From UHGV virus genome UHGV-1371557: a DNA stretch of 37,452 nucleotides; one strand, written 5' to 3'. Positions 1 through 37,452 of the stretch are shown here, one piece after another (within the stretch, counting starts at the first letter, position 1; every line of letters starts with the position of its first letter). Position numbers and translations under genes: made by a program. The notes under the pieces are model-generated. The model was not told the origin of the DNA. It made no database searches and saw nothing but the letters and a program-made list of their open reading frames with translations. This DNA comes from a virus.

Positions 1-107
1 TGTACCCCCGAGCAGGATATGAAGATTATCTGATAAATGTAGGCGTAAGTGCGCAAGCCGTTACTACATACGTGATCTACCTGCCTCACCTATACATTTA
101 AGAGCAA

Positions 108-1457
108 TTAAAGTTCATTAGATGATACCTCTTTCCGTCCGTTATGCGTCCGTTGTGAGGACAGCAGCGGACGGTTGAACTTTTCCATCTCCTGCGCCTT
201 GAGGGTATCTGCGATTGCGATGTACGGACGCATCGTTGCCTCGGTTTTGTGGCCTGTATATTTGCGGATGACCTCAGAGGGGATGCCAAGGGTGAGAGCC
301 TGCACAACAAAGGTATGGCGCCCTATGTGCGAGGTCACGACCTCATACTTCGGTAGTGACTCCTCGATGCGCTGGCGACCAGAATATCGCAGGCGTGTGA
401 CGGGTGCGTCTATGCCCGCCTGCTTGCACACGCTTTTGATCGCTCGGTTTAGGCGTTGCTCTGCCATTGATGGAAGTGGCTTCTCCTCACCCTTATACTT
501 ATTGAGGATAGTGCGGGCGTGGTCGTTGATGTCCACCTCGATCAGCTGGTCCGTCTTCTGTGCGTAGTATCGTATGCTTCTCTCTGTGATGTTGTCGTGT
601 GTCAGCTTCTTCAAATCCGAGTACCGCAGGCCAGTGAAGCAAAGGAAGCAGAAGAGGTCACGTGCTATCTTCTCTGAATGCAGGCGTAGCTCTACCTCCA
701 TAAGTCGGCTCAGCTCCTCCCACGTGAGATATACCTCGGCTCTGTTGCTATCGATGCCCTTTAGGCGCACCTCGAAGAAACGGCGGTAAGCCTTCTCGTA
801 TAGACCCTGACCTTGTGCCCAATAGAGTGCGCTCTTTAATATGCGGAGTGTCTTGTCTACTGATCCATTGAGAAGCCCACGCTTCGCTGTTAGGTGCGTG
901 ATAAAGTCTGCCACCCACTTCTCGTCAATATCCTCCAGTGTAGCCGCCTGCGAGTAGTCTGCTATGTGCATACGTGCGGTGCGTATGTTCGCCAGGTGTC
1001 GCTCGCTCCAGCTTCGTCTCCCGCTCTCAGCTTCTACGAATAGGTCGATGAGTGCGACTATCTTGCGTTTGTCCTCTGGGCTTGCCTTTGCTGGAGCTTC
1101 TTTGGTCGTTCCCAGCGCTTCTCCGAGGTACTCATTATACTTTGCCTTTAGCTCCTCGGGAGTGGGTAGTCGCTCTTCCCTCTCGAAGTAGTTAAACGCA
1201 CTCTCGACAGCCTCCTCCGTGTACTGCAGCGCGCGGTTTATCATAGCGGCTGGCGTGCGTCTATCTCCGTGCGTCGTGTTCTTCATGCACCGCTCCGACT
1301 CGGCACTCCACTTGTCTGGCTCGACGCGGTAGCCTACATACACACTGGTTATATAGCCACTGCCACCTCCGTAGCGGATGCGGTAGCGGACTTGCAGAGC
1401 CTTCCAGCCTTTCTGCTTATCGAGGAGGAAGTGGCAGGTACGTCGTATAGGTAGCAT
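108..1457 (-). CDS. int: Tyrosine-type site-specific integrase (phage integrase family)
   Basis: ORF of about 450 aa at the left edge of the prophage. The C-terminal region has the R...H-x-x-R...Y catalytic pattern (HIGRHTFVVQALTLG ... GHKTEATMRPY) and the N-terminal region looks like a core-binding domain. The ORF-track start at 1499 is a TTG; the first ATG is at 1455-1457. Confidence 0.85.
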   Translation of the reverse strand: MLPIRRTCHFLLDKQKGWKALQVRYRIRYGGGSGYITSVYVGYRVEPDKWSAESERCMKNTTHGDRRTPAAMINRALQYTEEAVESAFNYFEREERLPTPEELKAKYNEYLGEALGTTKEAPAKASPEDKRKIVALIDLFVEAESGRRSWSERHLANIRTARMHIADYSQAATLEDIDEKWVADFITHLTAKRGLLNGSVDKTLRILKSALYWAQGQGLYEKAYRRFFEVRLKGIDSNRAEVYLTWEELSRLMEVELRLHSEKIARDLFCFLCFTGLRYSDLKKLTHDNITERSIRYYAQKTDQLIEVDINDHARTILNKYKGEEKPLPSMAEQRLNRAIKSVCKQAGIDAPVTRLRYSGRQRIEESLPKYEVVTSHIGRHTFVVQALTLGIPSEVIRKYTGHKTEATMRPYIAIADTLKAQEMEKFNRPLLSSQRTHNGRKEVSSNEL

Positions 1458-1476
1458 GTTGTGTCGTATTTTATTG

Positions 1477-1512
1477 TAAAACCATTTCGTTGAAGCCAAC
1501 GAAATGGTTTTA
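1477..1512. terminator. Perfect 15-bp inverted repeat (AAAACCATTTCGTTG / CAACGAAATGGTTTT) with a 4-nt loop, flanked by A/T runs. Candidate bidirectional terminator or protein-binding palindrome between int and the upstream gene.
   Basis: Read directly from the sequence at 1478-1492 and 1497-1511. The A4 and T4 tracts are part of the stem ends, so it could terminate on either strand. Confidence 0.5.
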
Positions 1513-1532
1513 TGGTGTGTAATATACTCGCT

Positions 1533-2492
1533 CTAAGAAAAGTCGCTATCAGAGAAGAGTGAAAGCTCGCTTTCTTCATCTCTTTCTGGCGTGGTATGTT
1601 TTTCTGTAACTTGACTCCCCACTGATATTTTCTTTATATCAGCCTGAGACTGGATTGACTTATTGAACTTACTTATAAAGTCATCCCAATTATCTGAAAC
1701 CTCCATTATAGCGATAACCCTCTGTATTTGATTTGTAAGGTGTACGTTCCCTATATCATTTGTGAGATGCTGGTGGTATCGCTCTGTAGTGTTCCCTTGT
1801 TCGGATCGAGGCGTCACACGCTGTGGCTCTTCGAGGACGCCCTCTGGGAGCTGTCTGTATATGAGTTGGTTTGTCCAGCTACCAACAACCCCTGGTCTCT
1901 TTTTTATGCCCTCTAAGGTATAGTCCCATCCGTTGAGCCTGAATAGGTGCTGATAGAATATATCAGGGAACCTCTTTTGCCATGGTAGGAGGCCCTCTGA
2001 CACGTATGCCTTGAGTAGTTTCTGTAGCTCATCCCTCTCCCTGGTGTGCTGGTATCCTGTAGCTTCATCGATAAGGGCAGTTATCCCTACGTCGGCTAGG
2101 GCGATCAGGAGCACTTCAGATGTAACCGCAAGCCTTTCCTGTGCTGGTAGTAGCACGCCTGCTCGCTTTGCCTCCAAGTACACCTCACATAGCCCCCTGA
2201 GTATCCGAGCATCATACCCACTTCTTTTCGCCCCAGATAGGGTCTGATAAGGTATAAGCTTGGTCCACACCTTAATGTGTTCATTTACAAATGGCTGTAG
2301 GTTGTTTGCGTCGATAAAGCTGGGCATCTGGTCCCCTCTTGATCCATCGTTAGATCTCCCCTTTCTCGGGCGATCAAATGCCTGGAATACAGCCTTTGCT
2401 GTAAGTACACGTGTACCGTCACTGAGTACAGCACAAGGGAGCTCTTTGTCGCCAATCTTGAGCACCCCTTCATTTGTGGCTCTAAGACTCAT
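1533..2492 (-). CDS. Phage protein, P63C-domain-like (motif ALIDEATGYQ). Function unknown.
   Basis: 319-aa ORF with an ATG start, co-directional with int and the repressor. The domain call is from memory of the P63C family and is uncertain. Confidence 0.65.
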   Translation of the reverse strand: MSLRATNEGVLKIGDKELPCAVLSDGTRVLTAKAVFQAFDRPRKGRSNDGSRGDQMPSFIDANNLQPFVNEHIKVWTKLIPYQTLSGAKRSGYDARILRGLCEVYLEAKRAGVLLPAQERLAVTSEVLLIALADVGITALIDEATGYQHTRERDELQKLLKAYVSEGLLPWQKRFPDIFYQHLFRLNGWDYTLEGIKKRPGVVGSWTNQLIYRQLPEGVLEEPQRVTPRSEQGNTTERYHQHLTNDIGNVHLTNQIQRVIAIMEVSDNWDDFISKFNKSIQSQADIKKISVGSQVTEKHTTPERDEESELSLFSDSDFS

Positions 2493-2631
2493 GATAACAC
2501 TTTGTATTGTATGTGGTTTTTACTTGCTTGTTAGTTTTTCCACGAGCCTCATCAGCTCTAATATCTGCTCATCCTTTGTTCCCATCATGCTGATGTAGCA
2601 CTCACGGATGCGATATAATGGGGCTACTATT

Positions 2632-3201
2632 CTACAGGTCGGAACTCGCTATTTCACCCGCCTTTTTAATCAGAGCGTTGTCCGCATACATAAGCATTGC
2701 ATACTTGAACTTTTGACTATACTCTGGTCCATCATTCTTATAGGATAGCATAATTGTAGATCGAGAGTCTACATAGCTTCCCTCATAAGGTTTTGATGGT
2801 GTATCCATGTTGTCCTCCCAGCCTCTGTATTTAAGAATTAGACTATTTTTCAGTCGATCTGCTTCAGACTTGTCAGGTATCAATATGATCACCGTGTAGA
2901 GGATGCTGTCAACCGTTTTCATTATAATCTTATCTCGGGTCTCTCCCCAAAACCTCATACCGCTAACAGCTATCGTTTTCATCCTTGGTCCGTCAGTCGC
3001 ATCTGAGAAGTTTTCAATCGTCCCTCCTTGTGCTTGAACATTTTCCTTTATCTGCTCCAGCGTGGTCTCTCCAAGGGTGCACCCTACTATTGTTCGGGTG
3101 ATAACGCTTTTTGGCTTAGCGTTGTTGCGCTGTGCAAAGCCTGCTATAGTGGTTAGGAGAATGAGCAGTAGTGCTGCGAATGTTGAGTATAGATGCCTCA
3201 T
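2632..3201 (-). CDS. Secreted protein with an N-terminal signal peptide (MRHLYSTFAALLLILLTTIAGFAQ)
   Basis: 189-aa ORF. Hydrophobic h-region followed by an A-x-A-like cleavage site, with no Cys lipobox. It lies in the lysogeny-oriented block. Confidence 0.7.
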   Translation of the reverse strand: MRHLYSTFAALLLILLTTIAGFAQRNNAKPKSVITRTIVGCTLGETTLEQIKENVQAQGGTIENFSDATDGPRMKTIAVSGMRFWGETRDKIIMKTVDSILYTVIILIPDKSEADRLKNSLILKYRGWEDNMDTPSKPYEGSYVDSRSTIMLSYKNDGPEYSQKFKYAMLMYADNALIKKAGEIASSDL

Positions 3202-3220
3202 AGATCTGTAGTTTTGCGAG

Positions 3221-3583
3221 TTACTTCTGGTCTTCTTCGCAGGCCTCCTTGAGAAGATCCTGCCAGTCGGGGAAGGCCGCCATAAGTTGGTAGTCGAGGC
3301 TGTCGGCCGTGCGTCGTAGTCTTGGCGCTCTTTGGAAGCAGGCTATGCTCAAGGCGATAGATGAGGCGAGAGCGAGCGTGTACGTGATGATGTTGTCTAT
3401 CTTGCTATAGATTTCGTAGGAGTTTATGAACCCGATGAATATGAGGCCAACAGCGACAAGCACCAAGACAAAGCCCCATATATTGGCGGTATCAGCGGCT
3501 TGTCGTGTCTTGTCGTTTTGGGCGAAGCTGTCTCGGACGAATTTCTTGCGGTCTACGGATGCAAGGGTTTCTGTTCTCTTCAT
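3221..3583 (-). CDS. Small inner-membrane protein with two predicted TM helices
   Basis: 120-aa ORF starting 34 nt downstream of the repressor stop. Hydrophobic segments IWGFVLVLVAVGLIFIGFI and IITYTLALASSIALSIACF, and an acidic C-terminus. Confidence 0.7.
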   Translation of the reverse strand: MKRTETLASVDRKKFVRDSFAQNDKTRQAADTANIWGFVLVLVAVGLIFIGFINSYEIYSKIDNIITYTLALASSIALSIACFQRAPRLRRTADSLDYQLMAAFPDWQDLLKEACEEDQK

Positions 3584-3617
3584 AGTGAATTTATTTTAGG
3601 TGAATAATGCCTATGTA

Positions 3618-4574
3618 TTAGAACCTGCGCTTTATGAGCTCTTCTACGTAGAAGATGCCCTGCACATCATCGAGCTTCACTGAATAGTCCTTGTATTGGC
3701 TATTGAGCGAATGGCACGTGATCTCGTTGGTTGCCTTGTCGTGGTTTACAACCTCCTTGAGGACTATACCCTCAGCTTCGGTGGCCACGACGCAGTAGGT
3801 GTCTCGTCTGCGCTTTATGCCATACTGCCAGTCGCTTTTAGGAAGGACACGGCAGAGAAGCACGTCACCATCGAGAAACGCTGTACTGGTGCCGTCGTCC
3901 ATACTGTCGCCAGACACTTCAAAGAGCAGGTAATCTCCTTTCAGTCTCTTGTCGATCAGCACAGGCATCGTCTGTTTGTCCTCTTCCCAGCATGGATCTC
4001 CGAAGCCAGATAGTGCTCCTGCTTTCGCGCGGTGTGGCACAAGAGGTATCTCCACCCAATCGCGGTCGCTACTTACGAGTGGGCGTGCGCTGTTCTCTGG
4101 GGAGGGCTGCGTGATGGGTGTATCGGCTTTCAGCATACTGCCTTCGCCAGTATCAAGCCATACTACATTAAGCGATGGGTAGGCTTTCTGTATCTTCTCT
4201 TTTGCGTCACGCCCGATACCTCGGCTAAGTCCAGAGATAAAAGAAGCCGATAATCCAGCCTTCAACAGGAAGTCACGAACAGAGGTAGCCTCGTTGGTTG
4301 CCTCTATATACTGAGTTATGCGTGATTTAATCGCATCTTTTGCTCCTATATCATCGGACAACATCATGTTTCCTTCTCCCGTAAGCAGCCACGATGCGGA
4401 GATGCCAAACATTTCGCTCCACTTAGCCGCCTGCGCCTTACCAAATGCCTTCTTACCCGTCATTAGAGAGTTGACATAAGCCTTGCTAACCCCGAGTTTC
4501 TCTGCGATGGCGCTCTGCGTAACGCCTTTGCTTCTGAAATATTCCGACAGATCAGAAAAAATTTTTTCGCTCAT
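3618..4574 (-). CDS. CI/LexA-like repressor: tandem XRE-type HTH domains plus a C-terminal S24 peptidase domain
   Basis: HTH 1: SAIAEKLGVSKAYVNSLMTGKK. HTH 2: SASFISGLSRGIGRD...WLDTGEG. S24 motifs: VSGDSM and a downstream Lys. The ORF-track N-terminal extension to 4808 was rejected. The start was set at the ATG at 4572-4574 (MSEKIF...). Confidence 0.85.
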   Translation of the reverse strand: MSEKIFSDLSEYFRSKGVTQSAIAEKLGVSKAYVNSLMTGKKAFGKAQAAKWSEMFGISASWLLTGEGNMMLSDDIGAKDAIKSRITQYIEATNEATSVRDFLLKAGLSASFISGLSRGIGRDAKEKIQKAYPSLNVVWLDTGEGSMLKADTPITQPSPENSARPLVSSDRDWVEIPLVPHRAKAGALSGFGDPCWEEDKQTMPVLIDKRLKGDYLLFEVSGDSMDDGTSTAFLDGDVLLCRVLPKSDWQYGIKRRRDTYCVVATEAEGIVLKEVVNHDKATNEITCHSLNSQYKDYSVKLDDVQGIFYVEELIKRRF

Positions 4575-4630
4575 AAGATGCAGTATTACAGCGTCTTGCA
4601 AAATAATTAATCCAAAAAGGCTGACGTTGA

Positions 4631-4662
4631 TTTGGTAAGTCAACCAAATTGGTTTACCTTTG
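4631..4662 (+). promoter_or_regulatory. Candidate Bacteroidetes sigma-A promoter (TTTG-N20-TACCTTTG) for the Cro-like/early-right transcript, inside a divergent operator region
   Basis: TTTG at 4631-4634 and TAccTTTG at 4655-4662 with a 20-nt spacer. Inverted repeats read from the sequence: GTTGA...TCAAC (4625-4643), CTTCAA-AG-TTGAAG (about 4696-4709) and CAAAATTTG. Confidence 0.5.
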
Positions 4663-4749
4663 TAGTGTAGTTCAAGAGGAGCTACAACAAACGCTTCAAA
4701 GTTGAAGCAAAATTTGAAACAAAGATAAAGATAATCTACCACCTGCAAT

Positions 4750-4965
4750 ATGGCTGAAATAAGAGTTCCTAAGAGCCACTCCGAAAAGTTAGATGAGCGC
4801 GCTCTCAAGATGCAGGCCGATTACCTGCGACTCCTGTCACAAGGCGGGGGAATTTGGCAGGTAAAGAAAGCCCTTGCCAAAAAATACAAGGTGTGTATGG
4901 TGACAGTCTACAGCACGCTCAAGCGAGCTGAGGAACTGAACGCAACCACCTCTGCCGAAGGCTAA
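4750..4965 (+). CDS. Cro-like small HTH regulator
   Basis: 71-aa ORF divergent from the repressor. Helix-turn-helix-like segment IWQVKKALAKKYKVCMVTVYSTLKRA. Confidence 0.55.
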   Translation: MAEIRVPKSHSEKLDERALKMQADYLRLLSQGGGIWQVKKALAKKYKVCMVTVYSTLKRAEELNATTSAEG

Positions 4966-5169
4966 GCCCTCCAGCGACCGCGATCTTTGACATACTTGAT
5001 ACAAACAATGGCGAAACGAAATAATCTGCGGGTGAAAGGCCCGCGCGTGATTAACCCATTGTAGTTAGTCTGTGGCCTATTGCGCACAGAGCGAAGCCGT
5101 GGAAGGCACGGAACACCCGAGGATCGCAATCCTCCTGACTACACATTAGTAACTACAAATAATACGGCT

Positions 5170-5388
5170 ATGAATAGAATAGGAATAGTGCTTGCCTATC
5201 TGGTTGCAGGCGCACTTTGCGTCTTGGGCTTCCTCGGCTTTCTGCTGATAGTCTCAGACACTGACCACCCAACAATGCCAGCAGTGAGCACCTCGGAGTT
5301 CCTCATCAAGAAGTTCGCAGGCGTTCTCCTCCTCGGCATCACCGTCTATACGTGGCGAGCTATCGAGCGCTACGGCAGACAACATTAG
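5170..5388 (+). CDS. Small membrane protein (2 TM)
   Basis: The ORF track gives 5080-5388. The first ATG with a hydrophobic N-terminus (MNRIGIVLAYLVAGALCVLGFLGFLLIV) is at 5170. Confidence 0.5.
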   Translation: MNRIGIVLAYLVAGALCVLGFLGFLLIVSDTDHPTMPAVSTSEFLIKKFAGVLLLGITVYTWRAIERYGRQH

Positions 5389-5416
5389 CGGATAGATTCT
5401 CTTTTCTTCAATCCGT

Positions 5417-5455
5417 GGCGCGGGCGATCAATTTAGAGGTTCCCCGCGCCCACAA
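5417..5455 (+). terminator. GC hairpin (GGCGCGGG / CCCGCGCC, 18-nt loop) followed after 8 nt by TTTTT. Weak terminator candidate.
   Basis: Read from the sequence. It lies 29 nt after the stop of the 5170-5388 gene. Confidence 0.3.
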
Positions 5456-5495
5456 CGTTTTTAGTTTCCATATGATTTGATTTGTTTATTAGATC

Positions 5496-5543
5496 GTGAG
5501 GACGAACTCGGGAGAGCAAGGCCTCACAAAAAAGTACGCAATA
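5496..5543 (+). repeat. Hairpin A: stem GTGAGG/CCTCAC, 20-nt loop ACGAACTCGGGAGAGCAAGG, then ACAAAAAAGTACGCAAT
   Basis: Read directly from the sequence. It is the paralogue of hairpin B at 5745-5790. Confidence 0.6.
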
Positions 5544-5544
5544 T

Positions 5545-5610
5545 GTCGGTGCGTCGGGCGCAGGCCCCCTGATGCTACTTATGCCTTCATCAGCTCGGAG
5601 GCGCACCGAC
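5545..5610 (+). repeat. Nested inverted repeat: outer 9-bp stem GTCGGTGCG/CGCACCGAC enclosing an inner 6-bp stem CTGATG/CATCAG
   Basis: Read directly from the sequence, in a non-coding stretch. Confidence 0.5.
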
Positions 5611-5744
5611 CAAAGTAGAATAATAGACCGCTATTTGGGCGGTCATCCCACCACGGCTGAAAGGCTGTGGTAACATACTCTTATTGTTGTCCAGCCAGCC
5701 CGTGAGGGTGTAGCTGGAATAGTGATGAATGAACGAACGATCTA

Positions 5745-5790
5745 AGCGCGACAAACCCGAGAGGGCAAGGCGCGCTACAAAGTAGACAAT
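5745..5790 (+). repeat. Hairpin B: stem AGCGCG/CGCGCT, 20-nt loop ACAAACCCGAGAGGGCAAGG, then ACAAAGTAGACAAT
   Basis: 16 of 20 loop positions are identical to hairpin A and the loop length is the same. The stems have unrelated sequences but both are perfect 6-bp helices. Confidence 0.6.
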
Positions 5791-5990
5791 CTCCAAAATC
5801 CAACAACTCCAATGATACAGATTTCCAACACCGATGCAGTAATCATCGCAAGGACGCTACGGATACTTGGGACTAAGAGCTACGAAAATAGCCCGAAGGA
5901 TCTCAAGTGGCAGAATGCGATACGCAATGCAAAGCTCATGGCGAGGAAGCTCACACGCCACCTCGAACGAGCCTCAATAGATACATAGAT

Positions 5991-6281
5991 ATGGACACGG
6001 CAATCATCCTCAGCCAAGGAGAGCTCAAGGCTCTCATCTCATCAGCAGTGTGCGAGGCACTAAGCAAGCACACGGAGATAGCAAAGCCCACCGAGAGATA
6101 TATCGCAGGTCGTGAGAAGATACACGGCTTCCTCGGTATCAAGTCAAGAGGCGCGCTTAACTCAAGAATAGCAAAGTACCCCAGCGCCTTCCTGCAGGAT
6201 GAGCGCTTTACTCTCATCCTCGACGTAGATGCGTATGCAGAGTGCCTACGCAGAGAGCAGAAGATGACAAGACAGAAGTAA
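5991..6281 (+). CDS. Excisionase/HTH_17-like DNA-binding protein
   Basis: 97 aa from the internal ATG at 5991. Pattern EKIHGFLGIKSRGALNSRIAKYPSAF...FTLILDVDAYAECL resembles excisionase-type HTH proteins. The upstream extension in the ORF track was rejected. Confidence 0.5.
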   Translation: MDTAIILSQGELKALISSAVCEALSKHTEIAKPTERYIAGREKIHGFLGIKSRGALNSRIAKYPSAFLQDERFTLILDVDAYAECLRREQKMTRQK

Positions 6282-6288
6282 CCACTAT

Positions 6289-6513
6289 ATGAAGCAAAGC
6301 AACATAGACGAGCTACGATTCAGACGGCTCAGCGATCAAGATTTAGACCAGCACATCCATAACCACCAGCTGTATCTCTCCTTCCTAACGAATAAGATGC
6401 GCGCTCGAAATAAGCGGGTCCGCTACTTCTCATTGAGGGCTGGAGATACAGCAGACAAGCTTATCCTGCTCAAGGAAGAGAAAGCTCGTAGGGCGCAGGA
6501 AGTAAAGCAATGA
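6289..6513 (+). CDS. Hypothetical protein
   Basis: 74-aa ORF tightly packed with its neighbours (ATGA overlap with the next gene). Confidence 0.5.
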   Translation: MKQSNIDELRFRRLSDQDLDQHIHNHQLYLSFLTNKMRARNKRVRYFSLRAGDTADKLILLKEEKARRAQEVKQ

Positions 6514-6740
6514 AGAAGATAGACCGACGCGAGGTGATAGGAGCGATACAGCGACACCTCCAGCTACGCAAGGAAGAAAGACGGCTGCCGCTGATCGTAC
6601 TTAAAGAGCAACTATCCTCGGTAGTCGGCTATGGCTTCGATACTCTCCGCCCTATCCTGCTGGACCTCTATCAAGAAGGTCTACTGATCTCTGGGCGCAC
6701 ACTCAATTCTACCTACTTCACACTCCCAGAATATGTGTAA
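6510..6740 (+). CDS. Hypothetical protein, possibly a winged-helix DNA binder
   Basis: 76-aa ORF whose start overlaps the previous stop and whose end overlaps the next start. Confidence 0.5.
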   Translation: MKKIDRREVIGAIQRHLQLRKEERRLPLIVLKEQLSSVVGYGFDTLRPILLDLYQEGLLISGRTLNSTYFTLPEYV

Positions 6741-8004
6741 GCATAAATACATACCACTCGACATCTTCGCCATGCAGGACGCTAAGATAGAAGCACTGAC
6801 TGCAGAGCATGGGATGGCGGGCTGGGGCATCTACACCGCCCTCCTCCTAAAGCTCGCACAGCAAGATGAAGATGGGTACACTTATCCAAACAACGCCAAG
6901 CGCCTGGCGAACATCCTGCCAAAGCGCCCAAGGGCGGAAGTCGTGCGATCCACTATTGAGGACTTCGGTCTGTTTGAGATCGCCACCGATGAGGATGGAG
7001 TAGAGTACTTCTACTCACCACGCCTCACCTCACATCTCTCAACTCTTGGCGGTGCAGATAAAAAGCAAGGCGAAGAAGCTGCACCGAAGAAGCGCAGCTA
7101 CAATGTAAGTCAAGCGGTCAAAGAAGGCTTAGATAGAGCTCGCGAGGCTAAGCGCAATCGCTCAAAAGTAGAAGATGAAAGTAGAAAAGTAGAGAGCAAA
7201 GTAGAAACGAAAGTAGAGACAAAAGCAGTCAAAAGTAGAAAAGTAGAGAAAGCAGAAATGAAAGTAGACGAAAGTAGAGAAGGCGTTTCTACTTTGCCCT
7301 CTACTTTCAGCTCTACTTTGGGGGGGACTATAGGGGGGGTAAATACCCCCCTAAAAGAAAAAGATAAAATAGAAGATGAAAGTCTCCCCCAAACCCCCAG
7401 GGGGGGCTTTGAGAGCGCGCAGAAAGAAATAGATGCGATAGAGGACCCTGCGCTTCGCGCTATGGTTAGCTCGCTAATGTATCCGAACTCAGATATGCGA
7501 GACTTCGGTAAGGTGTGGCGAGCACTCTATGAAGAGGCGACTGCTGGTGATGATGGCTTCGCTAAGTCAAGCATCCTATCGCAGGCCATATGTAGAGACG
7601 GGCATGAGCTGTTTGTTGCGCTGATGCCCGACCGACCAGATGGGAATGCCAAGGAGCGTCCCACGGTGGCGACCACACTAAACGCAATAGCCCAATTCCG
7701 AAAGATGATGGAAGAAGCCAAGGCATCCACCTTCCTACGAGGCAATCGAGCCATGGCGAGTCTGTCGTGGCTTGTCAAGCCAGATAACTTCGCTAAGGTC
7801 GTGGAGGGGTGCTATCGAGACAACACTGCCTCCAAGCCGTCATCTCCTCCTCCTGCATCCCAGAACTACTCAAACCATATGTGGGATGAAGTCAAGGCTT
7901 CGCAGGCGCAGGCCGAAGATAGCGAGGAGATGAAGGCATACAAGGCTTCTGTACTCAAGATAACACGAAGAGAAGGCGAACAGCAAAAAAAACAACAGCA
8001 ATGA
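6733..8004 (+). CDS. Replication initiator/replisome organiser (N-terminal phage-replication-initiator-like domain; iterons lie inside the coding sequence)
   Basis: 423-aa ORF. The N-terminus (IPLDIFAMQDAKIEALTAEHGMAGWGIYTALLLKLAQ) resembles phage replication initiator N-domains. It contains the iteron array, and its stop overlaps the start of the DnaC-like loader gene. Confidence 0.7.
   Translation: MCKHKYIPLDIFAMQDAKIEALTAEHGMAGWGIYTALLLKLAQQDEDGYTYPNNAKRLANILPKRPRAEVVRSTIEDFGLFEIATDEDGVEYFYSPRLTSHLSTLGGADKKQGEEAAPKKRSYNVSQAVKEGLDRAREAKRNRSKVEDESRKVESKVETKVETKAVKSRKVEKAEMKVDESREGVSTLPSTFSSTLGGTIGGVNTPLKEKDKIEDESLPQTPRGGFESAQKEIDAIEDPALRAMVSSLMYPNSDMRDFGKVWRALYEEATAGDDGFAKSSILSQAICRDGHELFVALMPDRPDGNAKERPTVATTLNAIAQFRKMMEEAKASTFLRGNRAMASLSWLVKPDNFAKVVEGCYRDNTASKPSSPPPASQNYSNHMWDEVKASQAQAEDSEEMKAYKASVLKITRREGEQQKKQQQ
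7166..7406. repeat. Candidate origin of replication: at least 9 direct AAGTAGA iterons (7166-7278), 3 inverted TCTACTT copies (7288-7318), then G7/C6 inverted runs flanking a 32-nt A-rich tract (7320-7406)
   Basis: Iteron start positions are 7166, 7179, 7187, 7199, 7211, 7233, 7241, 7262 and 7272, mostly 8-13 nt apart. The inverted copies are at 7288, 7300 and 7312. Next come GGGGGGG-ACTATA-GGGGGGG-TAAATA-CCCCCC, an AT-rich stretch, CCCCC-AAA-CCCCC-A-GGGGGGG. The whole array stays in frame within the initiator gene. Confidence 0.7.
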
Positions 8005-8765
8005 TTAACGAGCAACCACAGCCAAAAGAGGGTGCGCTTCCACTCGCCTCGGAGTTTGTCAAGAAGATCAAAGAGGAGCGGACGGCAGGCCTACCGCCAC
8101 GATCGGTCTATGATGCGTACCGAGGTATAAAACTTGATGATGCGCTGGACTATATCACAGAGCTTGGCAAGCTGAGGGAGGAGCGATTTTCTCTTGACAA
8201 TGATACTCTGGCTCTCGGATATGCAAAAGCGGTTTCTTGGCTACTCGCCCTGCCACATCCAGAGATAGACGACCCGATGAAGGGGCTTATCGTAACAGGC
8301 GAGACTGGTACAGGTAAGACGCTTCTTGTGACTCTACTGCGAGACCTTAGTGAAATGCTTGGTGTACAGCGACCATTCTACGACGGTGTGAATAGCCGAC
8401 GAACTATGAAGCCCTTCCTGTGGAATGGTGAGACGCACGCCCTTTGGCATATGGCGGATCTTATGGACAGTACAGATGGCAGGTACACCGCCCTGGACTA
8501 TCGGGTGCTTCACATAGGTGACCTCGGTAGTGAGCCTGTCACCTTCCAGCGCTATGGGAACAAGGCGAGTCTGGCGGACCTCATAAACCAGCGATCCGAC
8601 TATGGGTATCGAGACGCACCGATCGTCGCTACCACAAACCTCCCATGGGCTGAACTTCAACGCTACGGAGACCGTGCGGTATCTCGCCTTCGTGGCGACT
8701 GCATCGAGGTACGGCTCGTAGGAGTGCCAGACCACAGAATGAACAGAACGAAAACGAGTATTTAA
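8001..8765 (+). CDS. DnaC/IstB-like helicase-loader ATPase
   Basis: Walker A GETGTGKT, Walker B-like LHIGDLG, and a C-terminal segment ATTNLPWAELQ... typical of DnaC/IstB. The start ATG overlaps the initiator stop (ATGA). Confidence 0.8.
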   Translation: MINEQPQPKEGALPLASEFVKKIKEERTAGLPPRSVYDAYRGIKLDDALDYITELGKLREERFSLDNDTLALGYAKAVSWLLALPHPEIDDPMKGLIVTGETGTGKTLLVTLLRDLSEMLGVQRPFYDGVNSRRTMKPFLWNGETHALWHMADLMDSTDGRYTALDYRVLHIGDLGSEPVTFQRYGNKASLADLINQRSDYGYRDAPIVATTNLPWAELQRYGDRAVSRLRGDCIEVRLVGVPDHRMNRTKTSI

Positions 8766-8774
8766 TCCAAACCT

Positions 8775-9074
8775 ATGGACAACGAAATCAAAATTAAGGG
8801 AACAGTAGCCGTCCTCTGTCCACTTATGCAGGGGAGAAGTAAATCAACGGGCAGCCTCTGGCAGTCGCAGGTATTCGTGCTTGATACAGGCGGACGCTTC
8901 CCAAGTAAAGTGCCGATTAAGCTCTTCGGCGAGACTATCGAGAAGTTTCCCCTGCGATTAGGGCAAGAGGTGACCGCCTATATCGACCTCGACGGACGCG
9001 AGTACAACGGAACTTGGTACCCAGAAGTCAAGGCGTGGAAGATCGAGTACTCCACAGGCGCTGCGCAGGCCTAA
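8775..9074 (+). CDS. Hypothetical small protein, possibly an OB-fold/ssDNA-binding type
   Basis: 99-aa ORF in the replication module. No motif was recognised with confidence. Confidence 0.45.
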   Translation: MDNEIKIKGTVAVLCPLMQGRSKSTGSLWQSQVFVLDTGGRFPSKVPIKLFGETIEKFPLRLGQEVTAYIDLDGREYNGTWYPEVKAWKIEYSTGAAQA

Positions 9075-9087
9075 CTCGTGTAAGATT

Positions 9088-9645
9088 ATGGATGATCCAA
9101 ATCAAAAGAAGCCTCTCCTTATTGGAATAGATCCTGATACGGAGGCTTCTGGGTGGGCTGTAGTCAATCTCAACGATCGGACTATTCACCTCGAGACTAT
9201 GCCATTCCTGATAGTCTTAGATCGGCTCAACTTCTTTGAAACCTTATGCTGCTTACACGAACATCGAGGCGAGAAGGAGTGCGCCTACCGCTTCGTGCTG
9301 GAAGACGTGTGGAGTATCTCGCACAACTGGCACGCCAAAAGGAGCGACAGCATCAATGTGGCAGCCAAGAAAGGCTACCACCTTGGGCGGTGCGCTATGG
9401 TTGGTGAGCTTATCCGAGATGCGATACAGGAAAAAGAGTTCCCGATCATCTGCCAAAAGCCACTGCTCAAGCACTGGAGAGGACAAGATGGAAAGATCAC
9501 CCACTCTGAAATACTCGAAGTATGCAGGCGTCACAATCTGACGCTCCCGAAGAGCAAGCAGGCCCGCACTAACCAAGAGGAGAGAGATGCGCTGCTCCTC
9601 GCTATCCACCACATCGCAACACCTACCAAACTATTCGACAAATGA
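9088..9645 (+). CDS. RuvC-like Holliday-junction resolvase
   Basis: N-terminal LLIGIDPDTEASGWAV resembles the RuvC catalytic Asp motif. Its position after the replication genes fits. Confidence 0.55.
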   Translation: MDDPNQKKPLLIGIDPDTEASGWAVVNLNDRTIHLETMPFLIVLDRLNFFETLCCLHEHRGEKECAYRFVLEDVWSISHNWHAKRSDSINVAAKKGYHLGRCAMVGELIRDAIQEKEFPIICQKPLLKHWRGQDGKITHSEILEVCRRHNLTLPKSKQARTNQEERDALLLAIHHIATPTKLFDK

Positions 9646-10004
9646 CAATCACACTACTACTCTTACTTTCTGCAGGACTGCTCGTGATGGGCTACCTCAT
9701 CTGGACGCTACACTCACGCCTTCGCCTTCTTGAACGGATGGATGCTACCCGCAAGCGAGAGGCACGAGATCTATCTAAGATGCAGGGCGGGGTGGCACAC
9801 TACTTCTCCTTCGTCAGCGAACAGCAACACAAGCTACTCGAGATGCTTGGCAAGGTCAATGACTTCACCCTCAAGCTCGCAGAGAAGGTGCTGACCAAGG
9901 ATGAGTATCAAGCCCCCACGGCTAAGCCTGCAACGCTGGAGCGTGTGCCACGCCCCCTGCGCACGAAGCCCGTGATGAACCCGCAACCAACCACAGACAA
10001 ATAG
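9642..10004 (+). CDS. Membrane-anchored protein (N-terminal TM)
   Basis: 120-aa ORF with an ATGA overlap with the previous gene and a hydrophobic N-terminus. Confidence 0.5.
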   Translation: MTITLLLLLSAGLLVMGYLIWTLHSRLRLLERMDATRKREARDLSKMQGGVAHYFSFVSEQQHKLLEMLGKVNDFTLKLAEKVLTKDEYQAPTAKPATLERVPRPLRTKPVMNPQPTTDK

Positions 10005-10012
10005 CAACGAAT

Positions 10013-10606
10013 ATGGAATACAAACTTTACAACGCAGATACGCTCAACCGCTACGCCAAGGACTGCCACCAGCGGGCAGTAGCTAAAGGCTTTTGGGATG
10101 AGCAACACTCCGTCGGGCATTATCTGATGCTGGCCTTCGGAGAGCTTCACGAGGCTATCGAAGCAGACCGCATCGGGAAGTGGGCAAAGCTCGACCCCGA
10201 CACGATAGACACACTCCAGCGTATAGCGGGTGCGCCCTATACTCAAGAGTTCCTACGTGAGATCAAGGACACCGTGGAGGACGAGATTGCCGACGCAGTG
10301 ATACGCCTGCTCGACCTGCTGGGGTGGATTATCGGAGATAGGACACTTGCAGGCTTTGAGGTGAATGTCGGGCGAGGTGCATATGAGAAGGAAGAGCCAC
10401 CAGTTATGCTCACAGATGCCCTCTTCCCGATCATAGCGAATGCTTCTGACAATTTGATCTTCAGCAACACAACGGCAGGCATCCTAAACTCCATAAAGAC
10501 GCTCGAACAGCTCTGCGACCACCTCGGCATCGACCTGATGGCGCACATCGACCTCAAGCTGAAGTGCAACGAAACACGCCCTGCGAAGCACGGGAAGAAA
10601 TACTAA
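10013..10606 (+). CDS. MazG-like nucleotide pyrophosphohydrolase
   Basis: MazG/HisE-like EAIEAD ... EIADAVIRLLDL pattern. Common in phages. Confidence 0.55.
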   Translation: MEYKLYNADTLNRYAKDCHQRAVAKGFWDEQHSVGHYLMLAFGELHEAIEADRIGKWAKLDPDTIDTLQRIAGAPYTQEFLREIKDTVEDEIADAVIRLLDLLGWIIGDRTLAGFEVNVGRGAYEKEEPPVMLTDALFPIIANASDNLIFSNTTAGILNSIKTLEQLCDHLGIDLMAHIDLKLKCNETRPAKHGKKY

Positions 10607-10637
10607 GGAGATATAACTCAAAGCACATAAAACAAGT

Positions 10638-11021
10638 ATGAACAAGACTAAGATGCTGGAGTGGATAGGCACGCGCCACGTTGGCATATCATCAAGAACG
10701 ATGTGGTGCGCCCTAATGGGTGTTGCCCGCGACGGAGACGGTTCTCACAGCGGCTTTGATGTCCCGTATGATTGGGATGACTTTTCAAGGTGCTACGACC
10801 TTGTCACGTATGGGGAGGTCACGAAAGAGGAGCTTCAAAAGGTCGTTGAAGCATTCCCCTTTTACAAGCCAATCATTGACCGCTGGGATGCCCTTGTTGA
10901 AGCCTATCTAAGTCCAGGTGGCAAGGGAGTGTACCGAATCCTTGACAGCGTGCATAGTGAGGTAATGGGGCTTAAGGGCTACGTCAATCTGGGCGGTGGA
11001 CTTTACAGCAAGATGTTATAA
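10638..11021 (+). CDS. Hypothetical protein
   Basis: 127-aa ORF. Confidence 0.5.
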   Translation: MNKTKMLEWIGTRHVGISSRTMWCALMGVARDGDGSHSGFDVPYDWDDFSRCYDLVTYGEVTKEELQKVVEAFPFYKPIIDRWDALVEAYLSPGGKGVYRILDSVHSEVMGLKGYVNLGGGLYSKML

Positions 11022-11035
11022 CAACCGATATAGAA

Positions 11036-11644
11036 ATGACTATGACGATCGAAGCATTTACCACCACCCTCTTAGTGATCTACGTTATCTCAACCGTGTT
11101 GTGCGCGTTCTTCTACTTCCGTTGTGTGGATTTAGAGTGTAAGGTGGACGTAGTCCAAGAGTCCAAGGAAGACCTGCGGGAGAGCCTCACGAAGCACAAC
11201 TACTCGCTATTCCAGGAAAAGGAGAAGCTCGAAAAGGAGGTGGTCGCCAAGACCGAGGAGATAGACGAGCTTAAACGATGTACAAGGAAGCTCGCCAAGA
11301 CCAATCGGTTGTGCATCAACATGTACAAAGCAATGCGAGCGGAGCTGAGGGCAAAAGCCCCATATCCTACCGAGGCTATCTCCCGCAAGCTCATCGACAG
11401 AAGCCTGCGACCGCTTGTATGGTGCAAGGCTGGCGACGACGAATGGTGGACAATGGTGAATGCTTGGCGAATACATATCTGCAAGTACTCAGCTGGAGGT
11501 GGCTGGTGCGTCTACTCTGTGTCGGAACGCTTGAAAAGTAATCTCGACATGGTTCTCCCCACCCTCAAAGAAGCTAAGGCGGAGGGGAGAGCGTGGATAG
11601 TCGAGCAGATATACTCAATGTTCAACCGAGATAATCAAGACTAA
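11036..11644 (+). CDS. Hypothetical protein: N-terminal TM, coiled coil, Cys/Trp-rich C-terminus
   Basis: 202-aa ORF. Confidence 0.5.
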   Translation: MTMTIEAFTTTLLVIYVISTVLCAFFYFRCVDLECKVDVVQESKEDLRESLTKHNYSLFQEKEKLEKEVVAKTEEIDELKRCTRKLAKTNRLCINMYKAMRAELRAKAPYPTEAISRKLIDRSLRPLVWCKAGDDEWWTMVNAWRIHICKYSAGGGWCVYSVSERLKSNLDMVLPTLKEAKAEGRAWIVEQIYSMFNRDNQD

Positions 11645-11646
11645 CA

Positions 11647-11934
11647 ATGGATAAGATAAGCACATATTTCATCTCTTTTTTCGTCGGCTACGTGACTGTC
11701 TTCTTTGTCGTTGTTATTCCTCTGGTCGTGTATTACGTGTACACGGTTAGGGTTTACTACGACAAGAAAGACGATCGGCTGATGGACGAGCTTTTCAAAG
11801 AGCTAATCGCACGAAGGGACGCGGAGCGAGAGGCGAGGTGCCAACGCGCGGAGATAGAACGGCTCGCCAAGAAGGTAGCCACCCTCGAGGGGGAGCTGTC
11901 CGCCCTCCGTGCAAATTCATCTAAACAGAAATAA
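11647..11934 (+). CDS. Hypothetical small TM/coiled-coil protein
   Basis: 95-aa ORF. Confidence 0.5.
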   Translation: MDKISTYFISFFVGYVTVFFVVVIPLVVYYVYTVRVYYDKKDDRLMDELFKELIARRDAEREARCQRAEIERLAKKVATLEGELSALRANSSKQK

Positions 11935-11938
11935 GACT

Positions 11939-12292
11939 ATGACCAAAGAACAAAAAGAGGTGCTGACAGCGTGGTGTCTCAACCTGCTTGTCACCTATCG
12001 TGTCGACTTCTTCCGAGGATTAGTGCTATCGGACACGGTGAACTTCTTTAACATGGAAGACCCAGACCGAATAGAGGTAGCGATAGAGAGCTGCCGCGGA
12101 GCCGACAACCTCGGCTTTGCGCCCGATCAGAAGGACTACACCGAGCTACTTAGAGAGCTACGCGAGGTAGCGAAGGAAGTTCCACTAAGCGACACCGCAC
12201 AGAGCGCCATTACCCACGTCTTCGGGGGTGAGTGGGAGGAAGCGATAGAAGCCCTCTACAAGCTCAAGACCGAAAGCAACGAACAGAAGTAA
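11939..12292 (+). CDS. Hypothetical protein
   Basis: The ORF-track start at 11909 is a GTG. The ATG at 11939 follows the previous stop by 5 nt. Confidence 0.5.
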   Translation: MTKEQKEVLTAWCLNLLVTYRVDFFRGLVLSDTVNFFNMEDPDRIEVAIESCRGADNLGFAPDQKDYTELLRELREVAKEVPLSDTAQSAITHVFGGEWEEAIEALYKLKTESNEQK

Positions 12293-12311
12293 CCAATAAA
12301 ACGAAACGACA

Positions 12312-12482
12312 ATGAAGTACATCGTAAAGAACAGACTCACCGACGCTATCTGCGGAGAGTTCGCAACGTATGGGCAGGCTGGCAAATGGGTGGAGGAATA
12401 CACCCACGAGCAGAACGAAGGGCTATCTCCCGACGATCCAAGGTACTGCTCCCCATTTGACTTCATCCTGACAAGTAAGTAG
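12312..12482 (+). CDS. Possible small ORF (56 aa, MKYIVKNRLTDAICGEF...). It is below the 60-aa cut-off of the ORF track.
   Basis: It fills an otherwise empty 270-nt gap and has an A-rich start context. Confidence 0.25.
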   Translation: MKYIVKNRLTDAICGEFATYGQAGKWVEEYTHEQNEGLSPDDPRYCSPFDFILTSK

Positions 12483-12566
12483 GCCACGAGTGCGCCCTGC
12501 TGGTCAAGCCCACTTTCACACACCTCCTTTCGTGGGATCGGGGCGCACTCTACAAACGCAAGAGAT

Positions 12567-12992
12567 ATGGACGCAATAGCAATAGTAGCAATGCTCGTGA
12601 TAGCCTTCCTCGTAGGCCATACTATAGGAGCAACAAGCAACAAGAAGAAGAGGAAGCCTGCTGACGAAGCCCCCGACATAGAGCAAAACGACCGAAAGTG
12701 GGAGATCAATGAGGAGCGCCTCAATAAGCTCAGAGCCGAGATCACCCAAGCGCTCAAAGAGAAGGGGGTGTACAGGTTTGACAGCAAAACAGACAAGGGG
12801 TATGAGGGTCTCTATCTCAACGATGGAGAGCTCTACGAACTACTGAAGCCTTTTCTCCGAAAGGGCTATTTCGTTGAAAGCCACACTGACAGGTTCATAC
12901 ACCTAAATAAATACTTCAAGGTATCAAAGCACAGAGGCAGTTACAGCGAAATATGGGGCGTCACCGAGGCAGATCTGGAGCATGTACTATAA
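12567..12992 (+). CDS. Hypothetical protein with N-terminal TM and a Lys-rich linker
   Basis: 141-aa ORF with an ATG start. Confidence 0.5.
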   Translation: MDAIAIVAMLVIAFLVGHTIGATSNKKKRKPADEAPDIEQNDRKWEINEERLNKLRAEITQALKEKGVYRFDSKTDKGYEGLYLNDGELYELLKPFLRKGYFVESHTDRFIHLNKYFKVSKHRGSYSEIWGVTEADLEHVL

Positions 12993-13013
12993 CACTAAAC
13001 GACACAACGAACT

Positions 13014-13274
13014 ATGACGCAAGAAGAATTGAAAGAGATGGAACGCTTCGCAGCCATCTTAAACTCGCGACTGGAAGAGGTAACGGACAAGTATGAAGAC
13101 ATAGATGACCGCCTCAAACTCCTTGAGGATGCGCGTCTGAGTAATGCATGCAGAGTCATCGACAAAATACAAGAGAAGTACAACGAGCTGGACGACAAGC
13201 TCACCGACCTAAGCGATGCGGTGGATGAGTTCACCAAGGCGGTACGTAAGATGAAGGAAGAGGCACAGCAATGA
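13014..13274 (+). CDS. Hypothetical acidic coiled-coil protein
   Basis: 86-aa ORF. Confidence 0.5.
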   Translation: MTQEELKEMERFAAILNSRLEEVTDKYEDIDDRLKLLEDARLSNACRVIDKIQEKYNELDDKLTDLSDAVDEFTKAVRKMKEEAQQ

Positions 13275-13597
13275 CACGCGAAGAAGTAAAAGCGCAGCTG
13301 GCGAAGAACCCGCTGGAGTGGACACGTGAAGCTCTGCCGCACTTAGATATTGAGTATTTCAAGGCTGAGATAAAGCAGGGTGAACTATGCATCGAGTATC
13401 ACATTCGCTACGATTGTGAAAATTCTGTGCCGAAGCGAGTAGGATTATATCTAACGGCTGCGGATTGCGTGGAGGCGGCAGATGAGTGTATTGAGATGCA
13501 CATATTGGGCAATTTCCCAACCTTGGATGAGCTTAAAGACCTCGCCGAAGCCCACCGCCTCGACTTGATCTGCCGACTGCTCGGCATTAACGACTAA
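13271..13597 (+). CDS. Hypothetical protein
   Basis: 108-aa ORF with an ATGA overlap with the previous gene. Confidence 0.5.
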   Translation: MTREEVKAQLAKNPLEWTREALPHLDIEYFKAEIKQGELCIEYHIRYDCENSVPKRVGLYLTAADCVEAADECIEMHILGNFPTLDELKDLAEAHRLDLICRLLGIND

Positions 13598-13608
13598 GAG
13601 CAACAGAT

Positions 13609-13890
13609 ATGACAAAAGAGCAATTAGAACGTGAGCTTCTACCGCTCAAATGGAGAGACACCAACCGATGTGGCGTGATAGTCACACGCACGGATATAGG
13701 CATCGACTTCTACATTCAGCACCTCGATGGCGTAGGCTTCTTAGTCTACGGAATTGGTGAGTATCGAGACTTCGATGTTATCCCAATCAAGAAGGCCTCT
13801 ATTGAGGAGGCGAAGGACTACGTGTGGGATGTGTACGTAGCAAGCGTACTTGAGATGTTCGACACGTCAGAGCAATGGAGGAAGCAATAG
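13609..13890 (+). CDS. Hypothetical protein
   Basis: 93-aa ORF. Confidence 0.5.
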   Translation: MTKEQLERELLPLKWRDTNRCGVIVTRTDIGIDFYIQHLDGVGFLVYGIGEYRDFDVIPIKKASIEEAKDYVWDVYVASVLEMFDTSEQWRKQ

Positions 13891-13959
13891 GTTAACGAAA
13901 AGCCCATTTGCTTAACAGGTCCACACCAATAGGTTAACGAAAACGCAAATACTTAACAG
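13886..13959. repeat. Two 32-nt direct repeats, AATAGGTTAACGAAAA-N9-CTTAACAG, carrying four (G/C)TTAAC(G/A) boxes. The last box abuts the start codon at 13960.
   Basis: 13886-13918 and 13928-13959 match at 27 of 32 positions. The boxes are at 13891, 13909, 13933 and 13950. Confidence 0.5.
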
Positions 13960-14364
13960 ATGAACGTACTCGACACACAGGTAGGAGGAAGCCACTACAA
14001 GGATATGCGCTTCCAGCCAATCGAACTGATCAGCCTATTAGGCTTGGACTTCTTTCAGGGGAACGTAGTCAAATACGTATCTCGCCACCACGAGAAGGGT
14101 GGCCGTGAGGACTTAGATAAAGCACGGCACTACTGCCAGCTGGCTATGAGCTACGGATATGGACGAGGTCGCCAGCCTACTAAGGCGCAGACGGCTCGCA
14201 TCGCGGTATTCGTCTCGATGAACAGCCTGCCATCCTACACGGCTAAGCGTTTTTCTCGCCTCATCTCCGAAGGCCTTATGTGTCGCAACTGGGATCTGGC
14301 TATGGAGATCATCGATGAAATCACCCAAGGCTACGACGCGCAGGCCTGCAGTACAGACAACTAA
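13960..14364 (+). CDS. DUF3310-like phage protein
   Basis: Pattern GGSHY...QPIE...GNVVKYVSR...DLDKARHY is recalled from the DUF3310 family. Confidence 0.5.
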   Translation: MNVLDTQVGGSHYKDMRFQPIELISLLGLDFFQGNVVKYVSRHHEKGGREDLDKARHYCQLAMSYGYGRGRQPTKAQTARIAVFVSMNSLPSYTAKRFSRLISEGLMCRNWDLAMEIIDEITQGYDAQACSTDN

Positions 14365-14381
14365 CGTAATACACTAACAAT

Positions 14382-14759
14382 ATGGAACTATTCCTCGCAC
14401 GAGTTGCATACAGCAACTTAGATGACAAGAAAGTCGCCGAGAGCTACCTTGTGGATGCTCTCTCATACACCGAGGCGGAGGCTAAGGTGTTAAACTTCTT
14501 CTCCGAAACGACCTCCGATGCTGTGGAGATCAAGACGCTCAAGCCCCTCGGTGTTACTGACGCTGTGGGGCTTGATGTAGACGGAGAGAGCTACCGCTAC
14601 TACGTTATAGGGCTTACCGATGGGAAGGGCAAGATGACCGCTCGCAGGGTGCTTATCAAAGAGCTCTCCGCAATGGATGCCTGTAACTCCATCTCCGACA
14701 GCTGGGAGAACGTGGTCACCTCGGTGCGCCTGCTGGATGTGGTAAACGTAATCAGATAG
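14382..14759 (+). CDS. Hypothetical protein
   Basis: 125-aa ORF. Confidence 0.5.
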   Translation: MELFLARVAYSNLDDKKVAESYLVDALSYTEAEAKVLNFFSETTSDAVEIKTLKPLGVTDAVGLDVDGESYRYYVIGLTDGKGKMTARRVLIKELSAMDACNSISDSWENVVTSVRLLDVVNVIR

Positions 14760-14762
14760 GCT

Positions 14763-14957
14763 ATGAGCGCTGTACTAATCATCGCCGTCACAGGCCTCGT
14801 CCTCGGCTTAATTTTTTTTTTGCCGGGGCTCGTTCTTCCTCAAGTCTACCGACAAGCCCTCTTCGTTGGCAGGCGGCCTGCGTGTGGCATTGGCAACCAT
14901 GCTGGAAAAAGCCAGCCACTTATCACCACGGTCTTTAATCAGAAAGGATATGAGTAA
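14763..14957 (+). CDS. Possible small TM protein. It contains a T10 homopolymer at 14812-14821.
   Basis: 64-aa ORF whose end overlaps the start of the 923-aa gene. Confidence 0.3.
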   Translation: MSAVLIIAVTGLVLGLIFFLPGLVLPQVYRQALFVGRRPACGIGNHAGKSQPLITTVFNQKGYE

Positions 14958-17721
14958 CACGACATTCAAACACTACGTAGCTCCGTTCAAGGACGTATCT
15001 GGGAATATGTGGGCGCTTATCATCGCCTATCCCGACACGGATGAAACCAAGAACTACCCGAAGGTAAAGGAGGTGCGTCTTGGCGTGCCTGCGGTGACGC
15101 TGACGACGGAGAGCGAGGACGCTCTTGCCCCAGTAGTCAAGGGTAGACTGGCATTCTCTCTCTTGGAGGAGAGAGCGGACCAGCGGTATCGTCACCTCGT
15201 GCAAGCTCCCGAGGGAGACGTGTCGGTCGTGCTGATGTATCTTGGTGATGAGAAGCTTCCTGCGAATGGAACTTTGAGTGATCAGTGGATGCAGGCCTGC
15301 ATTGATAGGTTTGACCCGACGACAAGCTCTGGTAATTGTTTTTGGTGCGGCACTCTTGACCCTGAGAGCTACAAAGAGCCAGCCAACCAAGACACAGGGT
15401 ATCTTGTCAGCTTCGAGGCTAACGACTTCGGGAGATTTGCAAGAATACCCATAACCAGCAGGCCGTTTGAGCCACTGATACGAGTGCAGGAGAAGATGGA
15501 ACTTGAGGGGCTTCTTCGAATCATTCTGTACATGGGTATCGAGGGATGGGCGCACGAACGCCACCGCTCACCGAAGCGTCCAGGGGGGGTGCTTCTTGGC
15601 CTCCGTAAGAATGTGGTTTTTGCGATGTCAAGGTATGATGCCGAGGCTGAATCCTTGAACGGAGATGTTATTTCGCGCAGAGAGAGAGGGCTGATTGTAG
15701 ATACCTCTCAGTTCTTCGAGGACAGCGACACTCCGATGTCTCTTCTGGAGGTGCTTGAGCGTGTTCTTAGCTCGCTTAGCCTGCGAATAGAGCAGTCCAG
15801 CGGAATGTACATTGTTTCGGATATATCCTCTCTCGAACAAGGCAACGCGACCCCAGCAGCCACACTCAACAATAAAGACTCTCAGTTGTCCTTTACTCCA
15901 GTACAGATGAAGGTGCTTGGAGATGATGGAGAGCTGTCTCTTCATGAGAGCTATGGTAACCTTGTCGTGACTACATACACGCACCTTGATTCCGTACGCA
16001 AGGGTATGGAGCTTCCAAAGATTGAAGACTACGCCCCGTGGGTGGCAGTAGGAAGAGCTGATGTATCCTCGAAGAATATCCTCGGCTGGCGATTCAGAAC
16101 GACGGACCCGCTCATGGGTACAGCTAAGACTCCTGCCATACTGGAGGTAGAGGCGGAGACACTCGGTGAGGATGGGCGCTTTTACTCCTTGGTATGGAAT
16201 CCTAAGAGTATCCACGGACGAGTGAAGAGCCTAAAGTTCGGTGGTTTTCTCAGTCCAAAGTTTACGGAGTACAGTGTTTTCTACGCAAGAGTAGACGGCT
16301 GGAAGCGTGTGCGTGATGGTGTGTATGTCAACCAAGCCCTAAAGCTGGTAGACGAGGACTGCGTGATTTATGACAGCGGCGCTGACCTCAACGAAATCAC
16401 CTACGACCTCACCAAGTCGTTTAACAACTATGCAGCGCAAGAGGAGGGTGCTATACGAGGGTATGTGCAGATGCTCAAGTGGTATCGAGATCAGATGAAC
16501 TCAACAGAGCGCCCGCTTGGACTCAAGCTCAACGAGAAAACCCCTTGGACTATGGAGATACCGAACGTAGGAGATATATCTAACTTCTGCCTTCGTCTTG
16601 ATATGCCTCTGCTACTCTCATTTGGCTCAGATCTCTATCAGGAGATGAACGAGGTTACGGGTGAGCGCCTCAAGATGTACTCCAATAATTCGTCGGGACG
16701 AAACTATAACCTCGGAGATCCAGAGGGCACGAAGAGGATAAACGACTCGGCTAAGGCAAATAAGGAGTTTACGGACCAGCTTATTGAGGCCCGCGTCCCA
16801 TTCAGTCTGACTGCGACTAACTCCAGCGGAGAGAAGTTATACCTCATATATAATCAGTACAGCCAAACGGGTGAGCTGATGTGGACGACAGGCCCAGCAG
16901 GATCAACTCGAAGTGTGCCATTCCTTTCCTATGGAGGGGATAAGAGCAAACTAAATTGGGGGAGTATAACGCACGCTCGCAGGAACATTGGCGACCAGCA
17001 GGGGGACGGGGTATTTATTCCACTTCCTCCACGAGGTTTCACCCACTTAGAGTTAGAGGTGTTCAGCGTACCTACATTCTACAAGAAGAAGGGTGACAAT
17101 ATCGAGCAGTTCACGGAGTGGAAGCTGTGGAGCGTTCCCAGTGCGGTACTCGCACAAGCTCCATCGATGTGGATCTCTGACTACCTCGGTCGAACGGGTG
17201 ATGATATAGCCAAGAACAGACGGGAGCGGTTTACTTTCAGTGACTCTACGACTGAAAGCTTCGACGACGAACTGCACTTCTCGGCAGGCTATGGTATCCC
17301 ATCAGCTTCTCCATCTATACTGCGATACCTTGGTGACGGGAAGAGTCTTGCGGAGGTGTTCGGTGCAAACAGAATGGCTTCCGACGATTATCTCCTTTCT
17401 GCTTACCGAGCGCGTTGCTTCGGTAGAGTCTACGGAGCTTTGCCCACAAGAGGGTATGCGCTCTCTGGTACGTTCGCTTGGTGTAAGTACCCACTGCACC
17501 GACTATACGTAGGCTTTGAGTGGATAGCTGTCAGTCGAGAGATTGATATAGTTCAAGGCACAGAACGAGGGACATACCACCAGCTGCGCCCAAGGTATGA
17601 GGTCACCCCCCGTATGCTTCGCCCTGAACTTCTATCGGGAGAAAAGGATGTGAAGTACGTGGACTACGCAGGCTCGGCTTGGAAGATAATAAGAGACCAC
17701 ACGCCAAGGCGTGGTAGGTAG
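14950..17721 (+). CDS. Large (923 aa) protein of unknown function. Candidate structural/tail-tip protein or a novel accessory function.
   Basis: Long ORF. The start was set at the ATG at 14950, which follows AAAGGAT; the ORF-track start is a TTG. No nucleotide-binding or polymerase motif was recognised. It is followed by a terminator. Confidence 0.8.
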   Translation: MSNTTFKHYVAPFKDVSGNMWALIIAYPDTDETKNYPKVKEVRLGVPAVTLTTESEDALAPVVKGRLAFSLLEERADQRYRHLVQAPEGDVSVVLMYLGDEKLPANGTLSDQWMQACIDRFDPTTSSGNCFWCGTLDPESYKEPANQDTGYLVSFEANDFGRFARIPITSRPFEPLIRVQEKMELEGLLRIILYMGIEGWAHERHRSPKRPGGVLLGLRKNVVFAMSRYDAEAESLNGDVISRRERGLIVDTSQFFEDSDTPMSLLEVLERVLSSLSLRIEQSSGMYIVSDISSLEQGNATPAATLNNKDSQLSFTPVQMKVLGDDGELSLHESYGNLVVTTYTHLDSVRKGMELPKIEDYAPWVAVGRADVSSKNILGWRFRTTDPLMGTAKTPAILEVEAETLGEDGRFYSLVWNPKSIHGRVKSLKFGGFLSPKFTEYSVFYARVDGWKRVRDGVYVNQALKLVDEDCVIYDSGADLNEITYDLTKSFNNYAAQEEGAIRGYVQMLKWYRDQMNSTERPLGLKLNEKTPWTMEIPNVGDISNFCLRLDMPLLLSFGSDLYQEMNEVTGERLKMYSNNSSGRNYNLGDPEGTKRINDSAKANKEFTDQLIEARVPFSLTATNSSGEKLYLIYNQYSQTGELMWTTGPAGSTRSVPFLSYGGDKSKLNWGSITHARRNIGDQQGDGVFIPLPPRGFTHLELEVFSVPTFYKKKGDNIEQFTEWKLWSVPSAVLAQAPSMWISDYLGRTGDDIAKNRRERFTFSDSTTESFDDELHFSAGYGIPSASPSILRYLGDGKSLAEVFGANRMASDDYLLSAYRARCFGRVYGALPTRGYALSGTFAWCKYPLHRLYVGFEWIAVSREIDIVQGTERGTYHQLRPRYEVTPRMLRPELLSGEKDVKYVDYAGSAWKIIRDHTPRRGR

Positions 17722-17728
17722 CCAATAA

Positions 17729-17770
17729 GACCGCCCTCCCTTGCGTTTAAGGGGGGTGCGGTTTTATTTT
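17729..17770 (+). terminator. Rho-independent terminator candidate after the 923-aa gene
   Basis: Imperfect GC stem (GACCGCCCTCCC ... GGGGGGTGCGG) followed by GTTTTATTTTAT. Confidence 0.5.
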
Positions 17771-17865
17771 ATAAGAAGTTCCTCGGAATTCTAAATGAAC
17801 TTTTCTGTGGTGCACCGCAGGACTGCGCTCCGTACCACCCAACACACTAATATACTATATGAGAT

Positions 17866-18636
17866 ATGTCTACTGATATGGCAATCCAAGAAGAACACCC
17901 AGTTTACCAGCGCATCACAACGTGGATAGGCGCAGATGCAGCGGTAGAGGTGAGACGACTGCGCAAGCACTTCGGCTTCAAGAGCAACCACCAGCTGTTT
18001 AAGGCTTCTGTCTTTATGGCTATCCGCCTGCTCCAATATGCAGAGCAGAGGGAGAAAGACCCTGACGACACAACCATTCAAGACGCATTCAAGGATCTGA
18101 CGGACTGGGAGGTACCAGAGTTCGGGTGCAGACGACGCAGAAAGAAGGACGGCCACAAGGAGACCGCTGTCCTGCTCGCTCTTTTCAATGGCCAAGTATC
18201 AAGTATGTCCAAAATGGAAATAGTTGGCGAGCAGGCCACGCCCTCGCACGCTGATGCTCCGAAGTGGTACGAGCGATTCATCCGTCTGCACTATCAAGCA
18301 CTCTACGATAAGTATGCAGACCGAACCGAGCGCCTCACTGGCGACTCACTCGCTCCTCGTGACCTTCTTCACGAATCGCTCTTGCGCTTGCAGTGCCCTC
18401 CGTCGCAAATCACGAGCTACGAATCATACGAGCGTTGGGCGCTTGACAAGTTCAACGAATCACGAGCCGCTCATCATAAGCGTGCGGACTTGACTCATCA
18501 CGAGCCTCATCACGCGAACCCTCATCACGAGGGCGGTAGCTGTACTCATCATCACGATGATGTCAGCGCCTGCCACCGCTCCGACTTCTCCAGTTTCACC
18601 CGCCACCCCCTCCAGGATGAAGAGGCACAGGACTAA
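17866..18636 (+). CDS. Hypothetical protein with a His/Cys-rich C-terminal tail (HHKRADLTHHEPHHANPHHEGGSCTHHHDD)
   Basis: 256-aa ORF with an ATG start. Its 3' end overlaps the HNH gene. Confidence 0.6.
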   Translation: MSTDMAIQEEHPVYQRITTWIGADAAVEVRRLRKHFGFKSNHQLFKASVFMAIRLLQYAEQREKDPDDTTIQDAFKDLTDWEVPEFGCRRRRKKDGHKETAVLLALFNGQVSSMSKMEIVGEQATPSHADAPKWYERFIRLHYQALYDKYADRTERLTGDSLAPRDLLHESLLRLQCPPSQITSYESYERWALDKFNESRAAHHKRADLTHHEPHHANPHHEGGSCTHHHDDVSACHRSDFSSFTRHPLQDEEAQD

Positions 18637-18961
18637 GGAGTACACCCGCTTGATCAACTCAAGGCGCTGGCGTCGTTTGCGAGCTGCATACCTATCCACG
18701 CACCCCGTTTGCGAGGATTGTGAAAAAAAGGGGCTGACGACCATAGCCACAGACGTACACCATATACTCCCTATTGAGGAGTGTGCAGGTCGTCCGCTTG
18801 ATATGCGGGCGCGGGCTTTTGACCCCTGCAACCTTAGAGCGCTTTGCAGGCCGTGCCACATAGAGGCACATAGGGTACTACACTCTAATAGCTTGGACTC
18901 GTCTAAGGAGCGCGCTCGGGCTGAATTGACCGCCTTTGCGTCTGCCTATCTATCCGAGTGA
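18617..18961 (+). CDS. HNH endonuclease (terminase-associated type)
   Basis: Cys pairs and the HNH signature (CEDCEKKG ... DVHHILP ... NLRALCRPCH). The start was taken at the internal ATG (MKRHRTKEY). Confidence 0.8.
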   Translation: MKRHRTKEYTRLINSRRWRRLRAAYLSTHPVCEDCEKKGLTTIATDVHHILPIEECAGRPLDMRARAFDPCNLRALCRPCHIEAHRVLHSNSLDSSKERARAELTAFASAYLSE

Positions 18962-19400
18962 CCGCCTTTTAGTCGGTGCATAGCCTACCCATTAGGGTGT
19001 ATTATCCCCCTGCTTTTTGGGTCAGTGAGCCAGCGGAGAGGCGGGCATACTCCTCCTATTAGGGGGGCGCCCCTCTCTGTAGCTGGCTCGCTCGCATCTG
19101 GGCATACCTCTCCTGTTAGGGTGTGATAGCCCTTGCGAGCTTGTCCGCTCGTCGCTGTGTGTCAGTATCTCAAGGATCGATCGGAGGGCTGATTGCTCCC
19201 CGTTGTGGCTACCCCCTCCGCTGGGAGGAGATAGCAAACCACGTTGTAGCGTTGAGTGTATCACTCCACAAGGTGCAAAGGTTGCGAGCATGCACAGTTG
19301 TACGCGCTCGCCTTTGTCGTTAGTGCAGGTGACTACCTCACACTACGACAATGCCACCCACCTGCATAGGTAGGTAGCTGCCCGCCCGTATGAGCGAGCA
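18962..19400. repeat. Repeat-rich non-coding region. Candidate cos or packaging-recognition/regulatory region.
   Basis: Three copies of CC-N-TTAGGG(T/G)G (18986, 19053, 19111). Two 25-nt direct repeats, GGGCATAC(T/C)(C/T)C(T/C)CCT(A/G)TTAGGG. An inverted pair GAGCCAGCGGAGAGG / CCTCTCTGTAGCTGGCTC. A GATCGATC palindrome. Confidence 0.5.
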
Positions 19401-19435
19401 ATAAAACGCCCCGACGCCTAATATAGACGGCGGGG
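19398..19435 (-). terminator. Rho-independent terminator for the minus-strand three-gene unit
   Basis: On the minus strand: GCCCCGCCGTC-UAUAUUA-GGCGUCGGGGC followed by GUUUUAUUG. It lies 20 nt after the stop of the 19456-19941 gene. Confidence 0.55.
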
Positions 19436-19455
19436 CATTGGTGTGTCTGCTGGGC

Positions 19456-19941
19456 TCATGCCATTTTTGCATGCCTTTTGATAATTTTGCGTCTAAGCTC
19501 CTCCAGCTTGTTTGCCTTTTCCGCCATGTAGTCCGCGGGGGAGTATCCAGCGCTCACAAAGTATCTGAGTATGCTTATCTTGTAATTTAGGTAGGCAACG
19601 CTTGATAGGTGTAACTCTTTGCGGAGCTGCAGATACTCTTTATAGGTGATCTCTTTGCACTTTTTTATACACACTTCGTCGTCGCCACCTATACCAGCAA
19701 TAACGCCCTTATAGTATTTCCGCTTTAGGTGGCTGACGTCTGAGATTGCAAAAGACCATATTTCTGGGAGTAGCCCCCATTGTGCCAGGGATACCCCCGG
19801 CTCAAGCGATCTATCTCTATAGTTGTAGGAGTGCCCACCATCTGGAGCGTCGCCAAATCTGTAGCCAACGATTGGCAGGCCTACTATGTCGTTAATTTCT
19901 GTGTATGGGACTTCTGCCCTTGCTATCTCATTTGTTTTCAT
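19456..19941 (-). CDS. Hypothetical protein (161 aa), third gene of the moron unit
   Basis: ATG start (MKTNEIARAE...). Gaps of 12-19 nt to its neighbours suggest an operon. Confidence 0.7.
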   Translation of the reverse strand: MKTNEIARAEVPYTEINDIVGLPIVGYRFGDAPDGGHSYNYRDRSLEPGVSLAQWGLLPEIWSFAISDVSHLKRKYYKGVIAGIGGDDEVCIKKCKEITYKEYLQLRKELHLSSVAYLNYKISILRYFVSAGYSPADYMAEKANKLEELRRKIIKRHAKMA

Positions 19942-19953
19942 CGTCTTGTTTTT

Positions 19954-20523
19954 TTAGTCTTCGAACTCCTCAGGGTGCAAGCGCTTGTAATTTTTGCGTG
20001 CCTCTTCCTCCAGGCGCTCAAAGTCTATTAATTCGCGTTCGGACATAGCTCGCCAAAATTCGCAAGATGCCAAGGCTGCCGCAGCTTTGTTGGATGTCAC
20101 ATTTTGGGGGATCTCCTCCCCGTCCTCGCCCTCCTCAGGTAGTCTATCTATATAGGAGCTTATGCCTATTTTGCTGCATTTGTCAAGCTCGCTATACATA
20201 GCGGCTGCCGATATAGAGCCACTGTTTAACAAGCTCTCGCCATCGACGTATATCATCAGGGTGCGATAAGCGTATAACGGATGTCCTTTTTCGGCTCGTG
20301 ATTTGCATTTTCGATACACCTCGTTGTAGGTGTACTCGCTCATTTCTTTGGCGAGCTGCTTCGCGTCCTCTTCGCTTTTGATGAGGCTTGTAAGCTCCTT
20401 TCGGTCTATATCGATAGATTCTACCGTTCCAGGGTATCCGCATACGCGGCTTTTTGTCATTTGGTAGGTATGCGAAATTGTCAGCTCCTTTCCTAATAGC
20501 GTTATGATCTTATTCGTTTCCAT
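19954..20523 (-). CDS. Hypothetical protein (189 aa), second gene of the moron unit
   Basis: ATG start (METNKIITLLG...). Acidic C-terminus. Confidence 0.7.
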   Translation of the reverse strand: METNKIITLLGKELTISHTYQMTKSRVCGYPGTVESIDIDRKELTSLIKSEEDAKQLAKEMSEYTYNEVYRKCKSRAEKGHPLYAYRTLMIYVDGESLLNSGSISAAAMYSELDKCSKIGISSYIDRLPEEGEDGEEIPQNVTSNKAAAALASCEFWRAMSERELIDFERLEEEARKNYKRLHPEEFED

Positions 20524-20542
20524 TGTCTTGTATCGTTTTAGG

Positions 20543-20917
20543 TTAGTCGATTCTTCTCGTTCCGAGTGGTGCGGCTGCCGCTGGTAGGTCTGTATCTACC
20601 TCTACGTAGTCCCATCCTGTGCCGCAATGGTCTACGAGCAGTACCCACAGATCCAGTTTTTCACTGTATGCGAACATGAGGCCAAAGTGCTCATGCAGGA
20701 ACTCGCAAAGGTCTTCGCTGCAGTTGGTTATGTAGTATTGGTAGATTTCTGGGTACTCTTCCGTCTCTTCGTCACACTCGTATCCGATTGTAGTGTACAT
20801 TAGCTCATCGTCGATATAGGCGATGTTGTTGCATAGGATAGTAGTGCATCCTGCCCAGCTGGCAGCGACGGCGTACGTGGTAGCGTAGGTCGTTTGGTTG
20901 GTCTGATTAGTTTCCAT
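20543..20917 (-). CDS. Small strongly acidic protein (124 aa, about 22 Asp/Glu against 3 Lys/Arg), first gene of the moron unit
   Basis: ATG start (METNQTNQ...). The composition was counted from the translation. Confidence 0.7.
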   Translation of the reverse strand: METNQTNQTTYATTYAVAASWAGCTTILCNNIAYIDDELMYTTIGYECDEETEEYPEIYQYYITNCSEDLCEFLHEHFGLMFAYSEKLDLWVLLVDHCGTGWDYVEVDTDLPAAAAPLGTRRID

Positions 20918-20924
20918 ACCTTTG
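20893..20924 (+). promoter_or_regulatory. Consensus Bacteroidetes promoter (TTTG-N20-TACCTTTG) on the plus strand, overlapping the start codon of the minus-strand moron gene
   Basis: TTTG at 20893-20896, TAccTTTG at 20917-20924. Confidence 0.5.
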
Positions 20925-20946
20925 TAATGATTTTAAGAAAAAGTTT

Positions 20947-20984
20947 GCCCCGTTGTTCGTTGTGAAACGCGCGCGGGGCTTTTT
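20947..20984 (+). terminator. Intrinsic terminator: GCCCCG...CGGGGC followed directly by TTTTT. It sits about 25 nt downstream of the plus-strand promoter and inside the 5' leader of the minus-strand moron transcript.
   Basis: Stem 20947-20952 / 20974-20979, T5 at 20980-20984. On the minus strand the stem is followed by AAACUUUUUCUU, a weaker U-tract. Confidence 0.55.
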
Positions 20985-21036
20985 GCGTTCGTTTCCGTTC
21001 CAAAGTCTGAGGGCGTTTCCCCCTTTCTTTGTACTA

Positions 21037-21068
21037 CAAAGGTACAACAAAAAAACGAAACCACCAAA
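21037..21068 (-). promoter_or_regulatory. Consensus Bacteroidetes promoter (TTTG-N20-TACCTTTG) on the minus strand driving the moron unit
   Basis: Minus-strand TAccTTTG is plus 21037-21044 (CAAAGGTA). Minus-strand TTTG is plus 21065-21068 (CAAA). Confidence 0.5.
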
Positions 21069-21334
21069 CGATAACGCTCTATTTCCCAACATTTTAGGCA
21101 CTTTTTCCGCCCCTCCTCCGAAATTTTTCCGACGACCGAAAAATCAACTTTGCGAGACCAGGGGGAGGTGATTTTTATGGAAGGAGAGGCCCCCTGCATA
21201 CCACCCCTCGCTCCCTTTTCTTTGCACGAGTTCTCAAAGTCACGTGGGGGTGCTGGCGTGGGCTGAAAAGTTTTGGGGGTAAAGTGGTGTCAAAAATGCG
21301 CATTTCGCTGGGTTTATGTAGTGCCCTCTGCAAA

Positions 21335-21742
21335 ATGACGCAAGAAGAAACCGCATGCTTCCTAAGAGATGGGCTAAAGGCCCTCGGCGCATACTCCCCA
21401 GCGTTTGAGCCGCTAATATCGGCCACAGCGCAGATGGCTGGCGTATGTCGGGAGTCTTATGCGGTGCTGATGTCTGATGGCATAGTAGTCACAGAGACCA
21501 GTCGTGAGGGTGATTCACGCAAGCGAGCTAATCCTGCATGGTCCATCTTTATTGAAGCATCCAAGGAACTCCGCGCACAGCTTTCCGAGCTTCAGATGAC
21601 CGTACGAACTGCGAAGTTCACAAGCGGTGACGAGGTAGACAAGCTCAACCACATACTCCAGCAGATATATGACGAAACAACTAAGTCAAAGCGAAGCGAC
21701 AGCACTGAAAAGCGGGGTCGTAGAGCGGCTGCGAAGCGCTAA
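21335..21742 (+). CDS. terS: Terminase small subunit, P27 family
   Basis: Pattern AYSPAFEPLI...VCRESYAVLMSDGIVV...RKRANPAWSIFIEASKELRAQLSELQMT fits P27-type TerS. It lies immediately upstream of terL. Start at the ATG at 21335. Confidence 0.7.
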   Translation: MTQEETACFLRDGLKALGAYSPAFEPLISATAQMAGVCRESYAVLMSDGIVVTETSREGDSRKRANPAWSIFIEASKELRAQLSELQMTVRTAKFTSGDEVDKLNHILQQIYDETTKSKRSDSTEKRGRRAAAKR

Positions 21743-23408
21743 GATACCATACCCACGCTTCAACAAGCTCGACAAGCGTCTATCGTCGTATATACGCGAG
21801 TGCATCAAGCATCCAAGCCTGCACAACGTGTATGAGCTTCTGTCTATTGAGCGCTTCCTGCATAAGGTGGACAAGTATGTGCTTCGAGACGAGAAGGTGC
21901 GTCACTTCATCACGTTCTACGAAAATATCCGCCTCCCGTCTGCCGAGGGTATGGTGTTCTTCGCGCTTACCCCCGTGCAGGTCTTCCAGTTCGCCAATAT
22001 CTTTTGGTTCTACCACGAGGACGGAGAAAGGCGACTTGTTCGTGATGTCCTTCTTTTCGTGCCACGTAAGTTCAGCAAGACGACTTCTATTGCTACGCTC
22101 TCGGTGTATGACCTCCTCTATGGTGATGCCAACGCAGAGAGCTACGTGGGTAGTAATAGTTACCAGCAGTCAAGAGTGTGTTTCGATGTAATCTCTAAGA
22201 TACTCCGTGCGCTTGACCCAGCTCTTAGGCGCTTTAAAATCAACAGAGAGCAGGTGTACAATCGCATACCTGGAAAAATGTCTATCGCACGCTGTCTGTC
22301 GTCTGCGGCTGACCGCTTGGATGGTCTGAATGCTTCACTGGTGATCATAGACGAGTATGCGCAGGCGGACAATGATGCGCTAAAGAGTGTTCTCACCTCC
22401 TCGATGGGTGCGAGAAAGAATCCCCTAACGGTGGTAATCACAACCGCCAGCGACAAGCTCGATACGCCTTTTACGGAGATGCTGGATGCCTATAAGTCTA
22501 TCCTCCGCGGAGAGGTGGAGAATGATAGCATCTTTGCCCACATTTTTGAGCCCGATGTAGATGACGAGGAGGGCGACCCTAATACGTGGCACAAGGTACA
22601 GCCTCACTTAGGCGTAACGGTGCGCCCTGAATACTACGAAGCGGAGTACAAGAAAGCCCAGCTCACGGCAGGGGATATGAAGGCATTCCGCAACAAGCTC
22701 CTCAATATCTTCGCTCGAGACGAGCGTGAGATGTGGATACCTCGTGAGACGATTGAAAAGGCGTTCATGCACGTACCTATGGAGTCGCTTCGTGGCTATC
22801 GGGCTATGTGCGCTGTGGACTTGTCCGTCCGTGATGACTTTAGCGCGCTTACGTTCCTTGTCTACACGCCCAGTCGTGTTCCCGAGGGGCGCACCAAAGT
22901 ATGCCCGTTCCACGCTATCACACATTACTTCTTCCCAGAGGGTATGCTCGCCACGCACGTAAACCGAGAGCTTTACAAGCGGTGGGCGGATGACGGATAT
23001 CTGACGCTCTGTAAGGGCGACAGCATCGATTATCCTCTCATCGTGGATACTATTCTCCGACAGCCTCTCTCTACCCTGAAAATAGGATACGACCCATATA
23101 AGGCACTCGAGTTCACGAACCTCTTGCGGTCTACTCCGCAGGTAGGTAAGGGTAATCTTGAGGCTATTCCGCAAACCAATGGCTCGTTCAATACGGCTGT
23201 GATGTCGTTTGAGCTGGCTCTGTCGCAGGATAGCATCACGTTTGACCCTAATCCTATCACGGCATACTGCTTTGGCAATGCTGTGATAGACGAGGACCGC
23301 CTCGAAAACCGCAAGCCCGTCAAGGCTGTGGCTTCGGACAAGATTGACGGAGCTATCACGTGCCTAATGGGCTTTTGGCTGTTTAACCACTTCAAAACTA
23401 TCGTATAA
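21669..23408 (+). CDS. terL: Terminase large subunit
   Basis: 579 aa. Deviant Walker A VPRKFSKTTS and Walker B LVIIDEYAQ. Its start overlaps the 3' end of terS. Confidence 0.9.
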   Translation: MTKQLSQSEATALKSGVVERLRSAKIPYPRFNKLDKRLSSYIRECIKHPSLHNVYELLSIERFLHKVDKYVLRDEKVRHFITFYENIRLPSAEGMVFFALTPVQVFQFANIFWFYHEDGERRLVRDVLLFVPRKFSKTTSIATLSVYDLLYGDANAESYVGSNSYQQSRVCFDVISKILRALDPALRRFKINREQVYNRIPGKMSIARCLSSAADRLDGLNASLVIIDEYAQADNDALKSVLTSSMGARKNPLTVVITTASDKLDTPFTEMLDAYKSILRGEVENDSIFAHIFEPDVDDEEGDPNTWHKVQPHLGVTVRPEYYEAEYKKAQLTAGDMKAFRNKLLNIFARDEREMWIPRETIEKAFMHVPMESLRGYRAMCAVDLSVRDDFSALTFLVYTPSRVPEGRTKVCPFHAITHYFFPEGMLATHVNRELYKRWADDGYLTLCKGDSIDYPLIVDTILRQPLSTLKIGYDPYKALEFTNLLRSTPQVGKGNLEAIPQTNGSFNTAVMSFELALSQDSITFDPNPITAYCFGNAVIDEDRLENRKPVKAVASDKIDGAITCLMGFWLFNHFKTIV

Positions 23409-23409
23409 A

Positions 23410-24672
23410 ATGACCATTTCTCAATTCTTCACTCGCTTCTTCAAGCGGTCGTACTACGCTGGTGGCGATAAGTGCGCATCTGGCGGAAGCGTGCAGGAGT
23501 TCGTAAATCAATTCAACGCCCCGTCGGTGTCTACACCTGATAGCGCCATGGCTATCGCCAGCGTGTATCGATGCGTGGATATTCTCTCTGGGACTATTGC
23601 CTCGCTCGAGCTTCAGCACCTAAAGCGCTCGGGGAGCATCTTCAAATACGCAGGTGATACTCAGCTCAACACGCTCTTTGCAGGGCAGGCGAATAGCAGG
23701 CAGAACTTCTTCGTCCTGCTAAAGAATGTAGTTGCTCGGCTGCTACTCTCTGGGAACGCCTATATATATCCTCGCTTTTCCTCTCGAGGTGAACTGCTGG
23801 ATATTATCCTGCTTGGCGATGGCGCAGTGTCCTACGACAAGCATAGCAATAACTACAGCGTCTCGGACTATGTGTGGAATATCAACGGTGTGTTCTCTGC
23901 TGACGAGATTATCCACCTAAAGAACAACAGCCTCGATGGCGGTTACACTGGAGTGTCAACTATCACGTATGCTTCTCTGTCTCTCTCGCTTAGTGCGAAT
24001 GCAGATAAGCAGACGAATAACGGACTGCTCTCGGGTAACCAAAAGAGCGGTTTCCTCGTGGGCGGCAATGAATTGCAGGGGCTTGGCGCACTCGATGCTG
24101 ATGTGGCAGACCGAGTGGCAGACCGAGTGAACAGCGAGATTGCGCAGGGGCGTAGAATCATCCGCTTGTCGGGATCTATGCAGTTCATAGAGTCCTCGAT
24201 GAGCAACTCCGATGCGGAGCTACTCGAGGTGCGAAAGTACTCCGTTCTGGATATATGTCGCTTCTTCGGTGTGCACCCCTATATGGTGTTCGCTGATCAA
24301 AGCACGAACTACAAGGAAGCGGAGAACTCGCAGATCAACTTCCTCAACCAAACACTCCAGCCGCTTATCCTGCAGATTGAACAAGAGTTCTCTGTGAAGC
24401 TACTGCCAAGATCAAGGCGGGCATCCGAGCGCATCCGTTTTGACCTCTCCCGACTATTCGCTACCGACCTGCGCACACGTGCAGAGTACGTAAAGAGCAG
24501 CGTGGAGGCAGGCGTTATGACTCCAAATGAGGGGCGAATCTTCGAGAACAGAGAGCCTATTGAGGGTGGTGACCAGCTGTTTATCACGTGTAACGTGGCC
24601 CTTGTCTCCTCTCGCCCGAGTATTGAGGAGTTGCACCCAGATGGAGGCCCTTCTAAAAGTGCAGAAGAATAG
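23410..24672 (+). CDS. Portal protein (HK97-like)
   Basis: 420-aa ORF immediately after terL. Its size and position fit a portal. Confidence 0.8.
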   Translation: MTISQFFTRFFKRSYYAGGDKCASGGSVQEFVNQFNAPSVSTPDSAMAIASVYRCVDILSGTIASLELQHLKRSGSIFKYAGDTQLNTLFAGQANSRQNFFVLLKNVVARLLLSGNAYIYPRFSSRGELLDIILLGDGAVSYDKHSNNYSVSDYVWNINGVFSADEIIHLKNNSLDGGYTGVSTITYASLSLSLSANADKQTNNGLLSGNQKSGFLVGGNELQGLGALDADVADRVADRVNSEIAQGRRIIRLSGSMQFIESSMSNSDAELLEVRKYSVLDICRFFGVHPYMVFADQSTNYKEAENSQINFLNQTLQPLILQIEQEFSVKLLPRSRRASERIRFDLSRLFATDLRTRAEYVKSSVEAGVMTPNEGRIFENREPIEGGDQLFITCNVALVSSRPSIEELHPDGGPSKSAEE

Positions 24673-24727
24673 CAAAAAGTGGTGTCAAAATACGCCCTAT
24701 AACTACGTTATATAAAGCCCAAAGCCT

Positions 24728-25441
24728 ATGAGCAATACGAATAACATATACGAACGAAGGAGTAGCCTCAGCTCGCTATCTGCGCCCTCTTTGGTGGGCG
24801 AAGAGAAGCGCACCATCGAGGGGCTTGCCATCGTCTATGACGAGGAGAGCGAAGTGATGTACGACTGGTGGGAAGACCGCTCGTTTCGTGAGATCGTCCA
24901 CCAGGGCGCAGTCACCGAAGATCTTCTGCGCTCATCCGATATTTTAGCTCTCTACGAGCACGACAGAAAGCAGTTGCTTGCACGAAGCACCAACGGGAGT
25001 GGTAGCCTTCAGCTAACCATTACTGAGCGTGGACTGCAGTACCGCTTCGAAGCCCCAAATACGCAGTTAGGAAACGATACGCTAGAGCTCCTCCGCCGTG
25101 GAGACCTCCGTGGCTCTTCCTTCCTCTTTGGCGTAAAGAAGGGAGACACTCGCTGGGAAGAGCTCTCTGATGGTACGTGGCTTCGTCACATTGACCACTT
25201 CTCGTATATCGGTGATGTGTCGGTTGTGAGTACTCCAGCCTATCCAACGACCACTGCATCTGCAGAACGCTCAAAGCAGGCTCTCGATGAGGAGCGAGGA
25301 TTACCCGAGCCAACCGAAGAGCCTACTCCCGAACCAGTCCAAGACAAAACGACCACCGAGGAAGCTCCCGAGCCAGTTGCTCGTACGCCATTGGCAGAGC
25401 GCGCTCTTCGCTGGGCTGATATAACCAAGTCCAACCTTTAA
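24728..25441 (+). CDS. Prohead maturation protease (HK97 family)
   Basis: 237 aa between the portal and capsid genes. Pro/Glu-rich C-terminal linker. Confidence 0.75.
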   Translation: MSNTNNIYERRSSLSSLSAPSLVGEEKRTIEGLAIVYDEESEVMYDWWEDRSFREIVHQGAVTEDLLRSSDILALYEHDRKQLLARSTNGSGSLQLTITERGLQYRFEAPNTQLGNDTLELLRRGDLRGSSFLFGVKKGDTRWEELSDGTWLRHIDHFSYIGDVSVVSTPAYPTTTASAERSKQALDEERGLPEPTEEPTPEPVQDKTTTEEAPEPVARTPLAERALRWADITKSNL

Positions 25442-25459
25442 CCATTTAACCAATTAACT

Positions 25460-26563
25460 ATGACAAAGGAACAAGAACAGCTGCACGAATTGCACGTGCG
25501 ATTCAAGGAGCTGCAGGGTAAGCGCCACGCAGGTGCGCTGACCGAAGATGAAGAGCGCGAGCTTGTCCGAATTAGCGAGGATATGCAGGAGCGAAGCCTC
25601 AACGCTATTGTCTCTAAGGCTCTCGAGCCCGACAAGTCGAGCGAGCATGTAGAATCGTCTAAGCGCTTCCTTGAAGGTGCGATGCGAGCTATTGATACTC
25701 GAATGGAGGTCCCACTCGAGGAGCGCGCAACAACGCTGACTACGAATGTAGAGCCAGCTCAGCCAAAAGTTATCCAAGAGGTTGTACAGCCTCTCGAGGC
25801 AGAGCTTGTCCACACCAAGGTCGGTCTAACGATGCAGTCTGGGGTGGTCGGTCAGCCTGTATGGCCTGTTCTCGCTGGAGTGACAGCTACTATTGCAGGA
25901 GAAAATGTTGCTCTTTCCGATCAGAGTATCGACCTCAGCAAGATCTCTGCTAAGTCAGAGCGTATCGGTGTCTACGTCCCCGTAACGTCGCAGGCTATCA
26001 ATTCAACTAACCTCAATCTCCGTGCTATCGTTCTTTCTCGACTTGGTAAGGCTGTTGGCAAAGCCCTCAACCTCGCTTTGTTTGCGAAGGCTGCCCCTGC
26101 CACTCCAAATAATGGCATAGGCTCTGTCCTGGCTACGCCTTATGCTGCGCCAGTCTCTTCTTCGTGGAGCAAAACCGTGAATCCTACCTTGACTGAGGTT
26201 GCCAGTCTTGAGGCCGAGGTGCTCAGCAGGGATGTCGAGACGGACAATAGTACTGCGTACTTCGTACACCCTACAACCTACAGCCTACTAAAGACTACTC
26301 CAGTAGAAAAGGGTACCCAGAAGATGATTCTTGAGGATGGTCACATGAACGGTTACCCTGTAGTTGCCACCACGTTTATGCCGCAGGATGCTATCCTTTT
26401 TGGCGTGATGTCTTATGCAGTCCTTGCCCACCACGGCAGTGGCGATCGCCTCTATGCCCAGTACAACGGCATCACAGACCGCATCGACTTCACCCTCAAT
26501 GGTGACTACTCACTCACTGTGCTCCGTAATGAAGCGTTTGCCTGCTTGAAGCGTAAAGCGTAA
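25460..26563 (+). CDS. Major capsid protein, HK97 fold, with an N-terminal delta (scaffold) domain
   Basis: 367 aa. Coiled-coil N-terminal roughly 100 aa, then a capsid body. There is no separate scaffold gene. Confidence 0.85.
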   Translation: MTKEQEQLHELHVRFKELQGKRHAGALTEDEERELVRISEDMQERSLNAIVSKALEPDKSSEHVESSKRFLEGAMRAIDTRMEVPLEERATTLTTNVEPAQPKVIQEVVQPLEAELVHTKVGLTMQSGVVGQPVWPVLAGVTATIAGENVALSDQSIDLSKISAKSERIGVYVPVTSQAINSTNLNLRAIVLSRLGKAVGKALNLALFAKAAPATPNNGIGSVLATPYAAPVSSSWSKTVNPTLTEVASLEAEVLSRDVETDNSTAYFVHPTTYSLLKTTPVEKGTQKMILEDGHMNGYPVVATTFMPQDAILFGVMSYAVLAHHGSGDRLYAQYNGITDRIDFTLNGDYSLTVLRNEAFACLKRKA

Positions 26564-26570
26564 GTAAGCT

Positions 26571-26870
26571 ATGCCAACATATATCTCTCTCGAGGAAGCA
26601 AAGAAGCATCTGAACGTAGACCACGATGAGGATGACTACTTCATTATTGAGCTAATTGATACTGCCGAGGACTATCTCTCTGGGCTTCTCCGCAGGCCTC
26701 TGGTCGAGGTGGAGCAGGCATCAGGCGACTTGCCTCCAGCGCTTCGGCACGCTCTCCGAATGATAGTCGCACGCTTCTATGCTGACCGAGAGGGGTATCG
26801 TGTCGGGCGAGTGACAGAGCTTGCTTTTTCGCTTGGCTCACTCATAGGTAGATACCGATTAGAGCGATGA
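26571..26870 (+). CDS. Head-tail connector (gp6-like)
   Basis: 99 aa. The N-terminus ISLEEAKKHLNVDHDEDD is typical of gp6-like connectors. Confidence 0.6.
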   Translation: MPTYISLEEAKKHLNVDHDEDDYFIIELIDTAEDYLSGLLRRPLVEVEQASGDLPPALRHALRMIVARFYADREGYRVGRVTELAFSLGSLIGRYRLER

Positions 26871-27190
26871 ACGCAGGAGCATTCACACACCGACTGGTGT
26901 TCCTCAAGGCTGTAAAGACGCAGAGTGTGTCGGGTGCAGTGAAGGAGGAGCTGGTAGAGAGTTTCCGCTCTCGTGCCTACCTCCGAACGCTTCGCCCGAC
27001 CTACGACAAAGATGGCTTGCAGGCACGTGAGGTTGTCGATACCTCGGCTGTGGTGTTCGTGGTTCGCGCTGATAAGCGCCTATCTGCCTCTGGGTGGCTT
27101 CGCTTCGAGGGTGCACTCTATCGCATCGTACTGCTCCAGCCTATGCTTGACAGAACGGTGCAGGTCACAGCTCGCTATGTAGACGAATAG
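26867..27190 (+). CDS. Head closure/head-tail adaptor
   Basis: 107 aa. Assigned from position and size. Confidence 0.55.
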   Translation: MNAGAFTHRLVFLKAVKTQSVSGAVKEELVESFRSRAYLRTLRPTYDKDGLQAREVVDTSAVVFVVRADKRLSASGWLRFEGALYRIVLLQPMLDRTVQVTARYVDE

Positions 27191-27193
27191 AGT

Positions 27194-27679
27194 ATGCCCG
27201 ATGTAGTTTCTCTCAACGGATTCCCCGAGGTCGAGTCCTTTATCGGCAGGCTCAAGGAAGCTCCAAGCCCCGAGAGTCTTCGTGAACCATTCTTCCGTGC
27301 TGCGGAGGTGTACCAGCAGGATGTTCGCACCACCCTACCTCCTCTGTACAAACAGCCGAATAGGAATGGGCACGTGCCAAGGGGCAACCTCATCCGAGGG
27401 CTTCGCAGGCGTATGCCACGAAGAAGCAGGGGAGGACGAGTATCTGTTTCGATCGGTTTCCTCTATGTCAATGGAGCTACGTCTATGGGGCAGGAATCGC
27501 AAGCTGCGAACCATGCCCACCTCATTGACAAGGGTACGGCTGACAGATACACACGGAGCGGGAAGTTCAGAGGTAGGGTGCTGCCCACTCTCTTTTGGAC
27601 GCACGCCAAGCAGAGAAGTACGCCACGCGCACAGCGAATACTCCTTGCAGGGGTCACGAAAGTCTTAACCAACGTATGA
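27194..27679 (+). CDS. HK97 gp10-like tail component
   Basis: 161 aa. Assigned from position. Confidence 0.5.
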   Translation: MPDVVSLNGFPEVESFIGRLKEAPSPESLREPFFRAAEVYQQDVRTTLPPLYKQPNRNGHVPRGNLIRGLRRRMPRRSRGGRVSVSIGFLYVNGATSMGQESQAANHAHLIDKGTADRYTRSGKFRGRVLPTLFWTHAKQRSTPRAQRILLAGVTKVLTNV

Positions 27680-28089
27680 GTATCTATCTCGACAACAACA
27701 GAAAATGGCACACCGCCCAGTGGGTGCGTAGCAAGCTCCTTGCGTGTGAGGAGTTGCGTGAGCTGGTAGGGGATAAAATCTACCCAGTGATAGCTCCAGA
27801 AGAAACCGCTGGCGACTACATAATCGTATATCGCAGCGCCTACGGTCGAGACCGAGACAAGTCAGGCGACACGCACAGCGAAGCTTATGTAACCGTTCTG
27901 TGCTTCTCCGATGGTTACGACAGATCTATTGAGCTGGTGAAGCTGGTGGATGCTGTCCTCGATGGAGGGCGCAATGATGAGGTCGGGAAGACGATGGGCT
28001 GGAGCGAAACTAGTGCCACGCTCGACGAGTCCGAAGAGGGCTACTCTGATGGTAAGTTCTTCCAGTCGCTTACGTTCGAAATATCATAA
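27676..28089 (+). CDS. Tail completion protein (gp11-like)
   Basis: The ATG at 27676 overlaps the upstream stop (ATGA). The ORF-track start at 27595 was rejected because it would overlap by 85 nt. Confidence 0.5.
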   Translation: MSIYLDNNRKWHTAQWVRSKLLACEELRELVGDKIYPVIAPEETAGDYIIVYRSAYGRDRDKSGDTHSEAYVTVLCFSDGYDRSIELVKLVDAVLDGGRNDEVGKTMGWSETSATLDESEEGYSDGKFFQSLTFEIS

Positions 28090-28118
28090 CCAAAACCAAT
28101 AACTAAATAGCAGTTCTT

Positions 28119-28646
28119 ATGGCAACTCAAACACCTCCAAACCCCAAGTACGACAAGAACAGGGATCTCGTCAGAGGCGAGTCAAACGGCATGTTCATTG
28201 CTGGGCTGTTCGTTCCCTACGTAAAGAAGGATGATTTCAAATTCGCACCACAGACTATCGAAATCTCCAGCAAGATGTCTGGGAAGAGTCCTGATAAGCT
28301 CGGGGGTCGCAACGACTGGTCCGCCTCTATCGAAGCGTACGTGTCGAACTCCCCAGGGCATCTGTCCTACAACGCTCTCGAAAACCTTGCCGCATCGGGC
28401 AAGGCTGTTTCGTTCGAGATCTGCGAGGTAACCATCGCGGAAGATTCGGCAGGTCCTCGCACTGTAACCAAGGGTGCGGCTCTCCGCAAGGGTATGGTAA
28501 CTATCTCCGACCTTAGCAAGAGCAGTACGGGCGGTGAGTACGAGACCTTTACCTGCACGCTCAACGGATCTGGTCCTCTCAAGGACAAGTCGGATAAGGA
28601 AATCGGCAGTACCGAAGCGATTACCGCCGCAGGGATTACCTTCTAA
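28119..28646 (+). CDS. Major tail protein
   Basis: 175 aa, immediately upstream of the chaperone and tape measure. Confidence 0.65.
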   Translation: MATQTPPNPKYDKNRDLVRGESNGMFIAGLFVPYVKKDDFKFAPQTIEISSKMSGKSPDKLGGRNDWSASIEAYVSNSPGHLSYNALENLAASGKAVSFEICEVTIAEDSAGPRTVTKGAALRKGMVTISDLSKSSTGGEYETFTCTLNGSGPLKDKSDKEIGSTEAITAAGITF

Positions 28647-29260
28647 TGGACAGCGTGCCATTCCCACTGACACTCCGCGCGGTACTTCTTTTCGAGAAGC
28701 TCTCCGCGCGGAGTTTCTCTACACTGAATATCCAAGACGGTGAGCAGATACCGCTCCTCATCTACTGCTTGCAGAGGTGCGAGGATGGCGGTAGCAAGAT
28801 GCCTTTCGATGCGTGGGTGTCTGTCTTGGATAGCGTAGAGGTATCGTCGCATCTATATGGGCGACTGGAGCGCACCCTTGAGGAACTTACTCCTATTACC
28901 GCCTCCCTCTCTGATACAGGCGAAGGAGAAGCCAGCGATGGCGAAGATGACGGGCCAGACTTCACGACTATTGCCAATATGATAATCGTGGACGGAGGTA
29001 TTGACGCAGGGTATGTTATGGACAGAATGGAGCTGTGGGAGATCCCAGCCATTCTGAACGCCATACAGAAGCGAAAGCAGGAAGGACTCGAGTACAATCG
29101 TCTATTCACTTGGATGTCTATGCTCCCGCACCTCGCACAAGACTCCGTATGCTCCCCAGAGAAGCTCCTGCCATTCCCGTGGGAGGTAGAGAGCGAGGAC
29201 GTAGGTCAAGCCATCTTTGACCAGCTCAAGGATGCGGAAATCGTAGTCGCAGATAAGTAA
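28646..29260 (+). CDS. Tail assembly chaperone candidate (acidic)
   Basis: 204 aa between the major tail and tape-measure genes. No slippery site was found. Confidence 0.45.
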   Translation: MDSVPFPLTLRAVLLFEKLSARSFSTLNIQDGEQIPLLIYCLQRCEDGGSKMPFDAWVSVLDSVEVSSHLYGRLERTLEELTPITASLSDTGEGEASDGEDDGPDFTTIANMIIVDGGIDAGYVMDRMELWEIPAILNAIQKRKQEGLEYNRLFTWMSMLPHLAQDSVCSPEKLLPFPWEVESEDVGQAIFDQLKDAEIVVADK

Positions 29261-29284
29261 TACACACATTCAGCCTACCAGCCT

Positions 29285-32200
29285 ATGGCTAATAATCTTT
29301 CATTTTCCGTCCGATTAGAGCTGCTTGCGGACAAGTTCAAGCAGCAAGCCGAGAGCGCCAAGGCTTCGCTCCGTGGAATCCAGTTCCAAGCCCTTGCAAT
29401 GGCTGGTGCGTTGGGCGCAGGCGTTACCTCTATCAGTAGCTTTATCTCCTCTCTTGTCAATACGACTCGAGAGGCAGGCCGTGCACGCGTAGTACTGCGC
29501 AATATCAGCACGGACACCCGCGAGTATGCACGTAGCTTGAAGTTCCTCGCAGAGCTTACGGATAAGTACGGTACAGACCTCATCGGCACTACCGAGGCGT
29601 TCGCTAAGTTCAAGGCGGCTGCAACTCCTGCTGGCATCGCTATGGCTGAGCAGGAACGCATCTTCTCCAATATCAGTAAGGCTATGGCTTCGTTCGGTAT
29701 CTCTGGCGGAGAGGCGGCTCTTACGATGATGGCCATTACTCAGATGATGAGTAAGGGGAAGATCTCCAGTGAAGAGCTCCGTCGCCAGCTTGGCGAGCGT
29801 ATGCCTGTGGCTATGCAGGCCATGGCGAACGCTGCGGGCGTGTCGATGTCACAGCTGGATAAGCTCCTCAAGGAGGGTAAGCTCCGAAGTGCTGAGATTA
29901 TGGGTAAGTTCTCCGATGAGCTGGCGAAGCTCTCTGGGGACACCAGCACCGACAACCTCGAGAGTTCTCTTGGCCGTCTCAAAAACTCCTTTACCAGCCT
30001 TGCGGACTCTCTGCACGTGTACGACAACTTCAAGGCTCTTATCGAGAAGGTAAAGGACCTACTGGACTACCTGCGCACGCACCTCTCGAACTTATATATT
30101 TGGGCGGGTGGTTTGCTTGGTGCTCGTCTGTGGAGTAAGTTCTCAACAACGTGGAATCAAGCAGGCGCAGCTATCAAGGCATCGCAGGCGCAGGCCATAG
30201 CTGACGAGGCGGCTGCCAAGGAGTCTGCAAAGCGAGCTAAGCTGGAAGCACAGAAGGCCCTCGCCGAAGCCCAGCAACAGCTCCAGCGTGCAGAGGCGGC
30301 TGTGCAGGCGGCAGGCACGATTACAGAGAAGGAGAAGAAGCGCCTTGAGGTAGCCAAGTACACAGGCGATGTGCGCTTCCAGAAGGCGGTAGATAACTTC
30401 TCCAACGCACAGACGGAGAAGCGCACCCTGCTGAACGAGCATCAGGCTCTACTCCGTGGTATGCAGAGAAGCGAAGAGGAGGCGGCCCAGAGAGTTGCTA
30501 ATGCCAAGCTCGCACTCCAGCGTGCTAACGACGAGGCGGCCGCCAAGATTATCGCCAAGCAGGAGCAGATAGAGCGAGCCAAGGATGAACGAGTGGCTGC
30601 TGCCAAGCGTGCGCTGGAGGCTGCCACAGCACCAAAGGATGTAAAGGCAGCTACTTCCGCTCTGAATAAGGCCGACCGATATACCTCTGAGGAGCAGAAG
30701 GCTATCCGCGACCTGCAGAGAGAACAGGCTGCGATAGTCTCTAAGAGCCAGCGGGAGTACGACAAGGCTATTGCAGACCAGTCACGCCTGCAACTTGCGA
30801 ATATCACGAAGCGAGAGCGAGAAGAAGCGCGCTTAGCAGGTAAGCTGGAGCAGAATGCACGCGCACTCGCCGCCACTGGTGATGCACTGAACAAGGCAAA
30901 CCACAACAGACGCGAACTCCTCGCAGAGGCTCGTGCGAAGAACGAAGAAGCGCGCATCAAGCGTCTTGCCGCTCTGCAGGCCTCTGCGGATAAGGCTCAC
31001 TACAATATCGGAGGGAGAGCAACTAATCTCCCCTCGTCCTCTGCATCGGTGGCTGGCGTGCTGAACACTCAGCGAGCTATCAGCAATGCTGGCAACCTCT
31101 CATTCCGCCCTGCAAGCGAGATTATCGCAGAGCAAACCAAGGCGGCATCCACCACGGTGTCACTATGGGCAAGGGCCACGACCACAGTAAAACTCGCTTG
31201 GGCTTCCACGCTGGCGACTATCCGTGGTCTTATGGCCACGATTGCGCCTATGGCGATTATCGCAGGCATCACGGCTATCGTGACCGCTCTTGCAGACTGG
31301 TATCGTAAGCAGAAGGAGATTAACGGACTGCAGAACGAGTACCTCGCCAAGCAGAGGGAAATCAAGTCTACCCGAAGCGATGAGGAGGTGCAGATTTCCC
31401 GCCTATTCAGTCTGTATCAGAGCTTAGATGGGAAGCTCGAGGAGCAGAAGACGGTGCAGCACCAGTTGGAGAAGTCCCTGGGGTTGCAGGAGGGCTCTCT
31501 TGACCGAATTGCAGGGAAGTACGACAGAATCAAGAATGTTGTAAGCAAGATACTCAAGCTAAAGGAGATCGATAGACAGATTGACTTCTACAGCGAAACT
31601 GCAAAGACGAATAAGAAGCCCCTTCAAGACCTATATGGGGCGTATCTCAAAAAGGGTGGTAAGAGCCTTTCCGCAGACGATATGGAGCGAGTTGGAAAGG
31701 TCCTTGCCAAATCATTCTCGCTTTCCGTTGCTCAAAGGAATGGCTACTTGAAGGGATTTACATACGATAAGGATGTACGAACCTCTACGGATAATCAGTA
31801 CGAGTTAGGCAAACTCAAGGGAATATACAAGGAGCTGTTTGGTACTGATGCTTCAAGAGAAGCCAAGCGTTTTATTGTATCTATCCTGGAGGAAGGAAAA
31901 ACTTATCAGACCTTTAGGGATGTTTCTGCTAGCCAGCTGGTTGCGAATGATGCAGAAGTAAAGACAGAGGAGCTTCATGTCAAGCGTATCAAGATTGATG
32001 GCGAAGCCCAAGGCGAGGTAAAGTCTATTGGCGGGAGCTTCGCTGGTGGCGGTGGCGTGTCAAGCTCATCCGACGATGACTCAAAGAAGAGCAAGAAGAA
32101 GAGCGAACTGCAGCGCACAAGAGAGGCGGCCGCCAAGGAACTCAACGAACTGCACAACCAGCGTGCGGCAGGCATCATCTCCGAAGAAGAGTATCGTCTT

Positions 32201-33697
32201 GCACTTGACAAGGTTGCCACCCAGTATAGGGAGAAGCTCGCATCGCTTCTTGGTGAGAAGGCCCTCAACGACCAGCAGTACAACAGCCTAAAGACGCATC
32301 TGCTTGTAGAAAGGGAGGTAACTGAGGAGAAGGCGAGAAGTGCAGCGGAACTCAAACTGATCACAGCGCAGGTGAAATATGGCCTTGCTACGGAGGATGA
32401 TCTGCGCAGAGCTAAGGCGGAGCGTGCGAAGGCCGAGCTGAACGCAACCATAAAGGCGCATGGTGAGCTTGATCTAAACGATGAGTATGTCAAGGCTAAG
32501 ATGAGCGAGATAGACGCTGTCTCCGATATTGCAAGCCTACAACGCAACTACGCTGACGAAGCGAAGAAGCTGGAGAAAGCACGAGAGGAGGGCAGGCTCA
32601 AGGAGAATGAGTACGCAGAATCTCTCGCTAAGCTCATATCCTCTACTCGTGAGCGAGCCAACCAGACCACTACGACCACCGATGGGCAGGAAAAGCTCAA
32701 AAAGGAGCTGGGCGAAAAGCTCTCCAACGACCTCTCCTCTATCGCTAAGTCCGCTACCCCAGTCAAGGGCGTGCGTGACACGAGCTACGACTACAAGAAG
32801 GACGAAGCCACGAAGCTCGGTGAGGAGAAGCAGCTTATGGAGGACTACGTGCGCCAGCTGCAGGAGGCTGAAAAGGCTGGGCTGGATGTTGCTGAGGCTC
32901 TCAAGCAGGCTCAGAAAGAGACCAAGACCCTCGACCAAGCTATCAAGGTGGCGACTATTCAGTCCGACTTGAAGAAGTACCGAGAGGCGGTCAAAGATCA
33001 ATCGTTTTCGGGCTTGAAGTCCGTGGCACAGAGCGCTCGCCACCTCAAGAGCGCATTCAGCGAGTTGCAAAAGGCGTTCGACCCCGATGCGCAGGCCTCA
33101 GCGTGGGAGCGCTTCTTTGCGGTGTTTGACTCTGCAACGCAGGGCATCGACACTATCCTCTCTCTTGTGAAGATGATAGAGGGGCTTACGCAGGCCCGAC
33201 AGGTGGCGGCAGCAGCCGAGCAGGCTCTCACGGCACAGCAGGTTGCAGGTCGAACGCTTGTGACCACCACGGAGGCGACATCTACCGCCACGGAGTTAGG
33301 TCTTACGACGGCGCGTATAGCGGCTACGCAGGCCGAGACCTCTGCTGACACTGTTGGGGCGGCTGCTAAGGCTGCTAAGGCTCACGCGGGCATCCCATTT
33401 GTCGGTGTGGCTCTTGCTGCGGTTGCTGTTGGCGGTCTAATAGCACTCATTTCGTCTTCGGCTAAGAAGATACCGAAGTTCGCCAATGGTGGTATCGTGC
33501 CAGGTGGTGATGGCTCTGGCGACCGAGTTCTCGCTCGAGTCAATCCTGGCGAGCTGATACTTAACAAGGCGCAGCAGGGCAGACTTGCCAATCACTTGAC
33601 CTCCGCAGCGTCTATCCGAGTGGAGGTAGAGGGTAAGATACGCGCTAAGGATATTCTGCAGCTAAGTAGTGTAGCTGCTCGACATAAAACACGATAA
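29285..33697 (+). CDS. Tail tape measure protein (1470 aa)
   Basis: Very long, Ala/Glu/Lys-rich, coiled-coil throughout. Hydrophobic segments in the middle and at the C-terminus. Confidence 0.9.
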   Translation: MANNLSFSVRLELLADKFKQQAESAKASLRGIQFQALAMAGALGAGVTSISSFISSLVNTTREAGRARVVLRNISTDTREYARSLKFLAELTDKYGTDLIGTTEAFAKFKAAATPAGIAMAEQERIFSNISKAMASFGISGGEAALTMMAITQMMSKGKISSEELRRQLGERMPVAMQAMANAAGVSMSQLDKLLKEGKLRSAEIMGKFSDELAKLSGDTSTDNLESSLGRLKNSFTSLADSLHVYDNFKALIEKVKDLLDYLRTHLSNLYIWAGGLLGARLWSKFSTTWNQAGAAIKASQAQAIADEAAAKESAKRAKLEAQKALAEAQQQLQRAEAAVQAAGTITEKEKKRLEVAKYTGDVRFQKAVDNFSNAQTEKRTLLNEHQALLRGMQRSEEEAAQRVANAKLALQRANDEAAAKIIAKQEQIERAKDERVAAAKRALEAATAPKDVKAATSALNKADRYTSEEQKAIRDLQREQAAIVSKSQREYDKAIADQSRLQLANITKREREEARLAGKLEQNARALAATGDALNKANHNRRELLAEARAKNEEARIKRLAALQASADKAHYNIGGRATNLPSSSASVAGVLNTQRAISNAGNLSFRPASEIIAEQTKAASTTVSLWARATTTVKLAWASTLATIRGLMATIAPMAIIAGITAIVTALADWYRKQKEINGLQNEYLAKQREIKSTRSDEEVQISRLFSLYQSLDGKLEEQKTVQHQLEKSLGLQEGSLDRIAGKYDRIKNVVSKILKLKEIDRQIDFYSETAKTNKKPLQDLYGAYLKKGGKSLSADDMERVGKVLAKSFSLSVAQRNGYLKGFTYDKDVRTSTDNQYELGKLKGIYKELFGTDASREAKRFIVSILEEGKTYQTFRDVSASQLVANDAEVKTEELHVKRIKIDGEAQGEVKSIGGSFAGGGGVSSSSDDDSKKSKKKSELQRTREAAAKELNELHNQRAAGIISEEEYRLALDKVATQYREKLASLLGEKALNDQQYNSLKTHLLVEREVTEEKARSAAELKLITAQVKYGLATEDDLRRAKAERAKAELNATIKAHGELDLNDEYVKAKMSEIDAVSDIASLQRNYADEAKKLEKAREEGRLKENEYAESLAKLISSTRERANQTTTTTDGQEKLKKELGEKLSNDLSSIAKSATPVKGVRDTSYDYKKDEATKLGEEKQLMEDYVRQLQEAEKAGLDVAEALKQAQKETKTLDQAIKVATIQSDLKKYREAVKDQSFSGLKSVAQSARHLKSAFSELQKAFDPDAQASAWERFFAVFDSATQGIDTILSLVKMIEGLTQARQVAAAAEQALTAQQVAGRTLVTTTEATSTATELGLTTARIAATQAETSADTVGAAAKAAKAHAGIPFVGVALAAVAVGGLIALISSSAKKIPKFANGGIVPGGDGSGDRVLARVNPGELILNKAQQGRLANHLTSAASIRVEVEGKIRAKDILQLSSVAARHKTR

Positions 33698-33716
33698 CCA
33701 ACCAAAACCAAAGACT

Positions 33717-34163
33717 ATGTTTAAATTCTTTTCCCCCGAAGAGGCGTATGAGACGGCGACGCTGATGGCGGTAGCCATGCTCATCGTATTGGCCGCCGTG
33801 ATCGTCGACACGATCACAGGCATAATGAGAGCGAAGCGTAACAAGCAGGTGATCCAGTCGAGCATCGCGCGCCGTGTCTTCGGCAAGCTCATCAGGTACT
33901 ACCTCGTCATCGCCATATTCGCGTTCATCGACGTCCTTCTGTTCATAATCGACTTCGAGGTGCGCATATCGATCCCCGAGCTTCCCTATATGACTGTCTT
34001 TGCGTCGATCGGGGCAGTCGCCACGGAGGGCTGGAGCGTTTGGGAAAACCTCCCCAAGCACGATACTACCTCGATCAAGAACAGCGCCAAACAGACGCAG
34101 GAGCTGGCAAAGGAGCTGGCAAAGGCGCTGAATGAAGTCCGTAACCTCGCAAAAGCAGAATAG
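33717..34163 (+). CDS. Holin (phage-holin-4-like; D-x-ITG motif)
   Basis: 148 aa. TM segments and DTITGIMRAKRNKQVIQSSIARRVFGKLIRY, typical of LL-H/Bacillus-type holins. The endolysin gene is adjacent. Confidence 0.6.
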   Translation: MFKFFSPEEAYETATLMAVAMLIVLAAVIVDTITGIMRAKRNKQVIQSSIARRVFGKLIRYYLVIAIFAFIDVLLFIIDFEVRISIPELPYMTVFASIGAVATEGWSVWENLPKHDTTSIKNSAKQTQELAKELAKALNEVRNLAKAE

Positions 34164-34166
34164 ACT

Positions 34167-34607
34167 ATGAGCAAGTATTTCACCCTCGAGGAGCTGACGC
34201 GAAGCCAAACGGCCGCGCGCCTCGGAAAAGACAACACCCCCAACGCCACGCAGAAGCGCGACCTCCTGCGACTGATTGACTACCTCGACGGCATCCGCGA
34301 GGAGTTCGGAGAGCCCATCAAGGTGACCTCGGGCTTCCGAAGCTGGGACGTAAACCACGCCGTCGGTGGCGTGAAGAAGAGCCAGCATCTCGCTGGGCAG
34401 GCTGCTGACATCGTACCAGCGAAGAGACCAGAGCGTCTTCGCGATCTGTTCGACATCATCCGCAAGCGCGGAGGCTTCCAGCAGGTCATCTACGAGCGAA
34501 AGGGGCAGAGCATGTGGGTACACGTAGCCATACCTCCGCTCGGCGAAATGCCACGGCAGGAGGCGATGACGACGAACGACGGCAAGAACTTCACCCGACT
34601 AAAGTAA
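34167..34607 (+). CDS. Endolysin, peptidase M15 family (zinc D-Ala-D-Ala carboxypeptidase-like)
   Basis: Pattern SGFRSWDVNHAVGGVKKSQHLAGQAADIV, with H...D zinc ligands. Confidence 0.8.
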   Translation: MSKYFTLEELTRSQTAARLGKDNTPNATQKRDLLRLIDYLDGIREEFGEPIKVTSGFRSWDVNHAVGGVKKSQHLAGQAADIVPAKRPERLRDLFDIIRKRGGFQQVIYERKGQSMWVHVAIPPLGEMPRQEAMTTNDGKNFTRLK

Positions 34608-34683
34608 CTAACACAGCAGGGCGGGCGGTAATGGGGTGACCGCCTGCGCCTGCAACCAACCACCCCGACCAAAACATAACTAT

Positions 34684-36318
34684 ATGCGACCATTTGGAAG
34701 TAAGAGCGACGGCAAGGCGCTCCAGCTTGTGCAAAGAGGTACGGACAAACGCATACCCGTGGAGCTGGTCAAACAGCCCTCGGGCGAGGTCTTAGACCCT
34801 GCAGAGCTGGAAGGACTGCACGTGATGGTGTCAAGCGAGAGCGGAGGTATGGCCACCATACCCTACTCCGTAGAAGACGGCAAGCTGGTGGTGGAGGTGA
34901 CGGCAGACATCTCCCGACAGCTGGGGCTGGGGGTCTACACGATGACCGCAACGGGGCGCATTCCCGACCCTGCGTATGCTGATGGCTACCACGACTACGA
35001 GATAGTAGTAGACCTCTGTAAGGTCACGAAGTATGGAAGCAACGAGACGCCCGTAAAGGTGCAGGCTAACGTGCTGGAGGGCTTGCGAGGTGAGAAGGGA
35101 GAGAGAGGAGAAAAGGGCGACCCTGGCGAACGTGGAGAGCAAGGCGCCCAGGGCATTCAAGGTGTCCAAGGGGAGCGCGGTCTGCAAGGCACCCAAGGAG
35201 TCCAAGGAGTCCAAGGAGTCCAAGGAGAGCGCGGGGCTGACGGTGCGGTAGGTAAGTCCGCCTATCAGTCCTATCTCGAGACGACCACCGACAACCCCAA
35301 GCTCACAGAGGCGCAGTATGCAGCAATCAACGCCATCACGACCCAATACCTCTATCGAATAAACAAAGGAAAGGATGCACCGATGAACGAACAAACCCTA
35401 TCGGCAGACCAGCTCATGGAGCTTGACAGCCACCGACGCAACATAATCAACGCCCTGCGAGCTAAGGGTGCACAGGTCACCGACGACGACGGTCTGGAGG
35501 TGCTGGAGGCGAAGATCGCGGCGCTATCATACAGCAAGATCACCGTTATCAGGGAGCAGCAGTTCTCGGACTGGCAGGACGATGTTTACCCACCAATGGT
35601 GGTAAGCGATACCTTCCGTCCTGTTAGTCTGAAAAATATGTTCGCACAAAACCCACGCCTCTCGCAACTGCCCGTTGTTGAGGGCGTCGAGAAAGCGCTG
35701 TATATCGACAGATACGCACAGCGTTGCCCGTCGCTTCGCTCGGTTGAACTCCCCGATCTTCTCGAGGTTAAAACGGCGACAACGATGTTTGATGGGTGCA
35801 CCTCGATGACCAAGGCGACAATAGGAGCCCTTCCTGCACTCACAAACGCAACGTGGCTCTTCAGTAACTGCCAGTCGCTCACGTCTGCCACCATTGGCTC
35901 AGCACCAAAGCTGGAGATCGCTCAAGGCCTCTTCAACAACTGTACCTCCCTGCAGAGCGTCACGCTTGATCTTTCGGGTGGGCTAATAACAAATGCATCA
36001 TACCTGTTCAATGGATGCGAAAAGCTGCGCTCAGTGAATGGCGTTATCGACCTGTCAAGGACGACAAATGTAGCCTCGGCGTTTAGTGGCTGTACGTCAC
36101 TCGAGGATGTGCGCATCAAGGGGATTAAGGTGAGCATTGACCTCTCCGCGTGTGCCAACCTCTCGCTGGAGAGCGTGAAGCACATTGTCGAGAATGCCCA
36201 AAGTGCAACGAACAAGACTATCACCCTACACAGCTCGCTCGTAGACAAGTATGACGACGAGCTTGTGACGCTCGGAGAGACAGCCACCTCGAAGGGGTGG
36301 ACAATCAATTATCGCTAA
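34684..36318 (+). CDS. Tail fibre/receptor-binding protein with a collagen-like Gly-X-Y region and C-terminal BspA-type leucine-rich repeats
   Basis: GEKGERGEKGDPGERGEQGAQGIQGVQGERGLQGTQGVQGVQGVQGERGADGA, then repeated units of about 20 aa (CTSLQSVTL, CEKLRSVNG, CTSLEDVRI). The ORF-track start is a GTG; the ATG at 34684 was used. Confidence 0.75.
   Translation: MRPFGSKSDGKALQLVQRGTDKRIPVELVKQPSGEVLDPAELEGLHVMVSSESGGMATIPYSVEDGKLVVEVTADISRQLGLGVYTMTATGRIPDPAYADGYHDYEIVVDLCKVTKYGSNETPVKVQANVLEGLRGEKGERGEKGDPGERGEQGAQGIQGVQGERGLQGTQGVQGVQGVQGERGADGAVGKSAYQSYLETTTDNPKLTEAQYAAINAITTQYLYRINKGKDAPMNEQTLSADQLMELDSHRRNIINALRAKGAQVTDDDGLEVLEAKIAALSYSKITVIREQQFSDWQDDVYPPMVVSDTFRPVSLKNMFAQNPRLSQLPVVEGVEKALYIDRYAQRCPSLRSVELPDLLEVKTATTMFDGCTSMTKATIGALPALTNATWLFSNCQSLTSATIGSAPKLEIAQGLFNNCTSLQSVTLDLSGGLITNASYLFNGCEKLRSVNGVIDLSRTTNVASAFSGCTSLEDVRIKGIKVSIDLSACANLSLESVKHIVENAQSATNKTITLHSSLVDKYDDELVTLGETATSKGWTINYR
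35193..35228 (+). repeat. Tandem 9-bp repeats (CCAAGGAGT, 3 perfect copies plus 1 variant) encoding GVQ triplets of the collagen-like region
   Basis: Read from the sequence. The repeats are in frame. Confidence 0.7.
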
Positions 36319-36338
36319 CCCTTTAACAGATTTTAGAC

Positions 36339-36536
36339 ATGGGAAAGTCAGTAAGAATTAAAGCCCCAAAGGGCAAGATGGTCGTATGCCGTGAGCGCCG
36401 AACGATCGGCAGGCTCGTCCGTACACGTGCGGAGGATGCACACCTCTATGAGCTAATGGACGAAGCGGAAGCTCTCGCTCTCGAGAAGCAGTGGAAGGAG
36501 GAGGACGAGGCTGAGGCTGGCGAGGCTCAGCCCTAA
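36339..36536 (+). CDS. Hypothetical small charged protein (65 aa)
   Basis: ATG start. Basic N-terminal half and acidic C-terminal half. Confidence 0.5.
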   Translation: MGKSVRIKAPKGKMVVCRERRTIGRLVRTRAEDAHLYELMDEAEALALEKQWKEEDEAEAGEAQP

Positions 36537-36541
36537 ATAAG

Positions 36542-36566
36542 TGCGCCCCACCGTCGGCAGGGCGCA
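36542..36566 (-). terminator. Hairpin TGCGCCC / GGGCGCA (7 bp, 11-nt loop). On the minus strand it is followed by CUUAUUUA. Terminator candidate for a short leftward transcript.
   Basis: Read from the sequence. The plus strand has no U-tract after it. Confidence 0.4.
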
Positions 36567-36645
36567 TGAGAGGAAGGGGCTGGATAGGATTTATCATGAG
36601 TACGAAATCTGAAAGCCAATCTCCAGCTCCAGCTCCTCTCTCCTA

Positions 36646-36676
36646 CAAAGGTAGCAAGCTGTGGCTATCTATCAAA
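36646..36676 (-). promoter_or_regulatory. Consensus Bacteroidetes promoter (TTTG-N19-TACCTTTG) on the minus strand, firing leftward into the 36537-36640 intergenic region
   Basis: Plus-strand CAAAGGTA at 36646-36653 and CAAA at 36673-36676. Confidence 0.5.
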
Positions 36677-36695
36677 GACTTAACACAGATTTACG

Positions 36696-37136
36696 ATGAA
36701 AACAAATAGACTAAGCTGGTGGGAGACGCTTCTTGTGGCCGTAGCCGTTGCACTGCTGGGCTACTTCCTGACCTCCTGCTCACCGAAGGTGCGGGTCGTC
36801 CCCGTAGAGCGGACGAGGGTAGAGTGGAGAGACCGCTGGCGTTTGGACAGCGTGTATGTCCACGATAGCATCTACCTAACCGAGCGTATGGCGGGAGATA
36901 CCATCTACAAGGTCAAAGAGGTGTACCGCTGGCGTGACCGCTGGCGGGTGGATACCATCAATACTGGGCGAGTAGATAGCGTACGCATCACCGAGGTGGT
37001 GGAAGTCCCCGCCAAGCTGACTGCGTGGCAGGATATGCGCCTCAAAGCGTTTGCGCCACTCCTCGCTATTGCGTTGCTTTTGGGTGCGTGGGTGTCACGC
37101 AGGCTGTGGCTACCGCTCCTTCGTGGGCTGCTATAG
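36696..37136 (+). CDS. Lipoprotein with a C-terminal TM helix; candidate unimolecular spanin (T1 gp11-like architecture)
   Basis: Signal peptide with lipobox LTSC (MKTNRLSWWETLLVAVAVALLGYFLTSCSP). Internal repeat RVEWRDRWRLDSVYVHDS / YRWRDRWRVDTINTGRVDS. C-terminal hydrophobic helix FAPLLAIALLLGAWVSRRLWLPLL. Confidence 0.6.
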   Translation: MKTNRLSWWETLLVAVAVALLGYFLTSCSPKVRVVPVERTRVEWRDRWRLDSVYVHDSIYLTERMAGDTIYKVKEVYRWRDRWRVDTINTGRVDSVRITEVVEVPAKLTAWQDMRLKAFAPLLAIALLLGAWVSRRLWLPLLRGLL

Positions 37137-37146
37137 CGTGGCATCA

Positions 37147-37166
37147 TTTTCGTGACCTCACGAAAA
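37147..37166. repeat. Perfect 9-bp inverted repeat TTTTCGTGA-CC-TCACGAAAA, 10 nt after the stop of the lipoprotein gene
   Basis: Read from the sequence. Confidence 0.5.
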
Positions 37167-37179
37167 AGGTCTGCTGGTA

Positions 37180-37210
37180 TTTGGTGGTATCAAAAAATTG
37201 CCTACCTTTG
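37180..37210 (+). promoter_or_regulatory. Consensus Bacteroidetes promoter (TTTG-N19-TACCTTTG) on the plus strand near the right edge of the prophage
   Basis: TTTG at 37180-37183 and TAccTTTG at 37203-37210. The spacer contains GGTGGTATCAAAAAA, which resembles the GTGGTGTCAAAA motif found upstream of two late genes. Confidence 0.5.
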
Positions 37211-37216
37211 CTGTGT

Positions 37217-37359
37217 AGATGAGTGCACGCTTCTACATTGTCCACCCTTCTGGGTGCTGAATTTGAACGAGCTTATGCTCACAGATGTACGTGATTATTT
37301 TCGTAATCTCGCAACGTCAAACAAGGGCGGGGAGGTGAAAACCTCCTCGCCCTCTTTTT
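37217..37359 (+). ncRNA. Candidate small RNA of about 140 nt, delimited by the 37180-37210 promoter and the 37325-37359 terminator
   Basis: Promoter and terminator lie 110 nt apart. The only in-frame ATG (37220) gives a 13-aa peptide. The ORF-track ORF 37152-37427 runs through the terminator hairpin. Confidence 0.35.
37325..37359 (+). terminator. Textbook Rho-independent terminator: GGGCGGGGAGG-TGAAAA-CCTCCTCGCCC followed by TCTTTTT
   Basis: 11-bp stem with one G-U pair, a 6-nt loop, and a T-tract at 37353-37359. Confidence 0.7.
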
Positions 37360-37405
37360 GGGAGTTCTGCATAAAAACGTCCGTGAAAGCGTCCGATGTA
37401 AATAG

Positions 37406-37442
37406 AAGCCCCTCTGCAAATCGCTGATTTACAGAGGGGCTT
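37406..37442. repeat. 17-bp hairpin with one C-A mismatch (AAGCCCCTCTGCAAATC ... GATTTACAGAGGGGCTT) and a 3-nt loop, at the window edge
   Basis: Read from the sequence and followed by TTCAATG. A poor T-tract makes it a weak terminator candidate; it may be a host or att-proximal structure. Confidence 0.4.
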
Positions 37443-37452
37443 TCAATGTGAT

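Follow-up and report, generated by a model that had tools for sequence, protein, structure and literature searches.

In the rightward early operon of this phage, about 600 bp separate a small membrane-protein gene from the genes for replication, and a sequence-only reading took them for one long, densely structured stretch with no convincing open reading frame (ORF). What kind of element could hold such a place, and does it act as RNA, as DNA or as protein? Within the window (the whole stretch of 37,452 nucleotides analysed here), comparison with relatives indicates that 5395-5983 is a removable cassette of an oral Bacteroidales phage, made of about 420 bases of hairpin modules followed by a 58-codon gene. 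The phage is temperate, of siphovirus type and from the human mouth. Its host is placed to order level only (Bacteroidales), because two scans of 185,579 species genomes returned 0 matches and then 2 chance matches, a host search in a phage DNA collection gave no match, and TerL identity was at most 49% to cultured Bacteroides phages and 53-55% to named Bacteroides prophages.

The end of the stretch is coding. ORF58 (5812-5988, + strand) specifies a basic, probably helical protein of 58 amino acids, is intact in 16 of 16 distinct relatives and distributes its variable sites over the codon positions as 5/2/14, the same pattern as the flanking genes. On these comparative grounds it is a genuine gene, an orphan of the window phage's lineage; the only database relatives are proteins at least 90% identical to it. 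Pfam and PHROGs hold no family for any ORF of the region, ORF58 included, nor for the 72-aa two-helix membrane protein encoded just upstream (5170-5388, + strand; variable sites 21/9/35). The 68-aa ORF of the minus strand (5590-5796), already suspected of being spurious, carries stops or frameshifts in 15 of 16 relatives, has codon-position counts of 12/12/13 and does not behave as protein-coding. ORF 5572-5673 is non-coding as well (10/11/11). The N-terminal extension of the ORF at 5907, also doubted earlier, is spurious, because relatives without the cassette fuse the stop of the upstream gene directly to the ATG at 5991. Since ORF58 is real and these other frames are not, the true non-coding span is 5389-5811, about 423 nt. 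The earlier picture of some 600 bp without an ORF holds for this span and fails for the last 177 nt, and the conserved coding frame that would have spoken against it exists at 5812-5988 only. Taken together, the comparisons support the view that 5389-5811 is a conserved structured element of an early P_R-type operon, neither junk nor a hidden long ORF.

The non-coding part is a modular array of X hairpins, Y hairpins and hairpins of variable sequence, all on the + strand. An X hairpin has a 6-bp outer stem, a 5x5 internal loop, a 3-bp stem and a GNGA tetraloop, and is trailed by an A-rich box, A/CAAAGTAGACA (also given as A/CAAAGUAGACA); Y hairpins carry the loop AAUUUAGA. Every structure named in the sequence-only reading was found in its place. 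The GC hairpin with a downstream T5 (hairpin 5415-5453, T5 5458-5462) is module Y1 (5415-5462), whose stem of about 10 bp has one bulge, whose loop contains CAAUUUAGAG and which is followed by AACG and the T5. Compensatory changes among close relatives (C-G / A-T / T-A) preserve the Y1 stem, and a U.G wobble in it is conserved. The U-run varies from T5 to T8 and is limited to the closest relatives, a homologue in the group of 82% identity being without it, so that Y1 is terminator-like only in the subgroup of the window. A scan for terminators gave none on the + strand of the region, and A-rich boxes, not U-tracts, trail the X hairpins.

Next comes module X_A (5496-5543), GUGAGG-ACGAA-CUC-GGGA-GAG-CAAGG-CCUCAC with box AAAAAAGUACGCAAUA, which the search model R1 matched at 46.7 bits (E = 7e-12). 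Hairpin C (5545-5624) contains the nested inverted repeat of the earlier reading, with a 9-bp closing stem (5545-5553/5602-5610), inner hairpins including the 6-bp pair CTGATG/CATCAG, and box CAAAGUAGAAUAAU at 5611-5624. It is dispensable, because one relative (L006) has a 50-nt deletion within it; an apparent hypervariable loop in hairpin C was an artefact of that single deletion. Module Y2 (5626-5644), GACCGC-UAUUUGG-GCGGUC, corresponds to the earlier ACCGC-N7-GCGGT stem-loop and is a degenerate copy of a Y type, NNCCGC-AAUUNNGA-GCGGNN, seen in relatives. Beyond the structures listed before lies hairpin Z (5651-5670), CCACGGC-UGAAAG-GCUGUGG with one G.U pair, whose position and pairing are conserved while its sequence is free; a conserved AACAUACU stands directly 3' of it. 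Module X' (5691-5717) places an outer stem CCAGC/GCUGG around CCC-GUGA-GGG and has no box, and homologous X' units in relatives are partial R1 matches. The array ends with X_B (5745-5790), AGCGCG-ACAAA-CCC-GAGA-GGG-CAAGG-CGCGCU with box ACAAAGUAGACAAU (R1 66 bits, E = 2e-17), 22 nt before the ATG of ORF58. A 48-nt island at X_B is conserved at 85% in the 82% group. The two X modules also appear as a 22-nt repeat, with copies 249 nt apart that form the loops of the hairpins at 5496-5527 and 5745-5776 (2 matches against 0.00 expected), and the X motif occurs nowhere else in the window.

Folding and covariation both bear on whether these modules act as RNA. Fold prediction on both strands gave structure beyond that of shuffled sequences: the + strand of 5389-5811 folds at -150 kcal/mol against -123 +/- 6 for shuffles (z = -4.44; 0 of 100 shuffles as good), and the minus strand reaches z = -3.31. 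The inner helix of X reaches 99.4% pairing, and each of its 3 pairs has CG<->UA swaps. The outer helix shows compensatory changes at 5 of 6 pairs, and the covariation score of X was reached by 0 of 500 shuffles and collapsed in slid registers. From an independent MAFFT alignment, RNAalifold recovered X_A, Y2 (with a CG/GC swap) and X_B. In + strand stems, G.U outnumbers A.C by 37 to 5 in Y and by 17 to 11 in X, a bias that for X alone is weak. The X loop is invariant apart from its second base (GAGA, GGGA, GUGA, GCGA), which points to RNA. Variation across the region is lowest at the boxes, which thermodynamic prediction makes moderately single-stranded, at a mean unpaired probability of 0.61 against a background of 0.50.

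The array does not correspond to a catalogued RNA. No Rfam family matches the region at E<=10; Rfam at gathering score and at E<=10 returned only the upstream DUF2693 RNA and, inside that RNA, a chance group II fragment. Mimicry of the 23S sarcin-ricin loop was considered since X units of relatives share CGAGAGGAC, and was rejected on the free variation of the second loop base. The array is not known to resemble CRISPR-repeat mimics or a CsrA-type GGA sponge; GGA is not consistently present.

The distribution of the motif is broad but orderly. X occurs in 1-5 copies per phage in more than 60 metagenomic phages: the R1 scan gave 90 X matches (56 distinct) in 61 sources, and independent scans added 32 and 64. 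In every intact contig with enough upstream DNA the array lies 0.3-1.7 kb downstream of a DUF2693 RNA, right after a small membrane-protein gene of divergent sequence and on the transcribed strand, and X matches are co-oriented with the DUF2693 RNA in the loci whose strands were compared. In some relatives as many as five X units follow one another within 450 nt. Phages whose flanking DNA is only about 70-80% identical share the same order of modules, and the internal unit X_A-box-Y2-Z, which contains no ORF, is kept in phages whose flanking genes differ. From the end of the terminal box to the ATG of the next, variable gene there are always 19-29 nt, at least five unrelated genes having been seen in that place, and some phages have such a module ahead of two successive genes.

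The cassette is also optional. Array and ORF58 together (5395-5983, + strand) are absent from three relatives (L007, L008 and L017) that are otherwise about 95% identical to the window phage. The empty site of L007 and L008 reads CGGATA|CGTAGATATG, and L017 has a different junction; the boundaries of the cassette are ambiguous because a 4-bp direct repeat, GATA, stands at 5391-5394 and 5980-5983. Three more relatives (L024, L030 and L031) lack most of the array. In L024 and L030 the deletion joins the CCACAAAG of Y1 to the CCACAAAG of X_B, and L031 has a further junction; deletion junctions fall in these repeated CCACAAAG boxes. All six keep the DUF2693 RNA and the downstream genes. This argues against a need for the array of the kind a nut site has, and a nutR-tR1 analogue, one proposal of the sequence-only reading, is not supported as an essential element. 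Nor is the other, an antisense small RNA (sRNA) locus like oop/cII, supported: neither strand has a canonical promoter within 5389-5990, and the strand-specific signals sit on the sense strand. What stands of the proposed regulatory RNA leader or sRNA is a conserved structured element on the transcribed strand. The same sense-strand signals and the lack of a minus-strand promoter in the region speak against a type I toxin-antitoxin pair, as does the persistence of the membrane-protein gene in relatives without the array.

Transcription would enter from upstream. A P_R-type promoter of the Bacteroidetes -33/-7 type, TTTG-20 nt-TACCTTTG, was found by motif match at 4631-4661 (+ strand), and the window has five perfect TTTG-N19/20-TACCTTTG promoters outside 5389-5990. 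Within 5389-5990, neither strand has a canonical -33/-7 promoter (TTTG...TAnnTTTG), and a sigma-70-type scan found no site. An operator of the cI/Cro type was rejected for the boxes: the palindrome GCTTCAAAGTTGAAGC at 4694-4709 shares CAAAGT with them, but the box is non-palindromic and constant across phages. The array's constant upstream partner, the DUF2693 RNA (RF02956), lies outside the region at 4982-5144 (+ strand; full-length match, 167.8 bits against a gathering score of 81.3). It and the DUF2693-FD RNA (RF02926) were described by Weinberg et al. 2017 (PMC5737381). The array belongs to the same phage lineage and operon as the DUF2693 RNA, which likewise ends in a closing stem, with a leader of the ACAUUAG type behind it and an ATG some 25 nt further on. 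The RF02956 model nevertheless finds nothing in 5389-5990, even at E<=10, and RF02926 has no match at E<=10 in 4700-6400 of the window or in 4100-5400 of a relative (L103). The DUF2693-FD RNA is a three-way junction, a stem and two hairpins around a central loop (PMC9756865), whereas X is a single interrupted hairpin.

We propose, with a probability of roughly 0.4, that the array consists of leader modules of the P_R transcript, acting in cis as RNA and doubling as recombination joints. Read within the P_R transcript, the modules would exert their effect in cis, on the polycistronic early RNA to which they belong: a stable hairpin would close off the RNA upstream of it, and the box with its G-poor, A/C-rich leader of fixed length would present the start codon of the next accessory gene, here ORF58, in single-stranded form. 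Translation in Bacteroidales is not led by a Shine-Dalgarno (SD) sequence, and promoters there are unusual; a single-stranded start codon is what SD-less translation would need. Processing may in addition leave the hairpin as a protected 5' or 3' end. X_A, hairpin C and X' are not followed by an ORF, however, which counts against this leader model, and such internal modules, together with the rows of up to five X units, make a pure gene-start role insufficient. The moderate single-strandedness predicted for the box and the weak wobble bias of X taken alone count against the model as well. Conservation of the loops (GNGA and AAUUUAGA) and of the box, which hardly varies, suggests that a specific partner recognises the modules, more than that they insulate in a generic way.

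An unlikely alternative is processive antitermination. The DUF2693 RNA would supply a boxA-like strand with hairpins, the X-box units would be additional places where a phage or host factor loads or is retained, and polymerase would thereby read through the long hairpin-rich untranslated stretch and past any Rho-dependent or intrinsic stop ahead of the genes for recombination and replication. In lambda, nutR-tR1 joins boxA and a boxB hairpin to a terminator, and rrn leaders have the order boxB-boxA. The array likewise comes after a cro-like gene and before the delayed-early genes of recombination and replication, sets a hairpin beside a conserved single strand as nut sites and rrn leaders do, and includes, after the first genes, the GC hairpin Y1 with its T-run, which is T5-T8 in the subgroup of the window. 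Its 3-bp stem and GNGA loop make a short hairpin with a loop of the GNRA-class fold, as in boxB, with a stem shorter than that of boxB and enclosed in a second helix. It is never seen without the upstream DUF2693 RNA, whose conserved single-stranded 5' end CGATCTTTGACATACTTGATA resembles boxA; within CGATCTTTGACAT, 10 of the first 13 bases match the annotated boxA CGCTCTTTCACAA (PMC7665894 supplement). Long untranslated arrays need boxA protection from Rho, and the boxA tables hold no entry for Bacteroidales (PMC7665894). The nut-like-looking element is, however, that RNA at 4982-5144 and not the reported region: the only boxA-like string lies at 4982-4995, the lambda consensus CGCUCUUA / GCUCUUUAACAA does not occur beside the array hairpins, and the A-rich boxes have nothing of the half of boxA that reads GCUCUUU. 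Neither an N-like nor a Q-like protein was identified, and the array is dispensable in the six relatives above and repeated 1-5 times. We know of no nut or put system with up to five tandem sites. Doubtful to a similar degree is a role in trans, as RNAs cut from the operon transcript in the manner of DicF or as a multi-site RNA sponge. The unit would be a hairpin, a single-stranded box serving as seed or protein site, and the closing hairpins Y and Z, directed at host or phage mRNAs or titrating an RNA-binding protein. A box that is most conserved beside stems that covary is the pattern of an sRNA seed; the copy number and the conservation of the ORF-less X_A-box-Y2-Z unit in changing surroundings fit as well. 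Like DicF, the array is a structured non-coding RNA inside a polycistronic early or immunity transcript of a prophage, with no promoter of its own; it differs in that its units are multi-copy and modular. A DUF2693 protein, of a family assigned to the Sm-related SH3-fold WYL superfamily (PMC4012209), is encoded by many of the phages that have the array but not by the window phage. The units are bounded by neither a canonical promoter nor a hairpin-adjacent U-tract, and no conserved target was found elsewhere in the window. In the phage's own rep mRNA, the three inverted iterons UCUACUUUG are complementary to the box, but this complementarity is not general, because the box is unchanged in phages with unrelated iterons.

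The iterons raise the further idea, which we hold to be highly improbable, that the boxes at 5611-5620 (after hairpin C) and 5778-5787 (after X_B) are outlying iterons in the DNA, bound by the initiator and linked to the origin by looping, handcuffing or titration. The window has 14 copies of the 8-mer AAAGTAGA, where 1.07 would be expected; 12 of them form the iteron cluster at 7165-7319 inside the initiator gene (6733-8004), and the other two are these boxes, with flanks that fit the iteron consensus. A related replicon type uses AAGGTAGA, and the recurrence of an origin iteron away from the origin is known from P4 crr and from the alpha/beta origins of R6K. But phages whose iterons read ATGGGACA, ACCTTACT or GCTGTAAA keep boxes AAAGTAGACA / AAAGTGAACA; the box does not covary with the replicon, as an iteron should, and remains constant within hairpin-flanked, strand-specific, RNA-like modules. 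There are phages that share the replicon yet lack the array, and hairpin covariation, GNGA loop and G.U bias are features of a single strand. Least probable is functionless debris, leftovers of gene starts and ends from repeated illegitimate or homologous recombination at a hyperplastic genome spot. Its variable presence, its several independent deletion junctions and the 50-nt deletion in hairpin C would fit, but compensatory changes keep both X helices paired across more than 56 distinct sequences, module order is conserved, and variation is lowest at the boxes.

The second half of our proposal, leader modules that are also recombination joints, follows from the repetition of the modules, by which units and whole gene cassettes could be gained or lost. 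The closest parallel is with the PeSL elements of T4-type phages, mobile regulatory cassettes that combine an early promoter with a terminator stem-loop (PMC2839356, Arbiol et al. 2010; PMC4122927, Comeau et al. 2014). Both place repeated stem-loop motifs between small accessory early genes, and here too the indels of close relatives start and end in the repeated motif, which marks it as a point of genetic exchange. In contrast to PeSLs, the array has no promoter motif and no U-tract beside the X hairpin; the X hairpin is conserved in its internal architecture, with GNGA loop and internal loop, and comes with an A-rich box, and the array belongs to a temperate, siphovirus-type phage of a Bacteroidales host. 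Repeated regulatory hairpins may thus play the part in a temperate Bacteroidales phage that PeSLs play in T4-type phages, that of driving the exchange of cassettes.

Beyond this phage, X represents a new RNA motif family that covariation supports and Rfam does not list, confined to phages with a DUF2693 RNA and always downstream of it. Its fixed geometry to start codons is directly testable with reporters, and near-identical phages with, without and with part of the array provide ready-made controls. To our knowledge, almost nothing is known of early-gene timing in temperate Bacteroidales phages, and no antitermination system has previously been described for phages of the host phylum; were the nut-like reading true, this would be the first. 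It is tempting to speculate, although we think it decidedly improbable, that the DUF2693 RNA and the X/Y array together form an unrecognised RNA control system of early transcription or translation in Bacteroidota phages, either a nut/put-like platform of processive antitermination with several sites that reinforce one another or a multi-site RNA that captures an RNA-binding factor of the host. The orphan Rfam motif DUF2693 would thereby gain a first function.

The non-coding part of the region at 5389-5990 is strongly structured. Every hairpin that the sequence-only reading had named is present where that reading placed it, and between 5389 and 5811 both strands fold better than shuffled sequence: the plus-strand RNA reaches -150 kcal/mol, whereas dinucleotide shuffles give -123 +/- 6 (z = -4.44), and for the minus strand z is -3.31. 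The structures are genuine and significant. The description of some 600 nt of non-coding DNA does not hold, however, as a gene takes up 177 nt of it and the actual non-coding span is 5389-5811. The frame of this gene, ORF58 (58 aa, 5812-5988), is uninterrupted in all 16 distinct close relatives, and its variable sites are distributed over the codon positions (5/2/14) much as in the genes on either side (21/9/35 and 5/5/21). The protein is an orphan restricted to this lineage: a search of 5.8 billion sequences gave only proteins at least 90% identical to it. The earlier statement that no convincing ORF exists is thus wrong for 5812-5988 and right for two other frames, the minus-strand 68-aa ORF, which is spurious and broken in 15 of 16 relatives, and 5572-5673, which shows no codon bias in the codon-position test in relatives.

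Comparison of many phages resolves the non-coding span into modules. The X module consists of an outer stem (about 6 bp), an ACRAA-like 5' internal strand, a 3-bp stem with a G-N-G-A cap, a CAAGG-like 3' internal strand and the closing stem, followed by a conserved A-rich box with the consensus A/CAAAGU(A/G/U)(G/A)ACA. X' keeps the core of X but has a short outer stem and no box, Y is a GC stem enclosing the loop AAUUNNGA, and Z is a hairpin conserved in position and pairing, free in sequence and followed by AACAUACU. The window carries, in order, Y1 (5415-5453, then T5), X_A with its box (hairpin 5496-5527), hairpin C with its box (hairpin 5545-5610), Y2 (5626-5644), Z (5651-5670), X' (5691-5717) and X_B (hairpin 5745-5776, box 5777-5790), from which a 22-nt leader runs to the ATG of ORF58. 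Over 12 nt, the Z hairpin (CGGCUGAAAGGC, 5651-5670) is 92% identical to the first hairpin of the upstream DUF2693 RNA (CGGGUGAAAGGC, 5026-5044), which could reflect partial duplication or chance. In the related contig L103 (5020-5170, plus strand), and also in L113, L115 and L109, a structured element some 150 nt long, closed by GGGCGTGGCC...GGCCACGCCC and followed by the same AAAGTGAACAACATTA box, separates an X unit from the gene after it. It has no Rfam match at E<=10. This element may be another RNA of this system that has yet to be catalogued, and hairpin C may be its short counterpart.

In the window, a covariance model (R1) built from 15 X units chosen by hand picks out the two X units and nothing else (E = 2e-17 and 7e-12). 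It also gives 90 matches (56 distinct) in 61 sources, with more in loci that were recovered independently, by pattern scans of viral and metagenome collections. Pairing in the inner helix of the model-fitted alignment reaches 99.4%, each of its three pairs showing CG<->UA exchanges, and the outer helix has double changes at five of six pairs. None of 500 shuffles reached the covariation score, and when the partners are slid by 1-3 columns pairing falls to 32-53%, against 85% in register. When 20 whole units were aligned independently with MAFFT, RNAalifold recovered X_A, Y2 and X_B, with 12 covarying pairs. In loci where strands were compared, X matches have the orientation of the DUF2693 RNA and of the genes around them, and on this sense strand the tetraloop is always GNGA. 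Y hairpins have 37 G.U pairs against 5 A.C mismatches and X hairpins 17 against 11, U.G is conserved at two stem positions, and neither strand of the region contains a canonical promoter. Together these features point to signals carried by sense-strand RNA made from P_R, the rightward early promoter. X units reading UCC-GAGA-GGA-C (L025 1900-1935 and other relatives) contain in their inner hairpin the 9-mer CGAGAGGAC, also found in the universally conserved sarcin-ricin loop of 23S rRNA; mimicry of that loop is unlikely because the second loop base varies freely across the X family.

The window is a temperate phage or prophage. Its S24/HTH cI-like repressor (minus strand, ORF 3618-4808, real start near 4581) is divergent from a 71-aa HTH gene (4750-4965). 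A replication initiator (6733-8004) precedes a DnaC-like loader, SSB and resolvase, and late genes include TerL, portal and capsid. P_R is a Bacteroidetes-type promoter, with TTTG at 4631, 20 nt and TACCTTTG at 4655-4662. It is one of five perfect TTTG-N19/20-TACCTTTG promoters in the window (4655, 20917 and 37203 on the plus strand, 21044 and 36653 on the minus strand); the other four lie elsewhere, with one divergent pair at the start of the late (terminase) operon and a second near the right end. Between the repressor and the early genes, the operator-like palindrome GGTAAGTCAACCAAATTGGTTTACC (4634-4658) overlaps the -33/-7 spacer, another, GCTTCAAAGTTGAAGC (4694-4709), lies downstream of the -7 box, and the -7-like motif TATCTTTG at 4727 (minus strand) may be the repressor promoter. 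The exact TerL sequence matches only human oral metagenome assemblies. In TerL, the closest cultured relatives, the Bacteroides phages Bacuni_F1/F4, are 49% identical, and the nearest named homologues in prophages, from Bacteroides spp., 53-55%. From these matches we infer an oral Bacteroidales host.

A full-length DUF2693 RNA (Rfam RF02956, an orphan motif; 4982-5144, 167.8 bits) lies directly upstream of a gene for a 72-aa two-helix membrane protein (5170-5388), which immediately precedes the region. Wherever upstream DNA suffices, this RNA or its 5' signature is found 0.3-1.7 kb upstream of X arrays on the same strand, the sole exception being L137, a contig riddled with frameshifts; the converse fails, as the RNA also occurs without an array. 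In every case examined the gene directly before the array encodes a small two-helix membrane protein of divergent sequence. Dozens of phage contigs carry X arrays, as do prophages on long metagenome contigs; Bacuni_F1 has none, and none was found in 185,579 species-representative genomes, where the two hits of one scan (17-26 bits) are chance. The region lies outside RF02956 and RF02926 (DUF2693-FD, a three-way junction), and no Rfam model matches it at E<=10.

The 5389-5990 region is an optional cassette. Among 32 viral contigs collected via the downstream 96-aa gene, 15 loci carry it, at 91-96% DNA identity across the interval, yet it is absent from L007, L008 and L017, whose flanks are equally close. 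The empty site of L007 and L008 reads from the stop of the membrane-protein gene through CGGATACGTAGAT to the ATG equivalent to 5991; the DNA they lack is 5395-5983, with the 4-bp repeat GATA at both ends in the window. L017 has a different junction. A group with 82-84% identity in the 96-aa protein holds about 2.3 kb in the same slot, beginning with a homologous non-coding array and including an Erf-like gene, an exonuclease and a 145-aa gene. Three of its members have lost the array, with junctions within the repeated string CCACAAAG. Because deletion junctions fall in repeated modules, these modules also act as recombination joints. Just 3' of the slot, a small Arg-rich protein of 74-78 aa (window 6289-6513, L025 4310-4546) is kept in both phage groups; it has no family assignment and is a candidate nucleic-acid-binding early protein.

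Boxes are of two classes. Terminal boxes end 19-29 nt upstream of the ATG of the next ORF, across an A/C-rich leader in which G is nearly absent. That ORF varies by phage (ORF58, an Erf-like protein, an SbcC-like ATPase and at least two unknown families), and some phages place a hairpin plus box ahead of two successive genes. Internal boxes have a Y hairpin or another X within a few bases. The DUF2693 RNA is laid out like a terminal unit, with a closing stem, ACAUUAGUAAC and an ATG about 25 nt on. We propose, as the most likely mechanism, that the modules work in cis on the polycistronic early transcript. Every stable hairpin would seal off upstream RNA and could double as a protective end after processing, and the box with its fixed-length unstructured leader would expose the start region of the next accessory gene. 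Such exposure would fit translation in Bacteroidetes, which relies on unstructured A-rich leaders and not on Shine-Dalgarno pairing. Against this model stand internal modules without an ORF, up to five tandem X units in some relatives, loops and a box conserved beyond the needs of generic insulation, and a predicted box accessibility that is only moderate (0.61 vs 0.50).

The array could instead be a nut-like antitermination platform, as X plus box shares the hairpin-plus-strand design of nut sites and boxA is known to be required to shield long untranslated arrays from Rho (PMC7665894). In favour, too, the conserved, unpaired 5' strand of the DUF2693 RNA (CGATCTTTGACAT / CGATCTTTGACATACTTGATA) matches the annotated boxA of the enterobacterium K. 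pneumoniae (CGCTCTTTCACAA) at 10 of the first 13 bases; the resemblance of CGATCTTTGACATACTTGATA to a NusB/NusE boxA suggests that this RNA could be a nut-like antitermination element. However, the array is dispensable and multi-copy, and its box is unlike boxA. Regulatory RNA, as first proposed for the region, is partly supported, whereas the analogies to oop and to an essential nut site are not. Trans-acting processed sRNAs, or a protein sponge, would suit the seed-like behaviour of the box and the DUF2693 proteins, of a family assigned to the Sm-related SH3-fold WYL superfamily (PMC4012209), that many array-bearing phages encode; but every unit lacks a recognisable promoter or terminator, and the window has no DUF2693 protein. 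Covariation contradicts a reading of the array as debris.

The boxes might also be DNA sites for the replication initiator. The window holds 14 copies of AAAGTAGA against 1.07 expected, and 12 of them, nine direct and three inverted, lie at 7165-7352 inside the initiator gene, a putative replication origin. There the iterons translate as a KVE-rich repeat in the initiator protein and are followed 3' by a G7...C6 palindrome and an A-rich stretch. The remaining two copies are the boxes at 5612 and 5779. Although these equal the origin 8-mer, the box does not covary with replicon type; the same box is kept in phages with four other iteron types. Because the box is constant across them, an initiator-site role would be at most secondary cross-talk in this replicon family. 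Related phages have the early regulatory region in common and yet differ in replicon, with at least five iteron/replicon types among them, including the iterons AAGGTAGA (L037, L041, L076, L080, L090), ACCTTACT (L053), ATGGGACA (L056, L073, L092) and GCTGTAAA (L058), which shows that regulation and replication modules are exchanged. Outside the origin, the best box complement (11697-11708, plus strand TGTCTTCTTTGT, one mismatch) lies 50 nt into a 95-aa gene (11647-11934), where R1 gives a weak minus-strand match (E = 0.35); it is probably chance.

Among known systems, lambda nutR-tR1 occupies the same position, but the array has no boxA, and relatives that have lost it while keeping the downstream genes argue against its necessity. 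In its working, as a mobile regulatory cassette, the array is most like the PeSL cassettes of T4-type phages, where repeated modules likewise serve as recombination joints (PMC2839356, PMC4122927), although the promoter is missing here. We file the array as a lineage-specific structured-RNA leader or cassette motif family with a putative regulatory role. As a new array of RNA motifs it is well supported; it accompanies an orphan Rfam RNA, belongs to phages that have received little study and, thanks to the natural deletion variants, can be tested directly.

Follow-up and report, generated by a model that had tools for sequence, protein, structure and literature searches.

In the early region of the viral genome UHGV-1371557, two short hairpins with similar loops and different stems lie downstream of the cro-like gene and ahead of the replication genes. 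They raise the question of whether the structure itself is under selection and, if so, what a repeated structure of this kind may do in an early leader. The window, i.e., the whole stretch of DNA analyzed here, is 37,452 nt long; by its large terminase, the closest cultured phage is Bacteroides phage Bacuni_F1 (49% identity). The early region consists, in order, of a cI-like repressor on the minus strand, the promoter P_R, a 71-aa cro-like gene, the DUF2693 RNA, a membrane ORF (72 aa, two-helix, 5170–5388), a terminator-like hairpin, the leader, a 58-aa ORF, and the replication genes. P_R is a canonical Bacteroidetes promoter, TTTG-N20-TACCTTTG (4631–4662), that faces the cro-like gene. The first 11 nt of the DUF2693 RNA, GATCTTTGACA (4982–4992), are a natural variant of the Bacteroidales rrn boxA, and a hairpin follows 34 nt further on. 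The terminator-like hairpin (5417–5462, plus strand; read from the sequence) marks the start of the leader and is of a type termed hp2 here. Its stem, GGCGCGGG/CCCGCGCC, is followed by CACAACG and T5 (5458–5462), and its loop region holds AATTTAGA (5430–5437); the loop word AATTNNGA recurs on other stems in relatives. As the T-run lies 7 nt from the stem, this hairpin is not a canonical intrinsic terminator. By eye, no promoter comparable to P_R was seen upstream of hairpin A (5450–5495) in the window and its relatives. Since no canonical promoter lies between the T-run and hairpin A, read-through from P_R would be the simpler reading for transcription of the leader.

Hairpins A and B in the early leader

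Hairpin A (5496–5527, plus strand; GTGAGG-ACGAACTCGGGAGAGCAAGG-CCTCAC) and hairpin B (5745–5776, plus strand; AGCGCG-ACAAACCCGAGAGGGCAAGG-CGCGCT) were originally predicted to be a paralogous pair with perfect 6-bp stems, 20-nt loops matching at 16 of 20 positions, the same orientation, and a spacing of 249 nt. All of these features are present, and a repeat finder returned the loop and the following box as repeats at 249/248 nt. The common motif claimed downstream is also there, as AAAAAAGTACGCAAT after A (box 1, 5528–5542, plus strand) and ACAAAGTAGACAAT after B (box 3, 5777–5790, plus strand). In the window, 15 hairpins combine a perfect 6-bp stem with a 20-nt loop. Apart from A and B, the most similar pair of loops among them matches at 10 of 20 positions, and the chance expectation for loop pairs matching at 16 or more of 20 positions is 8.5 × 10−5.

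Two points of the prediction had to be revised. The 20-nt loop had been taken as open; instead, it consists of ACRAA, three base pairs, a GNGA tetraloop (GGGA in A, GAGA in B), and CAAGG. Thus, hairpin A reads GTGAGG / ACGAA-CUC-GGGA-GAG-CAAGG / CCTCAC and hairpin B reads AGCGCG / ACAAA-CCC-GAGA-GGG-CAAGG / CGCGCT, and the difference between their apical 3-bp helices (CUC/GAG vs. CCC/GGG) is a compensatory change. Furthermore, the leader is not 600 bp of non-coding DNA. The ORF-free stretch is 423 bp (5389–5811) and is flanked by the 72-aa membrane ORF and the 58-aa ORF, in agreement with the gene calls of the source contig, which comes from a human oral metagenome.

The leader contains several other elements. 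A long hairpin, GTCGGTGCG...CGCACCGAC (5545–5610, plus strand; minimum-free-energy fold and sequence), lies outside the class of A and B, hereafter hp1, and is followed by box 2, CAAAGTAGAATAAT (5611–5624, plus strand), a degenerate copy of the box. Next come a small, degenerate hp2-like hairpin, GACCGC-TATTTGG-GCGGTC (5626–5644, plus strand; compare GACCGC-AATTGAGA-GCGGTC in the related locus L016), and a hairpin, CCACGGC-UGAAAG-GCUGUGG (5651–5670, plus strand), that is kept in relatives through plus-strand G·U wobbles. Hairpin C, CCAGC / CAG-CCC-GUGA-GGG-UGUA / GCTGG (5691–5717, plus strand; sequence and fold), is probably a third member of the hp1 class; it has no box after it and falls below the covariance-model threshold, and its stem is weakly conserved in relatives. 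A long-range helix closing the array (5482–5495 with 5739–5744 and box 3) was considered and rejected, as it appears by eye to be broken without compensation in relatives. Hairpins A and B are not intrinsic terminators: each is followed by an A-rich box and no U-tract, and the terminator scan lists no plus-strand terminator at either position.

Structure, covariation, and distribution of hp1

Scanning IMG/VR with the loop consensus yielded 24 loci, four of which were chance matches, and a further scan, for just the A-type loop word, gave 20 loci, none beyond those already found. A pattern scan of one genome per species gave 21 loci, none with a stem, and these were discarded as chance matches. 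In the relatives, the same loop is carried by other stems, namely TGTGCG/CGCACA, GGTGCT/AGCACC, GGTGC(A)/(C)GCACC, and GCGGTAG/CTACCGC, each followed by the same kind of box. Since Rfam places the DUF2693 RNA (RF02956) at 4982–5144 on the plus strand, with a score of 167.8 bits (gathering score, 81.3), phages were also fetched by the conserved 5′ word of this RNA, and the RNA was confirmed in them. Their leaders contain further variants of the internal loop (UUG/UAG, CCAA/CGCAA, UAAA/CAAG, and CAC/CGAG) and other apical helices (UCC/GGA and CCUG/CAGG). A covariance model, R1, built from 14 hp1 copies, scores hairpin A at 45.0 bits (E = 2.7 × 10−7) and hairpin B at 46.2 bits (E = 1.4 × 10−7). 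It matched 80 copies, 43 of them distinct, on approximately 40 related viral contigs in 691 kb of phage loci, compared with a single weak match (E = 0.19) in 633 kb of control DNA.

The hp1 fold comprises a basal helix of 6–8 bp with free sequence, a purine-rich internal loop (RAA on the 5′ side and C-A/G-A-G on the 3′ side), an apical helix of 3 bp, and a GNGA tetraloop, which is GGGA in 21 copies, GAGA in 14, and GUGA in 14. The conserved loop on free but complementary stems had been taken as a sign of selection on structure, and an alignment of homologs with a covariance model had been proposed as a check. Run here, this check revealed compensatory stem changes, with at least five other stems in relatives. 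In the alignment of covariance-model hits, which is fitted to the model and hence biased towards structure, 10 of the 11 base pairs show changes on both sides, standard pairs occupy 91% of cells over the 43 distinct copies (26–46% when the partners are slid), and the covariation score is 0.628, against 0.227 ± 0.018 for shuffles and ≤0.081 for the slid controls. An independent RNAalifold run recovered both helices, and all nine of its pairs (9/9) show compensatory changes. G·U pairs are more common than A·C pairs, and the pair closing the internal loop is C-G in 25 copies vs. U·G in 16. Together with the GNGA loops, these G·U pairs assign the structure to the sense strand, which points to RNA. 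The region 5480–5800 also folds better than shuffled sequences, with z = −5.35 on the plus strand and z = −3.55 on the minus strand. Collectively, A and B are copies of one conserved sense-strand RNA module, hp1 plus box, with fixed architecture and position.

All hp1 matches lie in loci that carry the DUF2693 RNA. Of 72 orientable matches, 68 are on the strand of this RNA and 508–1845 nt downstream of it, and the remaining four are weak reverse matches on palindromic copies. Each leader contains two to five hp1 copies; in the L072 group, paired copies are 8–14 nt apart, and box-less copies, analogous to hairpin C, occur upstream of boxed ones. The DUF2693 protein, considered as a partner of hp1, is limited to L072-type phages, L014, and L111. 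An Rfam 15 search of the window, eight relatives, and the L072 leader gave no match over the hairpins, either at the gathering score or at E values up to 10. The DUF2693 RNA was its sole match, and the RF02956 model covers 4982–5144 only, with nothing over 5390–5811. Similarly, blastn of the leader against 50,697 records of cultured phages gave no match, and in our searches hp1 was seen only in uncultivated viral contigs, none of which is without the DUF2693 RNA. Thus, hp1 is a previously undescribed family of RNA hairpins; it occurs in a group of temperate Bacteroidales phages, in the leader that precedes their delayed-early genes.

The module is not present in every close relative. The leader and the basic 58-aa ORF, which is the first gene past it (5812–5988, plus strand), occur together in the window group and in L054, and both are absent from L069, L076, and L105. 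In these three near-identical phages, the segment 5396–5985 is absent and the membrane ORF is joined directly to a 96-aa gene, so the cassette is accessory. Since the same downstream genes are kept, the module is not required for their expression. An accessory stretch of approximately 300 nt from A to B might itself be a non-coding RNA, either a decoy or sponge of GNGA hairpins for an RNA-binding protein of the host or the phage or a compact RNA held by tetraloop-receptor contacts. Its presence or absence among near-identical phages, its folding relative to shuffles, and its several copies of what may be one protein-sized binding motif are consistent with such a role. The boxA upstream is consistent with it as well, as rRNA, CRISPR arrays, and similar long untranslated transcripts rely on an upstream boxA against Rho (PMC12691694). 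However, neither a promoter nor a terminator of its own was recognized, and base-pairing between the DUF2693 RNA and the leader was no better than in shuffled controls in five phages. In addition, the final unit is tied to the next start codon, as described below. We regard a separate non-coding RNA as unlikely.

The conserved box and its distance to start codons

The box is single-stranded and is the usual follower of hp1. It is present, as AAA(G/U)U within 14 nt of the hairpin, in 42 of approximately 54 distinct sense-strand units, and some hp1 copies are without it. The aligned box reads (A)(C/A)AAAGU-R-R-A-C-A-(A/C), hereafter AAAGURRACA, and its C-A step is invariant. Counted from the stem, the C comes after 11 nt in 23 units and after 12 nt in 8; overall, this spacing varies between 10 and 15 nt. 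In the window, the conserved C is at 5539, 12 nt after the stem of hairpin A, and at 5787, 11 nt after the stem of hairpin B; the next ORF has its ATG 25 nt past this second C. Matches to the box pattern in the loci, with the origin iterons counted in, number 56 on the sense strand vs. 2 on the antisense strand. This bias contradicts a reading of the box as a minus-strand promoter. Its reverse complement, TACTTTG, is also one spacer base short of TAnnTTTG, and the resemblance is lost in variants such as AAAGTTGACAC. Phage-to-phage mosaic joints coincide exactly with the hp1 3′ arm and the box (L071 3167, L074 4836, and L062 5943, compared with L117, L083, and L108).

In the window, the 8-mer AAAGTAGA is confined to the origin iteron array (7165–7320) and to boxes 2 and 3. 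This common word and the mosaic joints at the box would suit a role at the DNA level, in which the boxes bind the replication initiator or the hairpins act as cruciform or single-strand DNA signals or as recombination sites. However, the box does not change among phages that have five different iteron words between them, including AAGGTAGA, ATTTACAGC, GATGGGACA, and GTGACAGCAA, and the reading of the box as an initiator site was therefore rejected. The strong strand bias of the box also speaks against DNA as the acting molecule, and the G·U pairs, the GNGA loop, and the covarying apical helix point to RNA. A DNA-level role is accordingly judged very improbable.

The position of the box relative to the downstream gene is equally constant. 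In every leader, the conserved C of the final unit lies 24–31 nt upstream of the first ATG, whichever gene follows. These first genes are of at least six unrelated kinds, among them the 58-aa ORF, an SMC-like ATPase, an excisionase-like protein, an HExxH-motif protein, and others. The spacers between the final unit and the ATG are A/C-rich and G-poor. Downstream of non-final units there is typically another type of hairpin, whose loop is AAUUNNGA.

The arrangement before the ATG brings in the main rival to the pause reading presented below, namely a portable 5′-UTR/processing cassette. Here, the hairpin would mark or protect the RNA end that is left by endonucleolytic cleavage of the polycistronic early transcript. 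Because Bacteroidetes do not use Shine-Dalgarno pairing, the box and the G-poor spacer would serve as the translation-initiation region of the next gene. The fixed distance to so many unrelated genes and the composition of the spacers are in line with this view, and the mosaic joints at the hp1 3′ arm and box indicate that the unit behaves as a gene-start module. Yet, many units have no ORF after them: hairpin A of the window is one, and units 1 and 3 of L072 are followed by an hp2 hairpin. Moreover, end protection needs a stable stem only and would not call for an invariant GNGA loop, an internal loop, or a sequence-specific box, and we know of no RNase that recognizes a site of the hp1 type. 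Overall, a processing, stability, or translation cassette is a possibility that we consider rather doubtful.

Elongation control and comparison with known systems

The original prediction had two parts in its interpretation. Selection on structure is supported by the covariation in relatives; membership in the lambda nut class is not, as the box is unlike the host boxA and the order is reversed, with the hairpin before the box. Taken as nut sites (boxA plus boxB), A and B would bind a novel N-like protein along with the Nus factors of the host; the hairpin with a GNRA-type loop beside a conserved linear box in an early leader agrees with this reading, as does the small basic 58-aa ORF after the leader in the window group and L054. 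For comparison with the host, 109 distinct Bacteroidales 16S leaders were taken from metagenomes. G(T/A)TCTTTGANA occurs in 81 of the 109, approximately 200 nt upstream of the 16S match. The Bacteroidales rrn boxA, G(T/A)TCTTTGA(A/C)A, is different from the adjacent box AAAGURRACA, which has four loose matches at scattered positions in these leaders, and the exact host boxA word sits elsewhere, at the 5′ end of the DUF2693 RNA. The hairpin differs as well: boxB has a stem of approximately 5 bp, a GNRA-like loop, and a phage N protein, whereas hp1 has two helices, an internal loop, and GNGA. A nut site is expected upstream of the terminators that it suppresses; the units lie downstream of the terminator-like hairpin at 5417–5462, with two to five per leader, and weak terminator-like sites are found far downstream, e.g., at 14792. 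Furthermore, the 58-aa ORF is absent from most hp1-carrying phages, and the hairpins themselves are missing from some near-identical phages.

A and B may instead be binding sites for an RNA-binding regulator, an alternative given in the original prediction, and a protein partner was also sought. The first reading had recognized no N-like or Q-like protein by eye, and Pfam, PHROGs, and NCBIfam indeed gave no such match in the phage. The window yielded no member of the N, Q, NusG/KOW, sigma, or RNA polymerase families, and its 951-aa ORF has no recognizable DxDGD-type polymerase motif and no PDB relatives. Among the hp1-carrying groups, no protein was found that co-occurs with hp1 in all of them, a comparison limited by the many incomplete loci. 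Taken together with the points above, a lambda-type nut site is improbable.

The C-A step is spaced 11–12 nt from the stem, and this, like the fixed distance to the ATG, fits the geometry of the opsX sites of Bacteroides. For this reason, we rank first, as a tentative proposal, that hp1 plus box may be a hairpin-stabilized pause site or a factor-recruitment site that sets delayed-early read-through and timing. The leader would be transcribed by read-through from P_R. The hairpin would form in the RNA exit channel of the polymerase, with the active site at the C-A step, and the conserved loop and the box, the latter as RNA or as non-template DNA, would be read by an elongation factor. Candidate readers are host NusA, a NusG-family protein, or some phage protein. 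A unit of this kind, acting as both pause and recruitment site, could control read-through into the delayed-early genes and the timing of their expression. Several observations count against the pause proposal. Y-1 is the one position that fits the elemental pause consensus G-10/Y-1/G+1, as the C at −1 is followed by A and position −10 is A or C. The phage encodes no NusG paralog or known elongation factor. For a plain pause hairpin, neither a conserved internal loop nor a GNGA loop would be necessary, and their conservation suggests specific binding beyond the needs of a pause hairpin. Some hp1 copies are box-less, and L069, L076, and L105 keep the downstream genes in the absence of the cassette. 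Finally, the ops, nut, and LoaP sites that are known are single in their operons, compared with two to five units per leader here.

The boxA of the DUF2693 RNA may extend the pause proposal. It lies approximately 500 nt upstream of the hairpins, after cro and before the first terminator-like signal, which is the position of lambda nutR. The hp1 units and the boxA-bearing DUF2693 RNA might therefore together form a new processive antitermination or elongation-control system of Bacteroidota temperate phages. In such a system, boxA would load the host Nus machinery just past the cro-like gene, and the GNGA hairpins with the AAAGURRACA box would be novel pause or recruitment sites. It could act without a phage protein, like put, or capture a host NusG-family factor, and it would govern when transcription passes from the immediate-early to the delayed-early stage. 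This broader reading is speculative, and we consider it fairly unlikely.

To our knowledge, there is no report of a nut-, put-, or Q-type system from the phylum of the Bacteroidales, nor of how early genes are timed in their temperate phages. hp1 is a compact RNA module with strong covariation and fixed architecture, and it is directly mutable and assayable. The DUF2693 RNA, an orphan Rfam family, gains a testable function through the host rrn boxA at the nutR position. If elongation control holds, the logic of a Bacteroides pause hairpin and an ops-like element would extend from capsule operons to phages. If not, hp1 would still be a new, putative binding motif for protein or RNA, many sequence variants of which exist in nature.

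Among known systems, the opsX sites are those whose geometry was drawn on above. In B. fragilis opsX, the pause hairpin extends to −12 to −9, a non-template element occupies −11 to +1, and the start codon has a fixed position, +41/42 or +9 (PMC11685472). These are sites for the NusG paralogs UpxY, and the 12-nt element is read by the NusG paralog (Saba et al. 2024, PMC11685472). Both opsX and hp1 occur in the same phylum and in operon leaders, with the hairpin base approximately 9–12 nt behind a defined position and a conserved element of approximately 12 nt followed by a start codon at a fixed short distance. At opsX, the cognate UpxY is encoded by the first downstream gene. However, the first genes after the hp1 leaders, listed above, include no UpxY-like gene, and a search of the phage gave none either. 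A leader holds two to five hp1 sites vs. one opsX site, and the hp1 box is A-rich and has neither the G-10/G+1 consensus nor the small non-template-strand hairpin. The internal loop and the GNGA loop are conserved in hp1, whereas opsX pause hairpins have not been reported to need such features.

Lambda nut and the E. coli rrn boxB-boxA-boxC leaders share with hp1 a linear box together with a hairpin carrying a GNRA-type loop. Lambda nut also shares the early leader between cro-like and replication genes, and the E. coli rrn leaders have the hairpin ahead of the box. Compared with lambda boxB, hp1 is larger, has an internal loop and two helices, occurs in multiple copies, and was found with no N-like protein. 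The LoaP-dependent dfn/mln leader hairpin is likewise a small leader RNA hairpin with a defined tetraloop; it is bound by an elongation factor encoded nearby, LoaP, which leads to read-through (PMC12691694). That hairpin has a UNCG loop and is present as a single copy, unlike the multiple GNGA hairpins of hp1. The DUF2693 RNA belongs to the same phages, strand, and early transcript as hp1, yet it is a separate element at 4982–5144. The put sites of HK022, putL and putR, are paralogous cis-acting stem-loops in early leaders with compensatory stem changes, and their likeness to hp1 is one of architecture. put RNAs need no phage protein and act on the polymerase by themselves, directly after the promoter. 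Their two stems resemble the hp1 pairs spaced 8–14 nt apart in some relatives, whereas hp1 units differ from put in being repeated and in carrying a conserved linear box. Set beside these systems, hp1 is novel as an RNA motif, with a putative function, and belongs to a generally familiar kind, the cis-acting leader hairpin.

Genome context and other genes

A human oral metagenome (ERR589680) contains a 43.5-kb contig that matches the window. By the large terminase, the nearest cultured phage is Bacteroides phage Bacuni_F1, with 49% identity. The integrase gene (108–1499) is located at the left end, and no tRNA gene is present in the window. The early region ends with a 951-aa ORF (14866–17721) that belongs to no family in Pfam or NCBIfam and has no relative in the PDB; its sole PHROG match is faint and of unknown function. 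By eye, an HEVVH motif was recognized in the product of the first gene after the leader (MIIENELFIIP...) in the related phages L016, L062, L074, L056, and L071. This protein is possibly a small metalloprotease that resembles the ImmA/IrrE anti-repressors.

Hairpins, boxes, and exchange of the leader block

A second hairpin class, distinct from hp1 (the class of hairpins A and B), likewise combines a conserved loop, GC-AAUUNNGA-GC, with variable stems, e.g., AGCCGC/GCGGCU, ACGCCAGC/GCUGGCGU, and ACAACCGC/GCGGUUGU. It is found in the related loci L056, L016, L054, and L072 (in the last at about 12137–12160 and 12307–12330), and in relatives it usually lies directly 3' of the box, the A-rich element that follows most hp1 copies. 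Its representative in the window (5417–5450) is the terminator-like hairpin 5' of the leader.

Three related contigs (L069, L076, and L105), otherwise near-identical to the window, are missing the block 5396–5985, so that the terminator-like hairpin, every leader hairpin, and the 58-aa ORF are absent together. The missing block shows two different boundaries; thus, it was deleted or inserted in independent events. In other phages, where inserted genes separate the leader from the next gene, these insertions are bordered by a residual hp1 3' arm and a box, e.g., ...CCACGCTAC-AAAGTGAACAAC, as seen in L071 (about 3150–3180), L074 (about 4820–4850), and L062 (about 5925–5955; all in oriented coordinates). 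The conserved junction of the hp1 3' arm and the box is therefore a place of module exchange between phages.

An origin-like iteron array (7165–7320), comprising 9–11 direct AAAGTAGA repeats and three inverted TCTACTTT repeats, is located inside the replication-initiator gene (6733–8004). Outside the array, the iteron 8-mer occurs in the whole 37 kb only in leader boxes 2 (5611–5624) and 3 (5777–5790). Since the box is independent of iteron type in other phages, this sharing looks like a coincidence.

DUF2693 RNA and its boxA word

A canonical Bacteroidetes promoter (TTTG-N20-TACCTTTG, 4631–4662) within the cI/cro intergenic region faces the cro-like gene (4750–4965) and is probably P_R. Directly 3' of this gene lies DUF2693 RNA (4982–5144), a member of an orphan Rfam family. 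Phages whose hairpin arrays are largest, reaching five hp1 copies, have the gene for a 107-aa DUF2693-type protein directly 3' of this RNA (carriers: L072, L059, L087, L094, L116, L117, L071, L090, L091, L095, L084, L014, and L111); the protein is missing in the window and in several other hp1-carrying phages.

DUF2693 RNA starts at its 5' end with GATCTTTGACA, a boxA word (4982–4992) that is the same as one of the naturally occurring variants of a boxA-like word in Bacteroidales rrn leaders; the latter word is located approximately 200 nt 5' of the 16S gene in 81 of 109 such leaders. This identity, together with a nutR-like position, suggests that DUF2693 RNA is an rrn- or nut-type antitermination element: with the cro-like gene just 5' of it and the first terminator-like hairpin farther 3', its boxA word holds the position equivalent to that of nutR in lambda.

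Follow-up and report, generated by a model that had tools for sequence, protein, structure and literature searches.

A stretch of viral DNA of 37,452 nucleotides (UHGV virus genome UHGV-1371557; the window, below) carries, between its HNH endonuclease gene and its small terminase gene (terS), a fixed promoter-to-terminator slot that belongs to the phage backbone and holds exchangeable small genes. The best explanation for this arrangement, to which we assign a probability of roughly 55%, is that independent effectors of counter-defence or host takeover would be expressed, early or constitutively, from this fixed site. The phage is temperate, encoding an integrase and a CI-like repressor; its family is probably one of temperate siphophages and its host is probably an oral member of the Bacteroidota, Porphyromonas.

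As the initial annotation had described, three closely spaced minus-strand open reading frames lie between HNH and terS: gpA (20543-20917; 124 aa), which is the first gene of the cassette, gpB (19954-20523; 189 aa) and gpC (19456-19941; 161 aa, basic, pI 9.1), separated by intergenic gaps of 19 and 12 nt. The flanking genes are on the plus strand and comprise the HNH endonuclease to the left (18557-18961; Pfam HNH 2e-5, phrog_144 2e-21), terS to the right (21284-21742; Pfam Terminase_4 1e-7) and, downstream of terS, terL (21669-23408). The G+C content of the cassette is 46-49% versus 51-58% in the flanks, a modest gap. A TerL search of species-representative genomes led to one Porphyromonas metagenome-assembled genome, whose prophage (L036; TerL 82% identical) has just a 760-bp noncoding stretch between HNH and terS, which backs the earlier supposition that HNH normally adjoins terS.

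The three proteins are indeed unrecognised, with no matches above noise in Pfam, PHROGs, PADLOC or NCBIfam and chance-level matches only in PDB sequence-profile searches. Defence and toxin models from PADLOC, Pfam and NCBIfam gave noise-level scores against the cassette proteins (E>=0.01, far under the cut-offs), and blastn and tblastn searches of INPHARED phages and PLSDB plasmids returned nothing matching gpA, gpB or gpC. Five further cargo families from relatives likewise had no match in Pfam, PHROGs, PADLOC or NCBIfam. No transmembrane segments were found in the cassette proteins. A sub-threshold Rfam match to c-di-GMP-I within the gpC coding sequence (E 0.14) was dismissed as chance.

Both transcription signals claimed for the cassette were confirmed. 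The promoter P(-) (21037-21068, minus strand) has the form TTTG(-33)-N20-TACCTTTG(-7) and matches exactly TTTG-N17-23-TAnnTTTG, which we take to be the Bacteroidota promoter consensus. This consensus occurs five times in the window against an expectation of 0.35, and none of 100 shuffled sequences reached five. The motif is kept in all 17 relatives, including the cassette-less prophage; a sigma-70 scan did not pick it up, as expected for Bacteroidota. Downstream of P(-), at the likely start site, is a palindrome, TTTGTAGTACAAA, that is unique within the window. The 5' leader of the cassette transcript (20918-21030, minus strand; about 113 nt) contains a conserved hairpin, GCCCCG...CGGGGC, with A/T runs on both sides; it is kept in 16 relatives, and on the plus strand UUUUU comes directly after it. 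A second consensus promoter, P(+) (20893-20924, plus strand), is an inverted copy of P(-), with which it forms inverted repeat I1; it overlaps the gpA start codon, faces terS and, judged by its motif and direction, would act as a promoter toward terS. P(+) is kept in 16 relatives, and its counterpart in L036 lies just past HNH. At the other end, the slot is closed by an intrinsic terminator (19398-19435, minus strand), a hairpin followed by a U-run, which is also the left edge of the variable zone. Its folding energy is -33.1 kcal/mol (z = -4.45), with none of 200 shuffled sequences folding equally well, and the hairpin is kept in relatives, with compensatory substitutions in one of them (L011).

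Promoter and terminator were both retained in all 35 loci compared, and only the genes between them differ. Among related oral phages, 26 distinct cassettes represent 14 architectures with one to five genes per slot; gpA is present in 23, gpB in 21 and gpC in four, and the exact A-B-C trio in two. Nineteen of the 21 gpB-bearing cassettes lack gpC, while gpC is found without gpB in two cassettes (L080 and L086), on plasmids, in an integrative element and in other phages. Compared with 13 relatives, the flanks have a nucleotide identity of 0.8-0.95, which drops to about 0 across 19440-20250, a zone that includes the C-terminal half of gpB. In L034, an in-frame chimera joins the gpA N terminus to the C terminus of another cargo family (f7). 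The initial annotation had called the region a self-contained moron, and much of that description stands: its own promoter and terminator, opposite orientation, lower G+C and absence from a related prophage. It was not imported as one piece, however, because its signals are conserved backbone and only the genes are swapped.

Between loci, terL is 93-99% identical, gpA 54-91% and gpB 49-85%. The dN/dS ratio is 0.18 for gpA and 0.23 for gpB, by which measure both are real genes under purifying selection. Their dS values are 0.93 and 1.10, respectively, versus 0.2-0.43 in the flanks, and this two- to fivefold excess of synonymous divergence over the flanking genes indicates allele exchange. Fast positive selection was considered as the source of the divergence and is ruled out by the combination of a dN/dS near 0.2 and raised dS.

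Each of the three genes starts within a copy of a 35-nt repeat (family D1), located on the minus strand at 20505-20539 for the gpA-gpB junction and at 19923-19957 for the gpB-gpC junction. At the gpA-gpB junction, it consists of a stop codon, an A-rich spacer and ATG GAA ACG AAT; such a junction extends into the first 3-4 codons of the following gene. Within it, the 20-mer ACAAGACRATGRAAACRAAT occurs in the whole window only at the gpA-gpB junction and at 19930-19949. In relatives, the same junction precedes unrelated cargo genes, and this sharing explains why the three genes all begin M-[EK]-T-N with near-identical start contexts, a feature already pointed out from the sequence and shared in the rest of the window by one gene (at 36696). 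Selection for translation initiation, rather than recombination, could account for part of the sharing.

gpC is, on its distribution, mobile single-gene cargo. Its homologues are 72-86% identical among themselves and 72-80% identical to gpC. One (79%) is encoded together with SSB and ArdA, all on one strand, on contigs of conjugative plasmids (L023-L028) that also carry Rep3_N, ParA and a TraG P-loop protein; another (72%) adjoins a 5309-aa polyvalent protein with ddrB-ParB, helicase and LPD38 domains. Two others (77% and 80%) occupy accessory slots of other phages, in one phage an integrase-proximal moron position. Nucleotide identity between gpC and the plasmid copies is 75-76% and is limited to the coding sequence. 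Elsewhere, gpC homologues are frequently near a small HTH protein, company that could instead mean a regulated toxin-like module.

The N-terminal domain of gpC (residues about 22-110, approximately 90 aa; 19612-19878, minus strand) has the consensus VGYRYG.AP..G.SYN......E.GVS....SFA....YY.G...G.GGDDE, in which R, G, N, E, G, S, G, D and E are invariant. An exhaustive profile search found 79 proteins at E<=1e-3, in which the domain either stands alone or is embedded in proteins of 500-4446 aa together with InPase, RadC, PBECR2/5, LPD1/22/23/38, Phage_Mu_F, Portal_Mu and GNAT domains; the stand-alone copies were found in phages and conjugative elements. Pfam and PDB gave nothing for the domain, Pfam likewise nothing for the corresponding part of the giant proteins, and a PDB profile search with a broad alignment of the domain gave chance-level matches only. 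The structure model of gpC (pLDDT 50) was too poor for a fold search. On these profile matches, gpC represents, as a protein of its own, a domain that is elsewhere built into polyvalent proteins delivered with the virion. The earlier suggestion of anti-defence cargo gains support for gpC, by way of its ArdA/SSB plasmid neighbours and its embedding in polyvalent proteins.

The near-constant first gene of the slot, gpA, encodes a protein with a pI of 4.05, six Cys residues and a net charge of -20, in line with the charge of about -19 noted originally. Its family, with 60 homologue clusters, is acidic throughout (median net charge, -15) and has a conserved motif, VDHxGTxW. Further relatives, 38-48% identical, are found in gut and rumen contigs. 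In gut contigs, distant homologues are among small open reading frames upstream of a reverse transcriptase; Pfam searches of the neighbours of such homologues did not reveal the type of element. Even at E<=1, gpA had no match in Pfam (including the ArdA family PF07275 and Ocr families), PHROG or NCBIfam. The structure search proposed for this protein could be made, as the AlphaFold model was good enough (pLDDT 77, pTM 0.71), and gave no fold match in PDB or BFVD; no structural similarity to a known DNA mimic was found. The JGI name given to some gpA homologues, lipoprotein, was rejected, as the protein lacks a hydrophobic stretch resembling a signal peptide (maximum Kyte-Doolittle value, 1.15) and the segment lies in the folded core of the model.

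The gpB family is also acidic (median net charge, -27), and its alignment shows a conserved N-terminal domain of about 95 aa, a variable middle, an acidic stretch and a C-terminal helix. All of its 103 homologue clusters are within this phage lineage, and no relatives were found in species-representative genomes. As acidic families, gpA and gpB may bind and block host proteins, possibly as nucleic acid mimics.

Upstream of terS is a G/C-rich noncoding element (21161-21251) with an invariant core, GGCCCCCTGCATACCACCCC, that is 80% identical to its counterpart in L036, where the terS protein is merely 52% identical. It is a candidate cos region; no recurrent contig ends marking cos were found among IMG/VR, metagenome and Logan contigs. 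Another conserved element and three repeats of 22 nt are located on the HNH side.

In the effector-slot reading, the short operon between the single host-type consensus promoter and the single intrinsic terminator encodes small cytoplasmic proteins that work independently of one another. Recombination between otherwise near-identical phages reshuffles the genes, most likely at the junction of about 35 nt, and the cargo would most likely take effect in the cytoplasm of the host soon after infection begins, against defences or for takeover. Polyvalent proteins have been interpreted as effectors that enter together with the invading DNA, and their domains have been noted as single-domain proteins in related elements (Iyer et al. 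2017; PMC5512222), and neighbourhoods of ArdA and SSB have been described as anti-defence islands that hold phage-shared families (PMC11541004). By analogy, the association of gpC with ArdA, SSB and polyvalent proteins lends indirect support to counter-defence.

The slot could instead be a hot spot for lysogen-benefiting morons, whose proteins, expressed from the prophage, would give superinfection exclusion or anti-phage defence. The phage is temperate, and a consensus promoter with its own terminator would suit such a moron equally well; the lower G+C, the differences in presence and content between close relatives and the integrase-proximal position of gpC in another phage are also consistent with it, and accessory hot spots near cos play such a part in P2-like phages. 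Nevertheless, enzymatic signatures typical of defence systems are missing from the cargo genes, which are very small, PADLOC gave no match, membrane segments of the kind that most exclusion proteins have were absent, and the contexts of gpC (MuF/portal-type polyvalent proteins and ArdA/SSB plasmids) are offensive rather than defensive, so that we consider this alternative somewhat unlikely. A narrower explanation, that gpA is an anti-restriction DNA mimic like Ocr or ArdA, with the rest of the cassette as unrelated passenger genes, would account for the small size of gpA, its family-wide acidity and its near-constant presence as the first gene behind a strong promoter. Charge by itself is weak evidence, and gpA matches neither ArdA nor any other Pfam family in sequence and nothing in PDB or BFVD by fold; moreover, it has six Cys residues and the VDHxGTxW motif, and we know of no DNA mimic with such Cys richness or a motif of this type. 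This explanation is accordingly an unlikely one.

Two other explanations fare worse. The cassette proteins could be helpers of packaging or regulation tied to cos, HNH and the terminase, for example if the opposing promoter damped late transcription by interference and the proteins were secondary. The position between HNH and terS would suit such a role, as would the face-to-face inverted P(-) and P(+) with a terminator-like hairpin between them, both promoters being kept even in the cassette-less L036. However, purifying selection on the cassette genes indicates that the proteins matter, and a content this variable, with the genes missing altogether in one relative, hardly fits an essential packaging role; it is very unlikely. 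The initial annotation had proposed the trio as a co-occurring system, with gpB and gpC as a possible toxin/immunity pair or defence module, and had itself named the absence of co-occurrence elsewhere as grounds for abandoning the idea. Tight operon spacing and the small HTH protein often near gpC homologues would be in keeping with a toxin-antitoxin or other three-component system. Against this, the trio is intact in 2 of 26 cassettes, its members do not covary, gpC is found by itself on plasmids, in an integrative element and in other phages, and there are no matches to toxin or antitoxin families or, for gpB and gpC, to PADLOC models. By the standard set when it was put forward, the three-component idea is largely refuted, and the cassette distribution leaves any such system highly improbable.

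An extension of the effector-slot reading can be offered tentatively, as possible rather than probable: the slot would be to the phage what the leading region is to a plasmid, the junction a recombination linker and the gpC domain a new enzymatic counter-defence family. If cos is at 21161-21251, the operon would lie no more than about 100-200 bp from the last-packaged and first-injected end of the chromosome, reading inward from a host-type promoter, and its products would be made before the remaining genome is exposed. The junction would be a built-in linker for effector swaps between phages, and the gpC domain, with its invariant R, N, E, S, D and E, could represent an enzymatic family common to plasmids, integrative elements, phages and injected polyvalent proteins.

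To our knowledge, hardly any counter-defence proteins are known from Bacteroidota phages, and there has been very little work on oral phages of Porphyromonas. The slot gathers about nine small protein families, candidates for anti-defence activity, at one readily recognised position. The well-conserved domain of about 90 aa connects accessory genes of phages with the ArdA/SSB islands of plasmids and with polyvalent proteins delivered by virions, which makes it a strong candidate for a novel activity as an effector. In addition, the slot is a tangible example of gene shuffling that appears to be organised by fixed transcription signals together with a common inter-gene junction. Even if only the ordinary reading is true, it is a useful and well-delimited accessory hot spot.

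The slot resembles the morons of lambdoid and HK97-like prophages, units of promoter, gene and terminator within late operons, in having its own promoter and terminator, an independent orientation, lower G+C, absence from a relative and a presumed accessory function. Unlike those morons, which are present or absent as a unit that includes the signals, it is a reusable site rather than an inserted package: promoter and terminator are conserved backbone, and L036 retains the promoter without the genes. With the anti-defence islands of plasmid leading regions (PMC11541004) the slot shares arrays of small, co-oriented and mostly unannotated genes, and one array of this type contains the 79% identical gpC homologue alongside SSB and ArdA, the company from which its leading-region character is deduced; the slot differs in being in a phage and in involving no single-strand promoter. 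The gpC N-terminal domain, like the solo domains of polyvalent proteins (PMC5512222), exists both alone and within giant multidomain proteins, but unlike the named domains it has no Pfam model. With Ocr (T7 gene 0.3) and ArdA mimics, gpA shares a small size, strong acidity and a place as the first gene after a strong promoter; it differs from them in being Cys rich, in lacking sequence or fold similarity and in that a DNA-like charge pattern is not in evidence. Hot spots at fixed positions are also found in other phages, such as the anti-CRISPR loci of Mu-like Pseudomonas phages and the P2 hot spots. The slot has in common with these a fixed genomic place and rapid turnover of small genes between near-identical phages, and it is set apart from them by the lack of an aca-like regulator, a different host phylum, a common inter-gene junction and a conserved promoter and terminator of its own.

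In oral Bacteroidota phages, a fixed promoter-terminator slot beside the packaging genes carries junction-linked, shuffled cargo. The window (~37.5 kb) is an essentially complete temperate siphophage genome, with an integrase (108-1499, minus strand), a CI-like HTH plus S24 repressor (3618-4808, minus strand), an HNH gene (18557-18961, plus strand), and HK97-type late genes running rightward from terS (21284-21742, plus strand). Human oral metagenome contigs carry identical copies of this phage, and its closest genome-borne relative is a prophage of an uncultured Porphyromonas MAG (L036; TerL 82% identical).

The initial annotation had described a three-gene minus-strand unit between HNH and terS, and its layout was confirmed: gpA (20543-20917, 124 aa), gpB (19954-20523, 189 aa), and gpC (19456-19941, 161 aa), separated by 19 and 12 nt. 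The promoter it proposed (21037-21068, minus strand; TTTG-N20-TACCTTTG) matches exactly TTTG-N17-23-TAnnTTTG, the presumed promoter consensus of Bacteroidota; the window contains five matches (0.35 expected), and the cassette promoter motif is present in 17 of 17 relatives examined. The proposed terminator (19398-19435, minus strand; -33.1 kcal/mol, z = -4.45) is conserved among relatives, with compensatory changes. A second consensus promoter (20893-20924, plus strand) is an inverted copy of the first, with 37-nt arms of 70% complementarity, and faces terS from a position overlapping the start codon of gpA; a GCCCCG...CGGGGC hairpin followed by UUUUU (20947-20985, plus strand) lies ~25 to 60 nt downstream. 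The counterpart of this plus-strand promoter in the cassette-less L036 is found just after HNH.

Related loci were gathered with gpB (IMG/VR), with gpA (metagenomes), by exact-protein look-ups, and by a DNA motif, and the 35 loci retaining both promoter and terminator anchors were surveyed. They comprise 26 distinct cassettes with 14 architectures. gpA occurs in 23 of the 26 and gpB in 21, followed by the further cargo families f3 (88 aa, basic; 11), f4 (123 aa, acidic; 5), f6 and f7 (4 each, as for gpC), and f8 (3). Nucleotide identity to 13 relatives is 0.8 to 0.95 across terL, terS, HNH, and a neighboring 256-aa gene, ~0 across 19440-20250, and 0.86 again just beyond the terminator. The slot of L036 is empty, with 760 bp of noncoding DNA from HNH to terS and the leftward promoter retained. 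Because 35 loci keep both anchors and the empty slot keeps its promoter, promoter and terminator belong to the phage backbone and only the cargo turns over, rapidly reshuffled. The original interpretation as an accessory unit is upheld, but not that of a trio or a self-contained moron with its own signals: the order A-B-C occurs in only 2 of the 26 distinct cassettes, and gpC is also found without gpB, in the order A-f4-f6-C.

A junction of ~35 nt, (A)AC TAA CCnCAAAAAGATACAAGACA ATG GAA ACG AAn, is common to unrelated cargo genes and explains the M-[EK]-T-N starts already noted for gpA, gpB, and gpC. A repeat finder recovered a 35-nt family (D1) at all three gene starts, and the 20-nt junction core occurs in the window only at the two internal junctions. 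Homology of gpC to plasmid relatives starts only at residue 10, which assigns the preceding residues to the junction. One related locus (L034, 8001-8462) encodes a 153-aa in-frame chimera of the gpA N-terminal half and the f7 C-terminal half. The junction would thus be a recombination linker, to which selection for translation initiation may also have contributed. In two other loci (L022 and L081), the slot contains a single 225-aa ORF grouped with gpB, starting inside gpA-like sequence and with no separate gpA, which may be a gpA-gpB fusion.

Pairwise Nei-Gojobori estimates from ten loci indicate purifying selection on gpA (dN 0.113, dS 0.93, dN/dS 0.18) and gpB (dN 0.289, dS 1.10, dN/dS 0.23); the values for terL are dN 0.012, dS 0.43, and dN/dS 0.03. 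In synonymous divergence, gpA and gpB exceed the flanks (dS 0.2 to 0.43) two- to fivefold, which argues for old alleles moved by recombination rather than merely fast-evolving genes.

None of the three proteins has a match in Pfam, PHROGs, PADLOC, or NCBIfam, or in profile searches against PDB sequences, and no membrane segments were found in them. The gpB family, found solely in this phage lineage, has a still stronger acidic character (median net charge, -27). Distant gpA homologues (38 to 48% identical) occur on gut and rumen metagenome contigs (L099 to L144) within long runs of small, unannotated ORFs that all lie on one strand, and 23 loci with distant gpA homologues carry a 421- to 422-aa reverse transcriptase (RVT_1) a few genes downstream.

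An exhaustive profile search with gpC recovered 79 proteins sharing a ~90-residue domain with invariant R, G, N, E, G, S, G, D, and E, either standing alone or embedded in proteins of 500 to 4446 aa together with InPase, RadC-JAB, PBECR2/5, LPD1/22/23/38, Phage_Mu_F, Portal_Mu, or GNAT domains. Iyer et al. describe such multidomain proteins as "polyvalent proteins" and read them as effectors delivered with invading DNA, whose domains also occur as solo genes (PMC5512222). By this description gpC is a polyvalent-protein domain in solo form; the domain has neither a Pfam model nor a relative of solved structure. A homologue 79% identical is encoded on 22- to 25-kb contigs that also specify Rep3_N, ParA, and a TraG-type ATPase, where it shares its orientation with SSB and ArdA; such ArdA and SSB neighborhoods are anti-defense islands, and families common to plasmids and phages have been reported (PMC11541004). 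Another (72%) adjoins a 5309-aa protein that combines ddrB-ParB, helicase, and LPD38 domains, and others (77 to 80%) are integrase proximal in one phage group and in a different opposite-strand cassette in another. gpC and its domain thus move among phages, plasmids, an integrative element, and injected giant proteins. Outside the lineage, gpC homologues are repeatedly accompanied by a small-protein family that, judged by sequence, resembles HTH regulators (32 to 67% mutually identical; L023 9986-10339, L031 9003-9335, L060 2493-2846, and L063 7581-8012); the window's cassette has no gene of this family.

Elsewhere in the genome, a 951-aa protein without a Pfam match (14866-17721, plus strand) has two allelic forms among these phages (~45% versus ≥94% identity) between genes that are 88 to 99% identical, forming a second mosaic region. 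The 560-aa product of 34636-36318 (plus strand) combines collagen repeats with BspA-type leucine-rich repeats and is probably a tail fiber or receptor-binding protein. The only gene outside the cassette starting MKTN is a lipoprotein-like 146-aa ORF (36696-37136, plus strand; signal peptide, LTSC lipobox), with a reverse-strand promoter motif just upstream (36646-36676); in another phage group, its homologue (L060 3780-4220) adjoins a homologue of gpC.

A single host-type promoter and a single terminator, both conserved, surround a short operon whose protein products are independent, soluble, and under selection. We favor, with a probability of about 0.55, a slot of independent effectors: the products would each work alone in the host cytoplasm, during entry or shortly afterward, neutralizing defense or taking over host functions. 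A lysogen-expressed defense or exclusion hot spot was also considered; the temperate lifestyle and transcription signals agree with it, but it is at odds with the genomic company of gpC and with the lack of defense-family matches and membrane segments.

Proposals of a three-component system, or of the toxin/immunity pair suggested initially, are contradicted by the distribution of the genes. The acidity ascribed to gpA was borne out by calculation (net charge -20, pI 4.05), and this charge is the one feature pointing to a pure DNA mimic, whereas gpA falls outside ArdA and Ocr in both sequence and fold. A packaging or purely regulatory role of the slot is contradicted by purifying selection on freely exchangeable genes and by the empty slot of L036.

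Phages of the HK97 type have cos between HNH and terS, so the slot must abut a chromosome end. Their HNH protein aids cleavage at cos (PMC9410871; PMC12967558). Judged by sequence, the best cos candidate is a G/C-rich noncoding element (21161-21251; invariant core, GGCCCCCTGCATACCACCCC) that shares 80% identity with its L036 counterpart even though the two terS proteins are only 52% identical; if this is cos, the cassette promoter would lie ~100 to 200 bp from the last-packaged end, reading inward. Three 22-nt direct repeats just after HNH (18976-19121; GGGCATAC.TC.CCT.TTAGGG, spaced 67 and 57 bp), whose copy number varies among relatives, could be protein-binding sites, e.g., for the small terminase. 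A very strongly conserved noncoding block just outside the terminator (19300-19395) contains an imperfect palindrome (GTCGTTAGTGCAGGT...ACCTCACACTACGAC), and its motif CCACCTGCATA recurs as CCCCCTGCATA on the opposite side of the slot (21190-21200). Since this block and the repeats lie on the HNH side, and contig ends searched for cos gave no evidence in either direction, it is rather doubtful that the slot enters the host ahead of the rest of the genome.

The face-to-face promoters with an intervening terminator resemble lambda PR'/tR'-type late control or a transcriptional-interference switch, and gpC resembles a plasmid leading-region gene. Classical morons are imported with their own signals; the slot functions like a moron or accessory hot spot, but its cargo does not move together with the signals.

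Follow-up and report, generated by a model that had tools for sequence, protein, structure and literature searches.

What do two consensus promoters control when they face each other across a single hairpin, one of them lying inside the start of a gene? This question is raised by a junction in an uncultured temperate siphovirus of the Bacteroidales, and almost nothing is known about the control of accessory and late genes in temperate phages of this order. The window (the whole stretch of DNA that was analyzed, 37.4 kb) encodes, in order, an integrase, a CI-like repressor, early genes, an HNH endonuclease (18557-18961), a leftward three-gene accessory ("moron") cassette, a cos-like core, terS, and the late genes. 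terS (21335-21742, plus strand; P27/Terminase_4 family) opens the late operon and is followed by terL (21669-23408) and the portal gene (23410-24672). The closest cultured phages are Bacteroides uniformis F1, F2, and F4 (TerL 49% identical), in which the gap between the HNH gene and terS is a plain 148 nt without the promoter-hairpin module. At the DNA level, the cassette/terS region had no match among GenBank phages. terS and the core motif were not found in GTDB species-representative genomes, and host identification failed; the sole pointer to a host is a MAG named "Porphyromonadaceae bacterium," which carries a TerS 56% identical to that of the window.

Both promoters were compared with the Bacteroidetes primary-sigma (sigma-ABfr) consensus as given in PMC7366714. 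P_plus (20893-20924, plus strand) has TTTG at -33 (20893-20896), a 20-nt spacer, and TACCTTTG at -7 (20917-20924). P_minus (21037-21068, minus strand) points leftward toward it, with its -33 box at 21068->21065, a 20-nt spacer, and its -7 box at 21044->21037. At both sites, the -7 box has the form TAnnTTTG and the -33 box lies within the 19 to 21 nt upstream that the consensus prescribes; this spacing is kept in distant relatives despite different spacer sequences. Full matches (TTTG-N18-22-TAnnTTTG) occur 5 times in the 37.4 kb against 0.21 expected, a number reached by 0 of 100 shuffles. All five carry TACCTTTG, which has 6 copies in the window (0.68 expected), and the TAnnTTTG box alone is not enriched (18 versus 12.9 expected). 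One further match (4631-4662, plus strand) lies where an early promoter would be expected, in the interval that separates the gene for the CI-like repressor from the early genes. Both P_plus and P_minus are predicted to fire.

P_plus is embedded in the beginning of the first cassette gene. The minus-strand open reading frame (20543-20917) opens with an ATG that reads as CAT at 20915-20917, so that the -7 box overlaps this ATG and the last bases of the 5' untranslated region, and the spacer and -33 box fall within codons 1 to 9. A change of TACCTTTG to TACCTCCG is a point change in the -7 box that spares both the ATG and the coding sequence.

Downstream of P_plus, a stem-loop (20947-20979) followed by U5 (20980-20984) makes up an intrinsic terminator (20947-20984, plus strand). 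The 15-bp stem includes two G.U pairs and is interrupted by one bulge and a single 1x1 loop; the tetraloop is GUGA, and together with U5 the stem-loop folds at -19.7 kcal/mol on the plus strand. This energy is modestly unusual (z -1.9; 10 of 200 shuffles folded equally well). Because of its bulge, the hairpin was not listed by a simple terminator scan. Five U residues are a short tract for a terminator. Because A.C takes the place of G.U in the minus-strand version, the stem is weaker there (-15 kcal/mol). The U-run is 4 to 5 nt away from this weaker stem; it directly abuts the stem on the plus strand only. A preliminary description of this DNA had reported both promoters, the overlap with the start codon, and a terminator about 25 nt after P_plus, all of which proved to be present. 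It had also called the terminator shared. The hairpin does lie in both predicted transcripts, but it is strand asymmetric, a proper terminator on the plus strand only and a leader hairpin on the minus strand.

About 80 related contigs yielded 29 distinct versions of the junction, and position-by-position invariance was scored over 27 distinct window-like haplotypes. Across the 29 versions, the promoter boxes and paired hairpin bases are near-invariant, and the spacers, flanks, and 5' tail of the predicted RNA vary. Among the 27 haplotypes, P_plus is invariant at 4/4 positions of the -33 box, 7/8 of the -7 box, and 11/20 of the spacer, against 4/16 in the adjoining coding sequence. The stable, G+C-rich hairpin is invariant at 29 of 33 positions, and all of its variation falls at unpaired or wobble positions. 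Of the four positions that vary, one is the bulge, two make up the 1x1 loop, and the fourth carries a C-to-U change by which a G.U pair is preserved in the plus-strand RNA but not in the minus-strand one. Relatives have either a GUGA or a GAGA loop, both of the GNRA type, and a T4 to T6 tract adjoins the plus-strand stem in most of them. The G.U pairs, the C-to-U variant, and the GNRA loop make sense only on a plus-strand RNA. Both the -7 box (TACCTTTA) and the U-run (TTT) are weakened in the L053/L128 lineage, a joint change that is expected if they belong to one transcription unit.

The RNA predicted from these elements (20930-20985, plus strand) would be ~55 nt long, with an unpaired, A/U-rich 5' tail of ~17 nt followed by the terminator hairpin and no open reading frame. 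Its start is placed near 20930, and that of the P_minus transcript near 21031, from the positions of the promoter boxes. With its own promoter and terminator opposite the 5' region of its target, this RNA has the layout of a cis-antisense RNA. It is fully complementary to the minus-strand leader from about -13 to -68. It ends 12 to 13 nt before the AUG, so that a block of translation is plausible but not obvious. The 5' tail is invariant at just 2 of 22 positions in the 27 haplotypes; such free variation is expected of a cis-antisense RNA, whose target changes along with it.

Among relatives, the unit is linked to the start of a minus-strand gene. The P_plus-hairpin unit was present in 31 of 48 related loci, and in all 31 a minus-strand gene starts inside it; where such a gene is missing (15 loci), so is the unit. 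Likewise, every metagenome contig with the hairpin (33/33) has CATACCTTT[G/A], the minus gene start, ahead of it. P_plus, the hairpin, and the first ~8 codons move as one unit that heads two acidic-protein families, the 124-aa family of the window and one of 122 to 131 aa (L006, L057, L071, and L114), which have only ~12 to 15 N-terminal residues in common; in L053 it heads a chimera. Conservation as a set, tied to the start of the minus gene, favors a cis-antisense role over a late-gene switch of the lambda pR'-tR'/Q type.

The cassette that follows has three genes. The first (20543-20917, minus strand) encodes an acidic protein of 124 aa (pI 4.05) that had no match in Pfam, PHROGs, or PDB sequences and whose AlphaFold2 model had no fold match; a role as an anti-restriction factor or DNA mimic is pure speculation. 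The second and third genes (19456-20523, minus strand) encode proteins of 189 aa (19954-20523) and 161 aa (19456-19941), neither with a family match. They form the hypervariable part of the cassette, where relatives are unalignable or ~73 to 76% identical, versus ~85 to 92% in the flanks. A cassette-closing terminator, read from the sequence, lies at 19405-19435 (minus strand; GCCCCGCCG..CGGCGTCGGGGC then GUUUUAUU on that strand). For one distant homolog (41% identical), located on an AT-rich contig, the opposite strand bears a sigma-70 consensus promoter close to the gene start; this promoter drives a divergent membrane-protein gene and therefore represents a different architecture.

Taken together, these data suggest a model in which a ~55-nt antisense RNA and promoter interference act on the cassette and the terminator shields the late genes, and we place about half of our confidence in it. 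P_plus, which is set in the ATG and first ~8 codons of the 124-aa gene, would fire rightward, and its transcript would end ~55 nt on, at a hairpin that terminates well in that direction only. P_minus would transcribe the cassette leftward, its RNA forming its own 5' hairpin first and then reading through the reverse-oriented hairpin into the 124-aa gene. The plus-strand RNA would pair with the ribosome-loading region of the leader and lower translation or stability, and RNA polymerase at P_plus would block the path of leftward polymerases. The terminator would halt P_plus transcripts, which are probably constitutive in the lysogen, before they reach P_minus, the cos-like core, and the late and lysis genes. 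A ~55-nt cis-antisense RNA on the cassette leader had been one of two readings in the preliminary description; as a prediction from sequence, it is the one that best fits the comparative data, namely, conservation as a set and linkage to the start codon. Such an RNA is the most likely product of the junction, and it would be a well-conserved, though not a radically new, kind of phage regulator.

Features of P_minus and its leader bear on a different reading, in which the main product of P_minus is a ~95-nt RNA, made up of its 5' hairpin, the reverse hairpin, and a distal U-run, and in which this RNA and the ~55-nt P_plus RNA meet via their complementary terminator stem-loops. Read-through into the cassette would then be a regulated minority (attenuation), or the pair would serve the cos/packaging region. 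P_minus was found in 46 of 48 related loci, including the 15 without a minus-strand cassette, and its main job may therefore not be cassette expression. It is kept beside the cos-like core and terS in nearly all relatives; its TA and TTTG are invariant, and the nn (CC, TC, or CA) and the spacer (invariant at 8/20 positions) vary. Its -7 box is the right half of a palindrome, CTTTGTAcTACAAAG, the left half of which yields T(C/T)nnTTTG only. In cassette-less relatives, the P_minus transcript would reach, after ~100 nt, a bidirectional terminator facing another plus promoter. Class D relatives have the gene ~430 nt away from P_minus, with a bidirectional terminator in this interval.

The 5' end of the P_minus transcript is itself structured, and this structure too is kept in nearly all relatives. 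A two-tier hairpin (21001-21031, minus strand; CAAAG..GGGGG..CCCUC..CUUUG) was retained in 14 of 14 window-like (short) versions folded, with compensatory changes (CAAAAUG/CAUUUUG versus CAAAAGG/CCUUUUG, GGGGC/GCUCC, and AGAGG/CCUCU). L059 and L057 retain the outer stem only, and L054 and L061 fold differently. This hairpin was assessed by per-sequence folds, as RNAalifold on a MAFFT alignment suffered register shifts. Directly 3' of the U-run lies a conserved GCGTTCGTTTC (20985-20995, minus strand), which reads GAAACGAACGC in the minus-strand RNA. In prefix folds, it could pair with GCGCGCGUUUC, forming an alternative hairpin ahead of the terminator-like stem; CGTTCGTT is invariant in the 27 haplotypes and kept in classes A and D. 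This alternative hairpin is a possible anti-terminator for leftward transcripts that could switch the reverse stem on or off. It is kinetically possible, and the terminator-like fold is favored thermodynamically.

The architecture is that of par of pAD1, an Fst type I toxin-antitoxin locus with convergent promoters, a shared factor-independent terminator, and complementary terminator stem-loops at whose loops the interaction begins (PMC7472228). Here, too, convergent promoters flank a terminator, though an asymmetric one. In contrast with par, the minus leader contains no small hydrophobic open reading frame, and indeed P_minus is followed by no start codon ahead of that of the 124-aa gene; the first product is this 124-aa acidic protein, and two more genes follow. 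The distance of the minus-strand U-run from the stem should also make termination poor in the second direction, and no consensus promoter other than P_minus was found for the cassette. We regard a pair of interacting RNAs of this kind as unlikely.

Another possibility is that there is no antisense regulation at all. The hairpin would be a stability or translation element of the minus leader, or a DNA site; the match to P_plus would be kept by start context, by the N-terminal peptide, or by a recombination joint, and plus-strand transcription would be noise. The hairpin stem is indeed almost frozen, even across lineages with TerS 56% identical, and it is intact in L053 and L128 despite their weakened promoter and U-run. 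This exceeds what an ordinary terminator needs, and the primary role of the stem may be a different one, within the leader of the minus-strand RNA. Both acidic-protein families also have their first ~12 residues, METxxTxQxxY, in common. However, residues 1 to 8 are disordered in the predicted model, and a shared N-terminus on two different families makes it more likely that these codons are constrained as DNA than as protein. Next to the invariant -33 and -7 boxes, codons undergo amino-acid replacement, and a 12-base consensus at the exact 20-nt spacing is very unlikely to arise by chance. The G.U pairs, the GNRA loop, and the adjacent U-run, moreover, are plus-strand features. An explanation without antisense regulation is thus quite improbable in our judgment.

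An arrangement like that at lambda pR'-tR' had been the second reading in the preliminary description. In lambda, pR', the 6S RNA, and tR' lie upstream of cos and the late genes, and the Q antiterminator acts there. P_plus would correspondingly be a constitutive late promoter, and a protein or RNA antiterminator would let polymerase pass the hairpin and continue, across P_minus and the cos-like core, into terS. The anatomy fits: a consensus promoter is followed ~25 nt on by a terminator, with a candidate cos and the late genes downstream. The core (21160-21290; GGGGGAGGTG-T5 .. CCCCCTGCATACCACCCCTCGCTCCC .. GTGGGGGT .. GTTTTGGGGGTAAAG) lies between P_minus and terS, is near-invariant in relatives with TerS just 53 to 67% identical, and has its motif in 45 IMG/VR contigs; it is a candidate cos/terminase site or an unrecognized late promoter. 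Contig ends at about 21175, 21192, and 21270 are inconsistent for locating cos, and one chimeric joint, to Streptococcus-like ecf genes, falls at 21012. P_plus is also the only canonical plus-strand promoter upstream of the late operon. No plus-strand TAnnTTTG box occurs between 20925 and 30095, and the late operon therefore has no canonical promoter of its own; between P_minus and terS, not even a near-canonical one was found. Finally, in every class of relatives, P_minus and terS are preceded by some promoter-like element on the plus strand, with a terminator after it.

Several observations nevertheless argue against the lambda-like scheme. The unit follows the start codon of the minus gene and not terS, and the 15 cassette-less relatives that lack it have the same core and late operon. 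Nor is the unit fixed in the late operon: class D adds promoters and terminators before terS, the unit of L057, L071, and L114 is separated from terS by a second promoter, an ncRNA, and a bidirectional terminator, and the unit is weakened in L053 and L128. Unlike in lambda, a strong opposing consensus promoter stands head-on only ~100 bp away. Instead of a same-strand regulator gene directly upstream of the promoter, there are minus-strand cassette genes. Among the main early-region open reading frames, the cassette, and terS/terL/portal, no protein matched an antiterminator-annotated family in Pfam or PHROGs. A His/Cys-rich 256-aa protein (17866-18636), put forward earlier as a Q-like candidate, does not bear out that role: its His-rich tail (residues 200 to 256) is missing from the L057 and L059 homologs, and it had no PDB match. 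The unit does not travel with the late operon, and we consider late antitermination here as improbable as the absence of antisense regulation.

Least likely of all is that the facing promoters by the cos-like core form a family-wide gate of Bacteroidales HK97-like temperate phages, in which either the plus promoter (P_plus here; in relatives, the second promoter, which precedes a structured RNA of ~170 nt) would be the true late promoter, read through by non-Q, possibly RNA-based antitermination, or P_minus, at the genome end that enters first, would give immediate expression of a hypervariable acidic-protein (anti-defense-like) cassette, with the antisense RNA as a shut-off timer.

The preferred model, antisense RNA with promoter interference, has precedents in several known systems. 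In IS10, pOUT lies within the 5' end of the transposase gene and faces pIN. As in the unit described here, the antisense promoter sits inside the start of the target gene and points outward, and RNA-OUT is a short stem-loop RNA, stable in IS10, complementary to the 5' end of the target mRNA (RNA-IN). RNA-OUT covers the ribosome-binding site and AUG, whereas the RNA predicted here ends ~13 nt before the AUG. IS10 also has no terminator between its promoters to protect a downstream operon, and the promoters here are of the Bacteroidetes -33/-7 type. Among temperate phages, small antisense RNAs include P22 sar and lambda OOP and PaQ (PMC5415839). Like the predicted RNA, sar is a short phage cis-antisense RNA with its own promoter and intrinsic terminator, convergent with the promoter of an accessory or regulatory gene, where it forms a secondary layer of control; this likeness is one of predicted layout, and the two have no sequence similarity. 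The target of sar is an antirepressor; here it would be an orphan acidic protein that heads a hypervariable cassette. Closest in phylum and promoter type are the DonS-like cis-antisense RNAs of Bacteroides, which are 78 to 128 nt long and face susC 5' ends, many with a canonical promoter (PMC7366714). They, too, are encoded opposite the 5' end of a gene, which they repress, but they are chromosomal and belong to polysaccharide-utilization loci, and the unit here is phage-borne, shorter, and equipped with a facing promoter and a one-way terminator.

The module is small and sharply defined, and dozens of contigs from uncultured human-associated phages conserve it. Should the antisense RNA prove real, phages would have their first described cis-antisense regulator with a Bacteroidetes -33/-7 promoter. 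Its promoter would be written into the first codons of the gene that it controls, making a portable regulatory "head" that is reused on different cargo genes. For annotation of gut and oral viromes, the comparison also reveals an undescribed structured RNA locus, a conserved outward promoter beside a probable cos, and a hypervariable cassette. Neither the junction, nor the 18962-19404 spacer, nor the ncRNA of the relatives has a family in Rfam. Two other consensus promoters of the window lead into strongly structured RNAs (z -4.7 and -3.9) that end in hairpins and lack a long open reading frame, one of them with a clear U-run; the phage thus appears to carry several promoter-plus-terminator small-RNA units.

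Both consensus promoters and the terminator hairpin that the preliminary description placed upstream of terS were found at their positions. P_plus (20893-20924, plus strand) and P_minus (21037-21068, minus strand) face each other across a hairpin at 20947-20979. The pattern TTTG-N18-22-TAnnTTTG occurs five times in the window versus 0.21 expected, with TACCTTTG in 5/5; the -7 pattern alone shows no enrichment, so what is enriched is the complete promoter. By folding energy alone, the hairpin (-19.7 kcal/mol, GUGA loop, then U5) stands out only moderately (z -1.9); its bulge kept it off the list of a simple terminator scan. It had been described as a terminator shared by both strands. On the plus RNA, the stem has two G.U pairs and the U-run directly abuts it. 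On the minus RNA, A.C mismatches replace both pairs (-15 kcal/mol), and 4-5 nt separate the U-run from the stem. These strand differences indicate a terminator for rightward transcription and only a leader hairpin for leftward transcription. With conserved CGTTCGTT directly past the U-run, the leftward RNA can fold into a different hairpin while the terminator-like stem is still incomplete. This could aid leftward read-through, a role that we infer only, since the terminator-like fold has the greater stability.

The interval between the HNH endonuclease gene (18557-18961) and terS (P27 family; ATG at 21335), the first gene of the late region, comprises 440 nt of non-coding DNA, a leftward three-gene accessory cassette, and a 418-nt non-coding stretch holding the promoter pair and hairpin. 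The cassette genes, all on the minus strand, encode proteins of 124 aa (20917-20543), 189 aa (20523-19954), and 161 aa (19941-19456) and are closed by a minus-strand terminator (19435-19405). The cassette interior (19456-20523) is hypervariable, with different genes or only ~73-76% identity in relatives that are otherwise 85-92% identical, the usual pattern for a moron or accessory hot spot. The G+C-rich 440 nt (18962-19404) between HNH and the cassette terminator are 72-90% conserved in relatives; no convincing gene was found there, and Rfam gave no match.

The most informative result is the co-occurrence of the unit (P_plus, the hairpin, and the first ~8 codons of the minus-strand cassette gene), the minus gene, and P_minus. 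Relatives were collected with terS and the 124-aa protein (50 IMG/VR loci), with a motif from the core DNA between P_minus and terS (45), and with the hairpin pattern (33 metagenome contigs); protein searches and contig look-ups added relatives with TerS only 53-67% identical. Among the 48 related loci with enough upstream sequence, 31 have the unit, a minus gene starting in it, and P_minus; 15 have P_minus with neither unit nor such a gene; and 2 have none of the three. The hairpin is preceded by CATACCTTT[G/A], the minus-gene start codon fused to the -7 box, in 33/33 metagenome contigs. The unit stands at the head of two distinct acidic protein families, the window's 124-aa family (two alleles) and one of 122-131 aa (L006, L057, L071, L114, and others); one locus, L053, encodes a chimera of the two. 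The families have only their first ~12-15 residues in common, and residues 1-8 of the 124-aa protein are disordered in an AlphaFold2 model. Retention of the -33 box, spacer, and -7 box on different cargo genes argues for selection on DNA rather than on peptide. L053 and L128 show a joint weakening of the -7 box (TACCTTTA) and the U-run (TTT). One contig (L002, IMGVR_UViG_3300008637_000116) carries Streptococcus-like ecfA/ecfT transporter genes (1-1405) joined to the phage at window position ~21012; this joint, between hairpin and P_minus, is almost certainly an assembly chimera.

Among 27 distinct window-like versions, mostly close relatives whose invariant columns partly reflect shared ancestry, the conserved islands coincide with the proposed parts. 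Invariant positions number 4/4 in the P_plus -33 box, 11/20 in its spacer, 7/8 in its -7 box, and 29/33 in the hairpin, against 2/22 in the unpaired 5' tail of the predicted RNA and 4/16 in the adjacent coding sequence. The P_minus -7 box (6/8 invariant) varies only at its two free nn positions (CC, TC, CA), and the P_minus spacer is invariant at 8/20. Variation in the hairpin is confined to four positions: the bulge, the two sides of a 1x1 internal loop, and one site of a C-to-U change that preserves G.U pairing only on the plus RNA. The loop is GAGA for GUGA in a distant lineage, GNRA either way. The argument rests on the contrast of adjacent columns and on modular linkage, not on formal covariation statistics.

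By tying the unit to the first cassette gene, the linkage data favor the proposal that P_plus produces a short cis-antisense RNA against the cassette leader; transcription starts, RNA sizes, and regulatory effect are predictions from sequence. P_plus and its terminator would form a small-RNA gene whose probably constitutive transcript, of a predicted ~55 nt, would be complementary to leader positions from roughly -13 to -68. RNA polymerase on P_plus would obstruct the path of leftward transcription, and the terminator would shield P_minus, the cos-like core, and the lysis genes from the P_plus transcript. There is precedent for antisense RNAs encoded opposite gene starts, both in Bacteroides (PMC7366714) and in temperate phages, e.g., P22 sar and lambda OOP (PMC5415839). 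The par locus of pAD1 (PMC7472228) has the same layout of convergent promoters and a shared terminator, but no toxin ORF is present at this junction. This phage seems to make repeated use of promoter-plus-terminator RNA units, since two further consensus promoters (TTTG..TACCTTTG) precede strongly structured, hairpin-ended RNAs. The minus-strand unit at 36530-36676 (promoter 36676 to 36646) would yield an RNA of ~105 nt (-47.7 kcal/mol, z -3.9) with a weak U-run, and the plus-strand unit at 37180-37365 (promoter 37180-37210) one of ~145 nt (-57.3 kcal/mol, z -4.7) with a clear terminator at its end. Neither contains a long ORF, and both are candidate small RNA genes near the prophage right end.

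No -7 box was found on the plus strand between 20925 and 30095, so the late operon must use P_plus, early-promoter read-through, or a phage-specific promoter of unrecognized type within the conserved core upstream of terS. This observation favors the other reading, a lambda pR'-tR'-like late control in which transcription from P_plus requires antitermination. That reading is less likely: the unit lacks linkage to the late operon, is weakened in one lineage, runs head-on into a consensus promoter, and in some relatives is separated from terS by more promoters and terminators. No scanned protein matches a known antiterminator family. Searches of family databases and the PDB gave no match for the 256-aa protein suggested as Q-like (17866-18636, plus strand). 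In L057 and L059, homologs cover only residues 12-199, a portion conserved in distant relatives and always just upstream of HNH; the His-rich tail of the 256-aa protein is lineage specific and overlaps the HNH ORF. The protein may be a regulator, a speculative role.

The P_minus pattern TTTGG-N20-TAyCTTTG, within the palindrome CTTTTGTAyTACAAAG, is present in almost all relatives and adjoins the core, GGGGGGAGG-T6 .. CCCCCTGCATACCAC .. GTGGGGGT, upstream of terS. The core (21160-21290) is nearly invariant even where TerS is 53-67% identical, and P_minus and the core are also present where non-coding DNA directly follows HNH (L054, L059). The 5' end of the P_minus transcript forms a two-tier hairpin retained, with compensatory changes, in all window-like versions; its outer stem is retained in L059 and L057. 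The HK97-type cos layout has terS after HNH, as here, and a cos is therefore expected in this area. Candidate roles of the core are a cos or terminase site and a late promoter of non-canonical type. Contigs end within it at ~21175 (L073), 21192 (L034), and 21270 (L027).

In cassette-less relatives, P_minus is faced by another consensus plus promoter. Downstream of that promoter come a long inverted repeat, a conserved body of ~130 nt, and, ~100 nt from the P_minus start, a bidirectional terminator. This plus-strand locus (L059 3255-3560; L057 3312-3610; also L071, L114, L121, L127, and L136) is absent from the window and lies between P_minus and either HNH or the cassette. The inverted repeat, in which compensatory changes are numerous, begins within the -7 box, and the body contains CCTAATACTwATGCTCGTTCGCATGrCTTGAAGTATTAGGA. 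The locus looks like a structured RNA; Rfam gave no match. In L057, L071, and L114, the two units are arranged in tandem; the window has the short version.

Gene content shows that the window is a temperate siphovirus. The left arm encodes an integrase (108-1499, minus strand), a CI-like repressor (HTH_3 and S24 domains; 3618 to about 4575, minus strand), and a P63C-domain protein; rightward early genes begin past a consensus promoter at 4631-4662, and the early region also includes the HNH gene. Beyond terS, the late region encodes TerL, portal, tape measure, holin, M15 endolysin, and, after the lysis genes, a 560-aa protein (34636-36318, plus strand) that combines BspA-type leucine-rich repeats with a collagen repeat and may be a surface or adhesion moron. 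The host is placed in the Bacteroidales by the promoter type, the presence of a DUF2693 RNA, and the closest cultured relatives, phages F1/F2/F4 of Bacteroides uniformis (TerL 49% identical). The DUF2693 RNA (4982-5144, plus strand; RF02956, 167.8 bits versus a gathering score of 81.3) lies directly past the first small early-operon ORF, downstream of the 4631-4662 promoter, and could be a leader element affecting early or late read-through. In the immunity region (4631-4727), a -7-only box, TATCTTTG (4727 to 4720, minus strand), lies upstream of the repressor gene and faces the plus-strand early promoter, whose -7 box ends at 4662. Phages 186 and P2 have face-to-face promoters at the immunity switch; with ~46 bp between the elements here, the same arrangement is possible, and by analogy this switch may also be built on face-to-face promoters.

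Follow-up and report, generated by a model that had tools for sequence, protein, structure and literature searches.

Do two promoter-terminator pairs near the right end of a prophage delimit small-RNA genes and, if so, on what might the RNAs act? The window analysed here, the whole 37,452-nt stretch of virus genome UHGV-1371557, is a complete temperate Bacteroidales siphophage in the 3' end of a tRNA-Arg(CCU) gene, and its host is an uncultured Porphyromonas-related human oral bacterium. A first-pass annotation had marked the two pairs as bounding candidate RNAs, here called RNA A and RNA B. Judged from sequence, the two units make credible small-RNA genes of a phage, and elements of this kind are familiar; the transcription of RNAs A and B, its timing, their targets and their action are what we infer. 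We give somewhat better than even chances to the reading that both are self-contained non-coding RNA genes with the anatomy of morons, RNA A acting mainly as a cis-antisense RNA and RNA B acting in trans.

The two promoters are as follows:

36646-36676, minus strand: promoter of RNA A, TTTGATAGATAGCCACAGCTTGCTACCTTTG, with -33 box TTTG, a 19-nt spacer and -7 box TACCTTTG; Bacteroidota sigma-ABfr type.
37180-37210, plus strand: promoter of RNA B, TTTGGTGGTATCAAAAAATTGCCTACCTTTG, with TTTG, a 19-nt spacer and TACCTTTG; Bacteroidota sigma-ABfr type.

Both lie where the first-pass annotation had placed consensus promoters, and both match exactly the Bacteroidota primary-sigma pattern TTTG-N19-21-TAnnTTTG (here TTTG-N19-TAccTTTG), a consensus described in PMC7366714. 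Matches to this pattern numbered five on the two strands of the window as against 0.14 expected, and none of 100 shuffles yielded five. Since a sigma-70 scan of the window flagged neither promoter, the sigma-ABfr consensus fitting instead, a phylum-specific pattern is needed to see them. Among 38 related loci the TTTG and TACCTTTG boxes of the RNA A promoter are intact in 37, the exception being L033 (TATCTTTG), and the spacer is variable; the RNA B promoter is conserved in every RNA B locus, with variation confined to the spacer. Note that the -7 box of RNA B in L026 reads TACATTTG, and that both this box and that of L033 fall within TAnnTTTG. The same promoter pattern is found in related loci ahead of a tRNA gene and of mRNA leaders.

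Each promoter faces a terminator, and together they define the following predicted features:

36535-36643, minus strand: predicted RNA A, about 108 nt long and antisense to the spacer that separates a 65-aa from a 146-aa gene.
36542-36566, minus strand: RNA A terminator hairpin of 11 bp, 8 of them GC pairs, with tail CTTATTTAGG.
36602-36626, minus strand: 25-nt stretch of RNA A, CUGGAGAUUGGCUUUCAGAUUUCGU, made up of invariant alignment columns.
37214-37360, plus strand: predicted RNA B, of about 146 nt, folding into four stem-loops plus a terminator.
37324-37359, plus strand: RNA B terminator (hairpin 37324-37353) of 13 bp, 9 of them GC pairs, with tail CTTTTTGG (CTTTTT).

RNA A would start about 4 nt past the -7 box at 36646, a 5' end that is deduced from promoter geometry with a possible error of about 5 nt, and would run leftward for about 108 nt to end at the hairpin abutting the stop of the 65-aa gene. 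Its size is thus closer to 105-110 nt than to the 90 nt or so originally estimated. The minus-strand hairpin with a U-rich tail is present as annotated, with an 11-bp stem, though its U-tract is interrupted (CUUAUUUA) and satisfies the scan rule of 5 T in 8. Also borne out is the claim that RNA A abuts the 65-aa gene, since the terminator tail CTTATTTA (36541-36534) overlaps the TAA stop codon (36534-36536) of that gene. RNA A had been assigned to the phage end; it lies rather within an intercistronic spacer of the late/lysis operon. RNA B would start near 37214 and end at the 13-bp terminator. The textbook terminator claimed for 37325-37359 was confirmed as a 13-bp stem followed by a T-tract, and RNA B stands as a discrete promoter-terminator unit, its length being refined from about 140 to about 146 nt. 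Compared with shuffled sequences, both RNAs fold with unusual stability (z = -5.25 for RNA A and z = -4.68 for RNA B).

Both units recur in about 90 related oral-metagenome phage contigs, where conservation extends from the -33 box to the terminator tail and not beyond. Of 52 relatives, 38 have the region of RNA A, at 86-97% identity, and the exact 25-mer of RNA A was found in 42 IMG/VR stretches. RNA B is conserved in 22-27 of the 52 relatives and was found in 22 IMG/VR stretches and 40 metagenome stretches; similarity among these sets in at the -33 box and ends just past the T-tract, and an invariant 20-nt stretch lies within. The terminator tails of both RNAs are T-rich in all variants. Moreover, between flanking genes that are themselves conserved, each unit comes or goes as a whole, the anatomy of a moron: 14 of the 52 relatives are without the entire RNA A unit, with clean boundaries, and have a hairpin and about 17 nt ahead of the ATG instead. 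Natural spacers without RNA A occur in L010 and L041. Fixed boxes around variable spacers, bounded conservation, broken reading frames and strand-specific folding uphold the original view of two discrete non-coding units.

We entertained the idea that one or both units encode a small protein, be it a micropeptide or a type I toxin with an antisense RNA. The first-pass annotation had allowed RNA B a peptide of at most 13 aa; in addition to that frame RNA B holds a 17-aa ATG frame (37285-37338), a 23-aa GTG frame (37223-37294) and one without a stop before the terminator, and none is conserved. A frame of RNA B beginning MLTDVRDY... does persist in most variants, one relative (L029) carries a 12-nt in-frame duplication in RNA B, and RNA A has a 28-aa TTG frame. 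Against this, the frames shift among close relatives: no ORF of RNA B is conserved among the variants, which differ by 1-4-nt indels and in one case (L139) have lost the ATG, and in about half of the variants the most persistent frames run into the terminator without a stop, with almost every difference altering an amino acid. Similarly, RNA A has no conserved ORF on either strand, its relatives having 1-, 2- and 6-nt indels and a lost plus-strand ATG, and a search for a type I toxin ORF opposite RNA A met only a plus-strand frame (36596-36709) that in relatives has lost its ATG and is frame-shifted. Because of the 1-, 2- and 4-nt indels and the lost start codons, conserved ORFs are ruled out, and a protein product of either unit is extremely improbable.

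Folding of the RNAs bears on which strand matters. Covariation counts gave 98.9% and 99.6% of cells paired, with one double-sided change in RNA B and none in RNA A, values that did not meaningfully exceed those of shuffles. Covariation in RNAs A and B is insignificant because the sequences are too similar, so that support for their structures comes from thermodynamics, from one-sided changes and from the asymmetry of the strands. All 21 variants of RNA B are more stable as the plus strand, by a mean of 10.4 kcal/mol, and the G.U pairs of its consensus structure would be A.C mismatches on the opposite strand. In the terminator stems of L011 and L139 both arms have changed with pairing retained; L139 also retains stem-loops 2 and 3 of RNA B and has the inner helix of stem-loop 4 swapped for a different hairpin. 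The strand asymmetry and variant L139 lend indirect support to a conserved structure. (An extended stem joining the 5' and 3' parts of RNA A was considered and rejected, the alignment being without consistent covariation for it.)

The setting of RNA A is defined by its two neighbors:

36339-36536, plus strand: 65-aa gene, upstream neighbor of RNA A, from the ORF listing.
36696-37136, plus strand: 146-aa gene, an ORF whose 5' leader is the complement of RNA A.

The 65-aa product has no Pfam, PHROG or NCBIfam match, and the 146-aa protein has no family match. On hydropathy and a reading of the lipobox, the latter starts with a signal peptide that bears lipobox LTSC and has a membrane segment at its C-terminal end, so that by architecture alone it may be called a unimolecular spanin-like protein; a holin and an M15 endolysin are encoded upstream. 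The 65-aa gene is always next to the 146-aa gene, and both are read from the same strand. No strict plus-strand promoter match occurs in the spacer between them, in the window or in relatives, nor a near-match in the spacer of the window, and the spacer hairpin is weak on the plus strand and has no U-tract. The two genes are presumably co-transcribed.

With region A inside a plus-strand operon and directly before the start codon of the 146-aa gene, it could serve mainly as a plus-strand leader or processing site of that gene, the minus-strand promoter match being incidental; the invariant stretch could equally well be constrained on the plus strand. Several features of the minus strand argue otherwise. 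An exact consensus promoter is very improbable by chance, and its -33 and -7 boxes stay intact across the loci (L033 excepted) around a variable spacer. In the terminator stem 27 of 31 variants have a U.G pair and 26 of 31 have a G.U pair, and these two wobble pairs become C.A and A.C mismatches when read on the plus strand; the T-rich tail is likewise on the minus side. The terminator hairpin has an energy of -20.2 kcal/mol on the minus strand versus -16.2 on the plus strand, and RNA A as a whole folds more stably as the minus strand in 29 of 31 variants. A role confined to the plus-strand leader is thus quite unlikely.

Going by its position, RNA A is most likely a cis-antisense RNA like OOP of phage lambda or sar of P22. 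It would be fully complementary to the spacer that late-operon transcripts cross on the way to the 146-aa gene, and would act mainly in cis, either by pairing with the leader, leading to cleavage of the duplex, or by interference through transcription convergent with the operon; either way, the last lysis gene would be restrained or its expression timed. Note that the 5' end of RNA A lies about 53 nt upstream of the start codon of the 146-aa gene. Because the start codon is outside RNA A and thus not covered by it, a direct block of translation is unlikely. The invariant 25-nt stretch, a candidate region for pairing or seeding, takes in most of the apical loop as well as the 5' half of the central stem; as a loop, it may double as a seed for other targets.

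RNA B lies beyond the operon, among the features that mark the end of the prophage:

1-15, minus strand: 15-nt att core, attL copy; its sequence, CTGCTCGGGGGTACA, is the same as the 3' end of tRNA-Arg(CCU).
37141-37174, plus strand: AU-rich hairpin directly after the 146-aa gene, found by folding, with no U-tract.
37405-37443, minus strand: second hairpin, -28.6 kcal/mol on the minus strand versus -25.2 on the plus strand.

The end of the window is the true end of the prophage, as the first-pass annotation had assumed: the att core and tRNA-Arg(CCU) lie directly beyond it, contigs in the attP form (L009, L013, L046 and L050) join the window end to the window start, and integrated junctions and an empty attB site are found among related contigs. 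Host MAGs bearing the attB site include GCA_015473165.1. RNA B occupies a variable cargo slot between the end of the late operon and attP. What follows it is the second hairpin, the 15-nt att core and then host DNA, with the convergent tRNA-Arg(CCU) gene and a porin gene on the minus strand. With nothing but these beyond it, the RNA B promoter drives no downstream gene, and the earlier scenario in which a leaky terminator lets this promoter feed a gene beyond the window is excluded, there being no co-oriented gene downstream. Read on the minus strand, the second hairpin follows the rebuilt host tRNA-Arg(CCU) directly at its 3' end (L079, L043, L019 and L052) and is therefore a terminator supplied by the phage; at the empty site (L129) a different, native hairpin follows the tRNA. 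This hairpin would also stop any read-through from RNA B. The integration site is thus fixed for the phage family as tRNA-Arg CCU with a 15-nt core, and the phage supplies the terminator of the rebuilt tRNA.

The abundance of hairpins here raises the possibility that the motifs are real and the RNAs are by-products, the hairpins serving as the stop of the late operon, as insulation of the prophage end and as the terminator of the rebuilt tRNA gene, and the promoters being spare or insulating. The second hairpin clearly does serve the tRNA gene. The hairpin at 37141-37174 would be a weak end of the late operon (its counterpart in L004 was flagged as terminator-like), and the RNA B terminator, as the first strong stop after it, probably ends the late operon too; furthermore, no target was found inside the phage. 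Such an explanation fits poorly with the RNA bodies, which are conserved equally with the promoter and terminator and contain the invariant stretches of 25 nt (RNA A) and 20 nt (RNA B), and with L139, which keeps the fold of RNA B despite an altered sequence. In addition, the relatives that are without RNA A cope with a plain hairpin, which argues that promoter and body are unnecessary for insulation. We regard by-product RNAs as unlikely. The reading that we prefer for RNA B is that it would be a stand-alone regulatory RNA made from the prophage by host RNA polymerase and acting through base pairing in trans with host or phage mRNAs.

Proximity to attP suggested another role for RNA B, namely control of integration: in the circular or attP form, RNA B would be complementary to integrase transcripts that cross attP, and integrase would come under a position-dependent control in the manner of lambda sib, one lost in the prophage. 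With the phage in the attP form, the integrase gene points toward RNA B and its end is about 107 nt away from the att core. Moreover, a second RNA of this kind, RNA C, with a promoter almost identical to that of RNA B, a similar terminator and a different body, takes the place of RNA B in three relatives (L044, L049 and L050) and in other relatives abuts the stop codon of a different integrase. However, the second hairpin should halt integrase transcripts short of RNA B, and RNA B is tied neither to one integrase type nor to adjacency to attP, since L002, L004, L006, L008 and L011 have a different integrase, separated from RNA B by a 1.2-kb cassette and RNA C. Because no single integrase type accompanies RNA B, sib-like control of integrase is very unlikely, and trans-acting regulation remains our preferred reading of RNA B. 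(An 11-nt complementarity between RNA C and the leader of a 157-aa gene in relatives was set aside; it may reflect a shared near-palindromic ACGTWACGT, and RNA C also occurs without that gene.)

Database and target searches were largely negative. At the gathering threshold of Rfam 15 nothing matched the region, the one family that passed in the window being the DUF2693 RNA, elsewhere; the best hit of a permissive Rfam search of the region was Atu_C4, at 35 bits versus a threshold of 80 and driven by the terminator. INPHARED (GenBank phages) contained no nucleotide match to the region, and the closest cultured phage is Bacteroides phage Bacuni_F1, with 49% TerL identity. GTDB genomes contained only homologues of the 146-aa protein that are about 30% identical, in Paludibacteraceae MAGs, and both RNA units are absent from their flanks. 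Within the phage, exact complementarities of at least 10 nt to the RNAs were at chance level, and a duplex-energy scan against all phage start regions, a scan that is unreliable for long RNAs, gave no outlier. RNA A matches the start region of the gene at 2492 over 11 nt, but the RNA A segment in question varies among relatives, and the match was dropped. RNA B shares a 15-nt identity with positions 10404-10418, in sense orientation.

Phage-encoded regulatory RNAs are well studied in enterobacteria, and the promoter grammar of Bacteroidota differs. Among the RNAs covered by a review of phage small RNAs there is no Bacteroidota example (PMC12197685). Because they offer precise predicted ends, more than 60 natural variants and natural "knock-out" relatives, the two units are ready-made candidates for RNA control of lysis genes or host physiology in temperate phages of oral Bacteroidales. 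A broader and rather doubtful proposal is that oral Porphyromonas-like phages carry interchangeable small-RNA cassettes, with RNA A as an optional antisense gate on the last lysis gene. The likeness of the RNA B and RNA C promoters and the difference of their bodies, swapped beside attP, suggest a scaffold on which targeting sequences are recombined to reprogram the host. If this is true, Bacteroidota would gain their first described phage small-RNA system and their first described case of lysis control at the RNA level.

How do these units compare with known systems? Lambda OOP and P22 sar are short phage cis-antisense RNAs (PMC12197685). RNA A, like them, is short (the 68-110 nt class), has both an intrinsic terminator and a constitutive-type promoter of its own, the latter facing an operon, and overlaps an intergenic or 3'-end segment of a message from the opposite strand; it also shares with OOP a 3' end that extends as far as the end of the upstream gene. 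RNA A differs in host phylum and promoter type and has no sequence relationship to either; its overlap with coding sequence is at most 2 nt and does not include the start site of the downstream gene, and it faces a lysis/late operon rather than a lysis-lysogeny switch.

RNA B is comparable to DicF, StxS, AgvB/AsxR and IsrK (PMC12197685) in being short, non-coding and located in a prophage accessory region, with expression during lysogeny being plausible. Those examples, however, are Hfq-dependent and from Proteobacteria, and StxS and DicF originate in larger transcripts whereas RNA B has a promoter of its own.

In their anatomy both units recall the morons of lambdoid phages, reportedly described by Juhala et al. 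and Hendrix et al. in 2000 as extra blocks with their own promoter and terminator. The units of RNAs A and B are likewise extra blocks, promoter and terminator included, between genes that are adjacent in related phages. Classical morons encode proteins, and prophage expression belongs to the moron concept; the present units are without a conserved ORF, and their expression in the prophage is plausible from a host-type consensus promoter.

Among host RNAs, the small RNAs of Bacteroides (GibS and further intergenic small RNAs, cis-antisense RNAs of the DonS type, and RteR; PMC7366714) differ from RNAs A and B in that the latter are phage-borne, have no sequence or Rfam match to them and have a GC content of about 50% versus about 35% in B. 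thetaiotaomicron small RNAs; DonS-type RNAs, in addition, are divergent from susC genes, an arrangement not seen here. As Bacteroidota have neither Hfq nor ProQ (PMC7366714), long seeds are to be expected in this phylum. The likeness lies in the promoter consensus, the sizes of 78-145 nt and the architecture of a start site plus a terminator. In B. thetaiotaomicron a mapped start site together with an intrinsic terminator marked high-confidence small RNAs, most of them confirmed by Northern blotting, and RteR of CTnDOT provides a precedent for a small RNA carried by a mobile element in Bacteroidales (PMC7366714).

The promoters of RNA A (a predicted minus-strand RNA of ~108 nt, 36535-36643, in the spacer between a 65-aa and a 146-aa gene) and RNA B (a predicted plus-strand RNA of ~146 nt, 37214-37360, beside attP) were not found by a generic sigma-70 scan. 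Both are exact matches to the consensus for the primary sigma factor of the Bacteroidota, in which a -33 box (TTTG) is followed after 19-21 nt by a -7 box (TAnnTTTG) (PMC7366714). The two strands of the window hold five matches to this consensus, against the 0.14 expected from shuffles, and in all five the -7 box reads TACCTTTG. In related loci the pattern precedes a tRNA gene and mRNA leaders, which argues that it marks real promoters in this lineage. Each unit ends in a terminator on the strand of its promoter:

36566-36542, minus strand: terminator of RNA A, 11 pairs, tail CTTATTTA
37324-37353, plus strand: terminator of RNA B, 13 pairs, tail CTTTTT

The first-pass annotation had proposed two promoter-terminator pairs here, and the exact consensus matches and the matching strands of the terminators bear this out.

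To follow the units among relatives we gathered 52 related IMG/VR loci by searching with the 146-aa protein; exact-word scans brought in further stretches, 22 and 42 from IMG/VR and 40 from metagenomes. Of the 52 loci, 38 have region A, at 86-97% identity, and 22-27 have a conserved region B. The TTTG and TACCTTTG boxes of both units are nearly fixed while the spacer varies, the exceptions being single variants that still fit the pattern (L026 and L033). Similarity across RNA B starts at the -33 box and stops straight after the T-tract of the terminator, and the flanks on both sides vary from locus to locus.

A protein-coding role for either region was considered and ruled out. Region A carries indels of 1, 2 and 6 nt among the relatives, several of which lack its plus-strand ATG. 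Region B has indels of 1-4 nt close to its 5' end; its persistent frames either shift or, in about half of the variants, have no stop before the terminator, nearly every difference in them would change an amino acid, and the ATG of the most persistent frame is lost in the diverged variant L139.

Folding is biased toward the predicted strands. Compared with shuffled versions, RNA A and RNA B fold with z scores of -5.25 and -4.68. When both strands were folded, the predicted one was more stable in 29 of 31 variants of RNA A (by a mean of 4.4 kcal/mol) and in all 21 variants of RNA B (mean 10.4 kcal/mol). Two wobble pairs occur in the terminator stem of RNA A, U·G in 27 and G·U in 26 of the 31 variants, and the plus strand would have C·A and A·C mismatches in their place; variants that differ at these positions have U-A, G-C or A-U pairs, or in one case an unpaired U·U. 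Three helices of RNA B contain G·U pairs that do not vary. The modelled consensus fold of RNA B comprises four stem-loops and the terminator, and that of RNA A a loop enclosed by a central stem (GCUGGA/UCCAGC), whose 5' half forms, with the adjoining loop, an invariant stretch of 25 nt (36602-36626). The L139 variant of RNA B keeps stem-loops 2 and 3 and, within the same outer stem, has an unrelated hairpin in place of the inner helix of stem-loop 4. (In the L029 copy, stem-loop 4 contains a 12-nt tandem duplication, GATTATTTGCGTA.) Because the sequences are too similar, formal covariation was not significant (one double-sided change in B, none in A, with uninformative shuffle controls), and the two folds are thus supported only indirectly.

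The conserved boxes and boundaries, the lack of a protein-coding frame and the strand-biased folding support the earlier reading of A and B as candidate small RNAs. That they are conserved non-coding promoter-terminator modules is, at the level of sequence comparison, well supported, and we consider it quite likely that both are genuine non-coding transcription units.

The units are also modular. The entire A unit is absent from 14 of the 52 relatives, where a plain hairpin and ~17 nt separate the upstream gene's stop codon from the ATG of the 146-aa gene. The slot 3' of the 146-aa gene is variable: the window has B alone; L002, L004, L006, L008 and L011 have B and then a cassette of ~1.2 kb carrying two protein-coding genes plus another unit, RNA C, beside a different integrase; and in L044, L049 and L050 RNA C replaces B. 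RNA C has a promoter almost identical to that of B, a similar terminator and a different body. The anatomy of the A and B units is that of morons, here without a protein.

L004 4731-4878: RNA C, ~115 nt

RNA C also occurs in L002, L003, L005, L006, L008, L011, L014, L018, L030, L044, L049 and L050, and either adjoins attP or lies up against the stop codon of another integrase, of 433 aa. One of its stems shows a compensatory change (GCCA/TGGC versus GCTA/TAGC). Note that it contains UUACGUUACGU (L004 4785-4800), 11 nt of which are perfectly complementary to ACGUAACGUAA (L004 4195-4210), part of the leader of a 157-aa gene that lies next to it on the minus strand. RNA C is found also without the 157-aa gene and the motif (ACGTWACGT) is close to a palindrome, so the match could be a protein-binding site common to both places and not the sign of an RNA-RNA target.

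The window corresponds to a complete temperate phage, whose host belongs to the Bacteroidales. Its terminase shares 49% identity with that of Bacteroides phage Bacuni_F1, its own contig (L079) comes from a human oral metagenome, and a porin encoded in the host flank has 59% identity to one of Porphyromonas sp. oral taxon 275. Its features include:

108-1499, minus strand: tyrosine integrase (annotation)
4982-5144, plus strand: DUF2693 RNA (RF02956), full-length, 167.8 bits
33717-34163: holin, near the right end
34167-34607: M15 endolysin, near the right end
34636-36318: collagen/BspA-repeat fibre gene, near the right end
36696-37136: 146-aa gene

Some 320 nt upstream of the DUF2693 RNA is another consensus promoter (4631-4662), that of a small regulatory-looking gene whose start is at 4751. 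The product of 34636-36318 (560 aa, with collagen triple-helix and BspA-type leucine-rich repeats) is encoded between the holin and endolysin genes on one side and the spanin-like gene on the other, an unusual spot for a tail fibre, and so could be a surface or conversion protein.

In L079 a minus-strand tRNA-Arg(CCU) gene (L079 3759-3831) starts 2 nt past the window end. In four relatives (L009, L013, L046 and L050) the last base of the window is joined directly to the first, a junction that is attP or the circular form, and the related assembly L129 (3277-3400) has an empty site, where the tRNA is intact and has a different hairpin, the native one, after it. Thus the 3' end of tRNA-Arg(CCU) is the integration site of the phage, with a 15-nt core, CTGCTCGGGGGTACA (window 1-15, minus strand), and the units lie, as first annotated, at the right end of the prophage.

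The 146-aa protein is built like a unimolecular spanin, with a lipobox-bearing (LTSC) signal peptide and a membrane segment at its C-terminus. It had no family match in Pfam, PHROGs or NCBIfam, its only homologues, in Paludibacteraceae MAGs, are ~30% identical, and it is a candidate for a new unimolecular spanin family. It has an internal repeat, (W/Y)R(D/W)RWR(L/V)D (36825-36847 and 36930-36952). The gene is followed by a weak AU-rich hairpin without a U-tract (37141-37174), so the late operon, too, probably has its final stop at the RNA B terminator. Between RNA B and the window end there is only one hairpin (37405-37443). It is strong, has its more stable fold on the minus strand and comes immediately after the rebuilt tRNA's 3' end; it acts as a phage-supplied tRNA terminator in place of the native hairpin. 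The possibility that a leaky terminator lets promoter B drive a downstream gene is excluded, as the next 900 nt or more contain no gene on the plus strand.

RNA A is convergent with the late/lysis operon, and over its whole length it is complementary to the 146-aa leader. A strict scan gave no plus-strand promoter match in the A spacer of the window or relatives, and reading the window spacer by eye gave no near-match to the consensus. By analogy with lambda OOP and P22 sar, which exert cis-antisense control (PMC12197685), the simplest mechanism would be cis-antisense control, through an RNA duplex that is cleaved or through transcriptional interference. Since RNA A ends ~53 nt short of the 146-aa start codon, it is unlikely to block initiation directly; its invariant loop may have a role in trans. 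RNA B has nothing opposite or downstream and sits where lysogenic-conversion cargo is usually found; its best reading is therefore as a small RNA that would be made from the prophage and act in trans. A search within the phage gave no target above chance for either RNA. The full explanation of A and B, specific mechanisms included, we regard as somewhat probable.

Separately, 15 nt of RNA B, TTATGCTCACAGATG (37273-37287; stem-loop 3 and its 3' flank), are identical, in the same orientation, to 10404-10418 within a plus-strand 197-aa gene (10013-10606; BLAST E = 0.009). A third short promoter-terminator unit was also seen:

20893-20985, plus strand: third unit, predicted RNA ~55 nt
20893-20924, plus strand: its consensus promoter, overlapping the ATG (20917) of a minus-strand gene
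21068-21037, minus strand: consensus promoter driving the operon 20917->19456, leader ~110 nt

Downstream of the plus-strand promoter come an irregular hairpin (GCCCCG...CGGGGC) and UUUUU, and from this arrangement the ~55-nt RNA would be antisense to the ~110-nt leader.

No Rfam family matched A or B; the best hit, Atu_C4, scored 35 bits against a threshold of 80 and was driven by the terminator. A review of phage small RNAs gives no example from the Bacteroidota (PMC12197685). In promoter, size and architecture the A and B units resemble the small RNAs of Bacteroides (intergenic GibS-type, antisense DonS-type and the mobile-element RteR; PMC7366714), and in genomic logic those of enterobacterial prophages.

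What the first reader, a model, noticed from the sequence alone, without database searches (positions are those of the whole stretch)
36696..37136. Candidate unimolecular spanin encoded apart from holin and endolysin
The protein has a lipoprotein signal peptide with lipobox L-T-S-C and a single C-terminal transmembrane helix. That combination, an outer-membrane lipoprotein anchor plus an inner-membrane TMD, is what defines T1 gp11-type u-spanins. The periplasmic part has two copies of an Arg/Trp-rich repeat (WRDRWRLDSVYVHDS / WRDRWRVDTINTGRVDS). Holin (33717) and M15 endolysin (34167) are 2.5 kb upstream, with the tail-fibre gene in between. U-spanins are poorly catalogued in Bacteroidota phages, so this would complete a three-step lysis system by an unusual route.
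Basis: partly seen in the sequence, partly recalled or inferred. Interest (0 to 1): 0.6.

Follow-up and report, generated by a model that had tools for sequence, protein, structure and literature searches.

The report
Bacteroidales phage unimolecular spanin candidate
The last gene of this Bacteroidota prophage encodes a small protein anchored by lipid to the outer membrane and by a helix to the inner membrane, most likely a one-piece 'spanin' that breaks the outer membrane at lysis; it belongs to a very large, unnamed family that almost always sits next to phage cell-wall-degrading enzymes, including in crAss-like phages.

Summary
Window 36696-37136 (+) encodes a 146-aa protein with a lipoprotein signal (lipobox LTSC, Cys28), an ~88-residue periplasmic part with a real internal repeat, a C-terminal TMD (118-134) and a basic tail.

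The u-spanin reading is supported by comparison, not by experiment.
- The family is large: 1,092 clusters at 50% identity, none named, with no Pfam, PHROG or NCBIfam model.
- Both anchors are conserved: Cys28 is one of three invariant columns, and 140 of 150 representatives have both.
- Members abut or overlap unrelated cell-wall hydrolases (M15_3, Amidase_2, DUF5675/L,D-carboxypeptidase). This holds for MAG prophages, cultured Bacteroides phage Bacuni_F1 and two crAss-like phages.
- They occur with three different holin types.
- dN/dS is 0.10-0.21.
- No Bacteroidota surface-export signal follows the Cys.

There is no homology to T1 gp11 or to Flavobacterium phage 11b gp49 beyond the signal peptide, so this is an analogue, not a member of those sequence families.

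The separation from holin and endolysin is specific to this clade: a variable fibre-like gene is inserted into the cassette.

U-spanins in Bacteroidota phages are already in SpaninDB and a 2025 survey, so this is a new sequence family of a known kind. One point is unresolved: some lineages carry a neighbouring TM/coiled-coil protein that could be a holin or an i-spanin-like partner. The window has none.

The parts
36696..37136 (+). Candidate unimolecular spanin gene (146 aa plus stop), the last gene of the prophage late region
   Evidence: ORF; 291 close and 1,092 clustered relatives; dN/dS 0.10-0.21 against 14 relatives
36696..36779 (+). Lipoprotein signal peptide, residues 1-28, with lipobox LTSC; the Cys28 codon is 36777-36779
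   Evidence: Passes the PROSITE lipoprotein rule; Cys28 is invariant in 111 aligned sequences; 144 of 150 representatives have a lipobox-like Cys
36780..37046 (+). Periplasmic domain, residues 29-117, Arg/Val/Asp-rich, no Cys, with five D-[S/T]-hydrophobic units
   Evidence: AF2 strands 47-55 and 78-86 at low to moderate confidence
36825..36869 (+). Repeat copy 1, WRDRWRLDSVYVHDS (residues 44-58)
   Evidence: score 61, 0 of 2000 shuffles reach it
36930..36980 (+). Repeat copy 2, WRDRWRVDTINTGRVDS (residues 79-95)
37047..37097 (+). C-terminal transmembrane helix, residues 118-134 (AFAPLLAIALLLGAWVS)
   Evidence: Hydropathy; AF2 helix with pLDDT above 90; 146 of 150 representatives have a C-terminal TMD
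37098..37133 (+). Basic cytoplasmic tail, residues 135-146 (RRLWLPLLRGLL)
   Evidence: The tail after the TMD has net positive charge in 98.6% of family members
33717..34163 (+). Holin (Phage_holin_4_1)
   Evidence: PF05105 E=3.4e-11; phrog_199 holin
34167..34607 (+). Endolysin (Peptidase_M15_3), no signal sequence
   Evidence: PF08291 E=2.4e-22; phrog_894 endolysin E=1e-31
34636..36318 (+). Fibre-like protein with collagen and BspA-LRR domains, inserted between endolysin and candidate; its length varies among relatives
   Evidence: the endolysin-to-member distance is 980-2545 nt in the clade
36339..36536 (+). Conserved small acidic-tailed ORF (65 aa) of unknown function between the fibre-like gene and the candidate
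   Evidence: A similar ORF is present in L001, L030 and L059
37324..37363 (+). Intrinsic-terminator-like hairpin with T-run, closing the transcription unit about 190 nt after the candidate
   Evidence: 13-bp stem, 9 GC pairs; homology with many relatives ends just after it

Best explanation
The gene encodes a unimolecular spanin analogue, the outer-membrane-disruption component of this prophage's lysis system.

Steps shown here:
- The protein has a lipoprotein signal with Cys28 and a C-terminal TMD followed by a basic tail.
- Both features are conserved throughout a large family.
- The family is physically linked to endolysins and holins.

Steps inferred:
[quoted passage not shown] There is no surface-export signal and no Asp at +2.
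- The C-terminal helix stays in the inner membrane with its basic tail in the cytoplasm.
- The ~88-residue periplasmic segment therefore threads the peptidoglycan and tethers the two membranes. This segment is built from about five short D-[S/T]-hydrophobic beta-strand units arranged as an internal duplication.
- The gene is transcribed late, on the same strand as holin, endolysin and the fibre-like gene.
- When the holin releases the M15 endolysin and the murein is degraded, the tethers are freed to move and collapse. This brings the membranes together and ruptures or fuses the outer membrane, as proposed for T1 gp11.
For: Topology:
- The protein passes the lipobox rule and has a C-terminal TMD.
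- Cys28 is one of three invariant columns in 111 sequences, most of them only 26-41% identical to the window protein.
- 144 of 150 representatives have a lipobox Cys, 146 of 150 a C-terminal TMD, and 140 of 150 both.
- The post-TMD tail is positive in 98.6% of members, and the median periplasmic length is 90 residues.
- 122 of 143 members have no acidic residue at +2..+5 and none has two, so there is no surface-export signal.
- The window protein has no periplasmic Cys, and 103 of 140 relatives have none, as reported for u-spanins (PMC6139136).

Gene neighbourhood:
- 4-nt overlap with an M15_3 endolysin in L088-90.
- 4-nt overlap with an Amidase_2 in L092.
- Abutting an amidase in cultured phage Bacuni_F1.
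- Abutting DUF5675 in 23 of 23 Paludibacteraceae loci that have upstream sequence.
- Next to 'lysis regulatory protein/holin' and L,D-carboxypeptidase in the crAss-like cr116_1 and IAS virus.
- Next to an annotated holin in Dulem virus 40.
- In window-clade loci that extend far enough upstream, M15_3 is always found 1-2.5 kb upstream on the same strand, with Holin_4_1 beside it in all but a few of them.

Other points:
- The family is present in virulent crAss-like phages, which argues against a lysogenic-conversion role.
- dN/dS is 0.10-0.21.
- It is the only credible lipoprotein ORF in the window, and the window has no Rz-like i-spanin.
- Dimensions match T1 gp11: 133 aa, Cys22, TMD 102-129.
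- The same trio (TM/coiled-coil protein, endolysin, lipoprotein with C-terminal TMD) occurs in Flavobacterium phage 11b, which SpaninDB lists among its u-spanin singletons; gp49 is that phage's lipoprotein with a C-terminal TMD (PMC6139136).
Against: - There is no experimental evidence for any member.
- There is no sequence homology to a validated spanin: hhalign probability against T1 gp11 is 7%, restricted to the signal peptide.
- The AF2 model of the periplasmic part is weak (pLDDT 53-78, pTM 0.40) and finds no structural neighbour.
- SignalP, LipoP and TMHMM were not available. Topology rests on rule-based and hydropathy analysis plus conservation.
- In the window the gene lies 2.1 kb from the endolysin stop, at the prophage end, which is a typical moron position.
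- In at least 9 lineages a TM/coiled-coil protein with weak PHROG hits to Rz-like spanins (E=4e-7) accompanies the family, so in those phages it may not act alone.
- 2 of 111 members weakly hit the Cor exclusion-lipoprotein PHROG.
Confidence: 0.74

Rival explanations
1. The protein is the outer-membrane subunit of a two-part spanin whose partner is the TM/coiled-coil/CxxxxC protein found next to it in many phages. The lipoprotein's own C-terminal TMD would be an added anchor, and the coiled-coil protein would act as the i-spanin.
For: The TM/coiled-coil family co-occurs with the lipoprotein family in L085, L086, L088, L092, Bacuni_F1, cr116_1, IAS virus, bajarodcaudo virus and (as an analogue) phage 11b. 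It hits PHROG 'Rz-like spanin' families 312, 2466 and 739 at E=4e-7 to 2e-4. It has the N-terminal TMD, coiled coil and C-terminal Cys layout of i-spanins. Published annotation calls this family variously holin, spanin or lysis regulatory protein (10.1101/2021.08.26.457843).
Against: The window has no such protein (best E=0.13), and neither do about 50 loci of the window clade or 23 Paludibacteraceae loci, yet the lipoprotein keeps both anchors under purifying selection. Where the TM/coiled-coil protein is present, no Holin_4_1-family gene or 2-TMD holin-like ORF of the kind seen in the other clades was found in the cassette, although cr116_1 has an unclassified 161-aa multi-TMD ORF just upstream. 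Where it is absent, a Holin_4_1 or a 2-TMD holin-like gene is present. That pattern fits it being a holin. The endolysins in those cassettes lack signal sequences and so need a holin. Its acidic N-terminus and the basic cluster after its TMD suggest an N-out, C-in orientation, with the coiled coil in the cytoplasm. Its best PHROG hit is 'hol-like' (E=1e-9).
Confidence: 0.08
2. The protein is a lysogenic-conversion or superinfection-exclusion lipoprotein (Cor/Llp-like), or another moron product expressed from the prophage end, and is unrelated to lysis.
For: It is the last gene before the prophage boundary, separated from the lysis genes by a fibre-like gene. 2 of 111 family members hit phrog_1119 'Cor superinfection exclusion protein' at E about 8e-5.
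Against: There is no own-promoter or terminator pair setting it apart from the late genes on the + strand, though Bacteroidota promoters are not covered by that scan. Exclusion lipoproteins do not need a conserved C-terminal inner-membrane anchor. The family is translationally coupled to endolysins in many lineages and is present in virulent crAss-like phages. The window protein itself has no Cor hit. There is no surface-export signal.
Confidence: 0.05
3. The N-terminal segment is an uncleaved signal anchor, so the protein is a two-TMD inner-membrane protein with a periplasmic loop. It would act as a holin, antiholin or lysis-timing regulator rather than as a membrane tether.
For: It has two hydrophobic helices at the ends and sits in lysis cassettes. 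Lipidation was not tested.
Against: The invariant Cys lies exactly at the end of the h-region in a lipobox context in 144 of 150 members. A 90-residue structured periplasmic loop is atypical for holins. The window and other lineages already carry separate recognisable holins.
Confidence: 0.07

Closest known systems
Phage T1 gp11, the prototype unimolecular spanin (AAP49988.1; complementation of lambda Rz/Rz1 reported in PMC6139136 and PMID 30135120 as cited in the T1 record)
   Same: It has an N-terminal lipoprotein signal (LSGC against LTSC here), a periplasmic segment of about 80-90 residues described as beta-rich and lacking Cys, a C-terminal TMD with a basic tail, and similar overall size (133 against 146 aa). 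It is the last gene of its lysis cassette and is followed by a terminator.
   Different: There is no detectable homology outside the signal peptide (hhalign probability 7%). T1 gp11 has no D-[S/T] repeats. T1 uses a pinholin and a SAR endolysin directly adjacent, whereas here a canonical holin and a cytoplasmic M15 endolysin lie 2.1 kb upstream. The host is Enterobacteria rather than Bacteroidota.
SpaninDB u-spanins of Flavobacteriia phages, e.g. Flavobacterium phage 11b gp49 (CAH56676.1), the Cellulophaga phi13:2, phi12:1 and phi10:1 groups, FCL-2 and RAP44 (PMC6139136 Table 5)
   Same: The host phylum is Bacteroidota and the topology is the same. In 11b the cassette is the same trio of TM/coiled-coil protein (gp47, E=6.5e-6 to my HMM), endolysin (GH19) and lipoprotein with C-terminal TMD.
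   Different: The 11b gp49 periplasmic domain is Lys-rich and lacks the D-[S/T] repeat. The hhalign match covers only 22 signal/lipobox columns. The other SpaninDB members were not fetched or tested.
Lambda Rz/Rz1-type two-component spanins
   Same: The presumed role (tethering the inner and outer membranes through the murein and disrupting the outer membrane after endolysin action) and the outer-membrane lipoprotein anchor are the same.
   Different: This is one polypeptide carrying both anchors. It has a beta-type rather than coiled-coil periplasmic domain, no periplasmic Cys and no embedded or overlapping partner gene. No Rz-like gene is present in the window.
Cor/Llp superinfection-exclusion lipoproteins (phrog_1119)
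   Same: These are also small phage lipoproteins, often encoded near prophage ends.
   Different: They have no C-terminal TMD and are not linked to endolysins. Only 2 of 111 family members give a weak hit and the window protein gives none.

Membership tests
Unimolecular spanin (functional/topological class, Kongari et al. 2018, PMC6139136) | N-terminal outer-membrane lipoprotein signal with a lipobox Cys | tested here: met
   LTSC with Cys28 passes the PROSITE lipoprotein rule. The Cys is invariant across 111 sequences. There is no Asp at +2 and no acidic surface-export motif. Dedicated predictors and lipidation itself were not available.
Unimolecular spanin (functional/topological class, Kongari et al. 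2018, PMC6139136) | Single C-terminal transmembrane domain anchoring the protein in the inner membrane | tested here: met
   Hydrophobic 118-134, AF2 helix with pLDDT above 90, basic tail. 146 of 150 relatives have a C-terminal TMD, and the tail is positive in 98.6%.
Unimolecular spanin (functional/topological class, Kongari et al. 2018, PMC6139136) | Encoded in or with the lysis cassette (holin, endolysin) | tested here: met
   In the window the gene is on the same strand, 2.1 kb downstream of the endolysin, with no + strand terminator between the endolysin and the candidate's stop codon. In relatives it is adjacent to or overlaps M15_3, Amidase_2 or DUF5675 hydrolases.
Unimolecular spanin (functional/topological class, Kongari et al. 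2018, PMC6139136) | Periplasmic domain beta-rich and without Cys | tested here: inconclusive
   The window protein has no periplasmic Cys, and 103 of 140 relatives have none. AF2 shows two long strands but at pLDDT 53-78, so most of the domain is unassigned. The alternating D-S/T-hydrophobic pattern is compatible with strands.
Unimolecular spanin (functional/topological class, Kongari et al. 2018, PMC6139136) | Required for outer-membrane disruption; complements a lambda Rz/Rz1 defect | not testable with these tools
   This needs genetics and a lysis phenotype assay.
Unimolecular spanin (functional/topological class, Kongari et al. 2018, PMC6139136) | Host has an outer membrane | tested here: met
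   Host flanks of relatives carry SusC/SusD and OMP beta-barrel genes. Genome hits are Paludibacteraceae/Bacteroidales MAGs. Cultured relatives infect Bacteroides uniformis. The window's own host species was not identified.
T1 gp11 sequence family | Detectable sequence homology over the periplasmic domain (at least 40% identity over 40% of the length in SpaninDB) | tested here: not met
   hhalign of profile A1 against gp11 gives probability 7%, over 18 signal-peptide columns only.
Flavobacterium phage 11b gp49 u-spanin (SpaninDB singleton) | Sequence homology over the periplasmic domain | tested here: not met
   hhalign probability is 78% but over only 22 columns of signal peptide and lipobox. 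hmmsearch gives E=0.005.
o-spanin of a two-component spanin (Rz1-like) | Small outer-membrane lipoprotein without a TMD, paired with an adjacent, overlapping or embedding i-spanin gene | tested here: not met
   The protein has its own conserved C-terminal TMD. There is no i-spanin-like or TM/coiled-coil gene in the window.
Cor-type superinfection exclusion lipoprotein (phrog_1119) | Profile match to the family | tested here: not met
   The window protein has no hit at E<=1. Only 2 of 111 relatives match, at E about 8e-5.

The most novel reading that the evidence does not exclude
This D-[S/T]-repeat lipoprotein family is the principal outer-membrane-disruption device of gut Bacteroidales phages, crAss-like phages included. 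It would represent an independently evolved, beta-repeat membrane-fusion module. In many lineages it might work together with the neighbouring TM/coiled-coil/CxxxxC protein as a previously unrecognised hybrid spanin in which both partners are anchored in the inner membrane.
Probability: 0.15. Interest if true: 0.6.

Novelty: new member of a known kind. Interest (0 to 1): 0.4.

Why it matters
If correct, it names a family of over a thousand 50%-identity clusters that is currently blank in Pfam, PHROGs and NCBIfam. In GenBank the family is 'hypothetical' or mislabelled; Bacuni_F1's copy, for example, is annotated as an 'Arm DNA-binding domain protein'.

It would complete the three-step lysis cassette for many gut Bacteroidales prophages and some crAss-like phages. 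Bacuni_F1 and its Bacteroides uniformis host would be a tractable cultured system for testing it.

It would also add an independent, non-homologous example for asking how one-piece, non-coiled-coil spanins disrupt the outer membrane, which is still mechanistically unresolved even for T1 gp11.

The same neighbourhoods suggest that DUF5675 is an endolysin domain.

The concept itself is not new: u-spanins in Bacteroidota phages have been reported from sequence surveys.

Tried and rejected
- Pfam, PHROG and NCBIfam scans of the protein found nothing.
- A PHROG scan of all 111 aligned members gave only stray weak hits.
- A PDB profile search found nothing below E=0.2.
- A Foldseek search of the AF2 model against BFVD found nothing below E=0.1, and the model is too uncertain for fold matching. 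I ran no further search on it.
- Single-protein scans of viral contigs with P0198, P0144 and P0233 found nothing, and P0130 found only four weak loci.
- tblastn of the window protein against GenBank phages gave one unannotated hit, and P0130 gave none.
- My first crude gene caller missed the DUF5675 ORFs upstream of the Paludibacteraceae members, because longer antisense ORFs displaced them. An HMM scan of six-frame ORFs corrected this.
- BLASTP did not show DUF5675 to be related to the window's M15 endolysin. It is instead homologous to the crAss 'L,D-carboxypeptidase'.
- The 47-aa ORF 36566-36709 that overlaps the start is not called in relative L001, which has a 60-nt gap there, and it has no family hit, so I treated it as non-coding.
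- No direct repeat of 11 nt or more was found between the window ends, so the att sites were not identified.
- No tRNA gene is present in the window.
- I did not identify the host species.
Full report
**1. What is in the sequence**

Window 36696-37136 (+) is an ATG-initiated ORF of 146 codons. The ATG is the first start codon in the stop-to-stop frame.

The product reads MKTNRLSWWE-TLLVAVAVALLGYFLTSC-SPK.... It has these parts:
- A basic n-region.
- A 15-17-residue hydrophobic core.
- L-T-S-C with Cys at position 28. This satisfies the PROSITE prokaryotic lipoprotein rule.
- Residues 29-117, which are Arg/Val/Asp-rich and contain no Cys.
- Residues 118-134 (AFAPLLAIALLLGAWVS), which are strongly hydrophobic.
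- A tail, RRLWLPLLRGLL.

The only other window ORFs that pass the lipoprotein rule are antisense ORFs inside the tape-measure and endolysin genes.

Aligning the two halves of the periplasmic part scores 61. The shuffle mean is 21.7 (SD 4.7), and 0 of 2000 shuffles reach 61.

**2. The surroundings**

The window is a whole temperate phage genome:
- Tyrosine integrase at 108-1499 (-).
- Repressor-like gene at 3618-4808 (-).
- Replication genes at 6733-8765.
- Large terminase at 21669-23408.
- Major tail protein at 28119-28646.
- A 1470-aa tape-measure-like gene ending at 33697.

After that come the following genes, all on the + strand:
- Holin 33717-34163 (PF05105, E=3e-11).
- Endolysin 34167-34607 (Peptidase_M15_3, E=2e-22).
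- A 560-aa collagen/BspA-LRR protein, 34636-36318.
- A 65-aa ORF.
- The candidate.

No + strand terminator-like site lies between the endolysin and the candidate's stop codon. A strong one (13-bp stem plus T-run) follows at 37324-37353. Homology with many relatives stops just after that terminator. The candidate is therefore the last gene of the late region.

**3. The family**

- A word-indexed search found 291 relatives, all unnamed and from metagenomes.
- An exhaustive HMMER scan of 1.84 billion cluster representatives found 1,092 clusters at E<=1e-3, nearly all 120-180 aa and matched end to end.
- A profile search found 2,179 proteins.

Among the 150 best representatives, which are mostly 30-49% identical to the query:
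- 144 have a lipobox-type Cys, 146 have a C-terminal TMD and 140 have both. The exceptions are mostly truncated or mis-started calls, or sit just under my hydropathy cut-off.
- The residue after the Cys is S, K, T, R or G and never D.
- 122 of 143 have no acidic residue at +2..+5 and none has two. The Bacteroidota surface-export signal is therefore absent, and a periplasm-facing orientation is expected. The nature of that signal is from my own knowledge.

In a 111-sequence alignment only three columns are invariant: Cys28, Asp57 and Thr69. The consensus is ...L-x-S-C...V-x-V-E...Y-x-D-x4-D-S-x4-D-S-V-Y-x4-G-D-T-V-Y-x7-Y-R-D-R-x3-D-T-x6-D-S-x6-V-E-V..L-T-x-W-Q..TMD..R-K.

Further family properties:
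- The D-[S/T]-hydrophobic unit occurs 5.05 times per protein, against 0.42 expected from composition.
- The periplasmic segment has a median length of 90 residues.
- The tail after the TMD is net positive in 98.6% of members.
- dN/dS of the window gene against 14 relatives is 0.10-0.21.

This is a real protein under purifying selection, and its two membrane anchors are its best-conserved features.

**4. The neighbourhood test**

This is the decisive comparative evidence. Loci came from three routes: looking up divergent members on their contigs, scanning reference genomes, and querying GenBank phages. I then searched all six-frame ORFs of those loci with ad-hoc HMMs.

Members that overlap or abut a cell-wall hydrolase:

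| Locus or phage | Hydrolase | Arrangement |
|---|---|---|
| L088-L090 | M15_3 endolysin | 4-nt overlap |
| L092 | Amidase_2 endolysin | 4-nt overlap |
| L094 | M15_3 | 89 nt upstream of the member |
| Cultured Bacteroides phage Bacuni_F1 | Amidase | abutting; the member is mislabelled 'Arm DNA-binding domain protein' |
| 23 of 23 Paludibacteraceae/Bacteroidales MAG loci that have upstream sequence, plus L093 | DUF5675 | abutting |

Members within 0.5-1.5 kb of a hydrolase:

| Locus or phage | Nearby lysis genes |
|---|---|
| crAss-like cr116_1 and IAS virus (Steigviridae) | 'lysis regulatory protein/holin' and 'L,D-carboxypeptidase' |
| Bajarodcaudo virus 1 | DUF5675 |
| L085 | Amidase_2 with PG_binding_1 |
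| L086 | M15_3 |
| Dulem virus 40 | an Amidase_2-like gene upstream and an annotated holin immediately downstream |

DUF5675 is homologous to the crAss carboxypeptidase (E=2e-8 to 6e-35).

The family is thus linked to three unrelated hydrolase families. It is also linked to three holin types: Holin_4_1-like, a 61-68-aa two-TMD protein, and the TM/coiled-coil protein. That pattern indicates a functional link to lysis, not inheritance of one ancestral cassette. Its presence in virulent crAss-like phages argues against a lysogenic-conversion role.

In the window's own clade (L001, L029-L080) the order is always holin, endolysin, a fibre-like gene of 309-590 aa with a shared N-terminus and a variable C-terminus, an optional small ORF, then the member. 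The gap between endolysin and member is 980-2545 nt.

**5. Comparison with known spanins**

T1 gp11 (133 aa) has lipobox LSGC with Cys22, a TMD at 102-129 and a tail RKHEKKEA. Its layout and dimensions are the same as the candidate's. Profile comparison, however, gives 7% probability over 18 signal-peptide columns only.

SpaninDB (PMC6139136) already lists u-spanins from Bacteroidota (Flavobacteriia) phages: 11b, FCL-2, RAP44 and several Cellulophaga phages.
- In 11b, the lipoprotein with a C-terminal TMD (gp49) follows a GH19 endolysin.
- It is preceded by gp47, which matches my TM/coiled-coil HMM (E=6.5e-6). This is the same trio as in many of my loci.
- gp49 aligns with the family only over the signal peptide and lipobox.

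A 2025 survey states that Bacteroidetes phages exclusively use unimolecular spanins (PMC12596118). BV01 and P. gingivalis phages have bioinformatically assigned spanins.

So the kind is known, including in this phylum. This sequence family is not catalogued in Pfam, PHROGs v4 or NCBIfam, and its members in GenBank phage records are 'hypothetical' or mislabelled.

**6. Structure**

AF2 with the family alignment gives mean pLDDT 75.6 and pTM 0.40. It shows confident terminal helices (8-27 and 110-145) and two long strands (47-55 and 78-86) that coincide with the two repeat copies. The periplasmic part has pLDDT of only 53-78. Neither BFVD nor PDB sequence profiles give a neighbour. The model is compatible with a beta-type, possibly oligomeric or extended domain, but it proves little.

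**7. The unresolved complication**

In at least nine lineages a small protein accompanies the family. It has an N-terminal TMD, a coiled coil and a C-terminal CxxxxC motif.
- Its PHROG hits are split between 'hol-like' (E=1e-9) and 'Rz-like spanin' (E=4e-7).
- Published annotation is equally ambiguous.

If it were an i-spanin, the lipoprotein might be one half of a hybrid system. I consider this less likely, for four reasons:
- It is absent from the window (best E=0.13), from the window clade and from the Paludibacteraceae loci.
- Where it is present, no Holin_4_1-family gene or 2-TMD holin-like ORF was found in the cassette, although cr116_1 has an unclassified 161-aa multi-TMD ORF just upstream. 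The endolysins there lack signal sequences, so a holin is required.
- It alternates with Holin_4_1 and with a two-TMD holin-like gene.
- Its charge distribution suggests that the coiled coil is cytoplasmic. This last point is an inference.

**8. Verdict**

The best explanation, at about 0.74 confidence, is a one-piece spanin analogue. Cys28 would be lipid-anchored in the outer membrane and the helix 118-134 would sit in the inner membrane. The protein would act after the holin and the M15 endolysin.
- Shown: the sequence features, their conservation, purifying selection and linkage to lysis genes.
- Inferred: lipidation, sorting, spanning of the periplasm and the membrane-disruption step.

Novelty is a new sequence family of a known kind, and interest is moderate. 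The value lies in annotation: a very large blank family in gut Bacteroidales and some crAss-like phages. It also offers a second, non-homologous system for studying how u-spanins work, with Bacuni_F1 as a cultured entry point.

Noticed in passing
window 33697-33717; compare L001 2157-7042: The tape-measure-like gene is followed 20 nt later by the holin. Relative L001 has three further tail genes (164, 289 and 1166 aa) at that position. The same short junction occurs in independent contigs (L046, L050/L051, L068), so it is a real variant and not an assembly error. Where this phage encodes its distal tail and tip proteins is unclear.
   Followed up: partly
L088 7221-7589; L086 3749-4183; L085 4257-4823; L092 6536-6835; L097 3203-3553; L098 4360-4731; L099 4405-4776; L102 3371-3712; L101 27215-27652: A family of small proteins (N-terminal TMD, coiled coil, C-terminal CxxxxC) recurs in Bacteroidota phage lysis cassettes next to the lipoprotein family. 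Its PHROG hits are split between 'hol-like' and 'Rz-like spanin'. It is absent from the window. Whether it is a holin or an i-spanin-like protein is unresolved.
   Followed up: partly
L003-L027 (ORF abutting the member upstream); L015 7439-7873; L093 1-306; L098 4860-5339; L099 4878-5360; L102 4546-5019: DUF5675 (PF18925) sits in the position that M15 or amidase endolysins hold in other cassettes. It is homologous to the crAss 'L,D-carboxypeptidase/transpeptidase' (E=2e-8 to 6e-35). It is probably an endolysin domain that still carries a DUF name.
   Followed up: partly
L097 3959-4399 (MT635598 QMS42058.1); L103 2384-2899 (PP511379 XCD03597.1): These look like GenBank misannotations. Bacuni_F1's 'putative Arm DNA-binding domain protein' is a member of the lipoprotein/TMD family. 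Dulem virus 40's 'endodeoxyribonuclease' has an N-terminal region closely similar to the Amidase_2 endolysins (MRKINNIIVHC...GYHYVI).
   Followed up: partly
window 37146-37165: A perfect 9+9 palindrome, TTTTCGTGA-cc-TCACGAAAA, starts 10 nt after the candidate's stop codon, in a stretch that aligns at about 88-94% identity with many relatives. It has no T-run, so it may be a protein-binding site rather than a terminator.
   Followed up: no
window 37025-37222 (+), alternative frame: A GTG-initiated 65-aa Cys-rich ORF overlaps the 3' end of the candidate and runs past its stop codon. It stays open in several relatives (L030, L042, L050, L068). It is probably a by-product of nucleotide conservation and not a gene.
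   Followed up: no
window ~37359-37368: Similarity to many related phage contigs ends abruptly just after the terminator at 37324-37353, while a subset continues to the window end. This is a module or attachment-site boundary. No direct repeat of 11 nt or more is shared with the left end of the window, and no tRNA is present.
   Followed up: partly
L100 17380-17796 and 15801-16406 (Bacteroides phage B40-8): SpaninDB reports an i-spanin/o-spanin pair about 1 kb apart in B40-8. The only lipoprotein near the lysis genes, gp013, has C-G-D-D-S-D after its Cys. That resembles the Bacteroidota surface-export signal and would be odd for an o-spanin. gp011 (TMD plus coiled coil) contains RDSIIIRDSLVIDT, which is reminiscent of the family's repeats but not significant (hhalign probability 7%).
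   Followed up: partly
L005 7250-7435; L012 7345-7530; L020 5936-6142; L025 7348-7554; L006 2874-3089: The Paludibacteraceae cassettes carry a conserved 61-71-aa two-TMD protein (…LLVAGFVTPPVGEIHHSLLIAFGEILTFSGSLIGIDYKYRYKE) a few hundred nt upstream of DUF5675. It is a likely class II-type holin with no family assignment.
   Followed up: no
window 36339-36536: A 65-aa ORF with an acidic C-terminus (…DAHLYELMDEAEALALEKQWKEEDE) is conserved between the fibre-like gene and the candidate in relatives L001, L030 and L059. It has no family hit and its function is unknown.
   Followed up: no
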